DNA of 64,000 nt, taken from sequence record DRR378314_778; one strand, given 5' to 3'. The position numbers and the translations under genes were made by a program. This document shows positions 1 to 64,000 of this stretch, piece by piece. Numbering within the stretch: position 1 is the stretch's first letter; each line of letters begins with the position of its first letter. Under the pieces are notes generated by a model. It was not told the DNA's origin, made no database searches, and saw nothing but the letters and a program-made list of their open reading frames with translations.

Positions 1-672
1 ACCCCTGATTTCAGCATGTAGTTGCTTGGCCATAGTCACCGGCGTTACAGGATCATCTTGTCCAACGATTAACGTGGTTGGACATGTAATATCACCAACG
101 GGCGCAGGCTTTGCTTCACTTAGGGCCAGGCAGTGTAGCGCATAAAATTCAGGTTTTTGGCGCATAAGGCTCTCCCGAACAAATGCCTTCGTTACTGGAT
201 TTGAGGTTTTACTTTTGTTGAACAGACTGGCGTTGGAAACCGCTTCTGCGATCCCTGCCATGCCATTGATGCGGGCATCTTCCGCCCGTTCCCGTAACCC
301 TTGGCGAGCAGCAACTGGTGGCTCTAGCATCGGACCGAAAAGGACTAGGCTTTCAACTATTTTTGGGTGTGATGCAGCTAAATACTGTAAAACCAGTGTT
401 CCCATAGAATGACCGACAAAATGCGCCTTTGTCAGACCCGCAACCTGCATCATATCTAATAGACTAAGTGCGAGTGAATTAATGTCTATTCCGGATTTTG
501 AACCGGACCGACCAGCACCCGGTAAATCGGGACGATAAACCGAATAACTCTCCCGTACAGACATCAGGGTTTCAAAACTGTTAGACGATCCCCCCAATCC
601 ATGGACCATCACAATTGGCGGGCCACTTCCGGCGGATTCCATAACTACACTGCCAAGGCGAAGATCTGTCAT
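1..672 (-). CDS. Alpha/beta fold hydrolase (3' end outside window)
   Basis: Manual translation from ATG at 672: MTDLRLGSVVMESAGSGPPIVMVHGLGGSS...PDLPGAGRS...FVGHSMG (HG oxyanion motif, GxSxG nucleophile). Absent from the ORF track because it runs off the window. Confidence 0.85.
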   Translation of the reverse strand, partial: MTDLRLGSVVMESAGSGPPIVMVHGLGGSSNSFETLMSVRESYSVYRPDLPGAGRSGSKSGIDINSLALSLLDMMQVAGLTKAHFVGHSMGTLVLQYLAASHPKIVESLVLFGPMLEPPVAARQGLRERAEDARINGMAGIAEAVSNASLFNKSKTSNPVTKAFVRESLMRQKPEFYALHCLALSEAKPAPVGDITCPTTLIVGQDDPVTPVTMAKQLHAEIRG

Positions 673-674
673 CT

Positions 675-1541
675 TCAATAGGACTCCACCCGGTTCTCAA
701 GGATGCCAATTCCTTCGATTTCGATTTTGACAGTATCTCCGGGCACTAAGTATTTGGGAGGCTTGAACCCGATACCGACGCCCGCGGGTGTCCCGGTGGC
801 AATCACGTCACCGGCTTGTAAGGTGATGCCATTTGACGCTGCAGCAATGATGTCTGGTACATCGAATATCAAAAGCCCGGTATTTGAATCCTGCCTCAGT
901 TCTTCATTGATCCAGCATTTTACATTGGTGTTTGCCAGGTCAATCTCATCAGCAGTGACAGCCCATGGTCCCATTGGGCAAAATGTATCCTGTGATTTAC
1001 CGATGAGCCACTGACTATGGACGCCTTGCAGATCCCGAGCTGTTACGTCGTTGACAACGGTATAACCCCACACATGATCCATGGCGTCTTCTTTAGAGAT
1101 GTTGCGGCCAGATTTTCCGATGATCACCATAAGTTCGGCCTCATAATCGACCGCTGTACTTACGGATGCATCGATCTTGATTGCATCACCCGTCGGGATG
1201 ACGGTTTCTGGAAGCTTTGAGAAGATAATAGGTGCTTTTGGGACCGTACCTGCGGCGGCGGAACTATCAAATCCAGAGTCGGAAAACTCCTTCGCATGTT
1301 CATGATAGTTTTTCCCAACACAAAAGATGTTGCGTGAAGGACGGGGAACAGGGGCGAGTAATTTTACGGAACTTAAATCATATACGTCGCCGGTCTTTTC
1401 AGGTTGATGACCTATTAAGCTAACAACTCCTTGCGGATCTTGGCTTCCGCCAGGCCATTTTAGTTTTTCGATGCTGTTGTCAGCGATATTGACGGATCCG
1501 AGGTAACGGTGATTGTTATGTTCAAATGTTGCGTATTTCAT
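675..1541 (-). CDS. Fumarylacetoacetate hydrolase family protein
   Basis: IFCVGKNYHEH, DYEAEL, NDVTARD, GKSQDTFCPMGP and GDVIATGTPAGVG motifs. Confidence 0.93.
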   Translation of the reverse strand: MKYATFEHNNHRYLGSVNIADNSIEKLKWPGGSQDPQGVVSLIGHQPEKTGDVYDLSSVKLLAPVPRPSRNIFCVGKNYHEHAKEFSDSGFDSSAAAGTVPKAPIIFSKLPETVIPTGDAIKIDASVSTAVDYEAELMVIIGKSGRNISKEDAMDHVWGYTVVNDVTARDLQGVHSQWLIGKSQDTFCPMGPWAVTADEIDLANTNVKCWINEELRQDSNTGLLIFDVPDIIAAASNGITLQAGDVIATGTPAGVGIGFKPPKYLVPGDTVKIEIEGIGILENRVESY

Positions 1542-1546
1542 AAGCC

Positions 1547-3004
1547 TTAACCCTGGTGTTCTGGAATCAAAATGGTTGACCCTGTGGTTTGTCTGGATTC
1601 GATTGCCTGATGCGCCAATACTGCATCCTGCAAGGCAAATTGGTTGCTGATATCAATAGACACATGGCCCTGACGAATTGCTGAAAATAGCCGTTCTGCA
1701 GACGTCAATATTTTTTGGCGCGTATCTGTGTAGTGACTGTAATTCGGCCGGGACAGAGTTACTGACTTAGCGGCGAGCGAGCCGATGTCCCAAGGACCAA
1801 TATCACCCGATGCCTGCCCGAAACTGACAATGTGCCCACAGGGCTTTAAAGCCGCTATAGAATGTGGAAAACTATCTTTTCCAACAGCATCAAAAATATA
1901 ATCGACGCCAGCCCCGTTTGTAATTTTGAGAACCTGTTCTTCAAGGCTCTCTGGCCCGGGAAGAACGACGTGATGAGCCCCAGCCTCACGGGCTTGACGC
2001 CCTTTAACCTCGGTTGACGTTGCGCCGATTACCGTTGCACCCAGATGCCGAGCCCATTGGCACAGGATTTTCCCCACACCACCTGCAGGGGCATATACCA
2101 AGACAGTGTCCTGATGTTGAACCCGGGTGACCTTATGAAGCAAAAAATCAGCAGTAATGCCTTTTAAAAGGCCGGCTGCGGCAATCTTGTCATTAATATC
2201 ACTCGGAAGTGGTATTACCAGATCCGCGTTCATGGTTCGCATGGATGTATAGGCACCTGTGGGCGGGCAGGCATAGCCCACACGTTGTCCCAGCTTTAGA
2301 TGAGAAACTCCAGATCCCACATCGGCGACAACGCCTGCTGCTTCCATTCCCAATATCCCGGGTGGTTTGACAAGATCAAAATATCCTGTGCGGCAATATA
2401 TATCGATGAAATTGACACCAATTGCAGTTTGTTTGATCCGGACTTCGTTGCGTTCCGGATCGGGTGCCGAGGTCGTCTCATAGGACAGATTGCCGGTGTC
2501 GCCATATTGTTTCAGAACAACCGACTTACACTCTATCCCCGATTTCGCGGAAAATGACCGTTGACTGCTACTTTTTAACCGCTGCATTACAGCACTAAAT
2601 CCGGCGTCATAAACACCTTCAGCGACCAAATCAGCAAGTTCCTTCTCGCGTCCGGAAGGTGTGTTGAACTGAGACTTCCAGGACCAGAAGGTTTTATTGC
2701 CATCTGTTACAGGCTTTAAGTTAATTTCGGCCACATAATTCAGGAGTGGGACTTCACTTTCGACGATAGCGTATTTGAGCTGAAATTTATGATCAGACAG
2801 GGACAGCAGTTGCTCTCGCAGTCGTTCACCACTTTCAAGCACGAAATTCCGAATGACGCCGACCTGGCTTGTCCGCCGGTTATTATCGATCACGCTTTTT
2901 CGAACAGCCGGGTGCCAACCGTCATGACCATTAAAGTCACGGAGAATTTCCCATACTTTCGAAATGGGTGCATCGATAATTGTGCTGCGCGATACAGAAA
3001 CCAT
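1547..3004 (-). CDS. SRPBCC domain fused to NADPH:quinone oxidoreductase (MDR/Qor family)
   Basis: N-terminal ~145 aa closely resembles the adjacent SRPBCC gene; C-terminal IGVNFIDIYCRTG, LGMEAAGVV, APAGGVG and SFGQASG are Qor motifs. Confidence 0.88.
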   Translation of the reverse strand: MVSVSRSTIIDAPISKVWEILRDFNGHDGWHPAVRKSVIDNNRRTSQVGVIRNFVLESGERLREQLLSLSDHKFQLKYAIVESEVPLLNYVAEINLKPVTDGNKTFWSWKSQFNTPSGREKELADLVAEGVYDAGFSAVMQRLKSSSQRSFSAKSGIECKSVVLKQYGDTGNLSYETTSAPDPERNEVRIKQTAIGVNFIDIYCRTGYFDLVKPPGILGMEAAGVVADVGSGVSHLKLGQRVGYACPPTGAYTSMRTMNADLVIPLPSDINDKIAAAGLLKGITADFLLHKVTRVQHQDTVLVYAPAGGVGKILCQWARHLGATVIGATSTEVKGRQAREAGAHHVVLPGPESLEEQVLKITNGAGVDYIFDAVGKDSFPHSIAALKPCGHIVSFGQASGDIGPWDIGSLAAKSVTLSRPNYSHYTDTRQKILTSAERLFSAIRQGHVSIDISNQFALQDAVLAHQAIESRQTTGSTILIPEHQG

Positions 3005-3005
3005 T

Positions 3006-3443
3006 TTATCCCCCGAGATGAGTCCTCAGACTATTCAGGGCCGCCTGAAAAACGTTGTTGCCAATATGCTCTATGAGTTCGGTTTCTCTTGCTGGCGCGC
3101 ATTCAAACTCAGCTGACCATTCTGCAAAAGTCTGATTTCCATCCGTTACTGGTATCAGGCGAAAAGTCGCCACGTAGTTTTCAACGCCCATAGGGCTTTC
3201 CAATATGGAGTAACTGAAGCTGAATTCGTAATCGGATAGGGCGAGTAGTTGCTCCCGAATATATCCGCCATCTTCAAGTTTGAAGGCACGGATACATCCG
3301 ATCTGATCTGAAGGAAGGCTGCTTTCGATGCGGCTTTGCGTGACGAATGGCGTCCACACAGGAAGTGCATTAAAGTCGCGGACAGTAGACCAGACTCTAT
3401 CCACAGGTGCAGGAATTACAGAAGAAGTATAGACGTGTACCAT
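3006..3443 (-). CDS. SRPBCC (polyketide cyclase 2 / MxaD-like) protein
   Basis: IPAPVDRVWSTVRDFNALPVW...IREQLLAL...YSILESP helix-grip pattern, 145 aa. Confidence 0.88.
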   Translation of the reverse strand: MVHVYTSSVIPAPVDRVWSTVRDFNALPVWTPFVTQSRIESSLPSDQIGCIRAFKLEDGGYIREQLLALSDYEFSFSYSILESPMGVENYVATFRLIPVTDGNQTFAEWSAEFECAPARETELIEHIGNNVFQAALNSLRTHLGG

Positions 3444-5465
3444 TTAGCTATCTTTCTTCTTTGGGGGTAAATCTTTTGACAGGCTTTGGACATCTTTTGC
3501 AGATCTGAAAATATCACCCATCTTGGCGACACCAGCATCTTGAATGCCGATTTCTTTCATCATTTCATCAATAAGAGGGGCTTGAGCCCGATACCGAAGG
3601 GCGCTTTCAATAACCTCATCTGTTGGTGATCTCGATCCTTCGCCTGACCCTCCTGTAAGTCCATCAACATGTAGGATTTTGATGCCTTCGATATTCTCCA
3701 TTGGTTTGACGCTTTCGCGAACGATACCCTCCAGTCGATCGATCAATTTCGAGCGGAGTTTCACAGCGCGGGCGTCTTCACTCAATACATTTTCAGCTTC
3801 ATTTAGTAGACGCTGAGCTTCTGCGGCAACGGCGGCAGAAACTTTTTCTGCTTCTGCTGAAATCCGGGCTGTATCTGCGTCTTTTTCGGCAACCAGTTTA
3901 TCAATTGCGGCAATCCTTTGCGCAATAGCCGTTTCACGAGTTGTGGCAACTTTTTCTTCAGCCTCAACCGCTGCCGCTCTTGCTGCTTCGCTTGAAACGC
4001 GGGTTTGTGCTTCCTCAGATTGCTTTTGAAGAACTGCAATTTGGCTATCGATATTGGCCAGTTCCACAGCATGTTCTCGTTCGATTTCAAGCCGTTTGAC
4101 ATCACGTTCTTTGATGATGCGGGCTTCATCCAGTCCACGTTCCGAAGCAATGCGCGCTCTTTCAATTTCCTCTTGAGCGGAGATCTCATTCTCCTCGACG
4201 ACTTGGCGCATGGATATTTGTTCGGCCCGCAATTTTCGATCCCGATCTATGCGTGCTTTGTCTAGCGCCTGTTCGACGGAAATTCTGGCGACTTCTATAT
4301 TTTTGTTCGCTTCAACTTTGGATGTTTCGAGGGATTTATTACGTTGAATGTCTCGGTTGTCCGCTTCTTCTTCAGCGGTAATTTTGGCCAATCGAAGCTG
4401 CTGCTCAGAAACTACTTTTGCACGCTCCACATCTTCAATTGCTGCGATTTCAGCGGTTTCGATATCGTGTTTTTGACGAATTTGTTTGTCTCGGATCAGA
4501 GATTCTTGTTCAATTTTTGCCTGTTCTATCTCAATTTGGGCTTTTATTTCAGCAGCCTGCAATGTCTTTTGTCGTGATATCTCATGTGAGCGGGTTTCTT
4601 GTTCTGCCTGAATCCGGGTTTTTTCCGTTTCGGCTTCTTTTTCTGTACGTTCTTTTTCAACATCAGCGCGTTGCCGGGCTTTTAACGATTCAATTTCTTT
4701 CTCTTGGGCAAGGCGTGCATTTTCACTTTCCTGTTCCAGTAGGAGAGTTTCTTTTTCCGCTTTCAGGTTACGGCTTCGGATGGCAACCATAGACGTTTGT
4801 TCAATGTCGTTTCTGTGTTTCCGCCGATCTTCGATTGTTTCGATCAATCGTGTCAGGCCTTCTGCGTCAAACTGGTTGGCCGGATTGAAATGTTCCAGAT
4901 CAGTCTGATCAAGATCAGTAATGGCAACGGATTCCAGCTCCAGACCGTTTTGCTCTAGAGCTTGGGCAGCCTGTTTCGTGACTTTAGAAACATATTCATT
5001 GCGTTTTTCATGCATGTCATCAAGTGACATCTCAGCAGCGACAGATCGCAGCGCGCCAACAAATTTACCTGAGAGTAATTCAGCTAGTTGCTCATTTTCC
5101 ATCGTACGACGACCGAGAGTTGATGCAGCGGCAGCAACGGCTTCTTTCTCCTGTATGACCCGTACGAAGAATTCAGCTTCTATATCTACGCGCATCCGAT
5201 CTTTTGTGATCACGGCATGTTCTTTTTCTCGAAGGACAGGAATTCGCAAGACATTCAGGTTAACGGAGGTTACCTCGTGTATGATCGGCAATACCAACGC
5301 ACCACCATTAATGATAACGCTTTCGCCGCCAAACCCTGTGCGTACAAAGGCAACTTCCTTCGTCGAGCGATAATAAAGCCAATTCAGTAAATAGACGACA
5401 ATTGCGATCACAATGATTGCCGCAATGCCCCACAAAATAACGCTTCCAATAATTCCGGTGCTCAT
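3444..5465 (-). CDS. Flotillin / SPFH (band 7) family membrane protein, YqiK-like
   Basis: N-terminal TM helix, AFVRTGFGG and ITKDRMRVDIEAEFFVRV SPFH segment, long E/A/K/Q coiled coil, C-terminal ESVKPMENIEGIKI...SALRYRAQAPLID. Confidence 0.9.
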   Translation of the reverse strand: MSTGIIGSVILWGIAAIIVIAIVVYLLNWLYYRSTKEVAFVRTGFGGESVIINGGALVLPIIHEVTSVNLNVLRIPVLREKEHAVITKDRMRVDIEAEFFVRVIQEKEAVAAAASTLGRRTMENEQLAELLSGKFVGALRSVAAEMSLDDMHEKRNEYVSKVTKQAAQALEQNGLELESVAITDLDQTDLEHFNPANQFDAEGLTRLIETIEDRRKHRNDIEQTSMVAIRSRNLKAEKETLLLEQESENARLAQEKEIESLKARQRADVEKERTEKEAETEKTRIQAEQETRSHEISRQKTLQAAEIKAQIEIEQAKIEQESLIRDKQIRQKHDIETAEIAAIEDVERAKVVSEQQLRLAKITAEEEADNRDIQRNKSLETSKVEANKNIEVARISVEQALDKARIDRDRKLRAEQISMRQVVEENEISAQEEIERARIASERGLDEARIIKERDVKRLEIEREHAVELANIDSQIAVLQKQSEEAQTRVSSEAARAAAVEAEEKVATTRETAIAQRIAAIDKLVAEKDADTARISAEAEKVSAAVAAEAQRLLNEAENVLSEDARAVKLRSKLIDRLEGIVRESVKPMENIEGIKILHVDGLTGGSGEGSRSPTDEVIESALRYRAQAPLIDEMMKEIGIQDAGVAKMGDIFRSAKDVQSLSKDLPPKKKDS

Positions 5466-5478
5466 CGTGAAGCTCCCT

Positions 5479-6312
5479 TTAGCCGGTTTGAATTGCCTTA
5501 AAGGCTTTGGTTTGATTAGTCAGTGCAACTTCTGTTGGCAAACGCTCCATCGAAGACGCGCCATAGAAGCCGTGGCAATTTTCTGTATTTTTTAGGACGA
5601 ATTCCGCATCTGGCGGCATTGACACCGGTCCGCCGTGGACAAGCACGATTACATCAGGATTTACTTTTAGTGCGGCTTCGGACCATGCATTCACCAGGCC
5701 AGGTACATCTTCAAGTTTTAAGGCGGTTTCGGCCCCAATACTTCCACCTGTTGTCAGACCTAAATGACAGACAATGATATCTGCACCTGCTTTGGCCATG
5801 GCGGCTGCTTCGTCTTCATTAAAAACGTATGGGGTCGTCAGCATGTCTTTTTCGTGGGCCATACTGATAATGTCAATTTCCTGACTGTATGACATGCCAG
5901 TTTCTTCGAGATTTGCCCGAAAATTTCCATCGATGAGGCCGACCGTTGGAAAGTTTTGGATGCCAGCGAAGCCCACGGCCTTTACCTGATCAAGGTAATG
6001 GTCAAAGTTACAAAATGGGTCTGTCCCATTTACACCCGCGAGAACAGGTGTTCTTTGAACGACCGGAAGCACTTCTTTGGCCATATCCATAACAACTTCG
6101 TTGGCGTTTCCATACGCCATCAATCCGGAAAGAGAGCCGCGACCCGCCATGCGGTACCGTCCCGAGTTATAAATGACGATCAGGTCAATGCCGCCCTCTT
6201 CTTCACATTTTGCGGACAGGCCTGTTCCAGCACCACCCCCAATAATGGGAATTTTCTTTTGTTTCATTTCCTGAAACTTAGCGACAAGATCTTTACGTTC
6301 AAAACGCGGCAT
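5479..6312 (-). CDS. TIM-barrel signal transduction / phosphoenolpyruvate hydrolase family protein
   Basis: [43 protein letters not shown] and [12 protein letters not shown] motifs. Confidence 0.9.
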
Positions 6313-8563
6313 GTTCTTTACTCCTCTTATGCGGACTTATCTCTTCTAGGGCGGTCACTACAGCCGCTGCAAATGCTGGGTCATTAATATGATATGGCGT
6401 TGAAATCAGCCGACGTGTTGGTGTCTCTTTAAAAGTCTGTTTTACGGAGTTAAAAAGCGCCTCACTGGCAGCAGTATCATGAAATGGTTGACCCGGCGCA
6501 TCAAGCGCAGACACGCCCCCTTCAGGCAGCAAAAATCGCACAGGTCCGGGCATTTCATTCAGGCGGCTGGCGATCCACTTACCCATCTGTCGATTTTCAT
6601 CAGCCGTGGTTCGCATCAAGGTGACTTGGGCATTATGTTCTACAAACACTCTGTTGGAGAATTTCTCCGGAACGGTGTTTCTAGGGCCAAAATTCACCAT
6701 ATCCAGCGCGCCCACGGACCCAACATAGGGAATTCCGGTTCTAATAAAGGCGCCAAAGCGATCTTCTGTGGATGGGAAAACACCGCCGACAAACATGTCG
6801 CAGACTTCTGTTGTCGTCAGATCAATGGCAGCTTCTAGCATTCCGCTATCAGCCAGCTTTTCCATGGACCTTCCTCCCACACCGGTTGCATGGAAAACCA
6901 GACATTCATACTCACTTTCAAGTTGAGCTGAAACCTGTTGAATAGCGGTTGTTGTGACACCAAACATTGTCATGCCCAGGCTAGGCTTGTCATCGTTGGC
7001 GGAAATTTCGCGGCGAATACTCTGTGCCTGTTTTGCCATTCCCGCGATCGCGTGGGCCCCATTTGCAAGGACCTGTTTTGAAATTTGGTTGAGGCCCTGT
7101 ACATCCGTCACAGGGTTCATCATTATGATGTCCGTTGGACCGACGTAGCTTCCCACTTCACCGGAGGCAACGGTTGAAATCATGAATTTCGGTAGACCAA
7201 TCGGTAAAGCTTGCATCGCCGGTGTCGCGAGTGCAGTCCCGCCAGAGCCGCCGGCTGAGATTATTCCCCCGATACCATTTTGCCGGACAATCCAGTTTAC
7301 GAAGGCCTCTGACATGGCTGAAACGGATGACCCTCTATCGCCGTTGAATACAGCGTTACTTCCGCCTTTGTGATACGACGCGATGATCTGAGGGGTTACA
7401 TCCGCAGACGATACCTTTCCTGAAGTGGAAAGGTCGATGGTTCGGGTTTTAATGCCGCAGGCGCGAATACAATTTCGGATATAGAGTAATTCATTCTGTT
7501 TCGTATCGAAGGTGCCGACAACATAAACTTCATCACCGAACAGATTATCGGCACTGGTTGGTTTTTCTTTGAACAGAGGTTCTGGCTTCTGATCAAAAGG
7601 TCGAGATATATTATCCTGACTAGACGATACGGCCGGGCTGCTTGTTTCTTTCCAGTAAGAAGAGGACCAACGGGTTGGAGGGATATAAACTTTCTGTCGG
7701 GTATTCTCGTTTTTGGGTCTGTCGAGCTCGGTTTCAAGCGGCTCTTTTTTATCAGGATGTTGGACTTGAGCGGGCTGTTCTTCGATATCCGTCACTGAAG
7801 TTGGAATTTCGATCACTTCGTCATGAGAGTGTCGGCCAACCCCGAGCAAACTTTCCTGCAAACTCCGGTCTGCAGCCAATTGCTTGGATGGCATTATACG
7901 ATTGATCCGGCCGTTCACCATGATGGCAACATCTTTGGAAATTGACGTTGCAACAGAAATATTTTGTTCAATCAGCAACACAGAGACGTCACTGGACGTT
8001 GCTAGATCTGCTAACAGGTTTTCAACTTGATCCACAATTACTGGAGCAAGCCCTTCAGTCGGTTCATCCAGAACCAACAGCTGGGGATCTTGCAATAAGG
8101 CTCGTGAGATTGCCAGCATTTGCTGCTCACCTCCGGACAATTGATTGCCGCCGTTATTGCGCCTTTCAAACAGTCTGGGAAACGTGTCGTAAATCCTGTC
8201 GATTGACCAAGAGCCAGAATTTGTTTCAAATAGTTTGAGATGCTCATGAACCGACAACGACGGCCATAACCTACGCCCTTGCGGTGTGTATCCTATGCCC
8301 ATACTCGCAATTTTGTAGGCGGGCTGATTGGATATTTCTTCGCCTAAAAATCGAATGGAACCACTTCTTGCAGGTAGCAACCCCATGATTGTGTTGCAGA
8401 GCGTGGTTTTCCCCATTCCATTGCGACCAACAACAGAATGTACGCCAGTATCCAGGGTAAAATTAACGCCTTGCAGGGCGTGAGACTGACCGTAATAAAC
8501 ATGGAGATCCTGAACTTGAAGAGTCGCCGAGGGGTTCAGGTTTTTTCTTTGTTTTTTAAGCAT
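6299..8563 (-). CDS. LivF-type ABC ATPase fused to a Tm-1-like (UPF0261) ATP-binding domain
   Basis: [23 protein letters not shown], then a polar linker, then [38 protein letters not shown] and GALDMVNFG. Start taken at ATG 8563, which overlaps the upstream stop. Confidence 0.88.
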
Positions 8564-9341
8564 CGCCACGTCCCAGATAAAGCTCTTGCACCTCGGGATC
8601 GTTTTCAATTTCTTCAGGTGTACCCTCTTTAAATATGCGACCGTTATGCATCATCGTAACGCTTTGTGAGACACGCAACGCAACGTCCATATCATGTTCA
8701 ATGATGACAAATCCGATATGAGCTGGCAGGTTCGTAAGAATTTCAATTAATTCAGTCCGCTCAGTTGGTGATAATCCGGCAGCGGGCTCGTCAAGTAGGA
8801 GAAGTCTTGGAGCTCCGGCGAGCGCAAGTGCAATCTCAAGCTGGCGCTGCTGCCCATAACTAAGAGCAGCGACTTCGATATCCCTTACAGTTTCCAAATG
8901 AACCGCATGCAGCAAAGCTTCCGCTGTTTCCATTGAGCTGTCATCAGCTTTGGGTCGCCGAAGCGAAAATCGCCCCTGGCTAACGCCGCGGCACGCCAGG
9001 AAAATATTGTCGATGACTGTTAAGCCATTAAATAATAAAGAAATCTGATAGGTCCGGCGTAATCCGCGCCGGATGCGTTCGTGACTGGGAAACTCTGTAA
9101 CGTCTTCACCAAACAAACGAACACGTCCGGTTGTTGGAGGAAAATCTCCAGTGATGGCGTTAAACAAAGTTGTTTTCCCAGCCCCGTTTGATCCCAGAAC
9201 CGCTCGCCGTTCTCCCGCTTTCACAGTGAGGTTGATATCGGCCAGCGCCACAAGCGCGCCAAAATGGCGGCTCACGGCTTCTAACTCGAGTGCATATAAA
9301 CCTGCACTTTGCAGACGGGAAAGAGCGTCGGTTCCAGACAT
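8556..9341 (-). CDS. Branched-chain-type ABC transporter ATP-binding protein (LivG-like)
   Basis: GSNGAGKTT, LSYGQQR, LLLLDEPAAGL, IEHDM. Confidence 0.93.
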   Translation of the reverse strand: MSGTDALSRLQSAGLYALELEAVSRHFGALVALADINLTVKAGERRAVLGSNGAGKTTLFNAITGDFPPTTGRVRLFGEDVTEFPSHERIRRGLRRTYQISLLFNGLTVIDNIFLACRGVSQGRFSLRRPKADDSSMETAEALLHAVHLETVRDIEVAALSYGQQRQLEIALALAGAPRLLLLDEPAAGLSPTERTELIEILTNLPAHIGFVIIEHDMDVALRVSQSVTMMHNGRIFKEGTPEEIENDPEVQELYLGRGDA

Positions 9342-9356
9342 ATTAACGTATATCCT

Positions 9357-10604
9357 TTACTCGCAGCTGGGGTTTTCACGCCCAACTTGACCATATTCGA
9401 GGAACTCTTCGTATGAGAGACCTAAAGTTTGGCTGACCTGAGGAGTAACTTTGATGGTCTTGTTGATAAGCTTGCCATCAGGTCCTTCTGCAACTTCTGT
9501 AAGGAACACATCTGCGATCGCGTTGCGACGTTCGTCCAGTTTTACCATGCCTGTCGGTGTTTCGAACTCAAGTGAAGACAGAGCTGATCTATATTTCGCG
9601 GATCCATCAGATAGATCACCATCGATTTTATTGAGACCAAGCAAGGCCGCTTTGGTGTTTACATAGTAAGCATGACTAAAGAGGGATGGTGAAGGGAATC
9701 CGTCAGGGAACATTTCCTTATATTTAGAAACATATTCTTTCCAACGTGGATCATCCCATGTATCTGAAATTGGACCACCAGAAGGGGTTCCGATGATGAA
9801 ACTTCTTGTCCGCCCTTTAGAGCCCAATACAGACTGATCAACAGTAATAGAGCCACCAATAAGAGGTAGATCACCGCCAGCCTGTTCATACTGGGTCAAA
9901 AAGTTCACTGCATCTGCGCCGCCCAAAGCAACGAAGATCGCATCAACATCATCTGGCAAAGCAGCAATCACTGATGAATAGTCTTTGTTTCCGATTGGAA
10001 CCCAGAACCGGGCGTCGTTTGGTGATTTTCCGCCTAGGCGGCAGAAGGGCTCAAGGAAGCCGAAGACTTGTGTGTATGGGAAAGAGTAATCTTCTGCCAA
10101 CACAGCGACTTTGCGATAGCCTTTATTGTTATACGCATATTCTCCGAGCCCAGCCATCCATTGTGCCCCTTCCGTATTAAAACGGAAAAAGTTTTCAGAC
10201 GGATTGCGCAAAGTTGTATCCTGTGCCGCTGAAGAACCGTTCAGGAATGTTACAGTTGGTTGTCCCTTTGCGTAGTCCTTTACAGCAATGCCTTCTGAGC
10301 CGGAAAGCGGACCAATCAAAATTTGTACGCCGTCCTGTTCAACCAGCTTCCGTGTTGCGCGGATTGCGCTATCCGGGCTGGCATCGGATGAACCCGTAAT
10401 CAGTTCAATTTTTTTGCCGCCGGCCGTATACCCAAATTCTTCCAGGGCTATTTTTACACCGCGAATACTATCTTCACCCAAGGCCGCAAAAGCACCTTCA
10501 AGTGTAGCTAATGCTCCCATCTTAATTGTATCCTGCGCCACGGCAGGGAACGCAATCGTTGCTATTGCAGCGGTCACGAGCATCTTTTTAATCACTCCCA
10601 ACAT
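9357..10604 (-). CDS. ABC transporter substrate-binding protein (LivJ/K-type)
   Basis: Signal peptide ending AVAQD, IGPLSGS, FFRF; lies between permeases and ATPases. Confidence 0.9.
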   Translation of the reverse strand: MLGVIKKMLVTAAIATIAFPAVAQDTIKMGALATLEGAFAALGEDSIRGVKIALEEFGYTAGGKKIELITGSSDASPDSAIRATRKLVEQDGVQILIGPLSGSEGIAVKDYAKGQPTVTFLNGSSAAQDTTLRNPSENFFRFNTEGAQWMAGLGEYAYNNKGYRKVAVLAEDYSFPYTQVFGFLEPFCRLGGKSPNDARFWVPIGNKDYSSVIAALPDDVDAIFVALGGADAVNFLTQYEQAGGDLPLIGGSITVDQSVLGSKGRTRSFIIGTPSGGPISDTWDDPRWKEYVSKYKEMFPDGFPSPSLFSHAYYVNTKAALLGLNKIDGDLSDGSAKYRSALSSLEFETPTGMVKLDERRNAIADVFLTEVAEGPDGKLINKTIKVTPQVSQTLGLSYEEFLEYGQVGRENPSCE

Positions 10605-11690
10605 TCACTCCTCCTGTAAAGTTTGATTATTTGATGAACCTTTTGAATTTGGATCATCATTATTGCCACGGCTTAATCGTTGCCGTGAATTTCCGGCAAG
10701 CCGGATCCTTTCCTGGACTCGCGCCCACAGGCCGAGCATGCCATCTGGGGAAAAGAGTACGATCAGGAGAAATGCCATCCCAATGACGGTGTTAAATCTC
10801 TCCCGATCGATCAGGTCGATTGCGAAATTCTCAAGCAGGACAAAAGCAAGGGCGCCGATGAAAGGGCCGATCGGGTGCTTCATGCCGCCGATGACTGCAA
10901 TGATGAGGATATCAATAGCAACGTCTACACCAATAGAGCCTGGTGAAATACGGCCGTTAAACCACACCAACAGGACGCCCGCAGTCCCGGCAATAATACC
11001 GGAGAAGAAATAAGCCGTTATGCGATGGAGCGTCACATTGAAGCCCAACGCACTCATTCTCCTGGGGTTATCTCTAATCGCTTGCAAGCTTAACCCAAAG
11101 ACCGATTGAGAGGCGTAAACAACCAACCCATAATAACCAATGGCGATCACCAATGTCAGATAATAGAAGGGAAGGGCGTCCCGCCAATTGATACCAAAAA
11201 CGATGGGCGGATGAATGCCTGCGAACCCAGTGAAACCATTGAAAATTACGTAATTCTGGCGAACGAAATAGAAGAATGCGACTGCAATCGCCAGCGTAAT
11301 CATGATGGTATAAATACCTTCGGTTCTTACGGAAATGGCGCCAATAAAAGCACTAAAGACAGAAGCTCCCAGAATTGAGGTCGCGACCGTCAGCCACCAT
11401 GGCCATCCAAGTCCCATCACGCCAGCGCTATTATCGCCCAGGATCGCCATTAAGTAACCGCCGAACCCAGCCACTGTCAGCTGTGCTAAACTTACCATGC
11501 CTCCATAGCCGGCAAGCATCATCATAGAGAGGGCAATGAGACCCAGGATCAGTGAATAGGCGCCGATCTGGAAAACAAAGAAATCACTAGCAAAGGATGG
11601 ATACGCCAGCAAGACAACCACCACCAGTATTTTTGTCGGGTGAATGTCTGATAGATTAAAGCTTCCTGAGAAAAGGCTAGGGGAGGACAT
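10605..11690 (-). CDS. Branched-chain-type ABC permease (LivM-like)
   Basis: GYGGMVSLAQ, YTIMITLA, FGLSLQAIRDN; multiple TM helices. Confidence 0.92.
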   Translation of the reverse strand: MSSPSLFSGSFNLSDIHPTKILVVVVLLAYPSFASDFFVFQIGAYSLILGLIALSMMMLAGYGGMVSLAQLTVAGFGGYLMAILGDNSAGVMGLGWPWWLTVATSILGASVFSAFIGAISVRTEGIYTIMITLAIAVAFFYFVRQNYVIFNGFTGFAGIHPPIVFGINWRDALPFYYLTLVIAIGYYGLVVYASQSVFGLSLQAIRDNPRRMSALGFNVTLHRITAYFFSGIIAGTAGVLLVWFNGRISPGSIGVDVAIDILIIAVIGGMKHPIGPFIGALAFVLLENFAIDLIDRERFNTVIGMAFLLIVLFSPDGMLGLWARVQERIRLAGNSRQRLSRGNNDDPNSKGSSNNQTLQEE

Positions 11691-11693
11691 CTG

Positions 11694-12704
11694 TTATCGC
11701 CCTCCCATGATGCCTTGCGGACGAACCGCGAGAACCACGACCATAATCAGAAAGGTTAGCACCACGCCATAGGTCGGAAAATATGCCAGGCCAAACTGTT
11801 CTGCCAAACCGATCAGCAATGCGCCGACTGCGGCCCCTGAAACGGACCCCAGACCACCAACAATCACCACGACCAGAGACGCAAGAAGATATCGGATGTC
11901 TTCTCCGGGTGCGATCGACAAGGCGGTTCCGCCAATGACCCCTGCAAAACCTGCTAAGCCAGCGCCTAGCGCAAAGACCAGAACAAAAACGAGCTGAACA
12001 TTGATGCCAGACGCTGTCAGCATATCCCGATCATCAACACCGGCGCGGATCATCATTCCCATTTTTGTTCTGTTCAGGAATAGCCACAGAGCAATGCCCA
12101 CAGCGATGGCGATAAACAGAACAGCGAGCCTATACATTGGATATTTTATCAGGACTTCTGTTCCCGACGCTCTTATGACTGAGATGATCGGCAGCTTGAC
12201 AGCGCCATATAACCATTCGGGTGGTTCAAATTGGTAGGTCGTTCCGGTCCAAACAGCGAGCATGAGATCAGCGGCAATAATTGATATGCCGATCGTAACC
12301 ATTGTTTGTCGAAGATCGTCGCCTTCCATTCTCCGGAATATGAGCAATTGCAGGAGTATGCCGGTGATCGCGATGACAATAAATGCGGCGGCGAGGCCGA
12401 TGAACCAGTTGCCAGTGAACTCCGCAACCTCATAACCGATGTATCCCCCCAATAGATACATAGATCCATGTGCGAGATTGACATTTCGCATCAGTCCAAA
12501 AATAAGTGTGAAGCCGCTTGCCACCAAAAAATACAGGCCACCCAAAGTCAGACCATTGAGAAGCGTATTGACGAATGTTTTTTTACGGCCAAAAGTCTCA
12601 ATCAACCAGTCAGGCCAAACAGCAAAGATGAGCCAAGCCAAAATCGCTGCTGCTAGAAGTATCAGAATTGCCCAAAATGTATGCCGTTCGACAAACCGTC
12701 TCAT
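11694..12704 (-). CDS. Branched-chain-type ABC permease (LivH-like)
   Basis: ASGFTLIFGLMRNVNLAHG, VVIVGGLGS, RPQGIMG. Confidence 0.92.
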   Translation of the reverse strand: MRRFVERHTFWAILILLAAAILAWLIFAVWPDWLIETFGRKKTFVNTLLNGLTLGGLYFLVASGFTLIFGLMRNVNLAHGSMYLLGGYIGYEVAEFTGNWFIGLAAAFIVIAITGILLQLLIFRRMEGDDLRQTMVTIGISIIAADLMLAVWTGTTYQFEPPEWLYGAVKLPIISVIRASGTEVLIKYPMYRLAVLFIAIAVGIALWLFLNRTKMGMMIRAGVDDRDMLTASGINVQLVFVLVFALGAGLAGFAGVIGGTALSIAPGEDIRYLLASLVVVIVGGLGSVSGAAVGALLIGLAEQFGLAYFPTYGVVLTFLIMVVVLAVRPQGIMGGR

Positions 12705-12876
12705 GATGCATTACCTGCATTCACAAATACGGTGATAATTGCCGTGCAGCCGTCCTCAAGTTTGACCACGACTTGTTTCTCTCCCTGTGATTTCTAGAAT
12801 TTTGGTGAAAATTCCAGAAAAACAGCCGTTTTTCGGCTTGTTTTCACGTAATACGCATTTTTAGTATCTTTAAAGA

Positions 12877-12893
12877 CTGCATTGCTCACGCCT
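12877..12893 (-). promoter_or_regulatory. Possible sigma54 (-24/-12) promoter for the ABC/Tm-1 operon
   Basis: Minus strand reads AGGCGTGAGCAATGCAG: GG-N10-GC spacing, imperfect match to TGGCACG-N4-TTGC. Confidence 0.35.
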
Positions 12894-12906
12894 TATCAAG
12901 CAATAG

Positions 12907-12942
12907 GTAATTTTGACAAGTTGAGTAATTTTGGGTAATTTT
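12907..12942 (+). repeat. Three direct copies of GTAATTTT, candidate regulator sites
   Basis: GTAATTTT at 12907, 12925 and 12935 in the divergent intergenic region. Confidence 0.45.
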
Positions 12943-13015
12943 AAATGTAAAAATACGAAACTTGGAGGCGTCATAATGCAATGATATTTTGATTGCTCTC
13001 GCGTCCGCAGCAATA

Positions 13016-13726
13016 ATGAGTAAGAATGTGCCGCCATTAGAATATTTGAGAATGAGTTTAAAGACTCGAAAGAATCGGTTGTCCGATGAACCAAAATTTC
13101 CCACATCAATACTGACGGTCGCGGCTCGGTTTCAACATGAAAACATGCCTGAAGAGATATCATTGCTGCTACCGACAAACCCTGGTCCAGCAAAATTGAT
13201 TTCTCACTTAGTAGATCTGAAAAAGGATCTTAGTGACAATATGATTGGGATATTTCTTGCCGCGCCAACTTTGAACTTTGAACGGAGCGCTGCTCAAATC
13301 TCGCAATTGGGTATTAATTGGGTTTGTAACTTTCCCAGCATTGCGCAACAGGATGCTACCTTTTCTCAACAGCTCTCAGATGTGGATCTTTTTCATGAAC
13401 GAGAATATACCAACCTCGGCTATTTTAAACGCGCAGGTGTGAATATTGCAGCGGTTGTTTCAAGTGAAGCAACAACAATTGCGGCGTTGAAGGTTAAGCC
13501 CGATGCCCTCATTGTTCTGCCCACAGTCGTAGAGTATGCGGCGGGATTTCCATCCCCGAGGCAGCGCTCCAATCTTGCAGAAACGGTGCGCGAAATCACC
13601 GATGGAAGTGATTGGGCAGGGACGATTTTTGGTTTGGCCGACAACGGTGAAGAACAACATGAGAGGCTATGGCCGCCCTTCGTAGATGGAATTGTTTGTC
13701 GGCCCAGACGCATTAAAGCGCTTTAG
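13016..13726 (+). CDS. Divergent TIM-barrel signal transduction family paralog
   Basis: WVCNFPSIAQQDATFSQQLSDVDLFHERE aligns by eye to [29 protein letters not shown] of 5479-6312. Start uncertain (12989 or 13016). Confidence 0.7.
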   Translation: MSKNVPPLEYLRMSLKTRKNRLSDEPKFPTSILTVAARFQHENMPEEISLLLPTNPGPAKLISHLVDLKKDLSDNMIGIFLAAPTLNFERSAAQISQLGINWVCNFPSIAQQDATFSQQLSDVDLFHEREYTNLGYFKRAGVNIAAVVSSEATTIAALKVKPDALIVLPTVVEYAAGFPSPRQRSNLAETVREITDGSDWAGTIFGLADNGEEQHERLWPPFVDGIVCRPRRIKAL

Positions 13727-15477
13727 GCGTTTAAGCCGTATTTTTTAAGCTTGTTATAAAGGGTTTTTCTGGAAATCCCCAAAGCCTCTGCAGTACGAGA
13801 TCTATTATAGCCATGGCGCCAAAGGTAATCCAGGATCCGGGTTTTTTCAGATTTATCCGCATCCCCAGGACTGACTTCCTGCGATTTATAGAGATCTAGG
13901 TTAATGTCTTCAGGTTGGATTTTCCGCTTTACTGCTATCTCAGCAAGAGAGCCTATTACGGATTTAAGTTCAGACTCATTTCCTGGCCAGATGTGTTCTT
14001 TTATTTTCTGCAACGCAGCCGATGAAAAATTTTGCTGCGTAATTTTCGATCCGAAAGAGCGCTGCGTAAATTCTTCAATAATTAAAAATATATCCTCTAT
14101 CCGTTCTCTAAGCGGTGGCATCCTGACGATCCAGCCTGAAAGGAAATCTGCGAGTTCCTGTTCAAGCCCAATCGCCAACAAATCCTCTTTCTTGATGTTG
14201 TTCGCTAAGGGGGCTTCGCAGGCGAGTATGACCTTGGGGGCGACTGACAAGGATTTGCGGTATCCGGTGGCCCGGAAAAATCCGTCACGTAACGCTTTTG
14301 CTAGTCGGCGCTGGATGGCCGGGGTTAATTTTTCCGGTGAATATATGACCAACAGGTCAACAGTTTCGTCAGCTAAGACGGGTGCGCGTTGACGGTTACC
14401 TTCCCGAAATCCGAACAATATTGTTCGTGCCCGCGTGGGGAAGTCTTCACCAGCAACATCATATTGCACAATATTTGGTTTTCTTGAGAGGTTATTGGAA
14501 TTCGAGAGAGCCTCTAATACGGGTGCTGGATGCAGCCCCCTTTCCGCAAGCAACAAGATGGGATGGTCAAACTTTGTGATCGACTTCAGTCTTTCGAGGA
14601 ACGGTATCAAATTCTTGGATTTTCCTGCAAACCTGTAATGTGCTGACCATTTAAGAAGGCTGCGCGTGTCATCATCCATCTCGACGCTGCGGGCACTGGC
14701 ATGCCTAAATCCATTAATGAGGTCCGCAACTGAAACCTCCACTGGCATTCGCTCAATGGTGGATCCTCCGATATAGCCATCTATAGGGACGAGACTAATC
14801 ACCTTAGCCAGGTCGTCAGGCGTGCTAATAGGCCCCCCCTCTAAGACGAACTTAATGTCAGGGTTGATGCGTTTTACGAGCCGACTAACCTCTCGTGCCA
14901 TGGCGGCGACTTCTTCTAGAGACATATGACTTTGATGCCCGACTGCGCCGCCTGCATTCCAGCCTAAATTTAAACAGACGATATCTAATCCTACATCCGC
15001 CGCCATTCTGGCTTGAGTACGATTTGCGCAATAAAAGATGGTCGATAGACCTTTGTCTTGAACCGCTTTTAGAAGCTCGACTTCTTTTTCGATGCCTCGT
15101 CCAGATCGGGACAGGATTTGCCGGAAAGGTTTGGTGTAATGCATGCAGCTTGGAAAATTTGCGGCACCCGCAAATCCCGCTTGAGCCACACGTTCCGCTA
15201 TGATTTCTGGATCAGCCTCTTGTTCCCATGCGCTAACACCCAGGTAAACGGGCTTTTTACACTGGATGAGAAGTTCTTCTTCTGCAAATTTTTCTGTTAG
15301 TTGAGGGGAGTCCAAGATTGGCAGCATAGACGCGATAGACGGAATTCCCATATTTCTAAGTCGACCGGCATTGATGGCCAATAGCATATCAGCGCCGCCT
15401 CTCTCTGCCGCCAATGCTGTGCTACCAGAACCAATGGCAGCCCCTATCAGAAAGTCACTCCCGCTGTCGTTTTTCAA
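13723..15477 (-). CDS. Regulator: TIM-barrel domain, degenerate sigma54-type AAA+ domain, Fis-type HTH
   Basis: N-terminal GAAIGSG, NAGRLR, NFPS, EGGP, GYIGGSTIERMP; central MPPLRERIEDI and WPGNESEL; C-terminal NRSRTAEALGISRKTLYNKLKKYG. Confidence 0.87.
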   Translation of the reverse strand: MKNDSGSDFLIGAAIGSGSTALAAERGGADMLLAINAGRLRNMGIPSIASMLPILDSPQLTEKFAEEELLIQCKKPVYLGVSAWEQEADPEIIAERVAQAGFAGAANFPSCMHYTKPFRQILSRSGRGIEKEVELLKAVQDKGLSTIFYCANRTQARMAADVGLDIVCLNLGWNAGGAVGHQSHMSLEEVAAMAREVSRLVKRINPDIKFVLEGGPISTPDDLAKVISLVPIDGYIGGSTIERMPVEVSVADLINGFRHASARSVEMDDDTRSLLKWSAHYRFAGKSKNLIPFLERLKSITKFDHPILLLAERGLHPAPVLEALSNSNNLSRKPNIVQYDVAGEDFPTRARTILFGFREGNRQRAPVLADETVDLLVIYSPEKLTPAIQRRLAKALRDGFFRATGYRKSLSVAPKVILACEAPLANNIKKEDLLAIGLEQELADFLSGWIVRMPPLRERIEDIFLIIEEFTQRSFGSKITQQNFSSAALQKIKEHIWPGNESELKSVIGSLAEIAVKRKIQPEDINLDLYKSQEVSPGDADKSEKTRILDYLWRHGYNRSRTAEALGISRKTLYNKLKKYGLNA

Positions 15478-15720
15478 AATCCAAAATCCAGACTTAACCT
15501 CAATTGATCATACCTGAATACCAAATTTAACCACCAACCATCAATCCATTGCTGGTTTGCGTGGCAACAACATCCAATATTTCTGCACCTTATGTTCAGA
15601 CTCACCCTTTGTGACCACCCTTACCTCTCAAATGAAACCCTCTCGTCGCTACCAGGTGCATTTATTTTTGCCCGAACAGTCGGGTGTTCGGGCGGATTTT
15701 TGTTTCTGGAACAGGGTTGG

Positions 15721-17007
15721 CTATCGCCCATATCCTGCAACTTCTGGAAGCCAGGTGGCAAGTGATGGGAAGGTTAGCGTAATGAATAAGCCGATAATCA
15801 TTAACACCACATATGGTAAGGCCCCGCGGATCACTTCTGCAAGCGGGGCATCGGCAATTCCTTTGATAACAAACAAGTTCATTCCCACGGGCGGAGTTAT
15901 CAGGGCTAATTCAAGATTGATCATCAACAGGATCCCATACCAGATCAGATCAATATCAAACTGGATCAATGCAGGTAGAATAATTGGTGTGGTGATCAGG
16001 ATGATGGAAATGGTTTCCATGAACATGCCCAGGACGAAAATAACAGCCATAACCACCAAAATGAACGTCAGGGGTGTCAGACCCAGTGTGAGTACACTTT
16101 CCATAAGCTCAATGGGCAGGCGAATAATTGTAACCGCATGACCAAACAGGGCAGCCGCAGCGAGGATCATGAACAGCATCGCTGTTGTTCGAACGGTTTC
16201 AAATGCAGTTTGATACAACTCTTTGAAGCCAAAATTTCTGTAGACAAGCACCCCAACCAGCAGGGCATAGATACAACCGATAGAAGCGGCTTCAGAGGCG
16301 GTGAAAATACCAAAGTAGATCCCGCCAAGGACAATTGGTGGCATTAACAGGGCCCAGAACGAGCGCCGCATGGCAGTAGCACATTCGTTCCAGCCTACCC
16401 AGCTGTTGTCGCGAATATTTTTATTGGAATAGGTCTGCAGGACGCACCAGATTGCAAAAATTAAGGCCATCATAACACCCGGGATCAGACCGGCGAGAAA
16501 CAATGCCCCGATCGAGGTTTCAGTAACGATGGCATACAGGATTAGCGGGCCGGATGGCGGAATTAGAATGCCTAGAGTCCCTCCTGCTGCAATTACTCCA
16601 TAGGACTCGTGTGGGCGATAGCCAAATTTTTTCATCTGCGGTATGGCGCTTGAGCCAATTGTCAGGGCAGTTGCCACTGAAGATCCTGAAATTGCCGCGA
16701 AAATGGTGCAGGAAAGGACAGTTGCAACGCCAAGGCCGCCCTTCAGATGCCCGACCATGGCATTGGCCGCTTCATACAGATCGTCCACAACCTTGGATTT
16801 GATCATGACATGCGCCATAAACGCAAACATTGGAATGGCGGTCAGCAGACCGTTATCCAGTTTGCCAAAGACGGTATCTGCGGCACTTGAGATGCTGCCC
16901 TCGGTTATAAGCATGATAATCATGGATGTGAGGCCCAGTCCCACAAAAATCGGGATCCCTGTTAGCAATAAAATAATTAACAGGGCTAAAATTAATAGCG
17001 TCATCAT
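15721..17007 (-). CDS. TRAP transporter large permease (DctM family)
   Basis: AISGSSVAT, GGTLGILIPPS, ITPPVGMNLFV. Confidence 0.94.
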   Translation of the reverse strand: MMTLLILALLIILLLTGIPIFVGLGLTSMIIMLITEGSISSAADTVFGKLDNGLLTAIPMFAFMAHVMIKSKVVDDLYEAANAMVGHLKGGLGVATVLSCTIFAAISGSSVATALTIGSSAIPQMKKFGYRPHESYGVIAAGGTLGILIPPSGPLILYAIVTETSIGALFLAGLIPGVMMALIFAIWCVLQTYSNKNIRDNSWVGWNECATAMRRSFWALLMPPIVLGGIYFGIFTASEAASIGCIYALLVGVLVYRNFGFKELYQTAFETVRTTAMLFMILAAAALFGHAVTIIRLPIELMESVLTLGLTPLTFILVVMAVIFVLGMFMETISIILITTPIILPALIQFDIDLIWYGILLMINLELALITPPVGMNLFVIKGIADAPLAEVIRGALPYVVLMIIGLFITLTFPSLATWLPEVAGYGR

Positions 17008-17540
17008 GCCCGGCGCCCTCCTGTCAATAATAAATCAATAAACCGGAGCGCAGCGATTAACAGGCAGAGGGCGGAGCCGACAACCATGGTTGACTGTGGG
17101 ATCCAAAGGGGGGCTTCCAGATACCCATCCGAATAAATACCAAAATCCATTGAGAAAATAACACTGTTCCAAGCGCTTAACATAATGACAGCGGCGACAA
17201 ATGCGGTTGCCAGATAATACCACAGGTCCAGCATGAAACGGCTTCTGCCTTTCGCCTTGGAAGAGAGGAGGTCAACGCTGATATGATCGCCGCGACGTAA
17301 GGCCTCGGCCATTCCCAGCATGACAATTGCAACTACCAGAAATCCGGAAAGTTCATCTGTCCAGGTCAATGGCGTGCCAAGGATATAACGTTGGAAAACG
17401 GCATACCCTGTCATGAACAGAGTGAAAATTACCATACAGGAACTGATGATTGCAGCGGCAAGGGCTAAGTATCCTGCCAGACGCGATGCAAGAGAGGAGG
17501 TGCCAGGCACCTCCTCCATCAGACTGGAGTCACGGTTCAT
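17004..17540 (-). CDS. TRAP transporter small permease (DctQ family)
   Basis: WTDELS, HISVDL, four TM helices, position in operon. Confidence 0.9.
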   Translation of the reverse strand: MNRDSSLMEEVPGTSSLASRLAGYLALAAAIISSCMVIFTLFMTGYAVFQRYILGTPLTWTDELSGFLVVAIVMLGMAEALRRGDHISVDLLSSKAKGRSRFMLDLWYYLATAFVAAVIMLSAWNSVIFSMDFGIYSDGYLEAPLWIPQSTMVVGSALCLLIAALRFIDLLLTGGRRA

Positions 17541-17554
17541 TCCCGTTAATCCTT

Positions 17555-18553
17555 TTAAAGTTTGCCGATTAGCTCAAGCAGCTTTTTGCCATCATCACCG
17601 GTTGCTTCACCGAAGGATTTGTCAAATGCTGGGCTCATAACGCCTTTTAGCACTTCGATTTCCGCATCGGTAGCGATATGTACTTTCATCCCTTTTTCAG
17701 CAAGCTGTTCTGGAGCCTTGGAGGCAGCTTCCTCAGAAGCTTCAATCGCCCATTTTGCGGCTTTATGGCCAGCTTCATCCACAGCAGCCTTCCCTTTGTC
17801 TGACAGGCCATCATACCATTTTGGATTGACGTAACCGTGGAAGTAAATGCTGAACAGGGGCAGAACAGTGACGTGATCCTGAACTTCGTAATATTTACGG
17901 GAATACGCAGCGGAAACATCTGTAAGGCCGGCGTCGATCACACCTGTTGAGAGAGCCTGATAGACTTTACTTCCGGACATTGCAGAGGGGACCGCGCCCA
18001 TAGCGACAAAACCTGAATCCGGAACTGGACCCAGACCACGGATTTTCACGCCTTCGAAATCGGCCGGCTTTATCAATGGAGCGCCGTTAGATGTTATAGC
18101 CGTACTTCGAGTGGTAAACAGCCATACAGCATTTCTAACACCTTTGGTCATCAGCTTTTCTTCAAGGAACTTTGCTGCTTCTGAGCCATCCCATTTTTGA
18201 AGTGCTTGCAGACTGCTAACGGTGAACGGGCCCAGTGTCACGTTCATGATTGGTAGGGTTTTCCCCCACTGTGGATTGATGGAAAAGGCACAGTCGATGT
18301 CGCCTTTGGCAACAGCAACGGCGTTCTGCTTGGCTGGTGTCAGGCTGCTGGTGCCAAAAACCTGTACGTCAATCTCACCCTCGGAGAGAGTTTCGATTTC
18401 AGCTGCCCAGCGATCAATCACTTTCGCGATGTGATGAGCAGGTGGCAATTGGTGACTGCAGCGCATCTCTGTTGCTGCGACTGCGGTCGTTGCTGTTGAC
18501 ATGACACCTGTTAGGGCGCCAATGCCGATGGCAAATGCCAATAGTTTCTTCAT
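17555..18553 (-). CDS. TRAP transporter substrate-binding protein (DctP family)
   Basis: Signal peptide, DFEGVKIRG, VYQALSTGVIDAG, YYEVQ. Confidence 0.92.
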   Translation of the reverse strand: MKKLLAFAIGIGALTGVMSTATTAVAATEMRCSHQLPPAHHIAKVIDRWAAEIETLSEGEIDVQVFGTSSLTPAKQNAVAVAKGDIDCAFSINPQWGKTLPIMNVTLGPFTVSSLQALQKWDGSEAAKFLEEKLMTKGVRNAVWLFTTRSTAITSNGAPLIKPADFEGVKIRGLGPVPDSGFVAMGAVPSAMSGSKVYQALSTGVIDAGLTDVSAAYSRKYYEVQDHVTVLPLFSIYFHGYVNPKWYDGLSDKGKAAVDEAGHKAAKWAIEASEEAASKAPEQLAEKGMKVHIATDAEIEVLKGVMSPAFDKSFGEATGDDGKKLLELIGKL

Positions 18554-18574
18554 GTTTCTCTCCCTAAAAGTTTA

Positions 18575-19522
18575 TTATTTGTTGCCCGTTTGCGTTGGCT
18601 GGGGCAATCCGGCTTTCGCGATGGAACCATACAATGCCTCTTCAGGCATAGATCTCTGGACGACATCGCGTACCTCCAGAAGACCTTCAATCTGGATCCC
18701 GGTCTCAATGCCTTCTTTCTGACAAAGATAGACAAGATCTTCGAATACAATATTTCCTGTTGCGTTCGGGGCAAAAGGACATCCGCCAAGTCCAGCCATC
18801 GCCCCATCAATGATCGTGGCGTTGTTCTGAATGGCGGCAATTGCGTTGGCAAGGCCAAGCCCCCGTGTGTCATGTAAATGAATACCAAAAACCCGGTCAG
18901 GGAAAGCTTGTGAGAATGCGCGGCACAGCGCAGCGACCTCTCCAGGTCCGGCATATCCAACAGTGTCAGCAAGGCTAACGACATCGACCCCTGCATTAAA
19001 GCAACGCTCGGCTAGCCGAAGAACAGTTTGAGGGTCAACCTGACCACTGATAGAGCAGCCGAATGCCATGGCAATGCCGACGGAAACCAATGGTTTTTGC
19101 GGCGCGCTTTGGGCCAAGTCGACAAGAAACTCTATTTCAGCGATCGCTTGATCCTGGGTGCGATTGATGTTGGCTTTACTGTGCGCTTCGCTGGCAGATA
19201 AAACGGCTGTAACTTCTGCGACACCACTTGCAATGGCCGCTTCGGCACCTTTGCGATTAAGCGCGAGGGCAGAGCCATGTGCTCCCTTTAAAGTCGCAAG
19301 AAAGGCTATCAATTCCAGGATATCTGCAAACTGTGGATAGCGATGACGTGGCAGAAAAGATCCCAGTTCAAAGCACCGCACGCCCGCGTTATATTCCTGG
19401 TGGATCCAGTCTATTTTGTCAGCAGTCGTTGGATGGCTTTTGACCATTTGTAAGCCATCACGAAGCCCCACTTCACGGAGGATAATTTGGCCGGCCGGAT
19501 AGATTTCTGACATCTGTATCAC
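18575..19522 (-). CDS. Hydroxymethylglutaryl-CoA lyase family protein
   Basis: EVGLRDGLQ, LADTVG, HLHDTRG, GLGGCPFAPNATGN. Start may be 19513. Confidence 0.92.
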   Translation of the reverse strand: MIQMSEIYPAGQIILREVGLRDGLQMVKSHPTTADKIDWIHQEYNAGVRCFELGSFLPRHRYPQFADILELIAFLATLKGAHGSALALNRKGAEAAIASGVAEVTAVLSASEAHSKANINRTQDQAIAEIEFLVDLAQSAPQKPLVSVGIAMAFGCSISGQVDPQTVLRLAERCFNAGVDVVSLADTVGYAGPGEVAALCRAFSQAFPDRVFGIHLHDTRGLGLANAIAAIQNNATIIDGAMAGLGGCPFAPNATGNIVFEDLVYLCQKEGIETGIQIEGLLEVRDVVQRSMPEEALYGSIAKAGLPQPTQTGNK

Positions 19523-20673
19523 GCCAATTTCTCCATTTGATCGAGAGGCCCAAGTACCTCCTCGTTGTCTGCACCTAACTTCGGTACGTCAAGATCATTC
19601 CCTAGATGTGCCCCATCAAACTCTAAGGGAAGAACGGGTGAGCGGAATGATACGCCATCCGCATGTTTGGATGTTACCAGTCCGCCAGGGCGCAGAACAT
19701 GCGGATCGTCAAACAGGTCTTCCGGTGCATTGATACGGGCAAAGGGCAGAGCCAGGGCTTCCAGTTTTGCCAGAAGTTCTGACGCTGAAAGCGGGGCTAA
19801 TTTTTTACGGATAAGCGGAATAGTCCATCCGCGGGCTTCAATTCGGTCTGTCGCAGTGTTCAAGTCTGTATTTTCCAGAAGCTCTGGCAGGTCAAAGCTC
19901 TTACAGAAAATATTCCAGTGACCCTCGGTTACCACACCAATAAAGATCTTCTCGCCATCGCTTGTATCGAAAATATCATATACTGGCCAGGCATGGGTCC
20001 GATTTGGCATAGGGGTAGAGGGAACACCGGTGAGGTCAAACTGCACCATATGCTGGGCCACCATGAAGAGCGCATTTTCAAACAGGCCGATACGGATATT
20101 TTTACCCTTGCCGGTTTTTTCGCGTTCCCACAGAGCGGCAATGATACCGATCACTCCGAACATGCCCCCCATAATGTCATTGGCCGAAGAGCCAACCCGA
20201 AGTGGTTTTTCTTTTGATCCGGTCATCATGGCAAGGCCGGACATCATCTGGACCACTTCATCAAGCGCTGGGCGGGCTTCATAGGGACCAGAGAGGAAGC
20301 CTTTATGTCCTGCAATGATCAGGGATGGATATTCTTTTTGCAGACTGTCTGCATCCAATTCCTGTTTCTCAAGTGTCTGGTCCCGGAAATTTTCAATGAA
20401 AATATCGGCCGTTCCGATTAGGGCGTGCAGGGTTTTGGCATCTTCGTCATTCTTGAGATTCAAAGTGACACTTTTCTTGCCGCGATTAAAAAGCGGGAAG
20501 AACGAGGTTCCCATCCCCCGCAAATCGCGTGTTTTATCACCAGTCGGTGGCTCGACCTTGATGACCTCGGCCCCGAGTTGGACAAGGATCATTCCGCAAG
20601 CCGGTCCCATGACCATATGGCTCATCTCAATTACACGAATACCTTCGAGAGGAAGCTGAGTCGTCATTAACAC
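19519..20673 (-). CDS. CaiB/BaiF family III CoA-transferase
   Basis: LEGIRVIE, GAEVIKVEP, NRGKKS, ENFR, ALDEVVQMMSG. Start may be 20667. Confidence 0.93.
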   Translation of the reverse strand: MLMTTQLPLEGIRVIEMSHMVMGPACGMILVQLGAEVIKVEPPTGDKTRDLRGMGTSFFPLFNRGKKSVTLNLKNDEDAKTLHALIGTADIFIENFRDQTLEKQELDADSLQKEYPSLIIAGHKGFLSGPYEARPALDEVVQMMSGLAMMTGSKEKPLRVGSSANDIMGGMFGVIGIIAALWEREKTGKGKNIRIGLFENALFMVAQHMVQFDLTGVPSTPMPNRTHAWPVYDIFDTSDGEKIFIGVVTEGHWNIFCKSFDLPELLENTDLNTATDRIEARGWTIPLIRKKLAPLSASELLAKLEALALPFARINAPEDLFDDPHVLRPGGLVTSKHADGVSFRSPVLPLEFDGAHLGNDLDVPKLGADNEEVLGPLDQMEKLA

Positions 20674-20749
20674 ACCAATTAGAATTTATTTTTCAGTAGG
20701 GTATTGCGTGTGTTGCCATCTTAAAAATATAATCTTTTGAATATTGCGT

Positions 20750-20762
20750 TCTAAAAAATAGA
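20750..20762. promoter_or_regulatory. Candidate LysR T-N11-A box
   Basis: TCTA-AAAAA-TAGA dyad between the divergent caiB and lysR genes. Confidence 0.5.
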
Positions 20763-20771
20763 TGTCTTGAT

Positions 20772-21695
20772 ATGAACCTTCGTCAAATGGCCTGCTATCA
20801 GGCAATTTTTGAACTCAAAAACTTATCCCACGCGGCTTCCAGGCTTAATTTGGCTCAGTCGGCGATCAGCCATCACCTCGCCAATCTGGAAGTGGAATTG
20901 GATGTTCAGCTTTTTATCCGCAAACCCAGAGGGATGGAGCCAACAGCGGCCGGCATCAAGCTCTATGAGCATGTGAAGTCGATATTGAGGGCCGTCCAGC
21001 TAGCGGAGCAGGATGTGCGAAATGAAAGCGAAGAAATCAGTGGTGATATTGCCATTGGTCTGCCGCATTCAGTGATGCGGGCGATCGGCCTTCCCCTCAT
21101 GCAATCAGTTCTTCGGGATTTACCAAAGGTCCGTTTATCTGTAGTGGAAAGTCTATCTGGCGGGACATTCGCCAATTTGCTGTCATCTGAAGTGGATCTG
21201 GCTCTCTTTTATAATCCGCAAAGTGATGAGCGAATTTCGATGCGAGCCCTGCTACAGGAAGAAGTCCTCTGTGTTGGGAAAAAGGAAATCATTGGTAACA
21301 GTGATAAACCGCTTGCCTTTGACGAATTGGCAAATCTTCCTGTTTTGCTGTTACGGGAGGGGTTGTCCACACGAGCCGTTGTTGATCGCCCGGGATTGTT
21401 GAACAAACTGGAAGCGCGAATTCCATTGCAGCTAAATTCAATCAATGGAATTTTGACTGGTATGAAGGCGGGCCTTGGATGCACACTTGCTCCCCAGGTT
21501 TTTGTCGCCGAGGATTTGAAAACAGGTGAATTGCATGCGCGAAAACTTGTTGGGCCGACGCCCACTCGCCGACTTTATTTTGGCACTTTAAAGAAACGCC
21601 CATCTACACGGCTCATGGAAGCCATGACGGAAATGGTCTTAGACTTAATTAATAAAGAGGTCCAAAGTGGCCGCTGGCAAGCTCACCTTTTCTGA
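20772..21695 (+). CDS. LysR family transcriptional regulator
   Basis: MNLRQM...LSHAASRLNLAQSAISHHLANLE...LFIRKPRGMEPT HTH; divergent from caiB. Confidence 0.95.
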   Translation: MNLRQMACYQAIFELKNLSHAASRLNLAQSAISHHLANLEVELDVQLFIRKPRGMEPTAAGIKLYEHVKSILRAVQLAEQDVRNESEEISGDIAIGLPHSVMRAIGLPLMQSVLRDLPKVRLSVVESLSGGTFANLLSSEVDLALFYNPQSDERISMRALLQEEVLCVGKKEIIGNSDKPLAFDELANLPVLLLREGLSTRAVVDRPGLLNKLEARIPLQLNSINGILTGMKAGLGCTLAPQVFVAEDLKTGELHARKLVGPTPTRRLYFGTLKKRPSTRLMEAMTEMVLDLINKEVQSGRWQAHLF

Positions 21696-21810
21696 TGTCT
21701 ATGGCCTGTCATATATTGGCCCCGCTTGATATCAACAGGATCAGTCGTTAAGTCAGGCATTGGCACGTGCCATATCGTGGGATGAGCCTTGCTCTGCCGC
21801 TATCAGCTGT

Positions 21811-22248
21811 TTACACAATAAGCACTGGCGTTTTTGCCATGCTGGTTACTTTGTGTGAGACACTTCCCAAAAGTACATTTTCAATCGATCCCGAGCCTCG
21901 ACTTCCAATAACGATTAGATCATTCTCATGCTCTTTCGCAAAACTGACAATCGTCCGCGCCGCAGGTCCCCCTTTGACAAAGGCTCTAATTTTTTGGCAT
22001 CCGACTTCTCTGCCAATAGCTGCGCCCCGTTCAACGATCTCTTTGGCGTGATCGCGCATAATTTTGTCAATATCATCAGGCTCTTCTGCCCGTGTTGCAT
22101 ACATTGACCCTTCCAAGACCGAGTGGTGCCGGAAGAGCGTGAGCACCGTCAGTTCTGCGTCGCATAGGAGGGTTAGTTCCGCTGCCTTGCGAAGGGCGGC
22201 TTCAGCGCCCTCAGAGCCATCGAAAGGTGCGAGTATGGATTTAAACAT
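21811..22248 (-). CDS. teaD: Universal stress protein (TeaD-like)
   Basis: ILAPFDGS, DLIVIGSRG, LLGSVSHKV; last gene of a tea-like TRAP operon. Confidence 0.85.
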   Translation of the reverse strand: MFKSILAPFDGSEGAEAALRKAAELTLLCDAELTVLTLFRHHSVLEGSMYATRAEEPDDIDKIMRDHAKEIVERGAAIGREVGCQKIRAFVKGGPAARTIVSFAKEHENDLIVIGSRGSGSIENVLLGSVSHKVTSMAKTPVLIV

Positions 22249-22262
22249 TATTCAGACTCCTC

Positions 22263-23549
22263 TTACTTGGCAAAGGCAATGTCGCGCAGGAACAGCGCCA
22301 CCTGTGGGAAAAAGATCATCAAAACTGAGACCGATAGCAACATGATGACAAATGGTGGCGTGCCTCTGATCACATCCAGATATGGTCGCTTAAACACAGC
22401 GACTGCCGTGAAGATATCACATCCAAATGGGGGCGTTGCCGAACCGATTGCGGCTTGTAAAGTCACCAATGTTCCGACCAGAATTGGATCGAGCCCTGTT
22501 TTTTCAACCACGGGTGCGAAGATTGGCACGAAGATTAGGATTACAACAATCGGATCCACGAACATACAGCCAATAAAGAAAGCGATGGCAATCGTAAACA
22601 ACACACCGATCTGACCCATCTCGTCGATGCCAAGCGCTCCGAGAAGCTGCTGTGGTATCTGTGCGAATGACAGGACCCATGCAAAGGCGGCCCCGGCGCC
22701 GACTAGTATGAAGACAACCGCAGTCACCATTCCAGTTGACAGAGCAACGTGATACAAGTCGGTAATTTTCATGGTCCGGAAGATAACTGTTTCCAGAAAC
22801 ACGGCATAAGCCACGCTGATTGCTGCGGCCTCAGTTGGGCTGAAAATACCAAAGAAAATACCGCCAATGATCAGTGCTGGGAAGCCTAGCGGCCATAAAG
22901 CCCGTTTAACTGCACTGGCGCGTTCTCGCCAGGAAGCCGCAGGTTCTGTTGGCACCCCATTAATTTTGGCGTAAATCATGCTGTAGACTGAGAACATGAA
23001 CAGGATTAGCAATCCGGGCCCAAGTCCTGCGATGAACAGTTCCGGGATGGACGCTTTGGCAACCACGCCATAAATGATCATACCGATGCTGGGGGGGATT
23101 AAGAAGGCAATGTCACTTGAGTTTACAATCAGTGCCAAAATGAAGGAGTCTTTATACCCACCTTTCAGCATGCGTGGCCTAAGGGGGGTGCCGACAGCAA
23201 CAACAGTCGCTTGAGTGGAGCCAGATACAGCACCGAATAATGCACAAGCTGTGGCGGTGCTGACTGCCAGGCCACCACGGACATGCCGGATGAAGGCCAT
23301 GACCATGTCTATCAAACGCCCAGCGGACTCACCGCGCGTCATGATATCAGCGGCAAGAATGAACATTGGAACGGCAATCAGAGAAGATGGCCGGATACCG
23401 CCGAGCATTTGTTGAATCATAAATTCGGTTTTATCGATAGTCCCGAAGAGCTCTATCACACCGATAAAGGCACCCGCGATCAAAGGCACCATCATTGGAA
23501 AGCCGAGAAGCAGGAGGACAACCATCACCGAGAACATAAGTAACGCCAT
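22263..23549 (-). CDS. teaC: Ectoine-type TRAP large permease
   Basis: GAVSGSTQATVVA, SSDIAFLIPPSIG, ATPPFGCDIF. Confidence 0.82.
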   Translation of the reverse strand: MALLMFSVMVVLLLLGFPMMVPLIAGAFIGVIELFGTIDKTEFMIQQMLGGIRPSSLIAVPMFILAADIMTRGESAGRLIDMVMAFIRHVRGGLAVSTATACALFGAVSGSTQATVVAVGTPLRPRMLKGGYKDSFILALIVNSSDIAFLIPPSIGMIIYGVVAKASIPELFIAGLGPGLLILFMFSVYSMIYAKINGVPTEPAASWRERASAVKRALWPLGFPALIIGGIFFGIFSPTEAAAISVAYAVFLETVIFRTMKITDLYHVALSTGMVTAVVFILVGAGAAFAWVLSFAQIPQQLLGALGIDEMGQIGVLFTIAIAFFIGCMFVDPIVVILIFVPIFAPVVEKTGLDPILVGTLVTLQAAIGSATPPFGCDIFTAVAVFKRPYLDVIRGTPPFVIMLLSVSVLMIFFPQVALFLRDIAFAK

Positions 23550-23551
23550 AA

Positions 23552-24124
23552 TTAAACCTCCACTTCCAGTTCCTGTGCGTCTGCTTCACGCAAGTTGGTC
23601 GACAAATAGATTTCAGGTTTCTGAAGGTTTCTAATGAAGGTCAGCGCATATTGGATACCGGTCACAAACAACCCAATTGGAACCCAAAGGTAGCTGACAT
23701 AAATCGGGATGTTGAGGGCAGGATAAACACGTCCTTTGGCATATAAGCTCAAAATGTATTGTACCGAGTACCACGCCAGTATCAGCAACAGGATTGCGGT
23801 GACGGCGGTAATCACGATCATTAGGATTTTACGGGCTTTTTCGGGTAAGGCATCTGAGATTGCAGACATTCGAATATGCCGTGCATGGCGCGCGGCATAC
23901 CCAATGCCAGCAAATGTCACCAACAAGATAAAAATACTGTTGAGCTCTTCAGCAAAAATTATGGAATGGTTGAAAATAAAGCGGCTGACGACGTTGGCGA
24001 TAGTGTTGACGGCCATCAGGATCACACCGATCGCCATAATTATCCGCTCTAATGCAGCAATACCTGTATCAATGCCGTCAATGAGACCTGTCAGGCTTAA
24101 TTTGTTTTGCGACGGTTCGCTCAT
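23552..24124 (-). CDS. teaB: Ectoine-type TRAP small permease
   Basis: NTIANV, TFAGIGYAARHARHIRMSA. Confidence 0.8.
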   Translation of the reverse strand: MSEPSQNKLSLTGLIDGIDTGIAALERIIMAIGVILMAVNTIANVVSRFIFNHSIIFAEELNSIFILLVTFAGIGYAARHARHIRMSAISDALPEKARKILMIVITAVTAILLLILAWYSVQYILSLYAKGRVYPALNIPIYVSYLWVPIGLFVTGIQYALTFIRNLQKPEIYLSTNLREADAQELEVEV

Positions 24125-24167
24125 TATCCCCCCTTGGCATGCCCTAATGCCGGATTTTGAGTATTGA

Positions 24168-24202
24168 ATTACGGGCCCAAGCCAAATGATTGGGCCCGTA
24201 AT
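24168..24202. terminator. Intra-operon stem-loop after teaA
   Basis: ATTACGGGCCCAA-N9-TTGGGCCCGTAAT, perfect 13-bp stem. Confidence 0.65.
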
Positions 24203-24256
24203 CGATTTCTTTTCCCGCTAAAATTTGCGCATGTGGCAGGAAAATTTGCAGGATTT

Positions 24257-25279
24257 TTACTGCTGTGCAGCTTTCAGATCTTTCTTCATCTGTTCCAGGA
24301 TAGCGGCCCCGCGATCGCCAGCCCGTTCGATAAACGCCTCTTCAACAGCTTTGGCGCGTTTTTTGAAGGCCATCCGCTCTTTTTCGGTCAAACGGACAAT
24401 TTTGTATTCCGGGTTGGTTTCTTTAATTTTGGCCAGCCCTTTTTCGTCCAGTTCTACGGCGACATCCAGAATGTAGTCGAGTGCTGCTTGTGAGGCATTT
24501 TGGACTAGTTTTTTGTCTTCATCGCTTAACCCGTCATAGAAGTCAGCATTAGCCATCACAGCAGTGGTATATTGTGCGTGCCCTGTGTAGGTCATCACTT
24601 TGGTCAAATTATCGAGACCATATGCTTCAATCCAGATCGTTGGATTTTCTTGTCCATCAACCATGTTTGTTTTCAGCGCTCCAATAAGCTCGCCCCATGG
24701 CATGGCAATCGGAGATGCACCAAACGCCTTGTAGGTTTCCAGCAACAGTGGGGATGTCATGGTACGGATTTTCATTCCCTCCAGCTCTTCCGGGGTCCGG
24801 AATTCTTCCATTGTGGTTACGACTTGTTGGCCTTCTGGAAAGACTGCAAGTAATTCTAGTCCTTGTTCACGATAGATATCGTGGAACATTTCGTTTACAG
24901 CGACGCCTTCTTTAAAGAAGGTGCGAACCTCTTTTGGGTCAGTCGGTTGGACATAAGGAACTAGGAAGGCTTCGGCTTCTGGGATAAGCGCGCCCGTAAA
25001 ACCCGGAGACTGGTCGATGAACTGTAATAGTCCAGCTTGCGCCTGCTCCATTGCGTCTGCAGACTCGCCCAAAGAGCCAACTGGATAAATTTGAACGGTA
25101 TGATCTGAATTGGCTTCAATCTCTTCTTTGAATTTTGTTGCATACAATCCCTGCGGATCTTCCAGTCCTTCTTCCATGGCATAACGCCAATTGTCAGCCT
25201 GGGCACCAGTTACGCTGAGCGCGATTGAACCGGCTATGGCAAAGCTACTGAAAGCGAGTTTCGCGATTGTATTCATCAT
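24257..25279 (-). CDS. teaA: Ectoine/hydroxyectoine-type TRAP substrate-binding protein (TeaA/UehA-like)
   Basis: Mature start DNWRYA, plus NSDHTVQ, QSPGFTG, KIRTMT, DGQENP as recalled for TeaA; RBS GGGAGG before ATG 25279. Confidence 0.82.
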   Translation of the reverse strand: MMNTIAKLAFSSFAIAGSIALSVTGAQADNWRYAMEEGLEDPQGLYATKFKEEIEANSDHTVQIYPVGSLGESADAMEQAQAGLLQFIDQSPGFTGALIPEAEAFLVPYVQPTDPKEVRTFFKEGVAVNEMFHDIYREQGLELLAVFPEGQQVVTTMEEFRTPEELEGMKIRTMTSPLLLETYKAFGASPIAMPWGELIGALKTNMVDGQENPTIWIEAYGLDNLTKVMTYTGHAQYTTAVMANADFYDGLSDEDKKLVQNASQAALDYILDVAVELDEKGLAKIKETNPEYKIVRLTEKERMAFKKRAKAVEEAFIERAGDRGAAILEQMKKDLKAAQQ

Positions 25280-25717
25280 TTCCTCCCAAAGGTTTGATGT
25301 CATATGTTTAAATAGTCAAGCCTAACCTCTATCAACTCGGAGCTTCAAGTCAAATAATCCCTTTTTTGCATATATAATAAAAATTCTTATTTTAAGAGGC
25401 GTTGTCTTGGAATAACTCACTTTATTGCACGGTTTTTTTTGAGATAATTTTTGTATTTGTTTTCAAATACTTAGTTTTATATCCCGCTTGTTTTCTTCTT
25501 ATTCTGCTTCAATTAATATGATACGCATTTAGGAGAAGTGAAAATGTTAAATACAACTTAAAGGAGTTTGAAGCCGCTATATTTGATCAGTTGTCAGTCT
25601 TGGATAAAGCATGTGATCCGTCATCCCGGAGCCCTAAAATGCTCCTTCGGGACGGGATTGGACGTTTGTCAATTTTCTTGCGGCGATGACCAGAACAAAG
25701 TTTTAAACTGTCAGAAG

Positions 25718-25733
25718 TTTGCGAAAGCGCAAA
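25718..25733. promoter_or_regulatory. NnrR-type (Crp/Fnr) box upstream of nosR
   Basis: TTTGCG-AAAG-CGCAAA, perfect dyad with TTG-N8-CAA spacing. Confidence 0.75.
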
Positions 25734-25851
25734 TACCGGGATTGTGATCCCGCCTAAAGTTCTCTCCAATAATATTTGATTTTGTGAAGCACTCTTATAG
25801 ATCGCTTAGGAAGTAGCGCGTTTCAAATAAAATTGAACGAAAGGGCTTTAT

Positions 25852-28083
25852 GTGATGACTTTGTTTATCCACCATATCCGTCAGCTACTGCGTTGCATTC
25901 CCATCATATTGGGTTGTTTGTTGCTGGTTGTGGGTCAGGCAAAGGCCATCGAGACCATACAAAACATAATTCAGGAAACACCTGCCGCAGATTTCTATCC
26001 ATCTGCCGATCGGTGGGAAGCTGTTGCAGGCGGCCAGCCGATCTATGCAGCAAAACAGCAGGGAAAAACGGTTGGTTATGCATTTCTGAATACTGATTTC
26101 GTCGGCGCTGTTGGATATTCCGGCAAACCAATTGTTGTGCTTGTGGCCCTTGATACAAATGGCCAGATTGTGAATGCAAAGTTGGTTGATCATGCCGAAC
26201 CTATCGTTCTTTCCGGTATTCCCGAGCAGAAAATCGTTGATTTCATCGAAGGGTATCAGGGGACAGATATCCTGACAGTTGCGCGGGAAAAGGGAGGTGA
26301 ACCCCCACCTGTCGATATTGTCTCTGGTGCTACAGTGACCGTGATGGTTATCGATGACAGTATTAAGCGGGCCTCCGTTCGCGTGGCAAAGATCCTGGGT
26401 CTGGCCGGCTTGACTGTTGATGATCCATCGGCCCGTATCGAGCGAAGTCTTATTCTAAAAGACGAAGAGATTTATGATTGGGATACGCTTGTTGGGAACG
26501 GATCTGTTCGTAGACTGCATCTGAATTTAGGCGATATCAACAAGGGGTTTGAAGCACAGGGGAATGCCAAGGCCATTGCAAAACCTGAAAAAGGCAATCC
26601 TGAAGAGACTTATATCGATCTTTATGTCGCATCTTTGGCGGTCCCGGAAATTGCGCGCAGTTTACTGGGAAAATATGAATATCGAAATTATGAAAAAAGA
26701 ATACAAGACGGTCAAAACGCCTTTCTGGTTATGGGGCTGGGGCAATATTCTTTTCGCGGTTCCGGATATGTGCGGGGAGGAATTTTTGACCGGATTCAGG
26801 TTGTTCAGGATGGTGAAACCATCCGGTTTAAAGACCGGTTTTATAAGAATTTAGGGCGTGTTGAGGCAGAAAATTCTCCTCGTTTTAAAGAGGTCGCTCT
26901 TTTTTATACCCCACCGGATACCGTCTTCGAGCCAGCGGATCCCTGGCAGTTACAGTTGCTGGTTCAGCGGGCGATCGGGGCGCTGGAGAAAGTCTTCATC
27001 GCTTACGATATCTCCTACCAGCTTCCGGACGCTTATGTGAAAGTGAATACGCCGGCTGCGGCTCCCCAATCCGCCGTTTCGACACGAACAGAGGAGGAGA
27101 TAGCGGCCTCCAATGCGCTTTGGCAGCGAATTTGGATGCAAAAGTTACCTCAAATTGGGATCCTGATCGGCGCCATTACGCTCCTCACCCTTGTGTTTTT
27201 TGTTCAGAACCAAATCGTTCGAAGAACCATATTGACGGATCGGTTACGAATTGCCTTTCTACTCTTTACGCTCTTTTGGATTGGTTTTTATGCTCAGGCC
27301 CAGCTGTCTGTCGTGAATGTTCTGGTATTTGCCAATTCCTTGCTGACAGATTTCCAATGGCAATTTTTCCTGATGGAACCCTTGATTTTCATTCTGTGGT
27401 GTTCCGTTGCGGTTTCTTTGCTTTTCTGGGGACGCGGCGCGTTCTGTGGGTGGCTATGCCCTTTTGGCGCGCTGCAGGAGTTACTGAATAAACTCGCCCG
27501 CTTTGTTGGGATCAAACAGATAACCGTGCCCTGGTGGCTGCATGAACGGCTTTGGCCAATTAAATATATCCTCTTTTTAGCACTCCTGGGTGTTTCTGTT
27601 TATTCATTACATCTTGCAGAAACCCTGTCAGAGATTGAGCCATTCCGGACATCCATTGTCTTAAGATTCATGCGGGGCTGGCCTTATTTGCTGTTTGTCT
27701 TTTCTTTGCTGGCCGCCGGTTTGTTCATTGAAAGATTTTACTGCCGCTATCTGTGTCCGCTTGGGGCGGCGCTTGCCATCCCCGGTAAGCTTGCCATGTT
27801 TAATTGGCTGAAACGATACCGCAATTGCGGTGATCCATGCCAGAAATGTGCGCAGGAATGCATGGTCCAGGCAATCGATCCGCAAGGCAACATTAATCCC
27901 AATGAATGTCTCTACTGCTTAAATTGTCAGCAGCTTTATTACGACGAAGATGAATGTCCTGTTGTCATTCACGCCCTTGCCAAAGCGCGTAAATCTGACC
28001 CGAAAGCAAACGCAACTGTCGCAGATAAAGACTCCCAATACCGCAGGCCTCGGCGTCTTAACCAGTCGCGGCCTTATGAGTGA
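25852..28083 (+). CDS. nosR: NosR flavo-iron-sulfur membrane protein
   Basis: GYSGKPI, DIVSGAT flavinylation motif, [19 protein letters not shown]-terminal ferredoxin Cys clusters. Confidence 0.96.
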
Positions 28084-28121
28084 AAACTTTTTATGTCTTG
28101 TTTCTTATTAGGAGAGAGAAA

Positions 28122-30023
28122 ATGAAAGACGATTCAGATAAAATTGCAGATGTATCCCGCCGCTCCCTGCTGAGTGGCTCGGCCGCTGTTGCTGGGCTTG
28201 GGGCACTTGGGGGCACGGCATTAATGACCTCACCGCGTCTGGCGCGTGCCGCTTCGGCGAATGCAGAAGTCGCCCCGGGAGACTTGGACGAATATTACGG
28301 GTTCTGGAGTGGTGGCCAGTCCGGCGAAGTGCGGATCATGGGTGTTCCTTCCATGCGCGAGTTGATGCGGATACCGGTGTTTAATCGGTGTAGCGCAACG
28401 GGTTGGGGGCAGACCGACGAAAGTGTCCAAATCCTAACCGAGCATATGTTGCCCAAGGAAAAAGAATTTTGGAAAGATAAAGGTGGTTTTCCACTGAACG
28501 GCGATACCCACCATCCACATATGTCCTTCACAAATGGGACCTACGATGGCCGCTATATCTGGGTCAATGATAAAGCGAATACGCGGATTGCGCGGATCCG
28601 CTGTGATATCATGAAAGTGGATAAGATTATCTCTATCCCGAATGCTGCTGATATTCACGGGATGCGGCCGCAAAAATATCCAAAAACGAAATATATCTTT
28701 GCAAACGGTGAGCATCGGGTACCGCTCCCGAATGACGGGTCAGTTTTGGATGATCCGTCAAAATATCATGCCGTTTTTTCAGCGGTTGATGGGGAAAAGA
28801 TGGAAGTTGCCTGGCAGGTAATTGTCAGTGGTAACCTGGATAACGTGGAAGCCGATTACCAAGGAAAATACGCGATTTCCAGTTGTTACAATTCAGAAGA
28901 AGGTGTGACCCTGGCAGAAATGACAGCAAACGAACAGGATTGGGCTGTTGTCTTTGATGTGGAAGCGATTGAAGCCGGTGTCGCTGCTGGTGACTTTAAG
29001 ACCTACGAAGGCGATGTCCCTGTTTTGGATGGGCGCAAAGGATCTAAATACACACGTTATATCCCAATCTCCAACAGTCCCCATGGTGTGAACGCCTCTC
29101 CTGACGGGAAATACATGATGATCAACGGGAAGCTGTCTCCAACGGTCTCCGTGATTGAAATGGCAAAGCTCCCGGATCTCTTTAAAGACAAGATCAAACC
29201 ACGGGATGCAGTTGTTGCTGAACCTGAACTTGGCCTCGGCCCGCTTCATACAGCGTTTGATGGACGGGGAAATGCCTATACCACCTTATTCCTGGATAGT
29301 CAGATCTGTAAGTGGGATATCGCCAAAGCCATCCAGAAATTCAGTGGTGAAGATGTAGATCCAATACTGGAAAAATTGGATGTGCAATATCAACCCGGTC
29401 ATAATCATACCTCTATGGGTGAGACCAGTGATGCGGATGGTAAATGGTTGATTTCCCTCAATAAATTTTCCAAAGATCGATATATCAACGTTGGACCTTT
29501 GAAACCAGAGAACGATCAGTTGATCGATATTTCAGGTGACAAAATGAAGGTTGTTCACGACGGACCAACTTTTGCAGAGCCTCATGATTGTATCATCGTG
29601 CATCGTTCCATCGTTAATCCACGTCAGGTCTATGATCGCGAAGATCCCATGTTCGATGCGATTAAAGCCCGGGCGACAGCGGATGGCATAGAAGATCTTG
29701 AATATGCAGATCAGGTTATTCGCGATGGGAATAAAGTGCGCGTTTACATGTTCTCGGCCGCACCTACCTTTTCTCTTGAAAAGTTCACAGTCAAACAAGG
29801 TGATGAGGTTACGATAACCGTCACAAATATTGATGATGTGGATGATTTGACCCATGGCCTCACCATTTCAAACTACGGTGTCGCGATGGAGATTGGCCCG
29901 CAACAGACCTCTTCTGTGACATTCAAAGCTGATTATCCGGGCGTTCACTGGTTTTATTGTCAGTGGTTCTGTCATGCATTGCATATGGAGATGCGGGGCA
30001 GAATGCTGGTGGAGCCTAAGTAA
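28122..30023 (+). CDS. nosZ: Nitrous oxide reductase, clade I (Tat)
   Basis: SRRSLL Tat motif; CuZ histidines in DTHHPH, IHG, PHG, PLHT, GHNH, EPHD; CuA motif [15 protein letters not shown] before ATG 28122. Confidence 0.98.
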
Positions 30024-30024
30024 G

Positions 30025-31293
30025 ATGGTAAATCGTCTCGGATATGACCCAGGACGATTTTGGAGGGTGGCAGCTGTAATGGCTGCCGCACTCTTCCTTT
30101 CGTCGTCGTTGGCGAAGGCGGAAGACGTGAAAGTTTATGGCTCTCTGCAAAAAGCGATCGCAGAGGCCAAGACCGGGGATGCATTGCATCTTCAAGAAGG
30201 TGTGTATGAAGGCCCGCTGACGATTAGCAAATCTATTCAGATTATTGGAACTGACAGGGCTGTTATTCAAGGTAATCAGCAAGGATCCGTGATTACGGTC
30301 AAGGCCCCGAATGTGAAATTGCTGAACCTCACCGTAACAGGCTCCGGCCTGTCATTAGCAACGCAGGATAGCGGAATATTCCTTGATAAAACTGCCGAAC
30401 ATTCGGTGGTCGAGGGGAACAGGGTTATTGACAATCTGATCGGTGTTTATGTTTCGGGCGCGAAAAATAGTCTGGTTCGGAACAACCACATCCTAGGTCG
30501 TCAGGATCTGAGAATGAATGAGCGGGGCAACGGTGTGCAAATTTGGAACGCACCGGGGGCAGTTATTGAAAACAACATCATTGAACACGGCCGCGATGGG
30601 ATTTTTGTGACGACCAGCAAAAACAATCTGTTCAGAGGGAACCGTATGGAAAACCTCAGATTTGCGGTGCATTACATGTATACAAACCGCAGTGAAGTTT
30701 CCAACAACATTTCCGTCGGCAACCATATTGGTTATGCCTTAATGTCGTCGACGGATCTGGTGGTCAAAGATAACCTCTCGCAGAAAGATCGGGATCATGG
30801 GTTTCTGCTGAACTATGCCAATCGGATGACGATGAGCCAGAATGTTGTTCGCGGCGGACCGGAAAAATGTATCTTTATATATAATTCCCATCGCAACCAT
30901 ATACGCCAGAATCTGCTCTCCGATTGTCTGATTGGTATTCATTTCACAGCGGGTTCTCAGAAGAACATGATTTCTGAAAATGCGTTTGTCAGCAATCAAA
31001 CACAGGTCAAATATGTGGGCACCAGATGGTTGGAATGGTCTGTCGATGGCATCGGAAATTATTGGTCTGATCATGTTGCTTTTGATTTGGATAAGAACGG
31101 TGTCGCCGATGCTATCTACCGACCAAATGATCTGACAGATCAAATCATATGGAAATATCCGTCTGCCCGCCTGTTGATGAATAGCCCCGCCGTGCAGGTT
31201 CTTAAATACGCGCAAACTCAGTTCCCTGCGCTGCATCCCGGCGGAGTGATTGATAGTGCCCCTTTGATGCAGTCACCGATCGGTCTGGACTAG
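30025..31293 (+). CDS. nosD: Nitrous oxide reductase maturation protein NosD
   Basis: Beta-helix repeats, RGNGVQIWN, GRDGIF, LRFAVHYMY, GNYWSD. Confidence 0.95.
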   Translation: MVNRLGYDPGRFWRVAAVMAAALFLSSSLAKAEDVKVYGSLQKAIAEAKTGDALHLQEGVYEGPLTISKSIQIIGTDRAVIQGNQQGSVITVKAPNVKLLNLTVTGSGLSLATQDSGIFLDKTAEHSVVEGNRVIDNLIGVYVSGAKNSLVRNNHILGRQDLRMNERGNGVQIWNAPGAVIENNIIEHGRDGIFVTTSKNNLFRGNRMENLRFAVHYMYTNRSEVSNNISVGNHIGYALMSSTDLVVKDNLSQKDRDHGFLLNYANRMTMSQNVVRGGPEKCIFIYNSHRNHIRQNLLSDCLIGIHFTAGSQKNMISENAFVSNQTQVKYVGTRWLEWSVDGIGNYWSDHVAFDLDKNGVADAIYRPNDLTDQIIWKYPSARLLMNSPAVQVLKYAQTQFPALHPGGVIDSAPLMQSPIGLD

Positions 31294-31303
31294 AGGTAGA
31301 GAA

Positions 31304-32245
31304 ATGAAAATGTCTATCAAATCAGCAATATCAGCTCTCGGAATTTCAAAGAATTTTGGTGACCTTAAAGCATTGCAAGATGTATCACTAACCTTGAGCA
31401 AGGGGGAATGCTTAGCATTGGTTGGCCATAATGGGGCAGGAAAAAGCACGCTTATTAAAATTCTATTGGGTTTGATCGCGCCAACGCACGGTATGGTCCA
31501 TGTCATGGGGACCGACGTCCAAACACGCAGATTTAAAAAATGCCGGCAGCATATTGGGTTTTTACCAGAACAGATTCTTTTCCAGAAGAATATGACCGGA
31601 CGAGAAGTGCTTCTTTTCTATGCGAAGCTTAAAGGGGCACCTCTATCGCAAGTGAGTGACCTGTTTCGTAAATTTGAACTTGAAGCTGCCGCTGATTATC
31701 GGATTTCCACTTACTCGAAAGGTATGCGTCAAAAACTAGGGATAGCTCAAGCTTTGTTAGGGGAACCGGAGTTTCTGATTTTGGATGAACCGACTTCCGG
31801 GCTGGATCCTTTGGCGCGGCAAAAGATTTATCAGATCCTCGGCGAGGAAAAATTGAAAGGTACTTCCATCCTGATTTCCTCCCATGTGCTAACCGAAATT
31901 GACGACCGTGTTGATCGTGCGGTCATCCTCAATTCAGGGCGTATTGTCGGTGATGACACTCTGGCTGGCTTGACCCAACAGCTTGCCGTTCAGTCCCGAA
32001 TTGTGATCGAGGCGTCACCCGAGGCATGTGATCAGATTAAAACAGTTTTTGCCCACGATCTGGATGTTCAAAGAACAACACAAAGGCATTTGGTCATTCA
32101 CTGTGAACAAGCCCGGAAAATACCGATCTTAAACAGCATATATGCGCTTGGAATTCAGCTGAGCGATATTCGAATAACGGATCCAAATCTGGAGGAAATT
32201 TTCAGTGCTTATATGCACTTGAACAAGGGAGGATCTGATGAATAA
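31304..32245 (+). CDS. nosF: ABC ATPase NosF
   Basis: GHNGAGKST, YSKGMRQKLG, LDEPTSGLDP; position in nos operon. Confidence 0.93.
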   Translation: MKMSIKSAISALGISKNFGDLKALQDVSLTLSKGECLALVGHNGAGKSTLIKILLGLIAPTHGMVHVMGTDVQTRRFKKCRQHIGFLPEQILFQKNMTGREVLLFYAKLKGAPLSQVSDLFRKFELEAAADYRISTYSKGMRQKLGIAQALLGEPEFLILDEPTSGLDPLARQKIYQILGEEKLKGTSILISSHVLTEIDDRVDRAVILNSGRIVGDDTLAGLTQQLAVQSRIVIEASPEACDQIKTVFAHDLDVQRTTQRHLVIHCEQARKIPILNSIYALGIQLSDIRITDPNLEEIFSAYMHLNKGGSDE

Positions 32246-33071
32246 TCTGATAACCTTGGTTGCCAAAGAAATTAAGGACAGCTATCGAAACCGTTGGGTT
32301 GCAACGGCTATTCTTGTGATGACGGCTTTAGCGCTCGTTCTTAGTTTTATTGGAAGTGCACCTGTCGGAAGCACAAGCATTAGTCCTTTGACGGTCACTG
32401 TGGTCAGCCTGTCGTCACTGAGTGTTTTTTTTATCCCGCTGATTGCACTGCTGCTGTCTTACAATTCGATTGTTGGAGAGGAAGAGCGCGGAACGCTTTT
32501 GCTATTGCTAACCTATCCGGTTTCCAGAATCTGGATCGCGCTTGGAAAATATATTGGTCAGTTGGCTGTTTTAGGCTTGGCCATAGTGATCGGGTATGGT
32601 GTGGCTGCTTTGACTGTTGTGCTGGCCAGCGATTTACCGCTTGTTGAATATGACTGGGCTGTATTTGGGAAGTTAGTCTTTTCTTCAATGCTTTTGGGCG
32701 CTGTTTTTCTTGGCATTGGCATTTTCATCAGCTCGGTGCTGAAGGAAAGCGCGACGGCTGCTGCCTGGGCGATCGGGATTTGGCTTGTCTTTGTCGTATT
32801 GTTTGATCTGGGGTTACTCGGTTTATTGTCATCTCCCGCTGCGAATTATCTGCCTGATATGGTGATGAAATGGATAATGCTCGCCAATCCGGCAGACGCT
32901 TATCGGATGTTTAATCTAGCAACTTCAGAAGATACAGCCTTGCTGTCCGGCATGGCGGGGTTAAGGGCGGATCAGACTGTAACCGCGAACGTGATGTTAG
33001 GTGTCTTGATGGCTTGGGTTACAATCCCGGTTATCGCATTTTGTTGGTCTTTTCAAAGGCGGAAAACATGA
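32238..33071 (+). CDS. nosY: ABC permease NosY
   Basis: RNRW, IVGEEERGTLLLLLTYP, NPADAYR. Confidence 0.93.
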   Translation: MNNLITLVAKEIKDSYRNRWVATAILVMTALALVLSFIGSAPVGSTSISPLTVTVVSLSSLSVFFIPLIALLLSYNSIVGEEERGTLLLLLTYPVSRIWIALGKYIGQLAVLGLAIVIGYGVAALTVVLASDLPLVEYDWAVFGKLVFSSMLLGAVFLGIGIFISSVLKESATAAAWAIGIWLVFVVLFDLGLLGLLSSPAANYLPDMVMKWIMLANPADAYRMFNLATSEDTALLSGMAGLRADQTVTANVMLGVLMAWVTIPVIAFCWSFQRRKT

Positions 33072-33598
33072 AAAAACTCCTTTTGTTACTTCTCCCCTTA
33101 CTCGTGAGTTTATCTCTTGGTGCCTGCCAGGAAGATCAAGGAGTGTTGCCAGAGCCTTTGGCACTCACCAATGAAGCCGTTGGAACCTATTGCGGCATGC
33201 TGCTGACTGAACATTCCGGTCCGAAGGCGCAGGTCTTTGAAAAGCATAAGCCTAATCCGCAGTGGTTCAGTTCCGTTAAGGATGCAATTACTTACCTTAC
33301 CTTACCCGGTGAGGCTCAGGACGCCGTCGTCACCTATGTCCATGATATGGCGAAAGCTGAGAGTTGGGAGAAACCGCAAGGTGAGGGGATTTGGATTGAT
33401 GTTCAAGATGCCTATTTTGTGGTTGGAAGCCGCAAGCTTGGAGGCATGCAAATGCCAGAGTTTGTCCCTTTTGGCCAAGCAGAAGAAGCGCAGACATTTG
33501 CGGATCAACATGGGGGGCGTGTGGTGCGGTTAGCGCAAATTACCAATGAAGACCTGGAATTGGCACATATGCCGCCTGTGACATTAACTCATGAATAA
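33068..33598 (+). CDS. nosL: Copper chaperone lipoprotein NosL
   Basis: LGAC lipobox, YCGMLLTEHSGPKAQ, GGMQMPE; ATG overlaps the nosY stop. Confidence 0.93.
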   Translation: MKKLLLLLLPLLVSLSLGACQEDQGVLPEPLALTNEAVGTYCGMLLTEHSGPKAQVFEKHKPNPQWFSSVKDAITYLTLPGEAQDAVVTYVHDMAKAESWEKPQGEGIWIDVQDAYFVVGSRKLGGMQMPEFVPFGQAEEAQTFADQHGGRVVRLAQITNEDLELAHMPPVTLTHE

Positions 33599-33612
33599 GA
33601 GGAGCCGATGGT

Positions 33613-34620
33613 ATGCAACCACAATTGAATAAAAAGGCCTCTCGAAGATCGTTTTTGATTTTGGCCTCAGCGTCCTTTGCAGCCTCAGCAGTGCCGTTTT
33701 CAGTTGCGGGAGCGAGGGAGCCCATCCGATGGACCGGGGCTGCGCTTGGCGCTGAAGGTATGATTGAGCTGCATCATTCAGACCCTGTAAAAGCGCGGTC
33801 AGCCCTCAAACACTGCGAAGTGGAGATAGAGCGATTAGAAAATCTGTTCAGTCTCTATCGACCGTATTCGGCTCTGTCCAGGTTGAACGCGTCCGGCGCG
33901 CTCGACAATCCGGATTTTCAGTTTTTGGAGTTGTTGTCTTCTGCGCAGTCATTTGCACAGCAAACGAATGGCGTATTTGACGTCACGATCCAACCGCTCT
34001 GGCAGTTTTATCGGGAATATTATGGCCAATCACAGAACAGAGGGAAGAGGCCATCGACACTAGATATCCAGCGGATATTGACGAAGGTTGGGTACAAGGA
34101 TCTTTATCTTTCCCCAAATCGGATTGAATTTAAGAAGCCTGGCATGGCAATAACTTTAAACGGAATTGCCCAAGGATACATTACGGATCATATCAAATCG
34201 GTACTACAGTCAGCGGGGTTCAAGCACGTCCTGTTATCGCTAGGTGAAGTGGCGGCAATCGGTCCAAAATCTGAAGGGCGGCCATGGCGTGTTGGCCTTG
34301 AAGTCGGTGAGGGAGCGGATGAAGGCGCGGCCGTGAGCATCCCGCTTAGGGATCAGGCCGTTGCGACTTCTGGTACCTATGCCAGTCCCTTCGCGGGTCA
34401 AACAGGTGCTAATCATTTGCTCAATCCAAAGACAGGGGGATGGTCGACCATTGAGGGCTCGGTTTCGGTCGTATCCAAAAGTGCAATGGTAGCAGACATG
34501 TATTCTACAGCCCTGTCCTTGTTGTCACAGGCAGAAAGAAAACAGTTGCTGGCGAGTTCTCAGCAAGTGGATGCCGTTTATTTTTCATCTCGTGCAGAAG
34601 GCGCTAATTGGTTTGCATAA
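33613..34620 (+). CDS. nosX: FAD:protein FMN transferase NosX (ApbE family)
   Basis: SRRSFL Tat motif, FDVTIQPLW, LNGIAQGYITD, ATSG. Confidence 0.92.
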   Translation: MQPQLNKKASRRSFLILASASFAASAVPFSVAGAREPIRWTGAALGAEGMIELHHSDPVKARSALKHCEVEIERLENLFSLYRPYSALSRLNASGALDNPDFQFLELLSSAQSFAQQTNGVFDVTIQPLWQFYREYYGQSQNRGKRPSTLDIQRILTKVGYKDLYLSPNRIEFKKPGMAITLNGIAQGYITDHIKSVLQSAGFKHVLLSLGEVAAIGPKSEGRPWRVGLEVGEGADEGAAVSIPLRDQAVATSGTYASPFAGQTGANHLLNPKTGGWSTIEGSVSVVSKSAMVADMYSTALSLLSQAERKQLLASSQQVDAVYFSSRAEGANWFA

Positions 34621-34637
34621 GCAGTAATTTAAGGCTT

Positions 34638-35327
34638 TCAGGTTTGCCGGTTATAAAGATCAGTGAGCTTGGCCTTATCCGTAATGATCACTTTTTTGCG
34701 GCTGCTTTTCACTAAGCCTGATTGTTCCCAGCCGCTTAAAAGGCGAGAGACAGTGTGAAGGGTTGTGCCTGTCATGTCAGAGACGTCCTGACGGGTTAGG
34801 GGAATATCAATCAGGATCCCTTCGTCGGTTTCCTTACCTGCTTGTTCGAGCAGCTTTAACAAGGCAGCGGCCACTCTATGTTCGACTTGTTCGGTCGCAA
34901 GTTCAATAACCCGATCCTGGACATCCATGAGACGATTTCCAAGTGTCGCGCTGGCGGAATTCGCAAAGGACGGAAATTGCCTGACCGTCTCCTTCCAGAG
35001 GGAAGCAGGCCAAGCCAGCGCCACACAGTCAACAGCTGCAATAGCGTTTGCCGGATATGTATCCCGTCCAATGGCGGGGGCAATGCCGAATAATTCCTGG
35101 CTTGCAATATATCTGACAATGATTTGCTCCCCCGAAGCGCTGATCCGTACAACTCTGATGTAGCCATCCAACAGCAAATAAAAATTATCAGCGGCTTCAC
35201 CCTCTGAAAAAAAGGGGGTGTTTTTCTCGACCCGTCGGGCAGAACCCTGACGGATGAAATCTTCCAGTTCCGGGCGAGAGAAATCTGCAAAATTCGGGAG
35301 GTGGGAGATTAGCGCCACATCTAACAC
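34638..35327 (-). CDS. nnrR: Crp/Fnr family regulator, NnrR-like
   Basis: FGIAPAIGRDTYPA, VEHRVAAALL, RQDVSDMTGTTLHTVSRLLSGWE. Start taken at GTG 35327 because the longer ORF-track start overlaps the paz promoter. Confidence 0.85.
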   Translation of the reverse strand: MLDVALISHLPNFADFSRPELEDFIRQGSARRVEKNTPFFSEGEAADNFYLLLDGYIRVVRISASGEQIIVRYIASQELFGIAPAIGRDTYPANAIAAVDCVALAWPASLWKETVRQFPSFANSASATLGNRLMDVQDRVIELATEQVEHRVAAALLKLLEQAGKETDEGILIDIPLTRQDVSDMTGTTLHTVSRLLSGWEQSGLVKSSRKKVIITDKAKLTDLYNRQT

Positions 35328-35346
35328 AATCAGTTTTCCAGTTTTG

Positions 35347-35363
35347 TTTGTTGCACTGCAAAG
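35347..35363. promoter_or_regulatory. Second NnrR/Fnr-type box between nnrR and pseudoazurin
   Basis: TTTGTTGCACTGCAAAG, TTG-N8-CAA spacing. Confidence 0.6.
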
Positions 35364-35428
35364 TCCAGCTTCGAGGGTGATGGTATCTGAAGTTTCAGTC
35401 AAAACAAACGGAATGTGGAGAAACTGAA

Positions 35429-35872
35429 ATGAAGATCGTAGCTTATATTATCACACTGATTGTCTTGGGAATGACGATATCTGCAGTTCAGGCCGCTGAA
35501 CATGAAGTGAAAATGTTAAATCGGGGTGAGAAGGGAATGATGGTTTTTGAGCCGGATTTTGTGAAAGCTGAAGTCGGTGATGTTGTTCGGTTTATCCCAA
35601 CGGACAAGGGTCACAATGTCCAATCCATCAAAGGAATGCTGCCAAAAAATGTCAATAAATTCAAAAGTGCCTATAATGAAGAATATGTTCTGGAGGTCAC
35701 TGAGGCGGGATTCTACGGCATTAAATGCAGTCCACATTATCCCATGGGAATGGTTGCGTTGATATCAGTTGGCACCCCGCAGAATACAGAGCAGGCCAAA
35801 AAAGCCAAAAACCCTCCCAAGGCCAGAAAACTTTTTGTAAAGCTATTTAAAACCGCTGAAGCTTTAAATTAA
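35429..35872 (+). CDS. paz: Pseudoazurin (type I copper protein)
   Basis: Signal peptide, [27 protein letters not shown] copper ligands. Confidence 0.95.
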
Positions 35873-36541
35873 GCCCCGCTTGAGATCAATGCTTCCCAGA
35901 CAGACGAACTGAAATAAACACCTGGAAAACGGTGCTGAGACTGTATCAATCCTGCCCCCTAACCCGATCTTATGGGTTTCGTCAATATTGGGGGTAGTTT
36001 CAATCTCTGTGGGGTTTTTCGCAGTCATACCGCTGAACATATTTTCGTGTCCTTATTCAGAAATATGTTCAGACCCTTGTCTTGGATATTCATTGAAAAA
36101 TATCTTAAAATTACCAGGCGATTGAAATCACTTAGATTTTTTTAATAAACCCAACGCACAATTTATACCTTGCTCTTATCAACAGATTAATCACCGAAGT
36201 TTGTTACTGAAAATCAAAACTTCGCGCTCCTAAAATCCAGGTTCAAAACAAGCATATGGGAATATCCATACCATATCTGTAGACTCAGGGAGTCATTTGG
36301 GGATCCCTCAATCGCTTTGACAGAAACGAGCCCGCGCCGTCATATCTGTATCTGTCAAAAGAATAAACAGGTCTATCAAAAGAGTGGTTGATGTTAATTT
36401 GCGGAAAGTATGGTTTGGGCAAGATGGCTCATGTCTCAAAGGTTTAAGGGGCAATTTGACATATTATTTATTGCAATCATATTTACATTAATTAGTCTTA
36501 ATATAAACTGCGTAACCGTTGGGTAGCCGTAGGAGATTGTC

Positions 36542-37324
36542 GTGTTTCCTCTTAATCGCATTGTTTTTCTGATCTTTTTACTGGTCGCTCCAAATGTAGA
36601 AGCTGATGAGTTGCTTGTTCTTGGAGATAATAATGCGAAACCAAAGAACTGGCTTGATACTGAATTCAAACCCCAAGGGATAATGATTGACCTTTTAGAT
36701 GAGGTCAGCAAGCGCACCGGAATAGAATTTACCTATAACCTTTACCCTTGGAAACGCGCATATGCCTCTAGCGAGATAGGTGAAGGGGCTTTAATCGGAT
36801 TTTCAAAAACAACAGAGCGTATGAAAAAATGGCACTATTCAGTTCCCATGTATTATGATGAGCTCGTTCTAGTGACCAGGACCAACAAGAAATTCGAATT
36901 TACGGGTATAAAAAATCTGGATGGTTTGAGGATCGGGATTAAGCGCGGCGCTAGTTATGGTGATGATTTTGAGTTAGGCTTCAAACGCGGGCATTTTGTT
37001 AAAGTTGAAGTGACCGATCGAGTTAATCTACTCAAAATGCTTTTGATTGATCGAGTAGATGCGGTTCTATTTAGTCCGGGTAGCGTTGCCTTGGCGGCCA
37101 CGATTGCAGATAATGAATATTTGAAAAGTCATAAGGACGATTTTGTAATTCTCGAGCCACCTTATAAGCTTGATCCCAACTATCTGGGCATTCCAAAATC
37201 CATGAATAAAGAACACTTGTTGCCAATTATTAATAAGGCCCTGACCGAAATAAAATCTGATGGAACGCATCAGAAAATCGTTGGAAAAAATATTCAACAG
37301 GTCTTAACAGAACTTAATCAGTAA
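36542..37324 (+). CDS. Orphan substrate-binding protein (family 3-like)
   Basis: Signal peptide, GIMIDLL, YPWKRA, SKTTER, RVDAV. Confidence 0.8.
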   Translation: MFPLNRIVFLIFLLVAPNVEADELLVLGDNNAKPKNWLDTEFKPQGIMIDLLDEVSKRTGIEFTYNLYPWKRAYASSEIGEGALIGFSKTTERMKKWHYSVPMYYDELVLVTRTNKKFEFTGIKNLDGLRIGIKRGASYGDDFELGFKRGHFVKVEVTDRVNLLKMLLIDRVDAVLFSPGSVALAATIADNEYLKSHKDDFVILEPPYKLDPNYLGIPKSMNKEHLLPIINKALTEIKSDGTHQKIVGKNIQQVLTELNQ

Positions 37325-37750
37325 AGTGAAAGCTATCTTGGATTATTTCGATCTCTGCAGGGGCGCGTTCCTATGGGGCCCTGCCTTAGACGAAGCCTGG
37401 TGAAGTTTTGTCCCGATATATGCTTGTAGTCATCTGCAGGATTTTTGGGAGCAGCTGCCAAACGGGCAGGCCGATAATACCACATTCCTCTACAAAAAGT
37501 CCGGGTTCACGTCTTGATGATGATCGGAAAGCGGTTATACGGCATCCAATTCCCAAAACGAGCCGTATATTTTGGCATGGAATTAAGTGTCGCCAATTCA
37601 ATAGCTTTATAGGGATTATGATGTGCGAATACTGCCAAAGAGAAAACTGTCCGCTATTTATAGATCAGGAGCTGAAGCTCGCCGCTTGCACCGGGTGAGC
37701 CCACACTCTTGCTGATCGCCTCGTAAAACTAATTAGGGAGAGGTTTTCTG

Positions 37751-38452
37751 ATGAATTATAATCCAAAAAATATCGCGGTTATTGGCGGGTCTGGAGCCGT
37801 TGGAAGTAATATCACAAAGTTATTAAATCAAAAATATCCGGATGCAAGACTGTGTGCGTTTTCACGAAGTGGGGAGCATCAAATAGATTATGGCAGCGAG
37901 GATTCCCTGGCCGCAGCAGCTGAACTTGTTTCAAAAGATTTACCGTTAGACATGATCATTGTGGCCAATGGAATATTGCATGACGGCGACATAATGCCGG
38001 AAAAATCTTTAAGAGATTTGACTGCTGAAAAGTTTCATCGGATTTTTGAGGTAAACACAATTACGCCTGCTCTTATCGGCAAATATTTTTTACCAAAACT
38101 CAATAAAGAAAAACCTTCGAGATTTGCGGTTCTCTCGGCACGGGTTGGCAGTATATCAGATAATCGGCTGGGTGGTTGGTATGCTTATCGCGCTTCAAAA
38201 GCAGCCCTTAATATGATTATTAAAAACGCGGCGATTGAAATCGGCAGAAAAAACAAACAGGCTGTCATCGTCGGTCTTCATCCGGGAACAGTTGACAGTG
38301 CCTTGTCGAAACCATTTCAAAGCAATGTACCCGCAGGGAAGTTATTTACGCCTGAATACTCTGCAGCAAAACTGCTGGATGTGCTGCAGAGCCTATCACC
38401 AGAACATACTGGAAAGTGTTTTGCCTGGGATGGTGAGGAGATTTTACCATAG
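37751..38452 (+). CDS. Short-chain dehydrogenase, CsgA/C-factor-like
   Basis: GGSGAVG, PEKSL, LSARVGSISDNRLGGWYAYRASKAALN, LHPGTVD. Confidence 0.9.
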   Translation: MNYNPKNIAVIGGSGAVGSNITKLLNQKYPDARLCAFSRSGEHQIDYGSEDSLAAAAELVSKDLPLDMIIVANGILHDGDIMPEKSLRDLTAEKFHRIFEVNTITPALIGKYFLPKLNKEKPSRFAVLSARVGSISDNRLGGWYAYRASKAALNMIIKNAAIEIGRKNKQAVIVGLHPGTVDSALSKPFQSNVPAGKLFTPEYSAAKLLDVLQSLSPEHTGKCFAWDGEEILP

Positions 38453-38864
38453 AATTAAGAGCGATGGGATCTCTTGGCATCTTCGCAGAGAAGATTATGA
38501 CACACTTGTGGACGCGCTAAAATTAGATACTTCACGGTCTTTTTTGGTCATGGCGGGATCACTCAATTTAAGGCGATCGCGCAGCTATCAGAGATATCAC
38601 CAACTTCTTCTCAGCTTTTCTTCTGAGGGGTAAGTTAGAAGCACCTTGTCATCTACCATAGCAGCCATCAGGTGCAACTTGGATTATAACCTAGAGCGAG
38701 TCTAAACGCCTCTTAATCACTATGCTATTCAAGATCCAAAAGGCAGTTTCCCTCGTAACCTAAAATGACAGGGAGCAAGAGCTTATTCATATGACGTGCC
38801 CTGCTTCGTGCAGACCAAGAGAGCAGAAAACTTACAGAAACACTTCACAAGGAATGCTTTTCCT

Positions 38865-40403
38865 ATGAAAACGCTAAGATTGATTTTAGGGGATCAGCTT
38901 TCAGAGTCTATCTCCAGCCTTAAAGATTATAATCCGCAAACAGATGTTATTTTGATGTGTGAGGTTTGGGACGAGGCGACTTATGTCAGGCATCACAAGA
39001 AAAAAATCGCGTTTCTGTTTTCGGCAATGAGGCACTTTGCGGGAACACTCAGAGAGAAAGCGTACGAAGTTCAATATACGAAATTAGACGACGCCGATAA
39101 TACCGGATCCTTTAAAGGTGAAATTGGGCGAATGCTCCAAAAACAGACTTTTGGTCGTATTATCGTCACTCACCCCGGTGAACATCGAGTGCTGGGGGAT
39201 ATCCAAAGTTGGGAGGAAGAGTTTGGTGTGCCTGTCGAGATCAGAGAGGATGACCGGTTTTTATGTTCCCTGGATGAATTCACAGCATGGTCAAAAGATC
39301 GGAAGCAGCTACGCATGGAATATTTCTATCGAGAAATGCGTATGGCGTACGACATCTTAATGCAAGACGGCAAACCGGTTGGCGGAAACTGGAACTATGA
39401 TAGTGAAAATCGCAAGCCTCCGAGAGAAGGGCTTAATATTCCGCTGCCATATGCGGGGAAAATAGATGACATCACGCAAGAGGTCATCTCCCTTGTTGCT
39501 GACCGTTTCAAAGAGCATTTTGGTGATGTGGATCCCTTTTATTTTGCCGTTACACGGGATGAAGCTCTCCAGGTTTTGGATCAATTTATCGACCAACGAT
39601 TAAGTCATTTTGGAGACTACCAAGATGCAATGATCCAAGGAGAGTCTTGGATGTTTCACGCGCACATAAGCTTCTACCTAAATTGTGGTTTATTACTTCC
39701 CCTTGAATGTGTGCAAGCAGCAGAGCGGGCTTATAAAATCCATAAGGCTCCGCTCAATGCAGTGGAAGGGTTTATCCGCCAGGTTATGGGTTGGCGCGAA
39801 TATATGCGCGGTATTTACTGGTTGAAAATGCCAGAATACGGATCTGAAAACTTTCTCCAGGCAAACCGACCACTACCGAATTTCTATTGGACAACCAATA
39901 CAAAAATGAATTGTCTGCGGTGTTGCGTCTCCGAAACAAAACAAAATGCTTATGCGCACCATATTCAGCGGCTTATGGTACTGGGGAATTTTGCTTTGTT
40001 GGCCGGGATTGATCCTAAATATGTAAATGAATGGTTCTTGATTGTTTATGCGGATGCTTATGAATGGGTTGAGCTGCCGAATGTTTCCGGCATGATTTTA
40101 TATGCAGATGGCGGATACCTCGCCAGTAAGCCTTATGCTGCTGGAGGTAGTTACATCAATAAAATGTCTGATTATTGTCAGAACTGCAGTTACAAAGTGA
40201 CCAAGAAAAATGGCCATGACGCATGTCCTTTTAACTATCTTTATTGGGAATTTTTGGACCGTAATCGCGATAAGCTGCAAAGCAATCATCGGATTGCCAT
40301 GATGTACAAGACCTTTGATCGTATGGGCGCTGAAAAACAAAACGCAATTCGTGATGATAGCGTTAGATTTTTTAACAGGCTAGACAGCGGAGCCATCGTC
40401 TAA
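38865..40403 (+). CDS. Fe-S bacterial cryptochrome/photolyase (PhrB/CryB-like, probable (6-4) photolyase)
   Basis: LILGDQL, HHKKKI, GGNWNYD, FGDYQDAM, YAHHIQRLM, SKPY; Fe-S cysteines in MNCL, DYCQNC and ACPFN. Confidence 0.93.
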   Translation: MKTLRLILGDQLSESISSLKDYNPQTDVILMCEVWDEATYVRHHKKKIAFLFSAMRHFAGTLREKAYEVQYTKLDDADNTGSFKGEIGRMLQKQTFGRIIVTHPGEHRVLGDIQSWEEEFGVPVEIREDDRFLCSLDEFTAWSKDRKQLRMEYFYREMRMAYDILMQDGKPVGGNWNYDSENRKPPREGLNIPLPYAGKIDDITQEVISLVADRFKEHFGDVDPFYFAVTRDEALQVLDQFIDQRLSHFGDYQDAMIQGESWMFHAHISFYLNCGLLLPLECVQAAERAYKIHKAPLNAVEGFIRQVMGWREYMRGIYWLKMPEYGSENFLQANRPLPNFYWTTNTKMNCLRCCVSETKQNAYAHHIQRLMVLGNFALLAGIDPKYVNEWFLIVYADAYEWVELPNVSGMILYADGGYLASKPYAAGGSYINKMSDYCQNCSYKVTKKNGHDACPFNYLYWEFLDRNRDKLQSNHRIAMMYKTFDRMGAEKQNAIRDDSVRFFNRLDSGAIV

Positions 40404-40439
40404 AGATGCCCTCAATTTGAAGCAGAAATTTAAAATGAA

Positions 40440-40577
40440 ATGAAGAAAGAACATTTACCTCAAAAAATATGTGATGTTTGTGAAAAGCGGTTTTCATGGC
40501 GAAGAAAATGGTCAAAAAATTGGCCTGAGGTAAAATATTGTTCAAAACGGTGTCGTGGGAATAAGAACAAGAATTGA
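40440..40577 (+). CDS. DUF2256-like small CxxC/CxxxC protein (45 aa)
   Basis: Manual translation MKKEHLPQKICDVCEKRFSWRRKWSKNWPEVKYCSKRCRGNKNKN; below the ORF-track cutoff. Confidence 0.88.
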   Translation: MKKEHLPQKICDVCEKRFSWRRKWSKNWPEVKYCSKRCRGNKNKN

Positions 40578-40578
40578 T

Positions 40579-40701
40579 ATGATAACTGTATATTACGATG
40601 GTAAGTGCGGCCAATGCTCAAAGCAGATAGCTTATTACCTAAAGATAGCACCTGAGGATATTTTCATTTGGCAAGACATCGCGGTGTTTGCTGATCATTG
40701 A
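40579..40701 (+). pseudogene. Truncated DCC1-like (DUF393) thiol-disulfide oxidoreductase
   Basis: MITVYYDGKCGQC (DxxCxxC) ends after 40 aa at a TGA formed by the IS left end. Confidence 0.8.
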
Positions 40702-41914
40702 GGTGACCCTAGATTTGTGGATACCTTTTTGGCTAATTATGAGGCAAGGAGATTGCTATGGGCAAAGCCAGTTTCAGTGAAGATTTAAACGTGACGCGGT
40801 CTGCCAGATAACGGAACGCGGATACTCTGTTTCGGAAGTGTCGAAGCGTCTAGGTGTCAGTATACATTCTTTGTATGCCTGGAAGAAACAATTTTCAGCT
40901 ACACATGGAAGAGATGATAAGGATGTGGAGATACGTCGACTTAAACGTTAACTTGATAGGGTTGCCGAAGAAAGAGACATGTTAAAAAAGGCGGCGGCGT
41001 ACTTCGCTCAGGATGCAAAATGAAGTGCGCGTTTGTTGCTGCGCATCGCCCTTATTTTAGGGTTCGCACGATGTGCAAAATGCTCCGCATTCACCCAAGT
41101 GGATTTTACCCATGGCTTAAGCAGCCTTTCAGCAAGAGTGCTCGTGGGGATGCGCGCCAGACAGAACTGATCAAGTCAGCATGGCTGACCAGTGGCAAGG
41201 TATACGGCTATCGCAAACTGCATCATGACCTGCGAGATCAGGGTGAGGAATGCTCACCAAACCGTGTAGCACGTCTGGCAAGTCTGGAGGGTATCAAGGC
41301 ACAGCTGGGCTATAAACGGCGGCCCGGTCGTTATGGTGGCAAACCGGCTATTGTTGCAGATAATAAGGTTGCGCAGCAGCTCGATACAATTGCGCCGGAT
41401 CAGGTCTGGGTAACGGATATTGCCTATATTCGAACGCACGAAGGATGGAGCTATCTGGCCGTTGTCATCAATTTATTCTCCCGTCGCGTTATCGGCTGGT
41501 CAATGCAATCGAGGATGACGACAGAGTTTGCGTTACAAGCTTTGTTGATGGCGATCTGGCGCCGCAAACCACTACAGAAAGTCCATTATTCATTCTGACC
41601 AGGGAAGCCCGTTCACCAGCCTGGAATGGTAGACTTTCCTGCAGACCCACAACCTGGAAGTCAGCATGAGCCGTCGGGGCAATTGTCACGATAATGCCGT
41701 CGCGAAGAGCTTCTTCTAGCTGCTCAAGTGAGAGCGGATCAGGCGGAAAACTTATGCTACCAGACCGGAGGCCAGATCAGATGTGTTCGATTACATCGAG
41801 ATGTTCTATATTCCTGCACGCAGGCATACAAACAATGCGATGCTGTCACCCATCGAATATGAACGACAGCATAGAATGAACGAAGAAGGTGTCTAACAAA
41901 CCAGGGGGATCTCA
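40699..41914 (+). mobile_element. Degenerate IS3-family insertion sequence (1216 bp)
   Basis: TG...CA ends; 29-bp imperfect IRs (TGAGGTGACCCTAGATTTGTGGATACCTT vs reverse complement TGAGATCCCCCTGGTTTGTTAGACACCTT, 20/29); orfA-orfB with AAAAAAG slippery site near 40984. Confidence 0.9.
40758..41896 (+). pseudogene. IS3 transposase orfA/orfB, inactivated
   Basis: orfA MGKASFSED/KRDAVCQITERGYSV...LKKAAAYFA has a frameshift and an internal TAA; orfB has YGYRK and WVTDIAYI, then a frameshift at HSDQG and further stops. Confidence 0.87.
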
Positions 41915-42481
41915 TGTTTCGATGAGACGCACTTAAGACAGGTAAGACTCTTTGCCACAAATTTGCATTTTAGAATTCGTTTAGTGCGGTTATATGTAAT
42001 TTAGGGCAGCGAGATATCTTTGAAAATTTAGTGGATTAACAGTCCAAAAATATCTGTTTTTTTTTGATTTCGAAATAAAATCAAAATCAACTCTGCACTC
42101 GCTTAAGTGTTGACCGCATTAATCAAGATACGCCTCCTATTTTAATTTATCTACAAGTGAAAGAGTCGCTAAAGTTCTGTTATGGGCGCAAAAATGCGAA
42201 TATTCGGGCCGTAAATTTTCTAATTTTCCAAATTTTGATACTAGGTGGAATATCCAAATTTTTACTTGAAAATTCAAGTTATGGTTGCTGAATCATCTTG
42301 TTTTCTGCGATTCTTCAACTGAATTTGGACACTGTGAAATTGAAAAATATTTGACACGAATTGCTGATTACGCAATCCTGATCATAGGTACAAAAATTAA
42401 AAAACATCTAACAGAACACCTCAATATAGATTTCCCATTTTAATAAAAATCACGTTCGAACAATAACATTGGGTGGAAATA

Positions 42482-43621
42482 ATGAAAAAAATGACCTCGT
42501 TTTTACGAAGAGTTTCTCTTGCTGTGTGCTTGGGAGCCATTGCCGTTAGTACTGCAGCCGCAGACGAACATACAATCGGTGCCCTCTTTCCGTTGAGCGG
42601 TCCGAACGCTGTCTATGGTGACGTTTTCATGGCAGGTTCAGATTTAGCTGTAGAGCACATCAATGAAGACAAACTTTTGAGCGGCAAACTCTCAATTGCT
42701 TATGAAGACAGTCAGGGACTGCCACAACCTGCTGTTATAGGAATGACCAAACTGGTCAATGTGACAAACGTCCCTTACACCCTGTCCGCTTTTACTGGCG
42801 TGTCCAAAGCAATTTCAACCATTGGTCAGCGAAATTCTATTGTTGCTGTCAACGGTGGCGGAGTTGGACCTGACCTTGCGCGTCTTGGAGAATACTTCTG
42901 GAATGTTATTCCATTGGTGAGCCTGGAGGTTCAAGCTGTTGTTCCCTACCTTGTCAAGGAGCGCAACTTGAAGCGTATTGTGCTGGTTTATATCGACGAT
43001 CCTTTTGGAAACTCAATTCTGGAAGAATTGGAAACCGAGCTGGAAACGGCAGGCGGTGAGCTGGTTGAAACCATGTCTGTTCCGACTACAGCTCAGCAGT
43101 TTTCAGGTATTGCAGCCAAAGTTCGAGCTGCAAATGCAGATGCAGTTTATGTGGCAAGTTATGGTGCCCAGCAAATACAGATTGTTAAACAGCTGAGAGA
43201 TAATGGTGTGGAATCTCAGTTGATCACATATTCTGGATACGCTGTTCCTGATGCGATTGCGTTACCAGAATCCAACGGGATTATCATAACCGGCCAGAGC
43301 GTGAACTATGACTCCAATGATCCAGTGACAGCCCGTTTTGTGAAAGACTTCACAGCTAAGCATAACCGGGCCCCAACTGCCTACAATGTGAATTATTACA
43401 ATGCGACGAGACTATATGCATTGCTGGCACAAGCACTAGAAGCTGAAGGTAAAGAAGTCACCGGTGAAAATCTGTTGAAAAAACGTCTAGAAACCGAGAG
43501 TTTTGATCTGGTTGGCGGTACTGTTTCTTTTCAGGAAAATGGAACGTTGCTGTTCCCGATTAAAATCAACGTCATCAAAGATGGTAAAACTGAATCCCTG
43601 AAAACGGTATCCTACAACTAA
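42482..43621 (+). CDS. Branched-chain-type ABC substrate-binding protein
   Basis: Signal peptide, IGALFPLSGPNAVYG, YEDSQG; alternative GTG start at 42473. Confidence 0.9.
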   Translation: MKKMTSFLRRVSLAVCLGAIAVSTAAADEHTIGALFPLSGPNAVYGDVFMAGSDLAVEHINEDKLLSGKLSIAYEDSQGLPQPAVIGMTKLVNVTNVPYTLSAFTGVSKAISTIGQRNSIVAVNGGGVGPDLARLGEYFWNVIPLVSLEVQAVVPYLVKERNLKRIVLVYIDDPFGNSILEELETELETAGGELVETMSVPTTAQQFSGIAAKVRAANADAVYVASYGAQQIQIVKQLRDNGVESQLITYSGYAVPDAIALPESNGIIITGQSVNYDSNDPVTARFVKDFTAKHNRAPTAYNVNYYNATRLYALLAQALEAEGKEVTGENLLKKRLETESFDLVGGTVSFQENGTLLFPIKINVIKDGKTESLKTVSYN

Positions 43622-43637
43622 CAGACGGAATTCCAAG

Positions 43638-44507
43638 ATGCTTGCTCTGCAGTTGGCCATTACGGGCCTGCAAACAGGTGCCGTGTACGCACTGACCGCG
43701 GTTGGATTCTCGTTGATCTTTGGATCAACGAGAATCTTCCATTTCTCCCACGGGGCGACGTTTATCATCGCAGCCTATTTGTTTTATTTCATGAATGTAA
43801 ACGAATATGGCGTAGTTCTGGCTATTCTAGTTTCGGCCAGTGGGGCGATTGCCTTTGGCCTTTTGATGTATCGGCTGGTCTATGTCCCTATTCAAAGGGA
43901 TGAGGGGTCCTTCTTTACTGTCTTTGTTGCCTCCTTTGGAATTGGCATAGTGGTACAGAATGTGATCGGCATGGTTTTTGGCCGTGGTTATGTTGCAGTC
44001 CAAACATCTTTGTCCAAATCGGTTCAAGTGGCGGAGGGGCTGTATATTGCGCCTCTGGCCTGGATCGCGATTGTCTGTGCGGTGGTCTTTTTTGCGGCTC
44101 TCTGGTATTTCCTGCGTTTTAGTACCACTGGAATGGCCTTGAGGGCGTTGGCCGACAACCCTGAACTTGTCAGCGTGTTTGGTTTGAATCCGAAATTTAT
44201 TTCCGCCTGTGCATTTACGATTGGTTCCGTCTTGGTTGTTCCTGCGGCGATTATTGCAGGAGCGACGCAGGGGTTGAATCCGGCGATGGGCCACCATGTG
44301 ATGTTGATTTCATTGGCAGCAACCATCGTTGGTGGAATTGGGAGTGTAACAGGGACGTTGATCGCGGGTTTGGTCTTGGGGTTGGCGGAAAGCCTTGCGC
44401 TTTTGTATGTGGATTCTCAATGGACCGAAGCCGTGACCTTTGCCATTTTATTCCTCTTTATTTTGATGCGTCCATCCGGCCTACTTGGCCGTTCTGTAAC
44501 TCACTAA
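43638..44507 (+). CDS. ABC permease (LivH-like)
   Basis: GFSLIFGSTRIFHFSHG, IVGGIGS, RPSGLLG. Confidence 0.92.
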   Translation: MLALQLAITGLQTGAVYALTAVGFSLIFGSTRIFHFSHGATFIIAAYLFYFMNVNEYGVVLAILVSASGAIAFGLLMYRLVYVPIQRDEGSFFTVFVASFGIGIVVQNVIGMVFGRGYVAVQTSLSKSVQVAEGLYIAPLAWIAIVCAVVFFAALWYFLRFSTTGMALRALADNPELVSVFGLNPKFISACAFTIGSVLVVPAAIIAGATQGLNPAMGHHVMLISLAATIVGGIGSVTGTLIAGLVLGLAESLALLYVDSQWTEAVTFAILFLFILMRPSGLLGRSVTH

Positions 44508-44522
44508 GGAAGGAACAGGATT

Positions 44523-45422
44523 ATGGAAGCATATATTCTCAACCTTGCCATACTGATTTCGATCTTCTCCATTCTCGCCGTCACTCTTAATTTTATTATG
44601 GGCTATGCTGGCATTTATTCACTGGCACATGCTGTGTTTTTTGGGGTCGGTGCGTATGCAGGATCTTACACTGCTTTAAATTTTAGCTCCTCCATCTTTG
44701 TGACAGTCCCGGTAGCTATGCTTGTCGGTGCAGCTCTCTCGTTAGTCCTTGCGTTACCGGCGTTGCGGGTTCGCGGAGAGTATTTTGTGGCAGCGTCACT
44801 CGGCTTACAGGTACTTGCTGTCACCATTTTTTCGGAATGGAAAGCCGTTACGGGTGGTATCGGCGGCCTGATCGGGATTCCACCAGTTAATATTGGTGGT
44901 GTGGATATCTTTAAGCCGGGCGAGTTCATTTTTCTGACGATTGGAACGTTGGTTGTGGTTTTGGTTCTCGTCAACAGACTGGTTCATTCCAGCTTTGGCC
45001 GGAGTCTGAAAGCTATCCGCGATAGCGAAAGCGCCGCCGCCGCATTTGGAAAAAACGTGCCGCTGATCAAGACGTTATCCGTAGTGATTTCAGCTTCCTT
45101 GGCCGCCGTTGCCGGTGCATTGTATGCAAGCTATCTGGCGTTTATCAATGTGGAAAGCTTCATGCTGGACACCTCCGTCTTGATTATGGCGATGGTCATT
45201 ATTGGCGGAACAGGAACGCAGGTGGGACCGATTGTAGGTGCGGCATTATTGCTACTGCTGCCGAGTATGATCAGTTACTTGAGTTTTCTACCGCAAACGG
45301 AAATCGGGTCTATTCAACAGATAATCTATGGGTTGGGCATGACATTGCTCATGATCTATCGACCTGGCGGGATTATTGGCCGCAAGAAAGCAACGTCTGG
45401 TGAAGGAGCAGCAAATGATTAA
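44523..45422 (+). CDS. ABC permease (LivM-like)
   Basis: GYAGIYSLAHA, RVRGEYF, FGRSLKAIRD, RPGG. Confidence 0.92.
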   Translation: MEAYILNLAILISIFSILAVTLNFIMGYAGIYSLAHAVFFGVGAYAGSYTALNFSSSIFVTVPVAMLVGAALSLVLALPALRVRGEYFVAASLGLQVLAVTIFSEWKAVTGGIGGLIGIPPVNIGGVDIFKPGEFIFLTIGTLVVVLVLVNRLVHSSFGRSLKAIRDSESAAAAFGKNVPLIKTLSVVISASLAAVAGALYASYLAFINVESFMLDTSVLIMAMVIIGGTGTQVGPIVGAALLLLLPSMISYLSFLPQTEIGSIQQIIYGLGMTLLMIYRPGGIIGRKKATSGEGAAND

Positions 45423-46179
45423 TGCTTCCACGGAAAACCCTGAAATCCTTATGGAAATTCGAAACCTGAATAAATCTTTTGGCGGCGTTAAAGCTGTAGA
45501 CGATGTGAGTATGGATCTTCGTTCAGGTATTGTAACCACACTTGTTGGGCCAAATGGTGCGGGTAAAACTACCTTCTTCAATCTGATTACGGGCGAGCTT
45601 ACAAAGGACACAGGATCCATTCAGTGGCTGGGTCAGAAGATTGACAAAATTAAACCCTATCAGGCGTCCCGCCGCGGAATTATGCGGACCTTTCAGGACC
45701 TGCGACTGTTTAATGGTATGACTGTCGAGGAAAATATTCTGACGTCTCTGGAAGCAAATTCATTCCCAAGACTCATGAGCTCATCCGACCGGGAACATCA
45801 ACGCAATCGTGTTGAATATGCTTTAGAGCGTACTGGATTGGTAAATAAGCGGCATACTTTGGCCAATGATCTGGCATATGCAGAGCGGAAATTCCTATCG
45901 ATGGCGCGCATTCTGGCGACAGAGGCACGCCTTTGGCTTCTTGATGAACCGGCGTCCGGGTTGGACCCTCAATCATATGACCTGTTTCTCGATATTCTGC
46001 GGGTGGAAGTCAAAAAAGGCGTAACTGTCTGCATTATTGAACATAATTTGGATATTGTGATCAACATTTCTGATCGCATCGCATTTTTAGACCGTGGCCG
46101 CCTACTTGCTGATGGTGATCCAGAAACAGTTTTGAATGATCCGGAATTGACCGCCATCTATTTTGGAGAACGCGCATGA
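45415..46179 (+). CDS. ABC ATPase (LivG-like)
   Basis: GPNGAGKTT, RTFQ, LLDEPASGL, IEHN. Confidence 0.92.
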   Translation: MINASTENPEILMEIRNLNKSFGGVKAVDDVSMDLRSGIVTTLVGPNGAGKTTFFNLITGELTKDTGSIQWLGQKIDKIKPYQASRRGIMRTFQDLRLFNGMTVEENILTSLEANSFPRLMSSSDREHQRNRVEYALERTGLVNKRHTLANDLAYAERKFLSMARILATEARLWLLDEPASGLDPQSYDLFLDILRVEVKKGVTVCIIEHNLDIVINISDRIAFLDRGRLLADGDPETVLNDPELTAIYFGERA

Positions 46180-46892
46180 GCGATAACGTGATTATGAAAG
46201 CTGATCAAATCACTGCGGGATATGGCGGGCGCCCCGTCATTAACGATATTTCGGTTTCCTTACAGGTGAATGAGGTTCTGTGTCTGATCGGGCATAACGG
46301 TGCTGGTAAATCAACCCTGCTCAAAAGTCTGTTTGGATTGTTGCCTCCGAAGTCTGGCACTGTTCTTTTGGAAAACCAGAACATTACGTCAGAATCGCCG
46401 CGCGAAAGATCAGATCGTGGTATCGCGATGGTGCCAGAGGGACGTGGTGTTTTCCCAAGCTTAAGTGTGAAGGATATTTTTACACTGGGGATGCAATCTA
46501 CAGGTGTTCCTAAAACTGAGCAGCAGGATCGTGTTGATTGGGTCTTGGAAATTCTTCCTGCCATTCGCGAGTTCATGCAGCGATCTGCAGGGACCTTATC
46601 AGGTGGACAACAGCAAATGGTTTCCATTGGGCGCGCGCTGCTCAATCGGCCTCGCATTCTATTAATGGATGAACCCTCAATTGGTCTTGCGCCAAAATTG
46701 TTTCAGGATCTATTGGGCCCTATCCGCGACTTACAAAAACGAGAAGGTTTTTCAATCTTGCTGGTCGAACAGAATGTGCGTGAAGCGTTGAAAATATCCG
46801 ACAGAGTTGTGGTGATGAAATCAGGTGCAATGATTTGGGAAGGGATTCCTGATGATTTGCAAGATAACAAAAAACTGATGGAATTATACTAA
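46176..46892 (+). CDS. ABC ATPase (LivF-like)
   Basis: GHNGAGKST, LSGGQQQ, LMDEPSIGLAP, VEQN. Confidence 0.93.
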   Translation: MSDNVIMKADQITAGYGGRPVINDISVSLQVNEVLCLIGHNGAGKSTLLKSLFGLLPPKSGTVLLENQNITSESPRERSDRGIAMVPEGRGVFPSLSVKDIFTLGMQSTGVPKTEQQDRVDWVLEILPAIREFMQRSAGTLSGGQQQMVSIGRALLNRPRILLMDEPSIGLAPKLFQDLLGPIRDLQKREGFSILLVEQNVREALKISDRVVVMKSGAMIWEGIPDDLQDNKKLMELY

Positions 46893-48505
46893 TGTCCTTT
46901 TCAGATTTGAGTTTTGATAGTGCGCTTGATGACCGTGTGCGCCAGCAAAAAGCCGGTGATCAGCGTCCTATCTTTATCGAAGAGAACGGGAACTCTATTT
47001 ATCCAGACGAGTTCGACCAAATGGTCGACAAAACATCCGCCTGGCTAACTTCTGTTGGGATTGCTGAGGGGGACCGAGTTGCTGTTTGGTTGCCAAATAA
47101 ACTTGAATGGATGCTGTTCTTGTTTGGCTGCGCGCGGATTGGTGCGATTGTTGTTGCCGTGAATACTCGGTATCGGACATCCGAATTACAACATATTTTG
47201 CGGTCCAGTGGTGCCCGGATTCTCATTTTTGATGAGTCCAACCGATATTCCAATTACCACGAACTTATTTCGGAACTAGACTTTTTACCACTGACTGAAT
47301 TGCGTCGCTTTGTGACTTTAAGTGATAAGGACGCAGATCAACTGCCTATTAACGGTATATCAGTAGAAAAATTCGACCGACAGACTTTGCCAGAGCAGCC
47401 TTTAACACGAAAAGGGCAGCCAGATAGCCTTGTTGCTCTCTTTACCACATCCGGGACTACTAACTTGCCCAAACTGGTTGCGCATCAACAGCAAACGCTG
47501 GCCTGGCACGCCAATCAATGTGTGAAGAGCTTTGGGTTTAGCGGACAGAAAACAGGTTATCTTGCTGTTATGCCATTTTGTGGTGTCTTCGGTTTAACCC
47601 CGACACTGGCCAGTGTTGCAGGTGGCGTACCAATATATTTGAACGAAGTTTTTAATCTTGAGCTGGTCCTCAAAACCGCCAAAAAAAACGTCATTACCCA
47701 TATGTTTGGAAGTGACGAGATGTTTATTCAAATGTGGACTGCTGACCAATCAGTTTTTCAGAATGCTCAAATATGTGGTTTTGCTTCATTTACTCCTGGG
47801 ACAGAAGAGTCCTTATCTAAAATTGCGGCGGCTGGAGTTCCGTTGGCCGGCCTTTATGGGGCTAGTGAATTAAATGCACTCTATTCTGTTCAGTCATTGA
47901 ATTTACCAATTGCCGAGCGTTTGCGGGGTGGAGGTGTTCCGGCGGCTGGCAATGCGGCTCATATTAGGGTCCGAAATCCGGATACGGGACAACTGTGCCG
48001 GATCGATGAGATTGGAATTCTTGAATTTAGAACAGCCGGTAACTTCGTCGGCTATTACCAAAATGAAGAAGCGACACAAAAAGCAATTGATGCCGAAGGC
48101 TATTTCGTGAGCGGGGATGCGGGATATATTCGTGAGGATGGTAGCTTTGTCTATCTGGCCCGAAATGGTGACTTTCTAAGATTGTCAGGCTTTTTAACCG
48201 ATCCAAAAGAGATTGAAGAGGTTATTGAAGGGTGTTTGGGGATCGAAAAGTGCCAGGTTGTTGGTATACAGGTTGAGGGAAAAACCAGAACCGTCGCTTT
48301 TGTTCTTGCCGCAGAACACTCATTTGATGAGGCAAATTTACTGGCTCAGGCTCAGGATCAATTGGCACATTACAAGGTACCTATGCGTATCTTGAAACTG
48401 GACGCTTTCCCTACAACGGAAAGTGCCAATGGACTAAAAATTCAGAAAAATAAATTGCGCGAATTAGCTGAAGCTGTGTGCTTGCAATCAGAAAGTGTGT
48501 CTTGA
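46892..48505 (+). CDS. AMP-dependent acyl-CoA synthetase
   Basis: FTTSGTTNLPK, YGASE, SGDAG, LAHYKVP, KIQK adenylation motifs. Confidence 0.92.
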   Translation: MSFSDLSFDSALDDRVRQQKAGDQRPIFIEENGNSIYPDEFDQMVDKTSAWLTSVGIAEGDRVAVWLPNKLEWMLFLFGCARIGAIVVAVNTRYRTSELQHILRSSGARILIFDESNRYSNYHELISELDFLPLTELRRFVTLSDKDADQLPINGISVEKFDRQTLPEQPLTRKGQPDSLVALFTTSGTTNLPKLVAHQQQTLAWHANQCVKSFGFSGQKTGYLAVMPFCGVFGLTPTLASVAGGVPIYLNEVFNLELVLKTAKKNVITHMFGSDEMFIQMWTADQSVFQNAQICGFASFTPGTEESLSKIAAAGVPLAGLYGASELNALYSVQSLNLPIAERLRGGGVPAAGNAAHIRVRNPDTGQLCRIDEIGILEFRTAGNFVGYYQNEEATQKAIDAEGYFVSGDAGYIREDGSFVYLARNGDFLRLSGFLTDPKEIEEVIEGCLGIEKCQVVGIQVEGKTRTVAFVLAAEHSFDEANLLAQAQDQLAHYKVPMRILKLDAFPTTESANGLKIQKNKLRELAEAVCLQSESVS

Positions 48506-48957
48506 TGTCTACTCATTATTATGCAGATTTTGAAAAGGGACAGGTTTTCAAATCGCAAGCCAGAACCATGACTGAAACAGACCTCACTATGTTCTCAATG
48601 CTGACAGGCGACTGGAACCCGGTGCATAATGATACTGAGTTTGCCAGCAAGACCAAATATGGCCAAAGACTGATTCACGGGGCCTTCGGGGTTGGTCTTG
48701 CCTTGGGATTGATGCATGGCATGGGGATCTTTGAAGACAGTGCCGTTGCTATGCTCGGTATTAAAGATTGGCAGTTTAAGAAGCCAATGTTTATCGGTGA
48801 CACCCTGCATCTTCGCTTAACCATTCTGGATAAAGAGCTTGGCAAGTCTGGAAATACGGGGCGTATTGATCGTTTGTTTGAACTGGTTGATAAAGATGGT
48901 GAAGTCGTGCACAGTGGACAATCGTCTGTTTTGGTGCGGGTTAATCCAGCGGCGTGA
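48505..48957 (+). CDS. MaoC-like (R)-hydratase/dehydratase
   Basis: FSMLTGDWNPVHND...RLIHG, FKKPMFIGDTL. Confidence 0.9.
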   Translation: MSTHYYADFEKGQVFKSQARTMTETDLTMFSMLTGDWNPVHNDTEFASKTKYGQRLIHGAFGVGLALGLMHGMGIFEDSAVAMLGIKDWQFKKPMFIGDTLHLRLTILDKELGKSGNTGRIDRLFELVDKDGEVVHSGQSSVLVRVNPAA

Positions 48958-49435
48958 TTTTTCAGTCCTAATGGTGTTTTAGCTCAAATCTTTTGTGTAC
49001 TTAATTGTGATGAAGTCTGTCCCAGTCTTCGTTTTGAGGTGATGAGTGTCCCGTTTTGTAAGACGGTCCCTGTTTCGCCTGATCACTTTCCCTCAAATCG
49101 CTAAGGTTCTTCGTATACGTGGCGATCCGCGGCCCGTGTTCTTTTACACAGGCGGCAACTTTTTATAGGTAGTGGCTGCAAATGGGCAGACAGTTGCATT
49201 AGATTTATCGAATAATTATCCCGGTTTGATCGCAAACGGGATTACGAATATTGGAAGCATAATGAGCATATTCCGAACGGGGAACCTGCACATGTTGCCG
49301 GTAATCCTCTGCGCATGGAAACAGCATATTTTCTGACTTTTCTGCCTTGCTTTCTTAAAAATCTAGCGCGAAAGCTGAGTTAAGAAACTCTGACTGAATG
49401 GTGCTGGAGTTTTCAGAAAAGAAGGAACAATAAGA

Positions 49436-50551
49436 ATGAAAAACAAACTTTGCGAAATGTTTGGTATTGATGTGCCCATCTTTGCGTTTTCCCATTGCCG
49501 GGATGTGGTTGTTGAGGTTTCCAAAGCAGGTGGTCTTGGGGTGTTGGGTTTGGCACGTATGGATCCGGAAAGGCTTGAAGAGGAGTTGAACTGGATCGAC
49601 GCGCATATTGAGGGCAAGCCATACGGTGTCGATGTGTTGATGTCTGGTAACGTTGAAGATGCGGGGGATTTGAAATATGAACCTGAAAAATTATTGCCAA
49701 AAGAGCAGGTCGATTTTGTTCTACAAATGTTGGATGAAGCTGGCGTCCCACCGCTACCACTTGCGGAGGAGGAAAGCATTCGGCGTGATATTGTGAAAGG
49801 CATGAATTTCACACCTCGTGAAAGTCTGGACATGATAGAAAGAGCAATGAGCCATCCCATAAAGCTAATTGTCAATGCGCTGGGAACACCACCCCCTCAT
49901 CTAATTGACCGGGCTCATAAAAAAGGGATCAAAGTTGCGGCCTTGGCCGGCAAACCCCGGCATGCCATTAAACATAAAGAAGCGGGTTGTGATTTTGTGA
50001 TTGCTGTTGGCACTGAAGCCGGCGGCCATACCGGGGAGGTGTCCTCTCTGGTTTTATGGCCAAGTATCGTGGATGCGGTAGATCCAATGCCGGTGCTTGG
50101 AGGCGGTGGTGTTGGTCGGGGGCGGCAACTTGCAGCGGCTTTATCATTGGGGTGCGAAGGTGTGTGGTGTGGCTCTATCTGGCTGAAAACGGTTCAAAGT
50201 GAAGTGACGCCGGAAATTAAAGACAAGATGTTTGCAGCAGAAGCCAGTGATGCCGTTTTAACGCGCAGTGTCACCGGAAAGCCTTGCCGGACGCTGGATA
50301 ATAAATTCTCAGAAGCCTGGACAAAGCCCGGTGCGCCGGATTATCTGCCAGCGCCTCTCCAGAATTATTTGTGGTGGCAGGAAGGTCGCGCGCGGGTTGA
50401 ACGGGTGCGTGCCAGAGATTTTTTGACCTATCCGGTTGGACAGATCGTCGGTGATATGACAGCAGAGACAAGCGTCAAAGAAGTCGTTTACGAATTTATT
50501 GAAGAAATGCTGGCCGCCAAAGAACGGGTGGACCGAATGCTGGGCGACTAG
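49436..50551 (+). CDS. Nitronate monooxygenase / FabK-like FMN oxidoreductase
   Basis: PIFAFSHCRDVV, GGLGVLG, GTEAGGHTG, GVWCGSIWL. Confidence 0.88.
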   Translation: MKNKLCEMFGIDVPIFAFSHCRDVVVEVSKAGGLGVLGLARMDPERLEEELNWIDAHIEGKPYGVDVLMSGNVEDAGDLKYEPEKLLPKEQVDFVLQMLDEAGVPPLPLAEEESIRRDIVKGMNFTPRESLDMIERAMSHPIKLIVNALGTPPPHLIDRAHKKGIKVAALAGKPRHAIKHKEAGCDFVIAVGTEAGGHTGEVSSLVLWPSIVDAVDPMPVLGGGGVGRGRQLAAALSLGCEGVWCGSIWLKTVQSEVTPEIKDKMFAAEASDAVLTRSVTGKPCRTLDNKFSEAWTKPGAPDYLPAPLQNYLWWQEGRARVERVRARDFLTYPVGQIVGDMTAETSVKEVVYEFIEEMLAAKERVDRMLGD

Positions 50552-50567
50552 CCATTTGATAGGAGTG

Positions 50568-50604
50568 GTCAGGCTCTGCAGTCAGGCTGCAGAGCCTGGC
50601 TTTA
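50568..50604 (+). terminator. Probable intrinsic terminator
   Basis: GTCAGGCTCTGCAG-TCAGG-CTGCAGAGCCTGGC followed by TTTA. Confidence 0.65.
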
Positions 50605-51070
50605 TTCCGCGTAACATTTTTGGCAGTGTAAAATTGTGTTCATTGCCGCTCACTCTGTCCTTCGTCACTTCAGTGAATTGGTATGCTGATGTGCGCCTGG
50701 AGTAATGTTTCATTATGATCATGGAATTCAGGCTTTTAAGGGAAAGATTTTCATCTCAGACGACCCGCAAACCTTTCGTTGACCAAAAGCTTGGGAATGT
50801 TTCGCGGCTAACGTTCCCAGAACAGCCCTAACGACTTCACGATATGTTCCGCAGATCCATCCTTCTGTCCTAAAATTTCTAGCAATTATTTCGGATGTTT
50901 GTTGAAAATAACAAAAGAACAGTATATAGGTCTTTATAGGAAAAAATAAAACCGGAGCTCATCCGGTATGCGTTTTACTTGCTCACCCGGCTATTTTCCC
51001 GTCCATCGTCAACCGGACAATTCCAATTCGCTGGGTTTAAAAGATCAAGGTGATACGTGGGGAGTGGCAA

Positions 51071-51862
51071 ATGACTCAATTTAAAACGATTTCCTTGGAT
51101 ATAGAGGATGGCTTGGCGATATTGACGCTAAACCGGCCAGAAGCAAAAAATGCGATTGATCTGGTCATGCGTCAAGAGCTGCCGGACGCCCTTCGAAAAG
51201 TAGAAGAAGACCCTTCGATTTATGCGTTAATTCTGACGGGGTCCGGCAATAGTTTTTGCGCCGGCGGTGATATCTCTGTGATGCGGGAAATGACTGGTGG
51301 TGCTGCCGAAGGACGAAGTCGCATGCGCCGAACAGGAAGTTTTGCAGCGCGTTTGTCGACATTAGATAAACCTGTGATTGGGGCGGTTGACGGTCCTGCA
51401 TACGGAGCGGGTTTTGGCATGGCGTTGGCTACGGATTTTGTCTTGGCATCACCCAAAGCAACCTTTTGTGCATCTTTTGCCAAGATCGGTTTAGTGCCAG
51501 ATTTTGGTCTTCATTTCTCCCTGCCGCGCCGGATCGGTATCTCTAAAGCAAAGGAGTTGCTGTTTTCGGCGCGGGTTGTAACCGCCGCAGAAGCGATGGA
51601 GTTGGGTTTACTTTACCAATTGATCGAAACTATTCCGGTTTTACAGGCCGCCAAGGTATTCGCCCAGCAATTTGCCGAGGCGTCAAATTTGTCAATCGGG
51701 ATTAGTAAGACGCTTCTTGATCAGAGCTTTTCAATGGATATTCATCAGGTGTTGGAGGCCGAGGCGGTCGGACAGGCGCTCTGTTTCACAAGTGATTATC
51801 ACAAAGACGCAACGGAGCGATTTCTAGCAAAACAACCACCTAAGTTTAACTGGCCAGCCTGA
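51071..51862 (+). CDS. Enoyl-CoA hydratase/isomerase family protein
   Basis: LNRPEAKNA, FCAGGDI, GPAYGAG, GLVPDFG. Confidence 0.92.
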   Translation: MTQFKTISLDIEDGLAILTLNRPEAKNAIDLVMRQELPDALRKVEEDPSIYALILTGSGNSFCAGGDISVMREMTGGAAEGRSRMRRTGSFAARLSTLDKPVIGAVDGPAYGAGFGMALATDFVLASPKATFCASFAKIGLVPDFGLHFSLPRRIGISKAKELLFSARVVTAAEAMELGLLYQLIETIPVLQAAKVFAQQFAEASNLSIGISKTLLDQSFSMDIHQVLEAEAVGQALCFTSDYHKDATERFLAKQPPKFNWPA

Positions 51863-51959
51863 CAGAAATTAGCGCAGATCCAATTAACCTAGTCGCAATT
51901 TAAAAAACTAAAAATGTGGGTGGCTGGCCTCTAGCCAGCTCAATTGAGGAGGAGACAAA

Positions 51960-52991
51960 ATGATAAAAAGACATCTTTTGAAGGCTATCGGAGCAACCGT
52001 CGCAATGACTTTGTTCAGTTTTGCCGCATCAGCAGACGAAAAAATTACACTGAAAATGGCTGATCAATTTCCGCTAACCCATGTGGCGTCAAAGCTTGGT
52101 ATGCAGGCATTCAAAAAGTCCATCGAAGAACAGAGTAATGGAAATATTGAAATTAGGATGTTTCCTGCGGAACAAATCTCTAAGGCTGCAGGTCTTTTCG
52201 ATGCGGTGAAAAACCGGATCGTTGATGTCGCAGTTGTCGGCGTGGTTTATGTTACAGACAAGGTTCCCTTAACCAGTGCTGCTGAGCTTCCAGGGTTGTT
52301 TACTAACTCCGTGAAAGGCAGCGCAGCTTTTGATAAATACATCAAAACCGATATTCTTGAGCGAGAGTATTTGGCTAATAACGTTCGTCCGCTCTGGGGT
52401 TTTATTACGCCGCCCTACCAGTTGATGCTCCGCAAAGGTGAGGGCATTAATGATATCGCGGATATCGAAAATATGAAGCTTCGGACTGCGGGTGCAACTG
52501 GCGAATTGATTGCCAAATCACTCGGCGCAGTTCCGGTGAAGGTTCCTGCTGCGGACCTGTATCTTGCTTTGCAGCGAGGAACGGTTGATGGCGCCATCTA
52601 TAACCCGCCCAGTACATTTGCCTATAAGATCGAAGAGGTTCTGGACGGTGTTTCCACCAATGCCAGCCTGGGCGCTGTGGCGTTTGCCACATTGATCAAT
52701 GAAGATGTCTGGCAGGATCTTCCCAAAGACGCTCAGGATCAATTGCTGAAGGTTAGTGCGGAAGTTCGGATGAACATGTCTACAAAATTTCAGCAGTTCA
52801 CAGACGGTGCCTATCCCAAACTGGATAAAGCCGGCGTAAAACCATTTCAGCTGTCAGAAAAGGTCCTCGGTCAGTTTGACCAGAAGCTGAAATCTGTCGA
52901 AAAGGAATGGATTTCCCAGATGGAAGGGCGGAATTTGCCGGGTGAGAAAATGCTAAATGCCTATAAGGCGCATTTGGCCGCGCAAGACTAA
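51960..52991 (+). CDS. TRAP substrate-binding protein (DctP family)
   Basis: Signal peptide, MKLRTAG, LYLALQRGTVDG. Confidence 0.92.
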   Translation: MIKRHLLKAIGATVAMTLFSFAASADEKITLKMADQFPLTHVASKLGMQAFKKSIEEQSNGNIEIRMFPAEQISKAAGLFDAVKNRIVDVAVVGVVYVTDKVPLTSAAELPGLFTNSVKGSAAFDKYIKTDILEREYLANNVRPLWGFITPPYQLMLRKGEGINDIADIENMKLRTAGATGELIAKSLGAVPVKVPAADLYLALQRGTVDGAIYNPPSTFAYKIEEVLDGVSTNASLGAVAFATLINEDVWQDLPKDAQDQLLKVSAEVRMNMSTKFQQFTDGAYPKLDKAGVKPFQLSEKVLGQFDQKLKSVEKEWISQMEGRNLPGEKMLNAYKAHLAAQD

Positions 52992-53053
52992 GTCAGAGTT
53001 TGTGAGTAGGGGGTGGATGATCCATACCCCTGTTCGCTCAGCAACAGGGGAAC

Positions 53054-53569
53054 ATGATGCGCACACAAGTTTCTGAGGTGCTTGGCTTTCTGGATCAGAT
53101 TTTCCTTCGAATAGCGCAAGTCGCGTTGTTCGTTATGATGATCTGTATCACGGTTGATGCATTGGGGCGATACGCCTTTGGGACGCCGCTTAGCGGAAGT
53201 TTTGAATTTACGTCCTTGTACCTGATGGTCATCGTCACCTTCTTGAGTATGCCGGCTACATATGCCCGTGGCGGCATGGTTAAGCTTGATGTTCTCGCCA
53301 AACACCTGGACAAATTACCTGGACAGGTTTCTGTGCGCCTGAACGCTCTGTTAAGCGCAGGTGCCTTCGGTAGTCTTACATGGTTTTCCGCTGGCGAAGC
53401 TTTGGAGAAATTTATCAAACTGGAGACCTCTTTTGGAGCCATCCAGTTCCCTCTTTACTGGAGCTATGTTTGGGTTCCTTTGGGTTGCGGGTTACTGACC
53501 CTTCGCTTGATTGCTGAGATTGTATTTCCAGTGAACCGATCTCAGACAGAGGAAGGAGAGCAGCTATGA
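53054..53569 (+). CDS. TRAP small permease (DctQ family)
   Basis: DALGRY, GSFE, four TM helices, position in operon. Confidence 0.9.
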   Translation: MMRTQVSEVLGFLDQIFLRIAQVALFVMMICITVDALGRYAFGTPLSGSFEFTSLYLMVIVTFLSMPATYARGGMVKLDVLAKHLDKLPGQVSVRLNALLSAGAFGSLTWFSAGEALEKFIKLETSFGAIQFPLYWSYVWVPLGCGLLTLRLIAEIVFPVNRSQTEEGEQL

Positions 53570-54864
53570 CATTGATCGCACTCGCAATCATATGTTTTTT
53601 GTTTTTCCTGTTGTTAAATGGAACACCTGTGGCGTTTGCCATGCTTGTGTCCGGGGCAACTGGTTTATATTTTGTCGGCGGAATATACCCCTTGGTTGGC
53701 GTGCTTAAGGCCGGCCCTTACGAGCATGTTGCCAGTTACACCCTGACCACGTTGCCCATGTTTATTCTGATGGCGGAGTTCTTGAATTCAGGGCGATTTA
53801 CGCGGGATCTATTTTCGGCATCTGACAAATGGTTGGGCCATTTGCGTGGCGGCGTGGCCTATTCTGCGATTGCCGGTGGTGTCCTGCTGGCGGCCATCTC
53901 AGGGTCTTCTTCGGCTGCTGCAGGGACGTTGGCATCTGCTGCATATCCCGAAATGAAGCGCTATGGATATGATGATCGGTTTTCCACAGCTGCCTTGGCG
54001 GTTATCGGAACTTTGGCGATTATGGTGCCACCCAGTATCGGTCTTGTGTTTTATGGGGTCATAACAGAAACGTCGGTTGGGAAATTGCTGGTTGCCGGGT
54101 TTATCCCGGGTGCTGTAACCGCCATTGGCTATGCGGTGACCATAAACCTGATGATCCGCCGCCGCCCGGAGATCGCCCCGCATTCTGCAACCCGGGCGAC
54201 CTTTCAGGAGCGAGTGAGTACGTTGAAAACCGTTTGGCCGGTTTTGACCCTAATGATTGTCATTGTGGTGACAATTTATAGCGGGATTGTTACGCCAACC
54301 GAAATTGGGGCTGTCGGTGCATTTCTTGCAATGATGCTTGCCTTGATGATGCGCCGCATGGGGTGGGCCGATTTTCTGAACGCTCTGAAATCAGCAACCG
54401 GAAATAGCGCAATGATCTTGAGCATCATTGCCTGCGCTGCGGTATTTGGTGTGTTCATTACGATGACTGGGGTGACACAAGATTTGCTTCTTGCCATTCA
54501 GGACGCTGATGTAAATCGGTATTTTGTCCTGGGTGCGGTGCTGCTGCTGCTCATGGTTTTGGGGTTTTTCCTGGATCAGATTGCTATTCTCGTTCTGACA
54601 TTGCCGTTGGTTTATCCGTTAATGGCAGGTTTAGGCTTTGATGCTGTCTGGTTGGGTATTCTATTTGTGAAAACTGCAGAGATTGGCTTGATTACACCGC
54701 CCATGGGTTTGAACGTCTTTATCGTTAGCAGTACGACACGGGTTCCCCCTAGTCGGATTTTTAGCGGTATTTGGCCGTTTTTACTAACCGAGTTAATTAT
54801 CCTGGCCCTTTTGATTGCTGTGCCAGCGCTGTCATTGTGGCTGCCGAAGGTTGCCGGGTTTTAA
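53566..54864 (+). CDS. TRAP large permease (DctM family)
   Basis: AISGSS, GTLAIMVPPS, ITPPMGLNVF. Confidence 0.94.
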   Translation: MTLIALAIICFLFFLLLNGTPVAFAMLVSGATGLYFVGGIYPLVGVLKAGPYEHVASYTLTTLPMFILMAEFLNSGRFTRDLFSASDKWLGHLRGGVAYSAIAGGVLLAAISGSSSAAAGTLASAAYPEMKRYGYDDRFSTAALAVIGTLAIMVPPSIGLVFYGVITETSVGKLLVAGFIPGAVTAIGYAVTINLMIRRRPEIAPHSATRATFQERVSTLKTVWPVLTLMIVIVVTIYSGIVTPTEIGAVGAFLAMMLALMMRRMGWADFLNALKSATGNSAMILSIIACAAVFGVFITMTGVTQDLLLAIQDADVNRYFVLGAVLLLLMVLGFFLDQIAILVLTLPLVYPLMAGLGFDAVWLGILFVKTAEIGLITPPMGLNVFIVSSTTRVPPSRIFSGIWPFLLTELIILALLIAVPALSLWLPKVAGF

Positions 54865-54887
54865 GGTTTGATTTGAAAGGAAATTCC

Positions 54888-55991
54888 ATGATTTTGTCGG
54901 GTGTTCGTGTTCTCGAAATCGGGCAGAACCTGTCAGGTCCGTTTGCGGGTGCTATTCTGGCTGATTTAGGCTGTACTGTTGAAAAGATCGAGAAGCAGGA
55001 TGGGGATGATGCCCGGAAGTGGGGACCACCGATCGCCAATGAAGGTTCCGCAATCTTTCATCTGATGAACCGGGGAAAGCACTCAACTGTTCTGGATCTG
55101 AAACAACAAAGTGACCGCTCTCAACTGATGGAAAAAATCGCAAATGCTGACATCCTGGTTCACAACATGCGGCCCGGCGCGATGGCGGCACTTGGTTTGG
55201 ATGGGGATAGCTTATGTGCACGGTTTGAACGGTTAATATATTGCGATATGGGCGCTTTTGGCCATAAGGGGCCATTGCGCAATCGGCCTGGTTACGAGCC
55301 GTTGATGCAGGCCTTTGCAGGTCTAGTCAGTGTGAACGGGCACCCAGATGGTCCTCAGGCCCGGATTGGGGCTTCCGTTGTGGATTTGGGGACTGGAATG
55401 TGGACTATCATCGGTGCGCTTGCGGCTCTTTGGAATAGAGAGCGGACGGGTAAGGGCTGTGTGGTGAATACCTCACTCTTGGAAACCGCTCTGATGTGGG
55501 GTGCGTCTCATCTGGCCACCTATATGGCCAGCGGCTTTCTACCTGCCCGCCATGGGACCGGACACCCATTGCTTGTCCCTTATCAGGCATTTGAAACTCA
55601 GGATGGCCCTTTGGTGATTGCACCAGGGAACGACCGTCTCTTCAAAGCTTTAGTAAAGGCGCTTGATCACCCTGAATGGGCTGAAGATGCCCGGTTTTTG
55701 GATAATGAACTCCGCCGGAAACATAAGGAGGAAATCATTGGCCTGATCGCCGGTGTGATCCGCCCCCTTTCCATGAAAGAGGTTGAGGATAAGTTGAACG
55801 CGGCAGGCGTTCCAAATGCGCCTATTCGAACTATGCCAGAGGTTTTGGAAGATGAGCAGGTAAAAGCGCTTGAGATTTTACAGGCGGTACCGGGATTGGA
55901 TGTCGGTATGATGGCGTTGCCGTTGTCTTTCGACGGGAACAGGCCGGAAATCCGGTCGCCAGCACCAGCCATAGGCAAAGATTTCGAGTAA
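54888..55991 (+). CDS. CaiB/BaiF family III CoA-transferase
   Basis: LSGVRVLE, NRGKHS, HNMRPG, PGYEPLMQAFAG; RBS AAGGA before ATG 54888. Confidence 0.93.
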   Translation: MILSGVRVLEIGQNLSGPFAGAILADLGCTVEKIEKQDGDDARKWGPPIANEGSAIFHLMNRGKHSTVLDLKQQSDRSQLMEKIANADILVHNMRPGAMAALGLDGDSLCARFERLIYCDMGAFGHKGPLRNRPGYEPLMQAFAGLVSVNGHPDGPQARIGASVVDLGTGMWTIIGALAALWNRERTGKGCVVNTSLLETALMWGASHLATYMASGFLPARHGTGHPLLVPYQAFETQDGPLVIAPGNDRLFKALVKALDHPEWAEDARFLDNELRRKHKEEIIGLIAGVIRPLSMKEVEDKLNAAGVPNAPIRTMPEVLEDEQVKALEILQAVPGLDVGMMALPLSFDGNRPEIRSPAPAIGKDFE

Positions 55992-56038
55992 ACGTGTAGC
56001 CAACTCTGAACGCAGATCTGCATCTTGATCTGGGATGG

Positions 56039-56854
56039 TTAGTCAGTAATCGGTGGCTTGGCTGACGGCCGCCAATTCTTCGGATCCGCAGAAAAGAAAT
56101 TATCAACAGTCCTTCGGGCTTGAAACAGATCACTTCTGATCAGAGCTCGGTGGGACATGATAGGGGTCCCATCGTCTGTAAATAAAGTTGAGTCAATCCT
56201 GGCCAAAGGCGAGGCCAAGGTAACGTCCAGGGCCAACGAGCTATCGTGATCAGCGTGTGTGATGGTTATGGTCTGTTGACCATTGACTTGCTGATAGTTG
56301 GTGTGATCGCGAATTAATTGCGCATATAGCCTTGTTTTATCGTCATCCTCCGGAATTTTCTCGTAAATCGTCTGAGGAATATAAAGAGTGACCAGTGAAT
56401 AAGGGACTTCAAAGAAAAAATGTTGCTTTCGGATCCGGACATAGGGTGCCATATCTTCCAGCAAAGGGGTGGTCACATTCAGGCATTCAGTACAGATGTC
56501 CCGGGACAGGATCTGAATAGTGAAGCGCGGATCGAGTTCCAGTTGATCATAAGGCGGCGGCTGGTCTGATAATTGAGGCTGTGCTTTATGAATAACAAAA
56601 GTTCCTCGCCCTCTTGAGCTGGAGACAAGCCCTTCGTCACTGAGGATACGGATTGCTTGCTGCACCGTTGCTCTGGCCACGCTGTATTTCTTTTGGAGGT
56701 TAGGCAAGGTATCAATTTGATGCCCGGTTATCCAGTCGCCTCGTTTGATTTTTTCCCGAAAAACACTGGCCAGCTTCAAATATAAAGGAATCCCATCGCC
56801 AGATCGTAGAGAGAGATCGTCTTTAGAGGTAAGGGTTTGGGCTTTGTTTGGCAT
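56039..56854 (-). CDS. GntR family regulator (HutC/UTRA subfamily)
   Basis: PLYLKLA...YSVARATVQQAI...RGRGTFV winged HTH; UTRA-like C-terminal domain. Confidence 0.88.
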   Translation of the reverse strand: MPNKAQTLTSKDDLSLRSGDGIPLYLKLASVFREKIKRGDWITGHQIDTLPNLQKKYSVARATVQQAIRILSDEGLVSSSRGRGTFVIHKAQPQLSDQPPPYDQLELDPRFTIQILSRDICTECLNVTTPLLEDMAPYVRIRKQHFFFEVPYSLVTLYIPQTIYEKIPEDDDKTRLYAQLIRDHTNYQQVNGQQTITITHADHDSSLALDVTLASPLARIDSTLFTDDGTPIMSHRALIRSDLFQARRTVDNFFSADPKNWRPSAKPPITD

Positions 56855-56860
56855 GTTACA

Positions 56861-57628
56861 TTAAGTCCCGCGAAAGTTAGCAGGGCGTCTTTCCGTATAG
56901 GCTGCAATCCCCTCTCGAAAATCCTCGGTTTTCATTTGGATTGTTTGTTCGGCAAGTTCCCGTTTTACGGCTTCCTGGACAAGTGTCGCGCGTTCCCCCA
57001 ATAGAGTTTGGCGCATGGATTGAACTGCAATGGGTGCGCAGGATGCAATCTCTTTTGCATAATCCAGAGTCACATCTGATAGCGCCTCATCATCGACCAG
57101 TTTATCGACAAGCCCGATGTCTTTCGCTTCTTCGGCCTTTAAACGTCTGCCGGTAAATAACAGGTCAGCAGCAGCCTGTTGTCCAACGACACGCGGTAAT
57201 GTTGCGCTAATCCCAAACCCGCAATGCAGACCCAGCTTGGAGAAGTTTGCAGAGAAACGGGCGGACGGGCTTGCTATTCGAAAATCAGCAAGCAAAGAAA
57301 GTCCCAATCCGCCGCCAATGGCCGGGCCATGTATTTGTGCAATTATGGGCAGCGGCAGTGAAAACAATCCCACAGCAGCTGTGTAGAGACGTTCGGCCTG
57401 TTCGGCGGATAGTCCTTCGCCGTTAAAATCGGCGCCGGCGCAAAAACTTTTCCCGTTGGCTTTCAAGATAACAACCCGGCAATCACCAGCGGCCAGTTGC
57501 TGGATAATATCCTGCAACTCCTTGATCAGTTCTGCACTGAAAAAGTTATGGGGTGGACGGTTCAGGGTAACAATGCCAAGAGAGTCAGATTGCTCTACCA
57601 GAATGTCGCCAGATGGAGTGTTAATCAT
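56861..57628 (-). CDS. Enoyl-CoA hydratase/isomerase family protein
   Basis: LNRPPHN, FCAGADF, GPAIGGG, DFREGIAAY. Confidence 0.92.
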   Translation of the reverse strand: MINTPSGDILVEQSDSLGIVTLNRPPHNFFSAELIKELQDIIQQLAAGDCRVVILKANGKSFCAGADFNGEGLSAEQAERLYTAAVGLFSLPLPIIAQIHGPAIGGGLGLSLLADFRIASPSARFSANFSKLGLHCGFGISATLPRVVGQQAAADLLFTGRRLKAEEAKDIGLVDKLVDDEALSDVTLDYAKEIASCAPIAVQSMRQTLLGERATLVQEAVKRELAEQTIQMKTEDFREGIAAYTERRPANFRGT

Positions 57629-57635
57629 AAGGGTT

Positions 57636-58859
57636 TCAATCCTGCTTCAAGTCGTCATGTGAGGCGAAGGTGCCTAGAATACCGCGTTTTTTTAAATCAG
57701 CAATTTGTGTTTCGTCAAAGCCGAATTCCGATAGAATTTCGGCACTGTGCTGGCCAAGTTCCGGCGGATAGATATCCGGTGCACTTTCAACGTCCTTCGC
57801 CGTAACGGGGGAGCGGACATGTCTTAATCGTCCCCTTGTAGGATGGTCATAGTCTTCAAATAGTCCGACCGCTTGAAGATGCGGGTCTTCTTCAAGGTCT
57901 TCCAGGGTTTTGACTGGTGCTGATGGAATGTCCAGTTCATCAAGTAGGCTTTGCCATTCTCTGGTGGTGCGGGTGGGCAGGATTTCATTTGCGGCCAAGG
58001 CATATAAGTCGGTGATATGTTTAGCCATGGCACTGCGATCCGTCATATAAGGACCGTCCAGAATATCCTGCCGGTCGATGGCTTTCAGGAATTTTTGCCA
58101 GTGCTCATACTTGTAAACTCCATGGACCAGAAACCCATCCTTGGTGGCGGACGGATGGCGATACGGGCTCATCACCCGCTTGTATCCGAGATCATCAATG
58201 GGCGGTTGGTAACTATGCCCGTTGAGATGCTGGTTCAAGACAACAGACACCATGGCTTCAAACATCGGGGTTTCGATATAACAGCCTTCTCCGGTTTTTT
58301 GCTGTCGGGTCAAACCAGCCAGCATGGCCTGCCCCAGCATCATACCAACAACTTTATCGGCGATAGCAACAGGGACAAATGTGGGTTTACCGCGCAATCT
58401 GCCGTTCACATCGGCAAGTCCGGACCAGGCTTGAATGACATCGTCAAAAGCCGGAAATTCGGCATAAGGACCCTCTTGTCCAAATCCGATCGCCGCACAA
58501 TAGACCATGCGGGGGTTCAATTCTCGAACAGCATCATATCCGAACCCAAGTCGGTCAATGGCTTGTGCCCGCATATTGTGAACCAGTAGGTCGGAATTGC
58601 GGATCAATTCTCTTAGGGTTTCTTGCCCTTCTTTAGATTTTAGATCCAGTGCGATACTGCGTTTGTTGCGGTTGACAGACATCCATTGGGCGCTCATTCC
58701 CGGATCTTTGGAAAGGCCGAGGGACCGATAATAATCTCCATCAAGTGATTCCACTTTAATCACATCAGCGCCCATATCACCCATAAACTGTGCCGCGTAG
58801 GGTGCCATCAAGATGTGCCCCAACTCCAGTATGCGGACCCCTTCCAGAAATTTATACAT
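57636..58859 (-). CDS. CaiB/BaiF family III CoA-transferase
   Basis: LEGVRILE, GADVIKVE, NRNKRS, PAFDDVIQAWSG. Confidence 0.93.
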   Translation of the reverse strand: MYKFLEGVRILELGHILMAPYAAQFMGDMGADVIKVESLDGDYYRSLGLSKDPGMSAQWMSVNRNKRSIALDLKSKEGQETLRELIRNSDLLVHNMRAQAIDRLGFGYDAVRELNPRMVYCAAIGFGQEGPYAEFPAFDDVIQAWSGLADVNGRLRGKPTFVPVAIADKVVGMMLGQAMLAGLTRQQKTGEGCYIETPMFEAMVSVVLNQHLNGHSYQPPIDDLGYKRVMSPYRHPSATKDGFLVHGVYKYEHWQKFLKAIDRQDILDGPYMTDRSAMAKHITDLYALAANEILPTRTTREWQSLLDELDIPSAPVKTLEDLEEDPHLQAVGLFEDYDHPTRGRLRHVRSPVTAKDVESAPDIYPPELGQHSAEILSEFGFDETQIADLKKRGILGTFASHDDLKQD

Positions 58860-59278
58860 TGGTTTGCTATTCCTATTCTTTTGCAGGATTTAAATCTTAA
58901 AAACCGTTATATAGGTTTTTATGCTGCGCTGCAAAGCATCACGTGATTCTTTTCGTCCTGGTGGCAAAAAAGGCTCTGGACAGGTATTCAAACCACCAGT
59001 TCTATCAGATTTCGCGGCTATTTTTCGGTGTTGTCGAATTATTTTGGATCTGTGGTTGAATTTAATTGCTATTTCGAGAGAACTATGAATAGTTACGTCC
59101 ATCGCATCGGGCGTAGTTGATAAATTTTATCACCAACGGTGCAGAATTCTCGCAATAAGTCGTAACGATAGAGTTGCCTGAAAGATCTTTTGAAGATCAG
59201 ATTTAATTAAGGCAGCTACCCTACGCAAGCTTCCAGAACTACAGACCTTTAGGTGCACGGTATGTTTGTGCTGTCCAA

Positions 59279-60679
59279 TTGGTCGATGAAAGTGACGACT
59301 TGATAAAGTTTACAGACCTCGCTCTTGACGAGGCTTTGCTTCGCGCAATTGATGCCGAAGGCTATACGATCCCAACCCCCATTCAGACTGACGTCATTCC
59401 TGCCATGCTGGCGGGGAACGATATTTTGGGCATTGCCCAGACCGGTACCGGAAAAACCGCTTCATTCGTTCTGCCATTGCTGCAGAAGATTCTGAAAAGC
59501 GGCTCTCGGGCCAAACCCAAAACCTGTCAGGCCCTCATCTTGGCGCCGACACGTGAGCTGGCAGCGCAGATTGCGGATAATATTTCCAATTATGCCCAGT
59601 TTACAAAAATCTCCGTTGCTGTTGTTGTGGGCGGTGTAAAACCAAAACCACAGATCCGCGCGCTGGCACCGGGCATTGACATTCTTGTCGCCACACCCGG
59701 ACGTTTGCTTGATCATATGTCAGCAGGCGTTGTCTCTCTTGATCAGACAAATGCCATTGTCCTGGACGAAGCAGATCAGATGCTGGATCTGGGCTTCATG
59801 CCGACAATTCGCAAAATTATGAGCCGGTTGCCGAAGAAGCGCCAGACGGTGATGATGTCGGCAACAATGCCGCCGCAAATCCGCAGACTGGCAACTGATT
59901 TCCAAACAGATCCCGTTGAAATTGCGGTTGCGGCTGTGTCTAAGCCGATTGAACGTATTGCTCAATCTGTCCAACATGTTCCTGCTGCTGAAAAGCGCAG
60001 CGTATTGACGGATATCTTGAAAGGGCAACCAAAAGATCGTGTGATTGTCTTCACCCGGACGAAACGGGGTGCAGACAAGGTCAGCCGCCATTTGGAAGGG
60101 GCTGGACTTTCTTCGGCCGCTATTCATGGCAATAAAAGCCAATCTCAAAGAGAGCGGGCCCTTGCCGCATTTCGAAACGATCAGATAACCATCCTGGTGG
60201 CCACAGATATTGCGGCTCGCGGCATCGATGTTGATGACGTGTCCCTGGTGGTTAATTATGAATTGCCTAATGTTGCAGAATCCTACGTTCACCGGATTGG
60301 CAGAACGGCCCGCGCCGGCCGGACAGGAAAAGCAATTGCGCTTTGTGATCCGGCGGAACGGGACCTACTTAAAGATATTGAGAAGCTGATCGGCAATCGC
60401 CTGGACAGCGTCAATGAGCCGGCGGCGCAAGCGCCAGCTCCCAAGGCAGCACCAAAACGGGCCAATTCAACTACTAACGGCCACCGGCCCAAGAAACCGG
60501 GCGCGCCAGATGGTCCAAAACAACAACGACGGCGGCGGGCTAAAAAGCCTGCAGCAAAGTCCACCCAATTCAATGATCGCTCATCTAACTCATCAGAAAC
60601 GATGGCGGGATTGAACCGCATGCTCGCAAACACGGGCTCGCAAAAACGAAATAAACCGTCTCACAGCGGTAAAAGATAA
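59279..60679 (+). CDS. rhlE: DEAD-box RNA helicase (RhlE-like)
   Basis: PTPIQ, AQTGTGKT, PTRELA, LDEAD, SAT, HRIGRTAR, basic C-terminal tail; start codon uncertain. Confidence 0.88.
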   Translation: MVDESDDLIKFTDLALDEALLRAIDAEGYTIPTPIQTDVIPAMLAGNDILGIAQTGTGKTASFVLPLLQKILKSGSRAKPKTCQALILAPTRELAAQIADNISNYAQFTKISVAVVVGGVKPKPQIRALAPGIDILVATPGRLLDHMSAGVVSLDQTNAIVLDEADQMLDLGFMPTIRKIMSRLPKKRQTVMMSATMPPQIRRLATDFQTDPVEIAVAAVSKPIERIAQSVQHVPAAEKRSVLTDILKGQPKDRVIVFTRTKRGADKVSRHLEGAGLSSAAIHGNKSQSQRERALAAFRNDQITILVATDIAARGIDVDDVSLVVNYELPNVAESYVHRIGRTARAGRTGKAIALCDPAERDLLKDIEKLIGNRLDSVNEPAAQAPAPKAAPKRANSTTNGHRPKKPGAPDGPKQQRRRRAKKPAAKSTQFNDRSSNSSETMAGLNRMLANTGSQKRNKPSHSGKR

Positions 60680-60722
60680 GTCAATAGTGACTTGTAACGA
60701 TCAGACATAAGGAACGATCAAA

Positions 60723-60932
60723 ATGGCTACTGGTACAGTTAAATGGTTCAACGGAACTAAAGGTTATGGTTTTATCGCCCCAACAGATGGCAGCTCAGAT
60801 GTGTTTGTACATATCAGTGCAGTTGAACGTGCAGGCCTGAACGGCTTGAACGAAGGGGACACAGTTGAATTCGAACTGGAAGTTGATAAATCCCGCAATA
60901 AATCTTCTGCAGTTAATCTGCAGGTGAAGTAA
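60723..60932 (+). CDS. Cold-shock protein (CspA family)
   Basis: [21 protein letters not shown]. Confidence 0.96.
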
Positions 60933-60969
60933 GACGACCAAGCCGCAAGGCTTAGTCAACTTATAAAAG

Positions 60970-61007
60970 AAGGTGCGCTTCTCCGATCTGGAGAGCGCAC
61001 CTTTTTT
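60970..61007 (+). terminator. Intrinsic terminator, probably bidirectional
   Basis: AAGGTGCGCTTCTCC-GATCT-GGAGAGCGCACCTT followed by a T-run, between convergent csp and sqr. Confidence 0.85.
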
Positions 61008-61035
61008 ATTGAGATTTGACCTTTGGTGGTTGAGG

Positions 61036-62706
61036 TTAATTCTCTACCTCTGGCCGGACCAGCCATTCCTTGCCGCGCAGCATGCCTTTCCAGTAGACCG
61101 GCGGCAGTATTTTTTCCTTCAGGAACCAGGCGAGGTGACTGGGCTTTTCTCCGTTGATGATCCATTTGGGAAAGCTCGGCAGTAATTTGCCGCCATATCC
61201 AAATTCAGCAAGGACGATTTTTCCACGCTCCACCGTTAAGGGGCAGGATCCATATCCGTCATAATGGGCGATCCCCGTCCCGCGGCTCATGTCACTGAGC
61301 AGATTCTGTGCAACGATTGGTGCCTGTTTTCGGGCTGCCGCAGCCGTTTTGGCGTTGGGGGCGTTCATCACATCTCCAAGGCTCCAGACATTTTCATAGG
61401 TTTTATGGCGCAGGGTATTTTGATCAACATCGACCCAGCCGGCAGCATCGGCCAGCGGGCTCACTCGAATGAAGTCTGGTGCGCACTGGGGTGGGCAAAC
61501 ATGAATCATATCAAATTCCCGCTCAATTTTCTCGACATTGCCGTCTGCAGCAACCTTGTCAAAGGTTGCAACCTTGCGATTGCCATCAACTGCCACTAGG
61601 TTGTGAGTGAAATTCAGGTGAGCATTGTATTTTTCGATATATTTTAACAAAGCAGGGACATATTCCTGAACCCCGAACAGGACCCCACCCGCATTGTAAA
61701 AGTCGATATCAATATCCTTCAGAACACCTTGCCGGTACCAGTGATCTGCAGACAGATATAGTGCTTTTTGCGGGGCGCCTGCGCATTTGATCGGCATGGG
61801 GGGCTGGGTGAAAAGAGCCTTTCCTTCCTTTAGGTTTTTCACCAGCTCCCACGTATAGGGTGCCAGATCAAACCGGTAGTTGGAGGTGACGCCGTTTTTA
61901 CCAAGAGTTTCTTCAAGACCCTCAATTTTTCGCCAGTCCAGCTTTAATCCGGGGCAAACCACCAGACGATCATATTTAATGAGACGACATCCTTCCAACA
62001 AGACAGCATTTTTATCTGGCTCAAAGGCGGCAACCGCAGCCTTGATCCAGTGCACACCGCTTGGCAGGACAGAGGAGAGGGTCTTCACCGTTTCATCAGC
62101 TGTAAAAATGCCGCCGCCGACCAAGGTCCAGCCCGGTTGGTAATAATGAATATCGGCCGGATCAATAATCGCGATATTCAGATCAGCGGCCCGACTGAGA
62201 ATGGAGGAGGCGACAGATATTCCAGCGGATCCTGCGCCAACAATAACAACGTCATACTGGCCATCAAAACCGTCGGTTGGTGTTTTACCATTATTCAGGA
62301 TCCGGCGCACCACGCCCCGCATATCGTATCCGGCGTTCTGTGCCTTTGTCAGGATGTCGGCAACGGGAATATGTCCCGCCCGGCTGAGCGCCCATAAGGT
62401 GGTGGAGCGGGTTCCGCTTCGGCAGTACGCAAATGCCGGTTTAGGGGCGCTGGCATACAGGCTTGCAAAAGTTTCCGCATCATCATCCGTAACCTTGCCT
62501 GTTTCAACCGGTTGATAGAAGGCGGAAAGGCCAAGTTTTTGAGCCTCTGCTTCAATTTCCGGGAAATTTTGTTGGTCATTTCCTTCGCCGTCCGGGCGGT
62601 TGCAGATGATCGATTTAAAACCCGCGTTTTTGATAGCCTGCAGATCATCGATCAGAATTTGCGGAGACACACTCAGCTCATCATCAATTTTATTAATTTT
62701 CATCAT
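61036..62706 (-). CDS. sqr: DUF442 sulfurtransferase fused to sulfide:quinone oxidoreductase
   Basis: ICNRPDGE and AYCRSGTRS (DUF442); GAGSAG, YYQPGWTLVGGG, KCAGAPQK, YDGYGSCP (type II SQR). Confidence 0.92.
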   Translation of the reverse strand: MMKINKIDDELSVSPQILIDDLQAIKNAGFKSIICNRPDGEGNDQQNFPEIEAEAQKLGLSAFYQPVETGKVTDDDAETFASLYASAPKPAFAYCRSGTRSTTLWALSRAGHIPVADILTKAQNAGYDMRGVVRRILNNGKTPTDGFDGQYDVVIVGAGSAGISVASSILSRAADLNIAIIDPADIHYYQPGWTLVGGGIFTADETVKTLSSVLPSGVHWIKAAVAAFEPDKNAVLLEGCRLIKYDRLVVCPGLKLDWRKIEGLEETLGKNGVTSNYRFDLAPYTWELVKNLKEGKALFTQPPMPIKCAGAPQKALYLSADHWYRQGVLKDIDIDFYNAGGVLFGVQEYVPALLKYIEKYNAHLNFTHNLVAVDGNRKVATFDKVAADGNVEKIEREFDMIHVCPPQCAPDFIRVSPLADAAGWVDVDQNTLRHKTYENVWSLGDVMNAPNAKTAAAARKQAPIVAQNLLSDMSRGTGIAHYDGYGSCPLTVERGKIVLAEFGYGGKLLPSFPKWIINGEKPSHLAWFLKEKILPPVYWKGMLRGKEWLVRPEVEN

Positions 62707-62733
62707 TCCCTCCCCGGGAAAAGGCCAGATTGC

Positions 62734-63603
62734 TTAGACGGCATCCAATGGAATTTTCAAATACCGCACCCCATTATCTTCGGCGGGGGGCAAATCACCT
62801 GCGCGTACATTGACCTGAACGGAAGGCAGGATCAGAACAGGCATATCTAACTCCTTGTCCCGATTGGTTCGCATATCGACGAAGGCTTTTTCATTCACTT
62901 TGTCATTAACGTGAATGTTGTTGGCTTTTTCGGCGGCAACGGTTGTTTCCCAAATATAGTCGCGCCCGTTTGGTGCGTAGTCATGGCAGAGGAACAGCCG
63001 GGTCTCAGGGGGTAGAGCCAGAATTTTCTGAATCGAGTGATATAGTTGGCTGGCATCACCACCCGGAAAATCGCAACGGGCTGTGCCAAAGTCCGGCATA
63101 AACAGAGTATCGCCAACAAAGGCAGCATCACCAATTACGTAGGTGGCGCAGGCTGGGGTATGACCGGGTGTGTGTATGACGTTAACTTCCAAATTTCCAA
63201 TCATGAAGCTTTCACCGTCTTCAAACAGATGATCAAACTGGCTACCGTCTGTTTCAAACTCTGGCTCCAGATTAAACAAGGACTTAAAGACGTCCTGCAC
63301 TGTATCCACTTTGTTGCCGATACCGATCTTCCCACCCAGTTTCTGTTTCAGATACGGCGCTGCAGTTAGGTGATCTGCATGGACATGGGTCTCCAAAATC
63401 CAGTCAACGGTCAGGTTTTCTGACGCTATGAAGGCGATGACCTCATCGGCGGAGCGGGTCGATGTCCGGCCGGATTTTGGATCGTAATCATGTACGCTGT
63501 CGATAATGGCAGCTTTGCGTGTGGCGGGGTCCCAAACGATATGAGTTGCCGTGAAAGTTGCATGATCAAAAATTGTTTTTACGGTTGTTGTCATTGTCAG
63601 CAC
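62734..63603 (-). CDS. pdo: Persulfide dioxygenase (ETHE1-like metallo-beta-lactamase fold)
   Basis: ETHVHADH, TPGHT, GDTLFMPDFGTARCDFPGG, LCHDY. Confidence 0.92.
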   Translation of the reverse strand: MLTMTTTVKTIFDHATFTATHIVWDPATRKAAIIDSVHDYDPKSGRTSTRSADEVIAFIASENLTVDWILETHVHADHLTAAPYLKQKLGGKIGIGNKVDTVQDVFKSLFNLEPEFETDGSQFDHLFEDGESFMIGNLEVNVIHTPGHTPACATYVIGDAAFVGDTLFMPDFGTARCDFPGGDASQLYHSIQKILALPPETRLFLCHDYAPNGRDYIWETTVAAEKANNIHVNDKVNEKAFVDMRTNRDKELDMPVLILPSVQVNVRAGDLPPAEDNGVRYLKIPLDAV

Positions 63604-63636
63604 TACCTTTTCTCAGTTGTTCAATTCGCTAGCCAT

Positions 63637-63816
63637 TTATTTCGTACTTAGACCAATAAGTGAATAGGCCGGACAAAATCCGATCAACCCGGTTACAAGA
63701 GGAACAAGGCCAATCCAGCCCCAAGGCGTTTGCGGTCCGGTGAAAACCAGAGCCAGCAATAGAATTCCCAGTGCGACGCGTAAAACTCTATCGATTGTTC
63801 CCACATTCATCTGCAT
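63637..63816 (-). CDS. DUF2892 / YgaP-like small membrane protein (59 aa)
   Basis: Manual translation MQMNVGTIDRVLRVALG...WGWIGLVPLVTGLIGFCPAYSLIGLSTK. Confidence 0.88.
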   Translation of the reverse strand: MQMNVGTIDRVLRVALGILLLALVFTGPQTPWGWIGLVPLVTGLIGFCPAYSLIGLSTK

Positions 63817-63875
63817 TTTTTGGTTCCCGATTTTGATTTTAAAAAATTATTATCTTCCCTTAGCCCTCGAAAGTC

Positions 63876-63890
63876 TGTGACTATGTCACA
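63876..63890. promoter_or_regulatory. Palindromic operator candidate
   Basis: TGTGAC-TAT-GTCACA perfect dyad between divergent genes. Confidence 0.6.
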
Positions 63891-63903
63891 TACCAACAAA
63901 AGG

Positions 63904-64000
63904 ATGAAAATGAAGGCGCAAGGGTGGATAGAGCAGTTTCCTGATTTAGCGGCATTGCCGTCTGAAGATCGGAATATTTTGGAAGAGCAGGCGAATTTGC
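63904..64000 (+). CDS. 5' fragment of a gene, possibly a Crp/Fnr family regulator
   Basis: MKMKAQGWIEQFPDLAALPSEDRNIL resembles Crp/Fnr N-termini; only 32 codons are visible. Confidence 0.5.
   Translation, partial: MKMKAQGWIEQFPDLAALPSEDRNILEEQANL

Follow-up and report, generated by a model that had tools for sequence, protein, structure and literature searches.

An ABC importer ATPase joined to a Tm-1-like UPF0261 domain in a conserved operon of Alpha- and Gammaproteobacteria

Introduction

Ordinary LivF proteins are motor subunits of about 240 aa that stop after the ABC module. Importers whose motor subunits carry an accessory domain include those of MalK, MetN, ModC and OpuAA, in which small C-terminal domains of ∼70–130 aa are packed directly beneath the ATPase dimer. 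Transport is coupled to a substrate-modifying enzyme in PTS group translocation, in PnuC/NadR-type metabolic trapping and in the peptidase-containing ABC exporters. We know of no described binding-protein-dependent ABC importer that covalently bears a kinase-family domain, and our searches for one with such an attached domain found none.

In Tm-1 and its plant Tm-1-like relatives (PDB 3WRV–3WRY), a UPF0261 domain and a TBST TIM barrel form a single chain. The known role of Tm-1 is viral replicase binding, and no reaction is known in the literature for UPF0261/TIM pairs of the Tm-1 type. The two families co-evolve, with r = 0.77 in bacteria (2016 paper). MarK (Saro_1862) of Novosphingobium aromaticivorans (PDB 9MPY) was reported in 2025 and is the sole UPF0261 protein with demonstrated activity, a kinase that acts on phenolic compounds and converts ATP to ADP (PMC12624787). 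That paper assigns ATP contact to K16, phenol-oxygen ligation to G195 and H219, and stacking to H304 (PMC12624787).

Here we describe a locus in which a LivF/UrtE-type ATPase and a UPF0261 domain are parts of one protein. It lies in a 64,000-nucleotide stretch of sequence record DRR378314_778, referred to below as the window.

Results

A motor subunit and a UPF0261 domain in one gene

The fusion gene occupies 6299..8563 on the minus strand and encodes 754 aa (a predicted 83-kDa product) comprising a LivF/UrtE-type ABC ATPase, a linker and a UPF0261 (Tm-1-like) domain, as assigned from the ORF, Pfam, NCBIfam, an alignment of 41 fusion sequences (A1) and an AF2 model. A first-pass annotation of the window had read a LivF-type ATPase, a Pro-rich linker of about 100 aa and a full UPF0261 domain in one frame, and the Pfam and NCBIfam matches agree; its coordinates stand, although it missed the strand, the gene running from 8563 to 6299, and the plus-strand translation of 6299..8563 is riddled with stops. 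The longest ORF begins at TTG 8608, with an alternative start at ATG 8563. We place the start at ATG 8563, which shares bases with the LivG stop codon just upstream (ATGCTTAA) and from which 40 orthologues align.

ABC_tran matches residues 30–169 (97 bits), UPF0261_N residues 345–514 (203 bits; cut-off 27) and UPF0261_C residues 526–742 (299 bits; cut-off 27), and NF002673, which describes the whole UPF0261 protein, matches residues 345–744 (601.9 bits; cut-off 520). Both UPF0261 subdomains (PF06792 and PF23189) are complete and exceed curated cut-offs, and it is confirmed that the gene truly joins an importer motor subunit to a UPF0261 domain. The AF2 model has a mean pLDDT of 83.7 and a pTM of 0.54; with linker pLDDT below 50, the monomer predicts no fixed pose of the UPF0261 domain relative to the ABC module.

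The ABC module spans residues 1–245 (7829..8563, minus strand), as delimited by invariant columns of A1, the match to PDB 1JI0 (162.7 bits) and the stand-alone LivF of the window. Walker A (GRNGMGKTT, 46–54), the signature LSGGEQQ (142–148) and Walker B (162–171) are invariant in 41/41 fusions, and Q95 and an 'EQN' switch at 199–201 also fall in invariant columns. The module thus carries the full LivF/UrtE motif set (Walker A, Q-loop, signature, Walker B/D-loop and EQN switch), which it shares with the HAAT importer ATPases represented by 1JI0 and the window's LivF. That second protein, cited for comparison in the first-pass annotation, is indeed a 238-aa stand-alone LivF (46176–46892) in a second Liv-type operon, and is 34% identical to the fusion over 202 aa with an identical motif set; relative to an ordinary LivF, the fusion has ∼510 additional residues. 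It scores below the equivalog cut-offs of both LivF (NF008626, 138.7 bits against 441) and UrtE (TIGR03410, 216.2 bits against 285.8). The ATPase is of LivF/UrtE type, yet is neither equivalog.

Its operon likewise fits a LivF/UrtE importer: there are two permease genes with BPD_transp_2, the binding protein is of the Peripla_BP_6 family and LivG is present, all kept in related loci. Pfam assignments give the order LivH-LivM-SBP-LivG-fusion, so that the fusion is, as had been proposed, the sole LivF-type gene of this transporter.

The UPF0261 domain and its active-site residues

The UPF0261 domain covers residues 345–754 (6302..7531, minus strand), as delimited by the Tm-1 and MarK alignments and by invariant columns. 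Its closest solved relative is Tm-1 (3WRY, 318 bits); MarK (9MPY), of the same two-subdomain fold family, matches residues 346–743 with 204.5 bits. The ATP-site motif D353-T354-K355 is invariant in 41/41 sequences of A1, and K355, G535, H558 and H643 align with MarK K16, G195, H219 and H304, so that the MarK-type D-T-K motif is present along with counterparts of G195, H219 and H304. At the acetovanillone pocket, T196, F283, I285 and H348 of MarK are replaced by V536, M622, N624 and L687, which agree with Tm-1 instead. By this criterion the substrate of the fusion would not be acetovanillone-like, and since the pocket differs, the chemistry of the domain may differ as well. The retention of ATP and phenol-oxygen residues together with loss of the MarK specificity residues is a new observation drawn from these alignments, and the fused domain is complete and probably an active, ATP-using enzyme. 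The first-pass annotation had missed that kinase activity was demonstrated for a UPF0261 protein in 2025. Pfam assignments over the window genes include no carboxylase genes of the MarK-associated acvCDEF type. Both ATP sites are intact, with the ABC motifs and D353-T354-K355 invariant, which favours a kinase-type role.

A conserved motif in the linker

Residues 246–344 (7532..7828, minus strand) form a Pro-rich linker (12 Pro among 99 residues) that is variable in length among orthologues and modelled with low confidence, the pLDDT lying mostly below 50 (at 248–252, 254–291, 307–321 and 323–325). Linker lengths range from 34 to 209 aa, with a median of 103 (n = 157 fusions). Between loci the linker is 35–46% identical where alignable, compared to 61–80% for the ABC module and 55–72% for the UPF0261 domain. 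Within it, A1 defines a motif, V-Y-I-P-P-T-R-W-S, at residues 292–300 (7664..7690, minus strand), in which R298 is invariant and P296 and W299 are each present in at least 90% of sequences. The core P-x-[RK]-W of this PPTRWS motif occurs in 152/157 fusion linkers versus 86/3140 shuffled linkers. Short strands are predicted at 291–294 and 303–306; no docking site for the motif was identified in the AF2 model, where its pLDDT is only ∼52–55. The PPTRWS motif in the tether, unremarked in the first-pass annotation, is a new observation and is near-universal among the fusions.

A TIM-barrel partner encoded by the next gene

The following gene (5479..6312, minus strand) encodes a 277-aa PEP_hydrolase-like (TBST) TIM barrel (PF09370, 429 bits; PDB 2P10, 401 bits), and its start overlaps the stop of the fusion by 14 nt. 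It is next after the fusion in 29/31 distinct loci; L032 and L033 are fused loci lacking a TIM gene. The family pair is that of Tm-1, although, unlike in Tm-1, the TIM barrel is encoded by a separate, translationally coupled gene (6312..5479) and the UPF0261 domain is joined N-terminally to an ABC ATPase. Pairing with a TBST protein in 29/31 loci, together with a tree clade shared with UPF0261+TIM fusions, places the domain in a Tm-1-like lineage. MarK, in contrast, is a free 406-aa homodimer with neither TIM partner nor transporter, whereas the fusion has both (PMC12624787). That MarK works without a TIM partner counts against a kinase role for the pair (PMC12624787).

A complex of fusion residues 340–754 (a construct that leaves the linker motif outside) with the TIM barrel was predicted with a median score of 0.38, the best of three controls scoring 0.00; the mark of this test is reached by 116/157 solved complexes and 2/215 mismatches, and at scores of 0.60 or less only 18 of the 157 solved complexes reach it, plus both passing mismatches. 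Contacts are at least 78% consistent between runs, and the partner pLDDT is at least 87. As no other LivF subunit is encoded in the operon, the importer necessarily carries the UPF0261 domain on its cytoplasmic side, as had been suggested in the first-pass annotation; its further suggestion, that the TIM partner is tethered there through the fused domain, is plausible and weakly supported, by the 14-nt gene overlap, the synteny, the published co-evolution and the score of 0.38 versus 0.00.

The surrounding operon

Upstream of the fusion on the minus strand are LivG/UrtD, the second motor subunit (8556..9341; ABC_tran and BCA_ABC_TP_C, NCBIfam), which is syntenic in all fused loci, a periplasmic substrate-binding protein (9357..10604; Peripla_BP_6 by Pfam, with PDB 4ZPJ the best match at 144.8 bits), and permeases of LivM/UrtC type (11690..10605) and LivH/UrtB type (12704..11694), each with BPD_transp_2. 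The NCBIfam scores of the permeases are closer to Urt than to Liv, and every one is under its cut-off. Relatives of the binding protein include 4EY3, 4EVQ and others, which may be aromatic-acid binders.

Beyond the TIM gene, also on the minus strand, lie a 673-aa flotillin (3444..5465; SPFH/Band 7 and Flot by Pfam), an SRPBCC protein (3443..3006), an SRPBCC plus quinone-reductase-like protein (3004..1547) and a FAH-family hydrolase (1541..675), the last three assigned from Pfam and synteny. Flotillin follows in 30/31 distinct fused loci, the single miss being where a contig stops; one copy is in fragments. These conserved flotillin and SRPBCC neighbours had been overlooked in the first-pass annotation. 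The nearest NCBIfam names of the downstream genes (quinone reductase, HpaG-like, PcaD-like) are all sub-cut-off. We rejected an assignment of the substrate from neighbouring genes, where all NCBIfam matches fall below cut-off and give merely a faint aromatic or quinone flavour.

Further upstream is a regulator (13723..15477, minus strand) with a TBST TIM-barrel sensor (PEP_hydrolase, 213 bits), a degenerate AAA+ core (AAA_lid_14) and HTH_8; it is found in some related loci, with GntR/FCD (L003) or AraC (L010) in its place elsewhere. It was considered as a sigma-54 enhancer-binding protein and rejected: it has no PF00158 match, no Walker A and no GAFTGA, and 12705–12988 contains no −24/−12-like site, of which the whole window has 43 matches versus 41 expected. 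The use of the same TIM fold as a sensor domain by this adjacent regulator fits a signalling role equally. Divergent to the operon is a conserved 245-aa ORF (12989..13726, plus strand), a remote TBST/TIM paralogue by a weak Pfam match (26.7 bits) and by hhalign against the TIM partner family (probability 94.9%, E 4.7e-8). Its orthologues, 35–48% identical, hold the same position in nine distinct loci (L001–L006, L022, L023 and L027); L021 and L025 repeat L001 and L003.

Distribution of the fusion

The domain-architecture search that the first-pass annotation had called for shows that the fusion recurs. It is present as a single ORF in 18/19 related loci and in 15 further loci; 31 distinct loci of named Alpha- and Gammaproteobacteria carry it. 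Cultivable, non-pathogenic carriers named among the matches include Pelagibius litoralis DSM 21314, Hwanghaeella and Shinella zoogloeoides. The best 120 relatives listed are all of 726–792 aa and all have PF00005, PF06792 and PF23189, as do all 120 relatives listed for a distant fused query; among the named relatives of that query no fused form lies beyond Pseudomonadota, most of the rows being nameless. The shared gene order is LivH-LivM-SBP-LivG-fusion-TIM barrel-flotillin-SRPBCC-SRPBCC/quinone reductase, and the architecture and its 9–10 gene neighbourhood are conserved across Alpha- and Gammaproteobacteria. Fused forms diverge to as little as 37% identity in the UPF0261 part.

The fusion occurs in 16/401 evenly sampled alphaproteobacterial genomes, or 16/42 of those with UPF0261. 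One further genome of this sample (L038) has a split copy, broken inside the linker; the split is a secondary disruption, and that genome may not need the two halves covalently joined. UPF0261 and TIM modules, some with SRPBCC, are found without any transporter at L016, L035 and L037. The 689-aa open frame of L035 looks fused by length, and was rejected as an ABC fusion.

In the UPF0261 tree all ABC-fused forms fall in one clade, with some unfused members inside, and this lies within a 24-row clade (support 100) shared with UPF0261+TIM fusions. The fused form may have arisen once; six changes are required on this tree, of which well-supported branches force only two. On these comparisons the fusion is real and under selection. 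Among public runs, one metagenome DNA run has 5% of sampled words and no RNA run is listed. The architecture is recurrent in many marine and soil bacteria, yet without published study, a literature search having found no paper that describes an ABC ATPase–UPF0261 fusion.

Discussion

The reading we favour, tentatively and at somewhat short of an even chance, is that a tethered kinase-type enzyme and its TIM-barrel partner act at the membrane on whatever compound the importer brings in. By analogy to MarK, the UPF0261 domain would work as a small-molecule kinase that converts ATP to ADP, and together with the TIM barrel would modify the compound as it leaves the permease. Modification would trap the compound and hand the product to the downstream SRPBCC, quinone-reductase and hydrolase enzymes; the assembly may lie in a flotillin-organised membrane patch, and the linker motif could serve to dock another component. 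The coupling idea is shared with PTS, PnuC/NadR and the peptidase-containing exporters, to which the fusion has no homology. A bolder version is an ABC-type group translocation in which PPTRWS docks the kinase-type domain, the TIM partner or both onto the transporter or flotillin, and a membrane-scaffolded machine phosphorylates entering cargo; we regard this as a long shot. With one tethered domain per transporter, and MarK a dimer, the domain could also pair transporters into clusters.

The main rival, somewhat unlikely in our estimation, is a regulatory module in which the UPF0261 and TIM proteins sense ATP or a cytoplasmic metabolite and either gate the importer by trans-inhibition or relay transport status to transcription via the TBST domain of the regulator, much as MalK sequesters MalT. 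The ATPase C-terminus is the usual site of importer regulatory domains, and the fusion resembles MalK, MetN, ModC and OpuAA in this placement on a nucleotide-binding subunit; it differs from them in carrying a 410-aa enzyme-type domain on a long disordered tether, and on only one of two different ATPase subunits. The TIM-barrel sensor at the N-terminus of the upstream regulator, the third TBST paralogue adjoining it, and the action of Tm-1 through partner-protein binding, with ATP at the interface, all point the same way. However, a linker of ∼100 aa with low confidence, variable length and no predicted fixed pose relative to the ABC module sits poorly with this reading, and the catalytic-type residues held in common with the kinase MarK are invariant. 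Moreover, the TBST regulator is present in only some loci, GntR/FCD (L003) and AraC (L010) being found elsewhere, so regulator sequestration cannot be general.

It is also conceivable, albeit distinctly unlikely, that the UPF0261/TIM pair carries out, in the cytosol, a step of the same pathway and that the join merely sets 1:1 dosage and rough co-localisation with no coupling to transport. The modules without a transporter, the unfused members inside the fused clade and the split copy would all suit such a join of convenience, although it fits poorly with a fusion retained while its UPF0261 part diverged to 37% identity, with 16 fused genomes against one split in the alphaproteobacterial sample, and with a conserved motif inside the tether, a feature that a merely passive join would not lead one to expect. 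The first-pass annotation had raised two objections to the fusion itself, that relatives might all encode the domains separately or that a lost stop or assembly error lay behind it. The former is excluded, L038 being the only split copy found. The latter, that a lost stop, frameshift or mis-assembly joined two genes in this record, is vanishingly improbable and is excluded by recurrence in independent assemblies, since 31 distinct loci, as well as all 240 database relatives listed, have the same single frame.

UPF0261 and its TIM-barrel partner are an orphan pair of broad distribution, with members in bacteria, archaea and fungi and also in plants, where the Tm-1 virus-resistance protein is one of them; UPF0261 alone numbers at least 926 clusters. 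The fusion gives this pair a defined location, at the exit of an importer that depends on a binding protein, and because the operon includes a dedicated ligand-binding protein, a screen of ligands can identify the substrate. What the Tm-1 family does biochemically thereby becomes open to direct test. Should the domain modify cargo at the transporter, it would represent uptake-coupled modification of a kind not described for ABC importers, and the strictly conserved flotillin neighbour would, if so, offer an uncommon genetic route to learning what flotillins organise in bacteria.

A single gene encodes the ABC ATPase and a UPF0261 domain

The first-pass annotation described, at 6299..8563, one frame holding an intact LivF-type ATPase and a full UPF0261 (Tm-1-like) domain. 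The gene is real but lies on the minus strand (8563..6299): translation of 6299-8563 on the plus strand meets many stops, while the minus strand holds a single ORF (8608..6299). The start is placed at the ATG at 8563, which overlaps the upstream gene's stop codon (ATGCTTAA) and coincides with the point where 40 aligned orthologues begin, giving a product of 754 aa. Both domains are confirmed as intact, with Pfam placing ABC_tran at residues 30-169, UPF0261_N at 345-514 and UPF0261_C at 526-742, NCBIfam NF002673 scoring 601.9 bits over residues 345-744 (cut-off 520), and the Walker A, LSGGEQQ signature and Walker B motifs invariant in all 41 fusions of alignment A1. The top NCBIfam scores of the ABC part are for UrtE and LivF, under both curated cut-offs. 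The inter-domain segment has 99 residues, 12 of them Pro, much as first described (Pro-rich, about 100 aa).

The stand-alone LivF offered for comparison (46176-46892) is indeed a 238 aa protein; it has the same motifs as the fused module, with which it shares 34% identity. It belongs to a second Liv-type operon (42473-46892) that runs on into AMP-ligase and MaoC dehydratase genes and has a truncated IS-type integrase (HTH_21 and partial rve; 41020-41598, plus strand) just 5' of it. Elsewhere the window carries a complete nitrous-oxide reductase cluster (nosR, nosZ, nosD, nosF, nosY, nosL and apbE; 25852-34620, plus strand), adjoined by genes for a Crp/Fnr-type regulator and a cupredoxin.

The fusion is genuine and recurrent

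A full-length homology search scored 8000 candidates, and the best 120 of the 8000, which were listed, all have PF00005, PF06792 and PF23189 (726-792 aa, 63-70% identity); the sources named among them are Sneathiella, Hwanghaeella, Pelagibius, Denitrobaculum, Kiloniellales and a gammaproteobacterial MAG. The most distant fused query, cluster representative P0191 (37% identical in the UPF0261 domain), also gave fusions in 120/120 of its best matches listed, every named source being Pseudomonadota, including Hyphomicrobiales, Paracoccaceae, Shinella and Hoeflea. The architecture is already in public databases under automatic, partly incorrect names ("ABC transporter permease" and "Tm-1-like ATP-binding domain-containing protein").

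A scan with one genome per species, annotated by ORF and BLAST, yielded 19 loci. ABC and UPF0261 share a single ORF in 18 of these, locus L008 being truncated by the start of its contig; the remaining one, L016, has UPF0261 and a TIM barrel as a stand-alone pair. Among 401 genomes of the class around locus L005 (Alphaproteobacteria), 42 have UPF0261, and 17 places show frames of 689 aa or longer. Sixteen of these places were retrieved together with four shorter ones; 15 of the long-frame places hold true fusions in identical gene order, L035 being the exception, so that with the seed 16 of the 401 genomes are verified as fused. In the class around L007 (Gammaproteobacteria; 401 genomes, 12 with UPF0261) two have fused-size frames, of which the seed is verified and that of genome G709 is counted as a candidate only. 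Removal of two duplicates (L021, a repeat of L001, and L025, a repeat of L003) leaves 31 distinct fused loci. These single-ORF loci rule out that the relatives all encode the domains separately; together with the 120 of 120 listed relatives they answer the proposed search for ABC_tran plus UPF0261, and the fusion is a genuine gene, not an artefact.

The sole split copy found is L038:10200-12700 (genome G228), where the two halves are separate ORFs of one operon. Read in three frames, its linker contains a short duplicated segment (LELQQRL.GV.ASDD), a frameshift and a stop, and the motif PNRWS remains on the UPF0261 half; the split arose secondarily, or through an error in the MAG, and is not an ancestral state.

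Gene order and regulators

The minus-strand operon runs LivH-type permease, LivM-type permease, Peripla_BP_6 binding protein (best solved relative 4ZPJ, 144.8 bits), LivG-type ATPase, fusion and a PEP_hydrolase-like TIM barrel (6312..5479), whose start overlaps the stop of the fusion by 14 nt. It has no other LivF-type gene, so the fusion is, as had been proposed, the sole one for this transporter. A flotillin gene (3444-5465, minus strand) directly follows the fusion/TIM pair, encoding 673 aa versus ∼976 aa in Paracoccaceae-type loci. Across loci the syntenic block is LivH-LivM-SBP-LivG-fusion-TIM-flotillin-SRPBCC-SRPBCC/quinone-reductase(-FAH hydrolase), and the fusion arrangement is strongly conserved along with the TIM partner, flotillin and SRPBCC genes. 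The TIM gene follows the fusion in 29/31 distinct loci, and flotillin comes next in 30/31 (L006 stops at a contig edge). Loci L032 (G252) and L033 (G084) lack the TIM gene and have flotillin directly after the fusion, in fragments in L032; each of the two genomes also has an unfused copy of UPF0261 at another place (L039 and L036, respectively). The unfused loci L016, L035, L036, L037 and L039 show no flotillin match nearby and no block-type transporter adjoining the UPF0261 gene. Genes around the block vary (Fe-ADH, amidohydrolase, alpha/beta hydrolase, and molybdenum-hydroxylase subunits in L010), and no neighbour gene reached a curated NCBIfam cut-off.

Regulators of TBST-sensor, AAA+ and HTH_8 type occur in the window and several related loci; those of L003 and L010 are GntR/FCD and AraC. 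The window's 'sigma-54-type' regulator (13723-15477, minus strand), upstream of the operon, has an N-terminal TBST TIM-barrel sensor, AAA_lid and HTH_8, with no Walker A, GAFTGA loop or PF00158 match, and no -24/-12 box was found at the operon front; it probably acts as an activator that is independent of sigma-54 and has a dead ATPase. A divergent ORF of 245 aa (12989-13726, plus strand), conserved at 35-48% identity in the equivalent position of nine distinct related loci, is distantly paralogous to the TIM-barrel partner (hhalign 94.9%, E 4.7e-8), giving the locus three members of that fold family.

The UPF0261 domain and its relatives

The closest solved relatives of the domain are tomato Tm-1 (318 bits) and MarK (PDB 9MPY, 204.5 bits). 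MarK is reported to act as a homodimer that phosphorylates phenolic compounds with ATP and releases ADP; no activity had been reported for the family before. Its K16, within a conserved D-T-K, sits where ATP binds, the oxygen of the phenol is held by G195 N and H219, the ring is stacked by H304, the pocket is lined by T196, F283 and I285, and the ketone is bound by H348 (PMC12624787). The window protein keeps D14-T15-K16 (as D353-T354-K355), G195 (G535), H219 (H558) and H304 (H643), all invariant in A1, whereas T196, F283, I285 and H348 are replaced by V536, M622, N624 and L687, in agreement with Tm-1 in the same alignment. The domain thus retains what a kinase of its family appears to need, and its pocket differs.

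A search of 1.84 billion representatives with the domain matched 926 clusters at E <= 1e-30. By local phmmer the best 150 of the 926 comprise 12 ABC + UPF0261, 131 UPF0261 only, 6 UPF0261 + TIM and 1 TIM + UPF0261; Pfam adds a weak ABC match in P0124 and a UPF0261 + Cupin_5 form. Other architectures (P0259, P0145) are a TIM barrel preceding UPF0261, the opposite order to plant Tm-1, and UPF0261 + Cupin_5. A quick-method IQ-TREE of 98 domains close to full length (no fragments or multi-stretch rows), many deviating from average amino-acid composition, places 8/8 ABC-fused rows in one 18-row clade (SH-aLRT 99) alongside 10 rows scored unfused, two of which have ∼120-aa N-terminal extensions and may be truncated. 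This clade nests within a 24-row clade (support 100) that includes three UPF0261 + TIM fusions; none of the remaining 74 rows has an ABC fusion. The fusion label needs six changes on the tree, of which well-supported branches force only two.

A flexible tether with a conserved motif

In an AF2 model derived from A1 both domains are predicted with confidence, with linker pLDDT <50 at 248-252, 254-291, 307-321 and 323-325; its pTM of 0.54 predicts no fixed inter-domain pose. Linkers of 157 full-length fusions span 34-209 aa (median 103), the longest (L017:5890-8481) consisting mostly of 'GEAFDRTGRADERT'-like repeat units with a masked stretch read as X. Prominent in the A1 linker is V-Y-x-P-P-T-R-W-S (residues 292-300), with R298 invariant and P296 and W299 conserved in at least 90% of sequences; the model has two short strands there, at only slightly higher confidence. 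P-x-[RK]-W occurs in 152/157 linkers versus 86/3140 shuffled ones. Four of the five misses are near variants (SPRW, YTRW, RTRW, PNRF), leaving P0187, with its 34-aa linker, as the only fusion with neither. The distant fusions P0132 and P0191 retain the motif, and the shorter proteins P0125 and P0135 have it on the UPF0261 side. A second motif, RPFDxKPEP(L/V)F (residues 321-331), is conserved in closer relatives only.

Pairing with the TIM-barrel partner

According to a study whose available text mentions ABC or transporters 0 times, TBST genes occur together with UPF0261 genes in bacteria and the two co-evolve (r = 0.77, 333 genomes; PMC5028733). Residues 340-754 and the TIM protein, modelled on custom-built alignments, gave a predicted complex with a median score of 0.38 (runs 0.49, 0.38 and 0.01) versus 0.00 for the best of three controls; in the benchmark 116/157 solved complexes and 2/215 mismatches reached the mark, only 18/157 solved complexes and both passing mismatches doing so at scores <=0.60. 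The runs share at least 78% of contacts, with partner pLDDT of at least 87. Given the prior evidence, the prediction is mildly supportive of UPF0261-TIM pairing, and so leans weakly towards the earlier suggestion that the partner is tethered too.

What the fusion may do

The motor subunit of this importer bears a complete UPF0261 domain, with nucleotide-site residues intact, on a flexible, motif-bearing tether. The likeliest of three readings, which we hold tentatively, is that a tethered kinase-type enzyme would act on the imported compound, trapping or channelling it. ABC importer ATPases usually carry regulatory domains at the position that UPF0261 occupies here, and the window has a TBST-sensor regulator, as would suit a role in sensing or regulation. 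Against that role stand the length and variability of the tether, the invariance of the catalytic-type residues and the lack of conservation of regulators between loci, and we consider it improbable though second in likelihood. Mere co-expression of the two parts ranks third and is a little more doubtful still.

Since the LivG and LivF subunits differ, each transporter complex holds one tethered domain; as MarK is a dimer, UPF0261 pairing could conceivably bridge two transporters. A full-text search of a literature collection with few subscription journals found no description of the fusion. ABC importer ATPases with an appended domain are known; here the appended domain belongs to a kinase family of enzymes, and it is carried on a motif-bearing tether.
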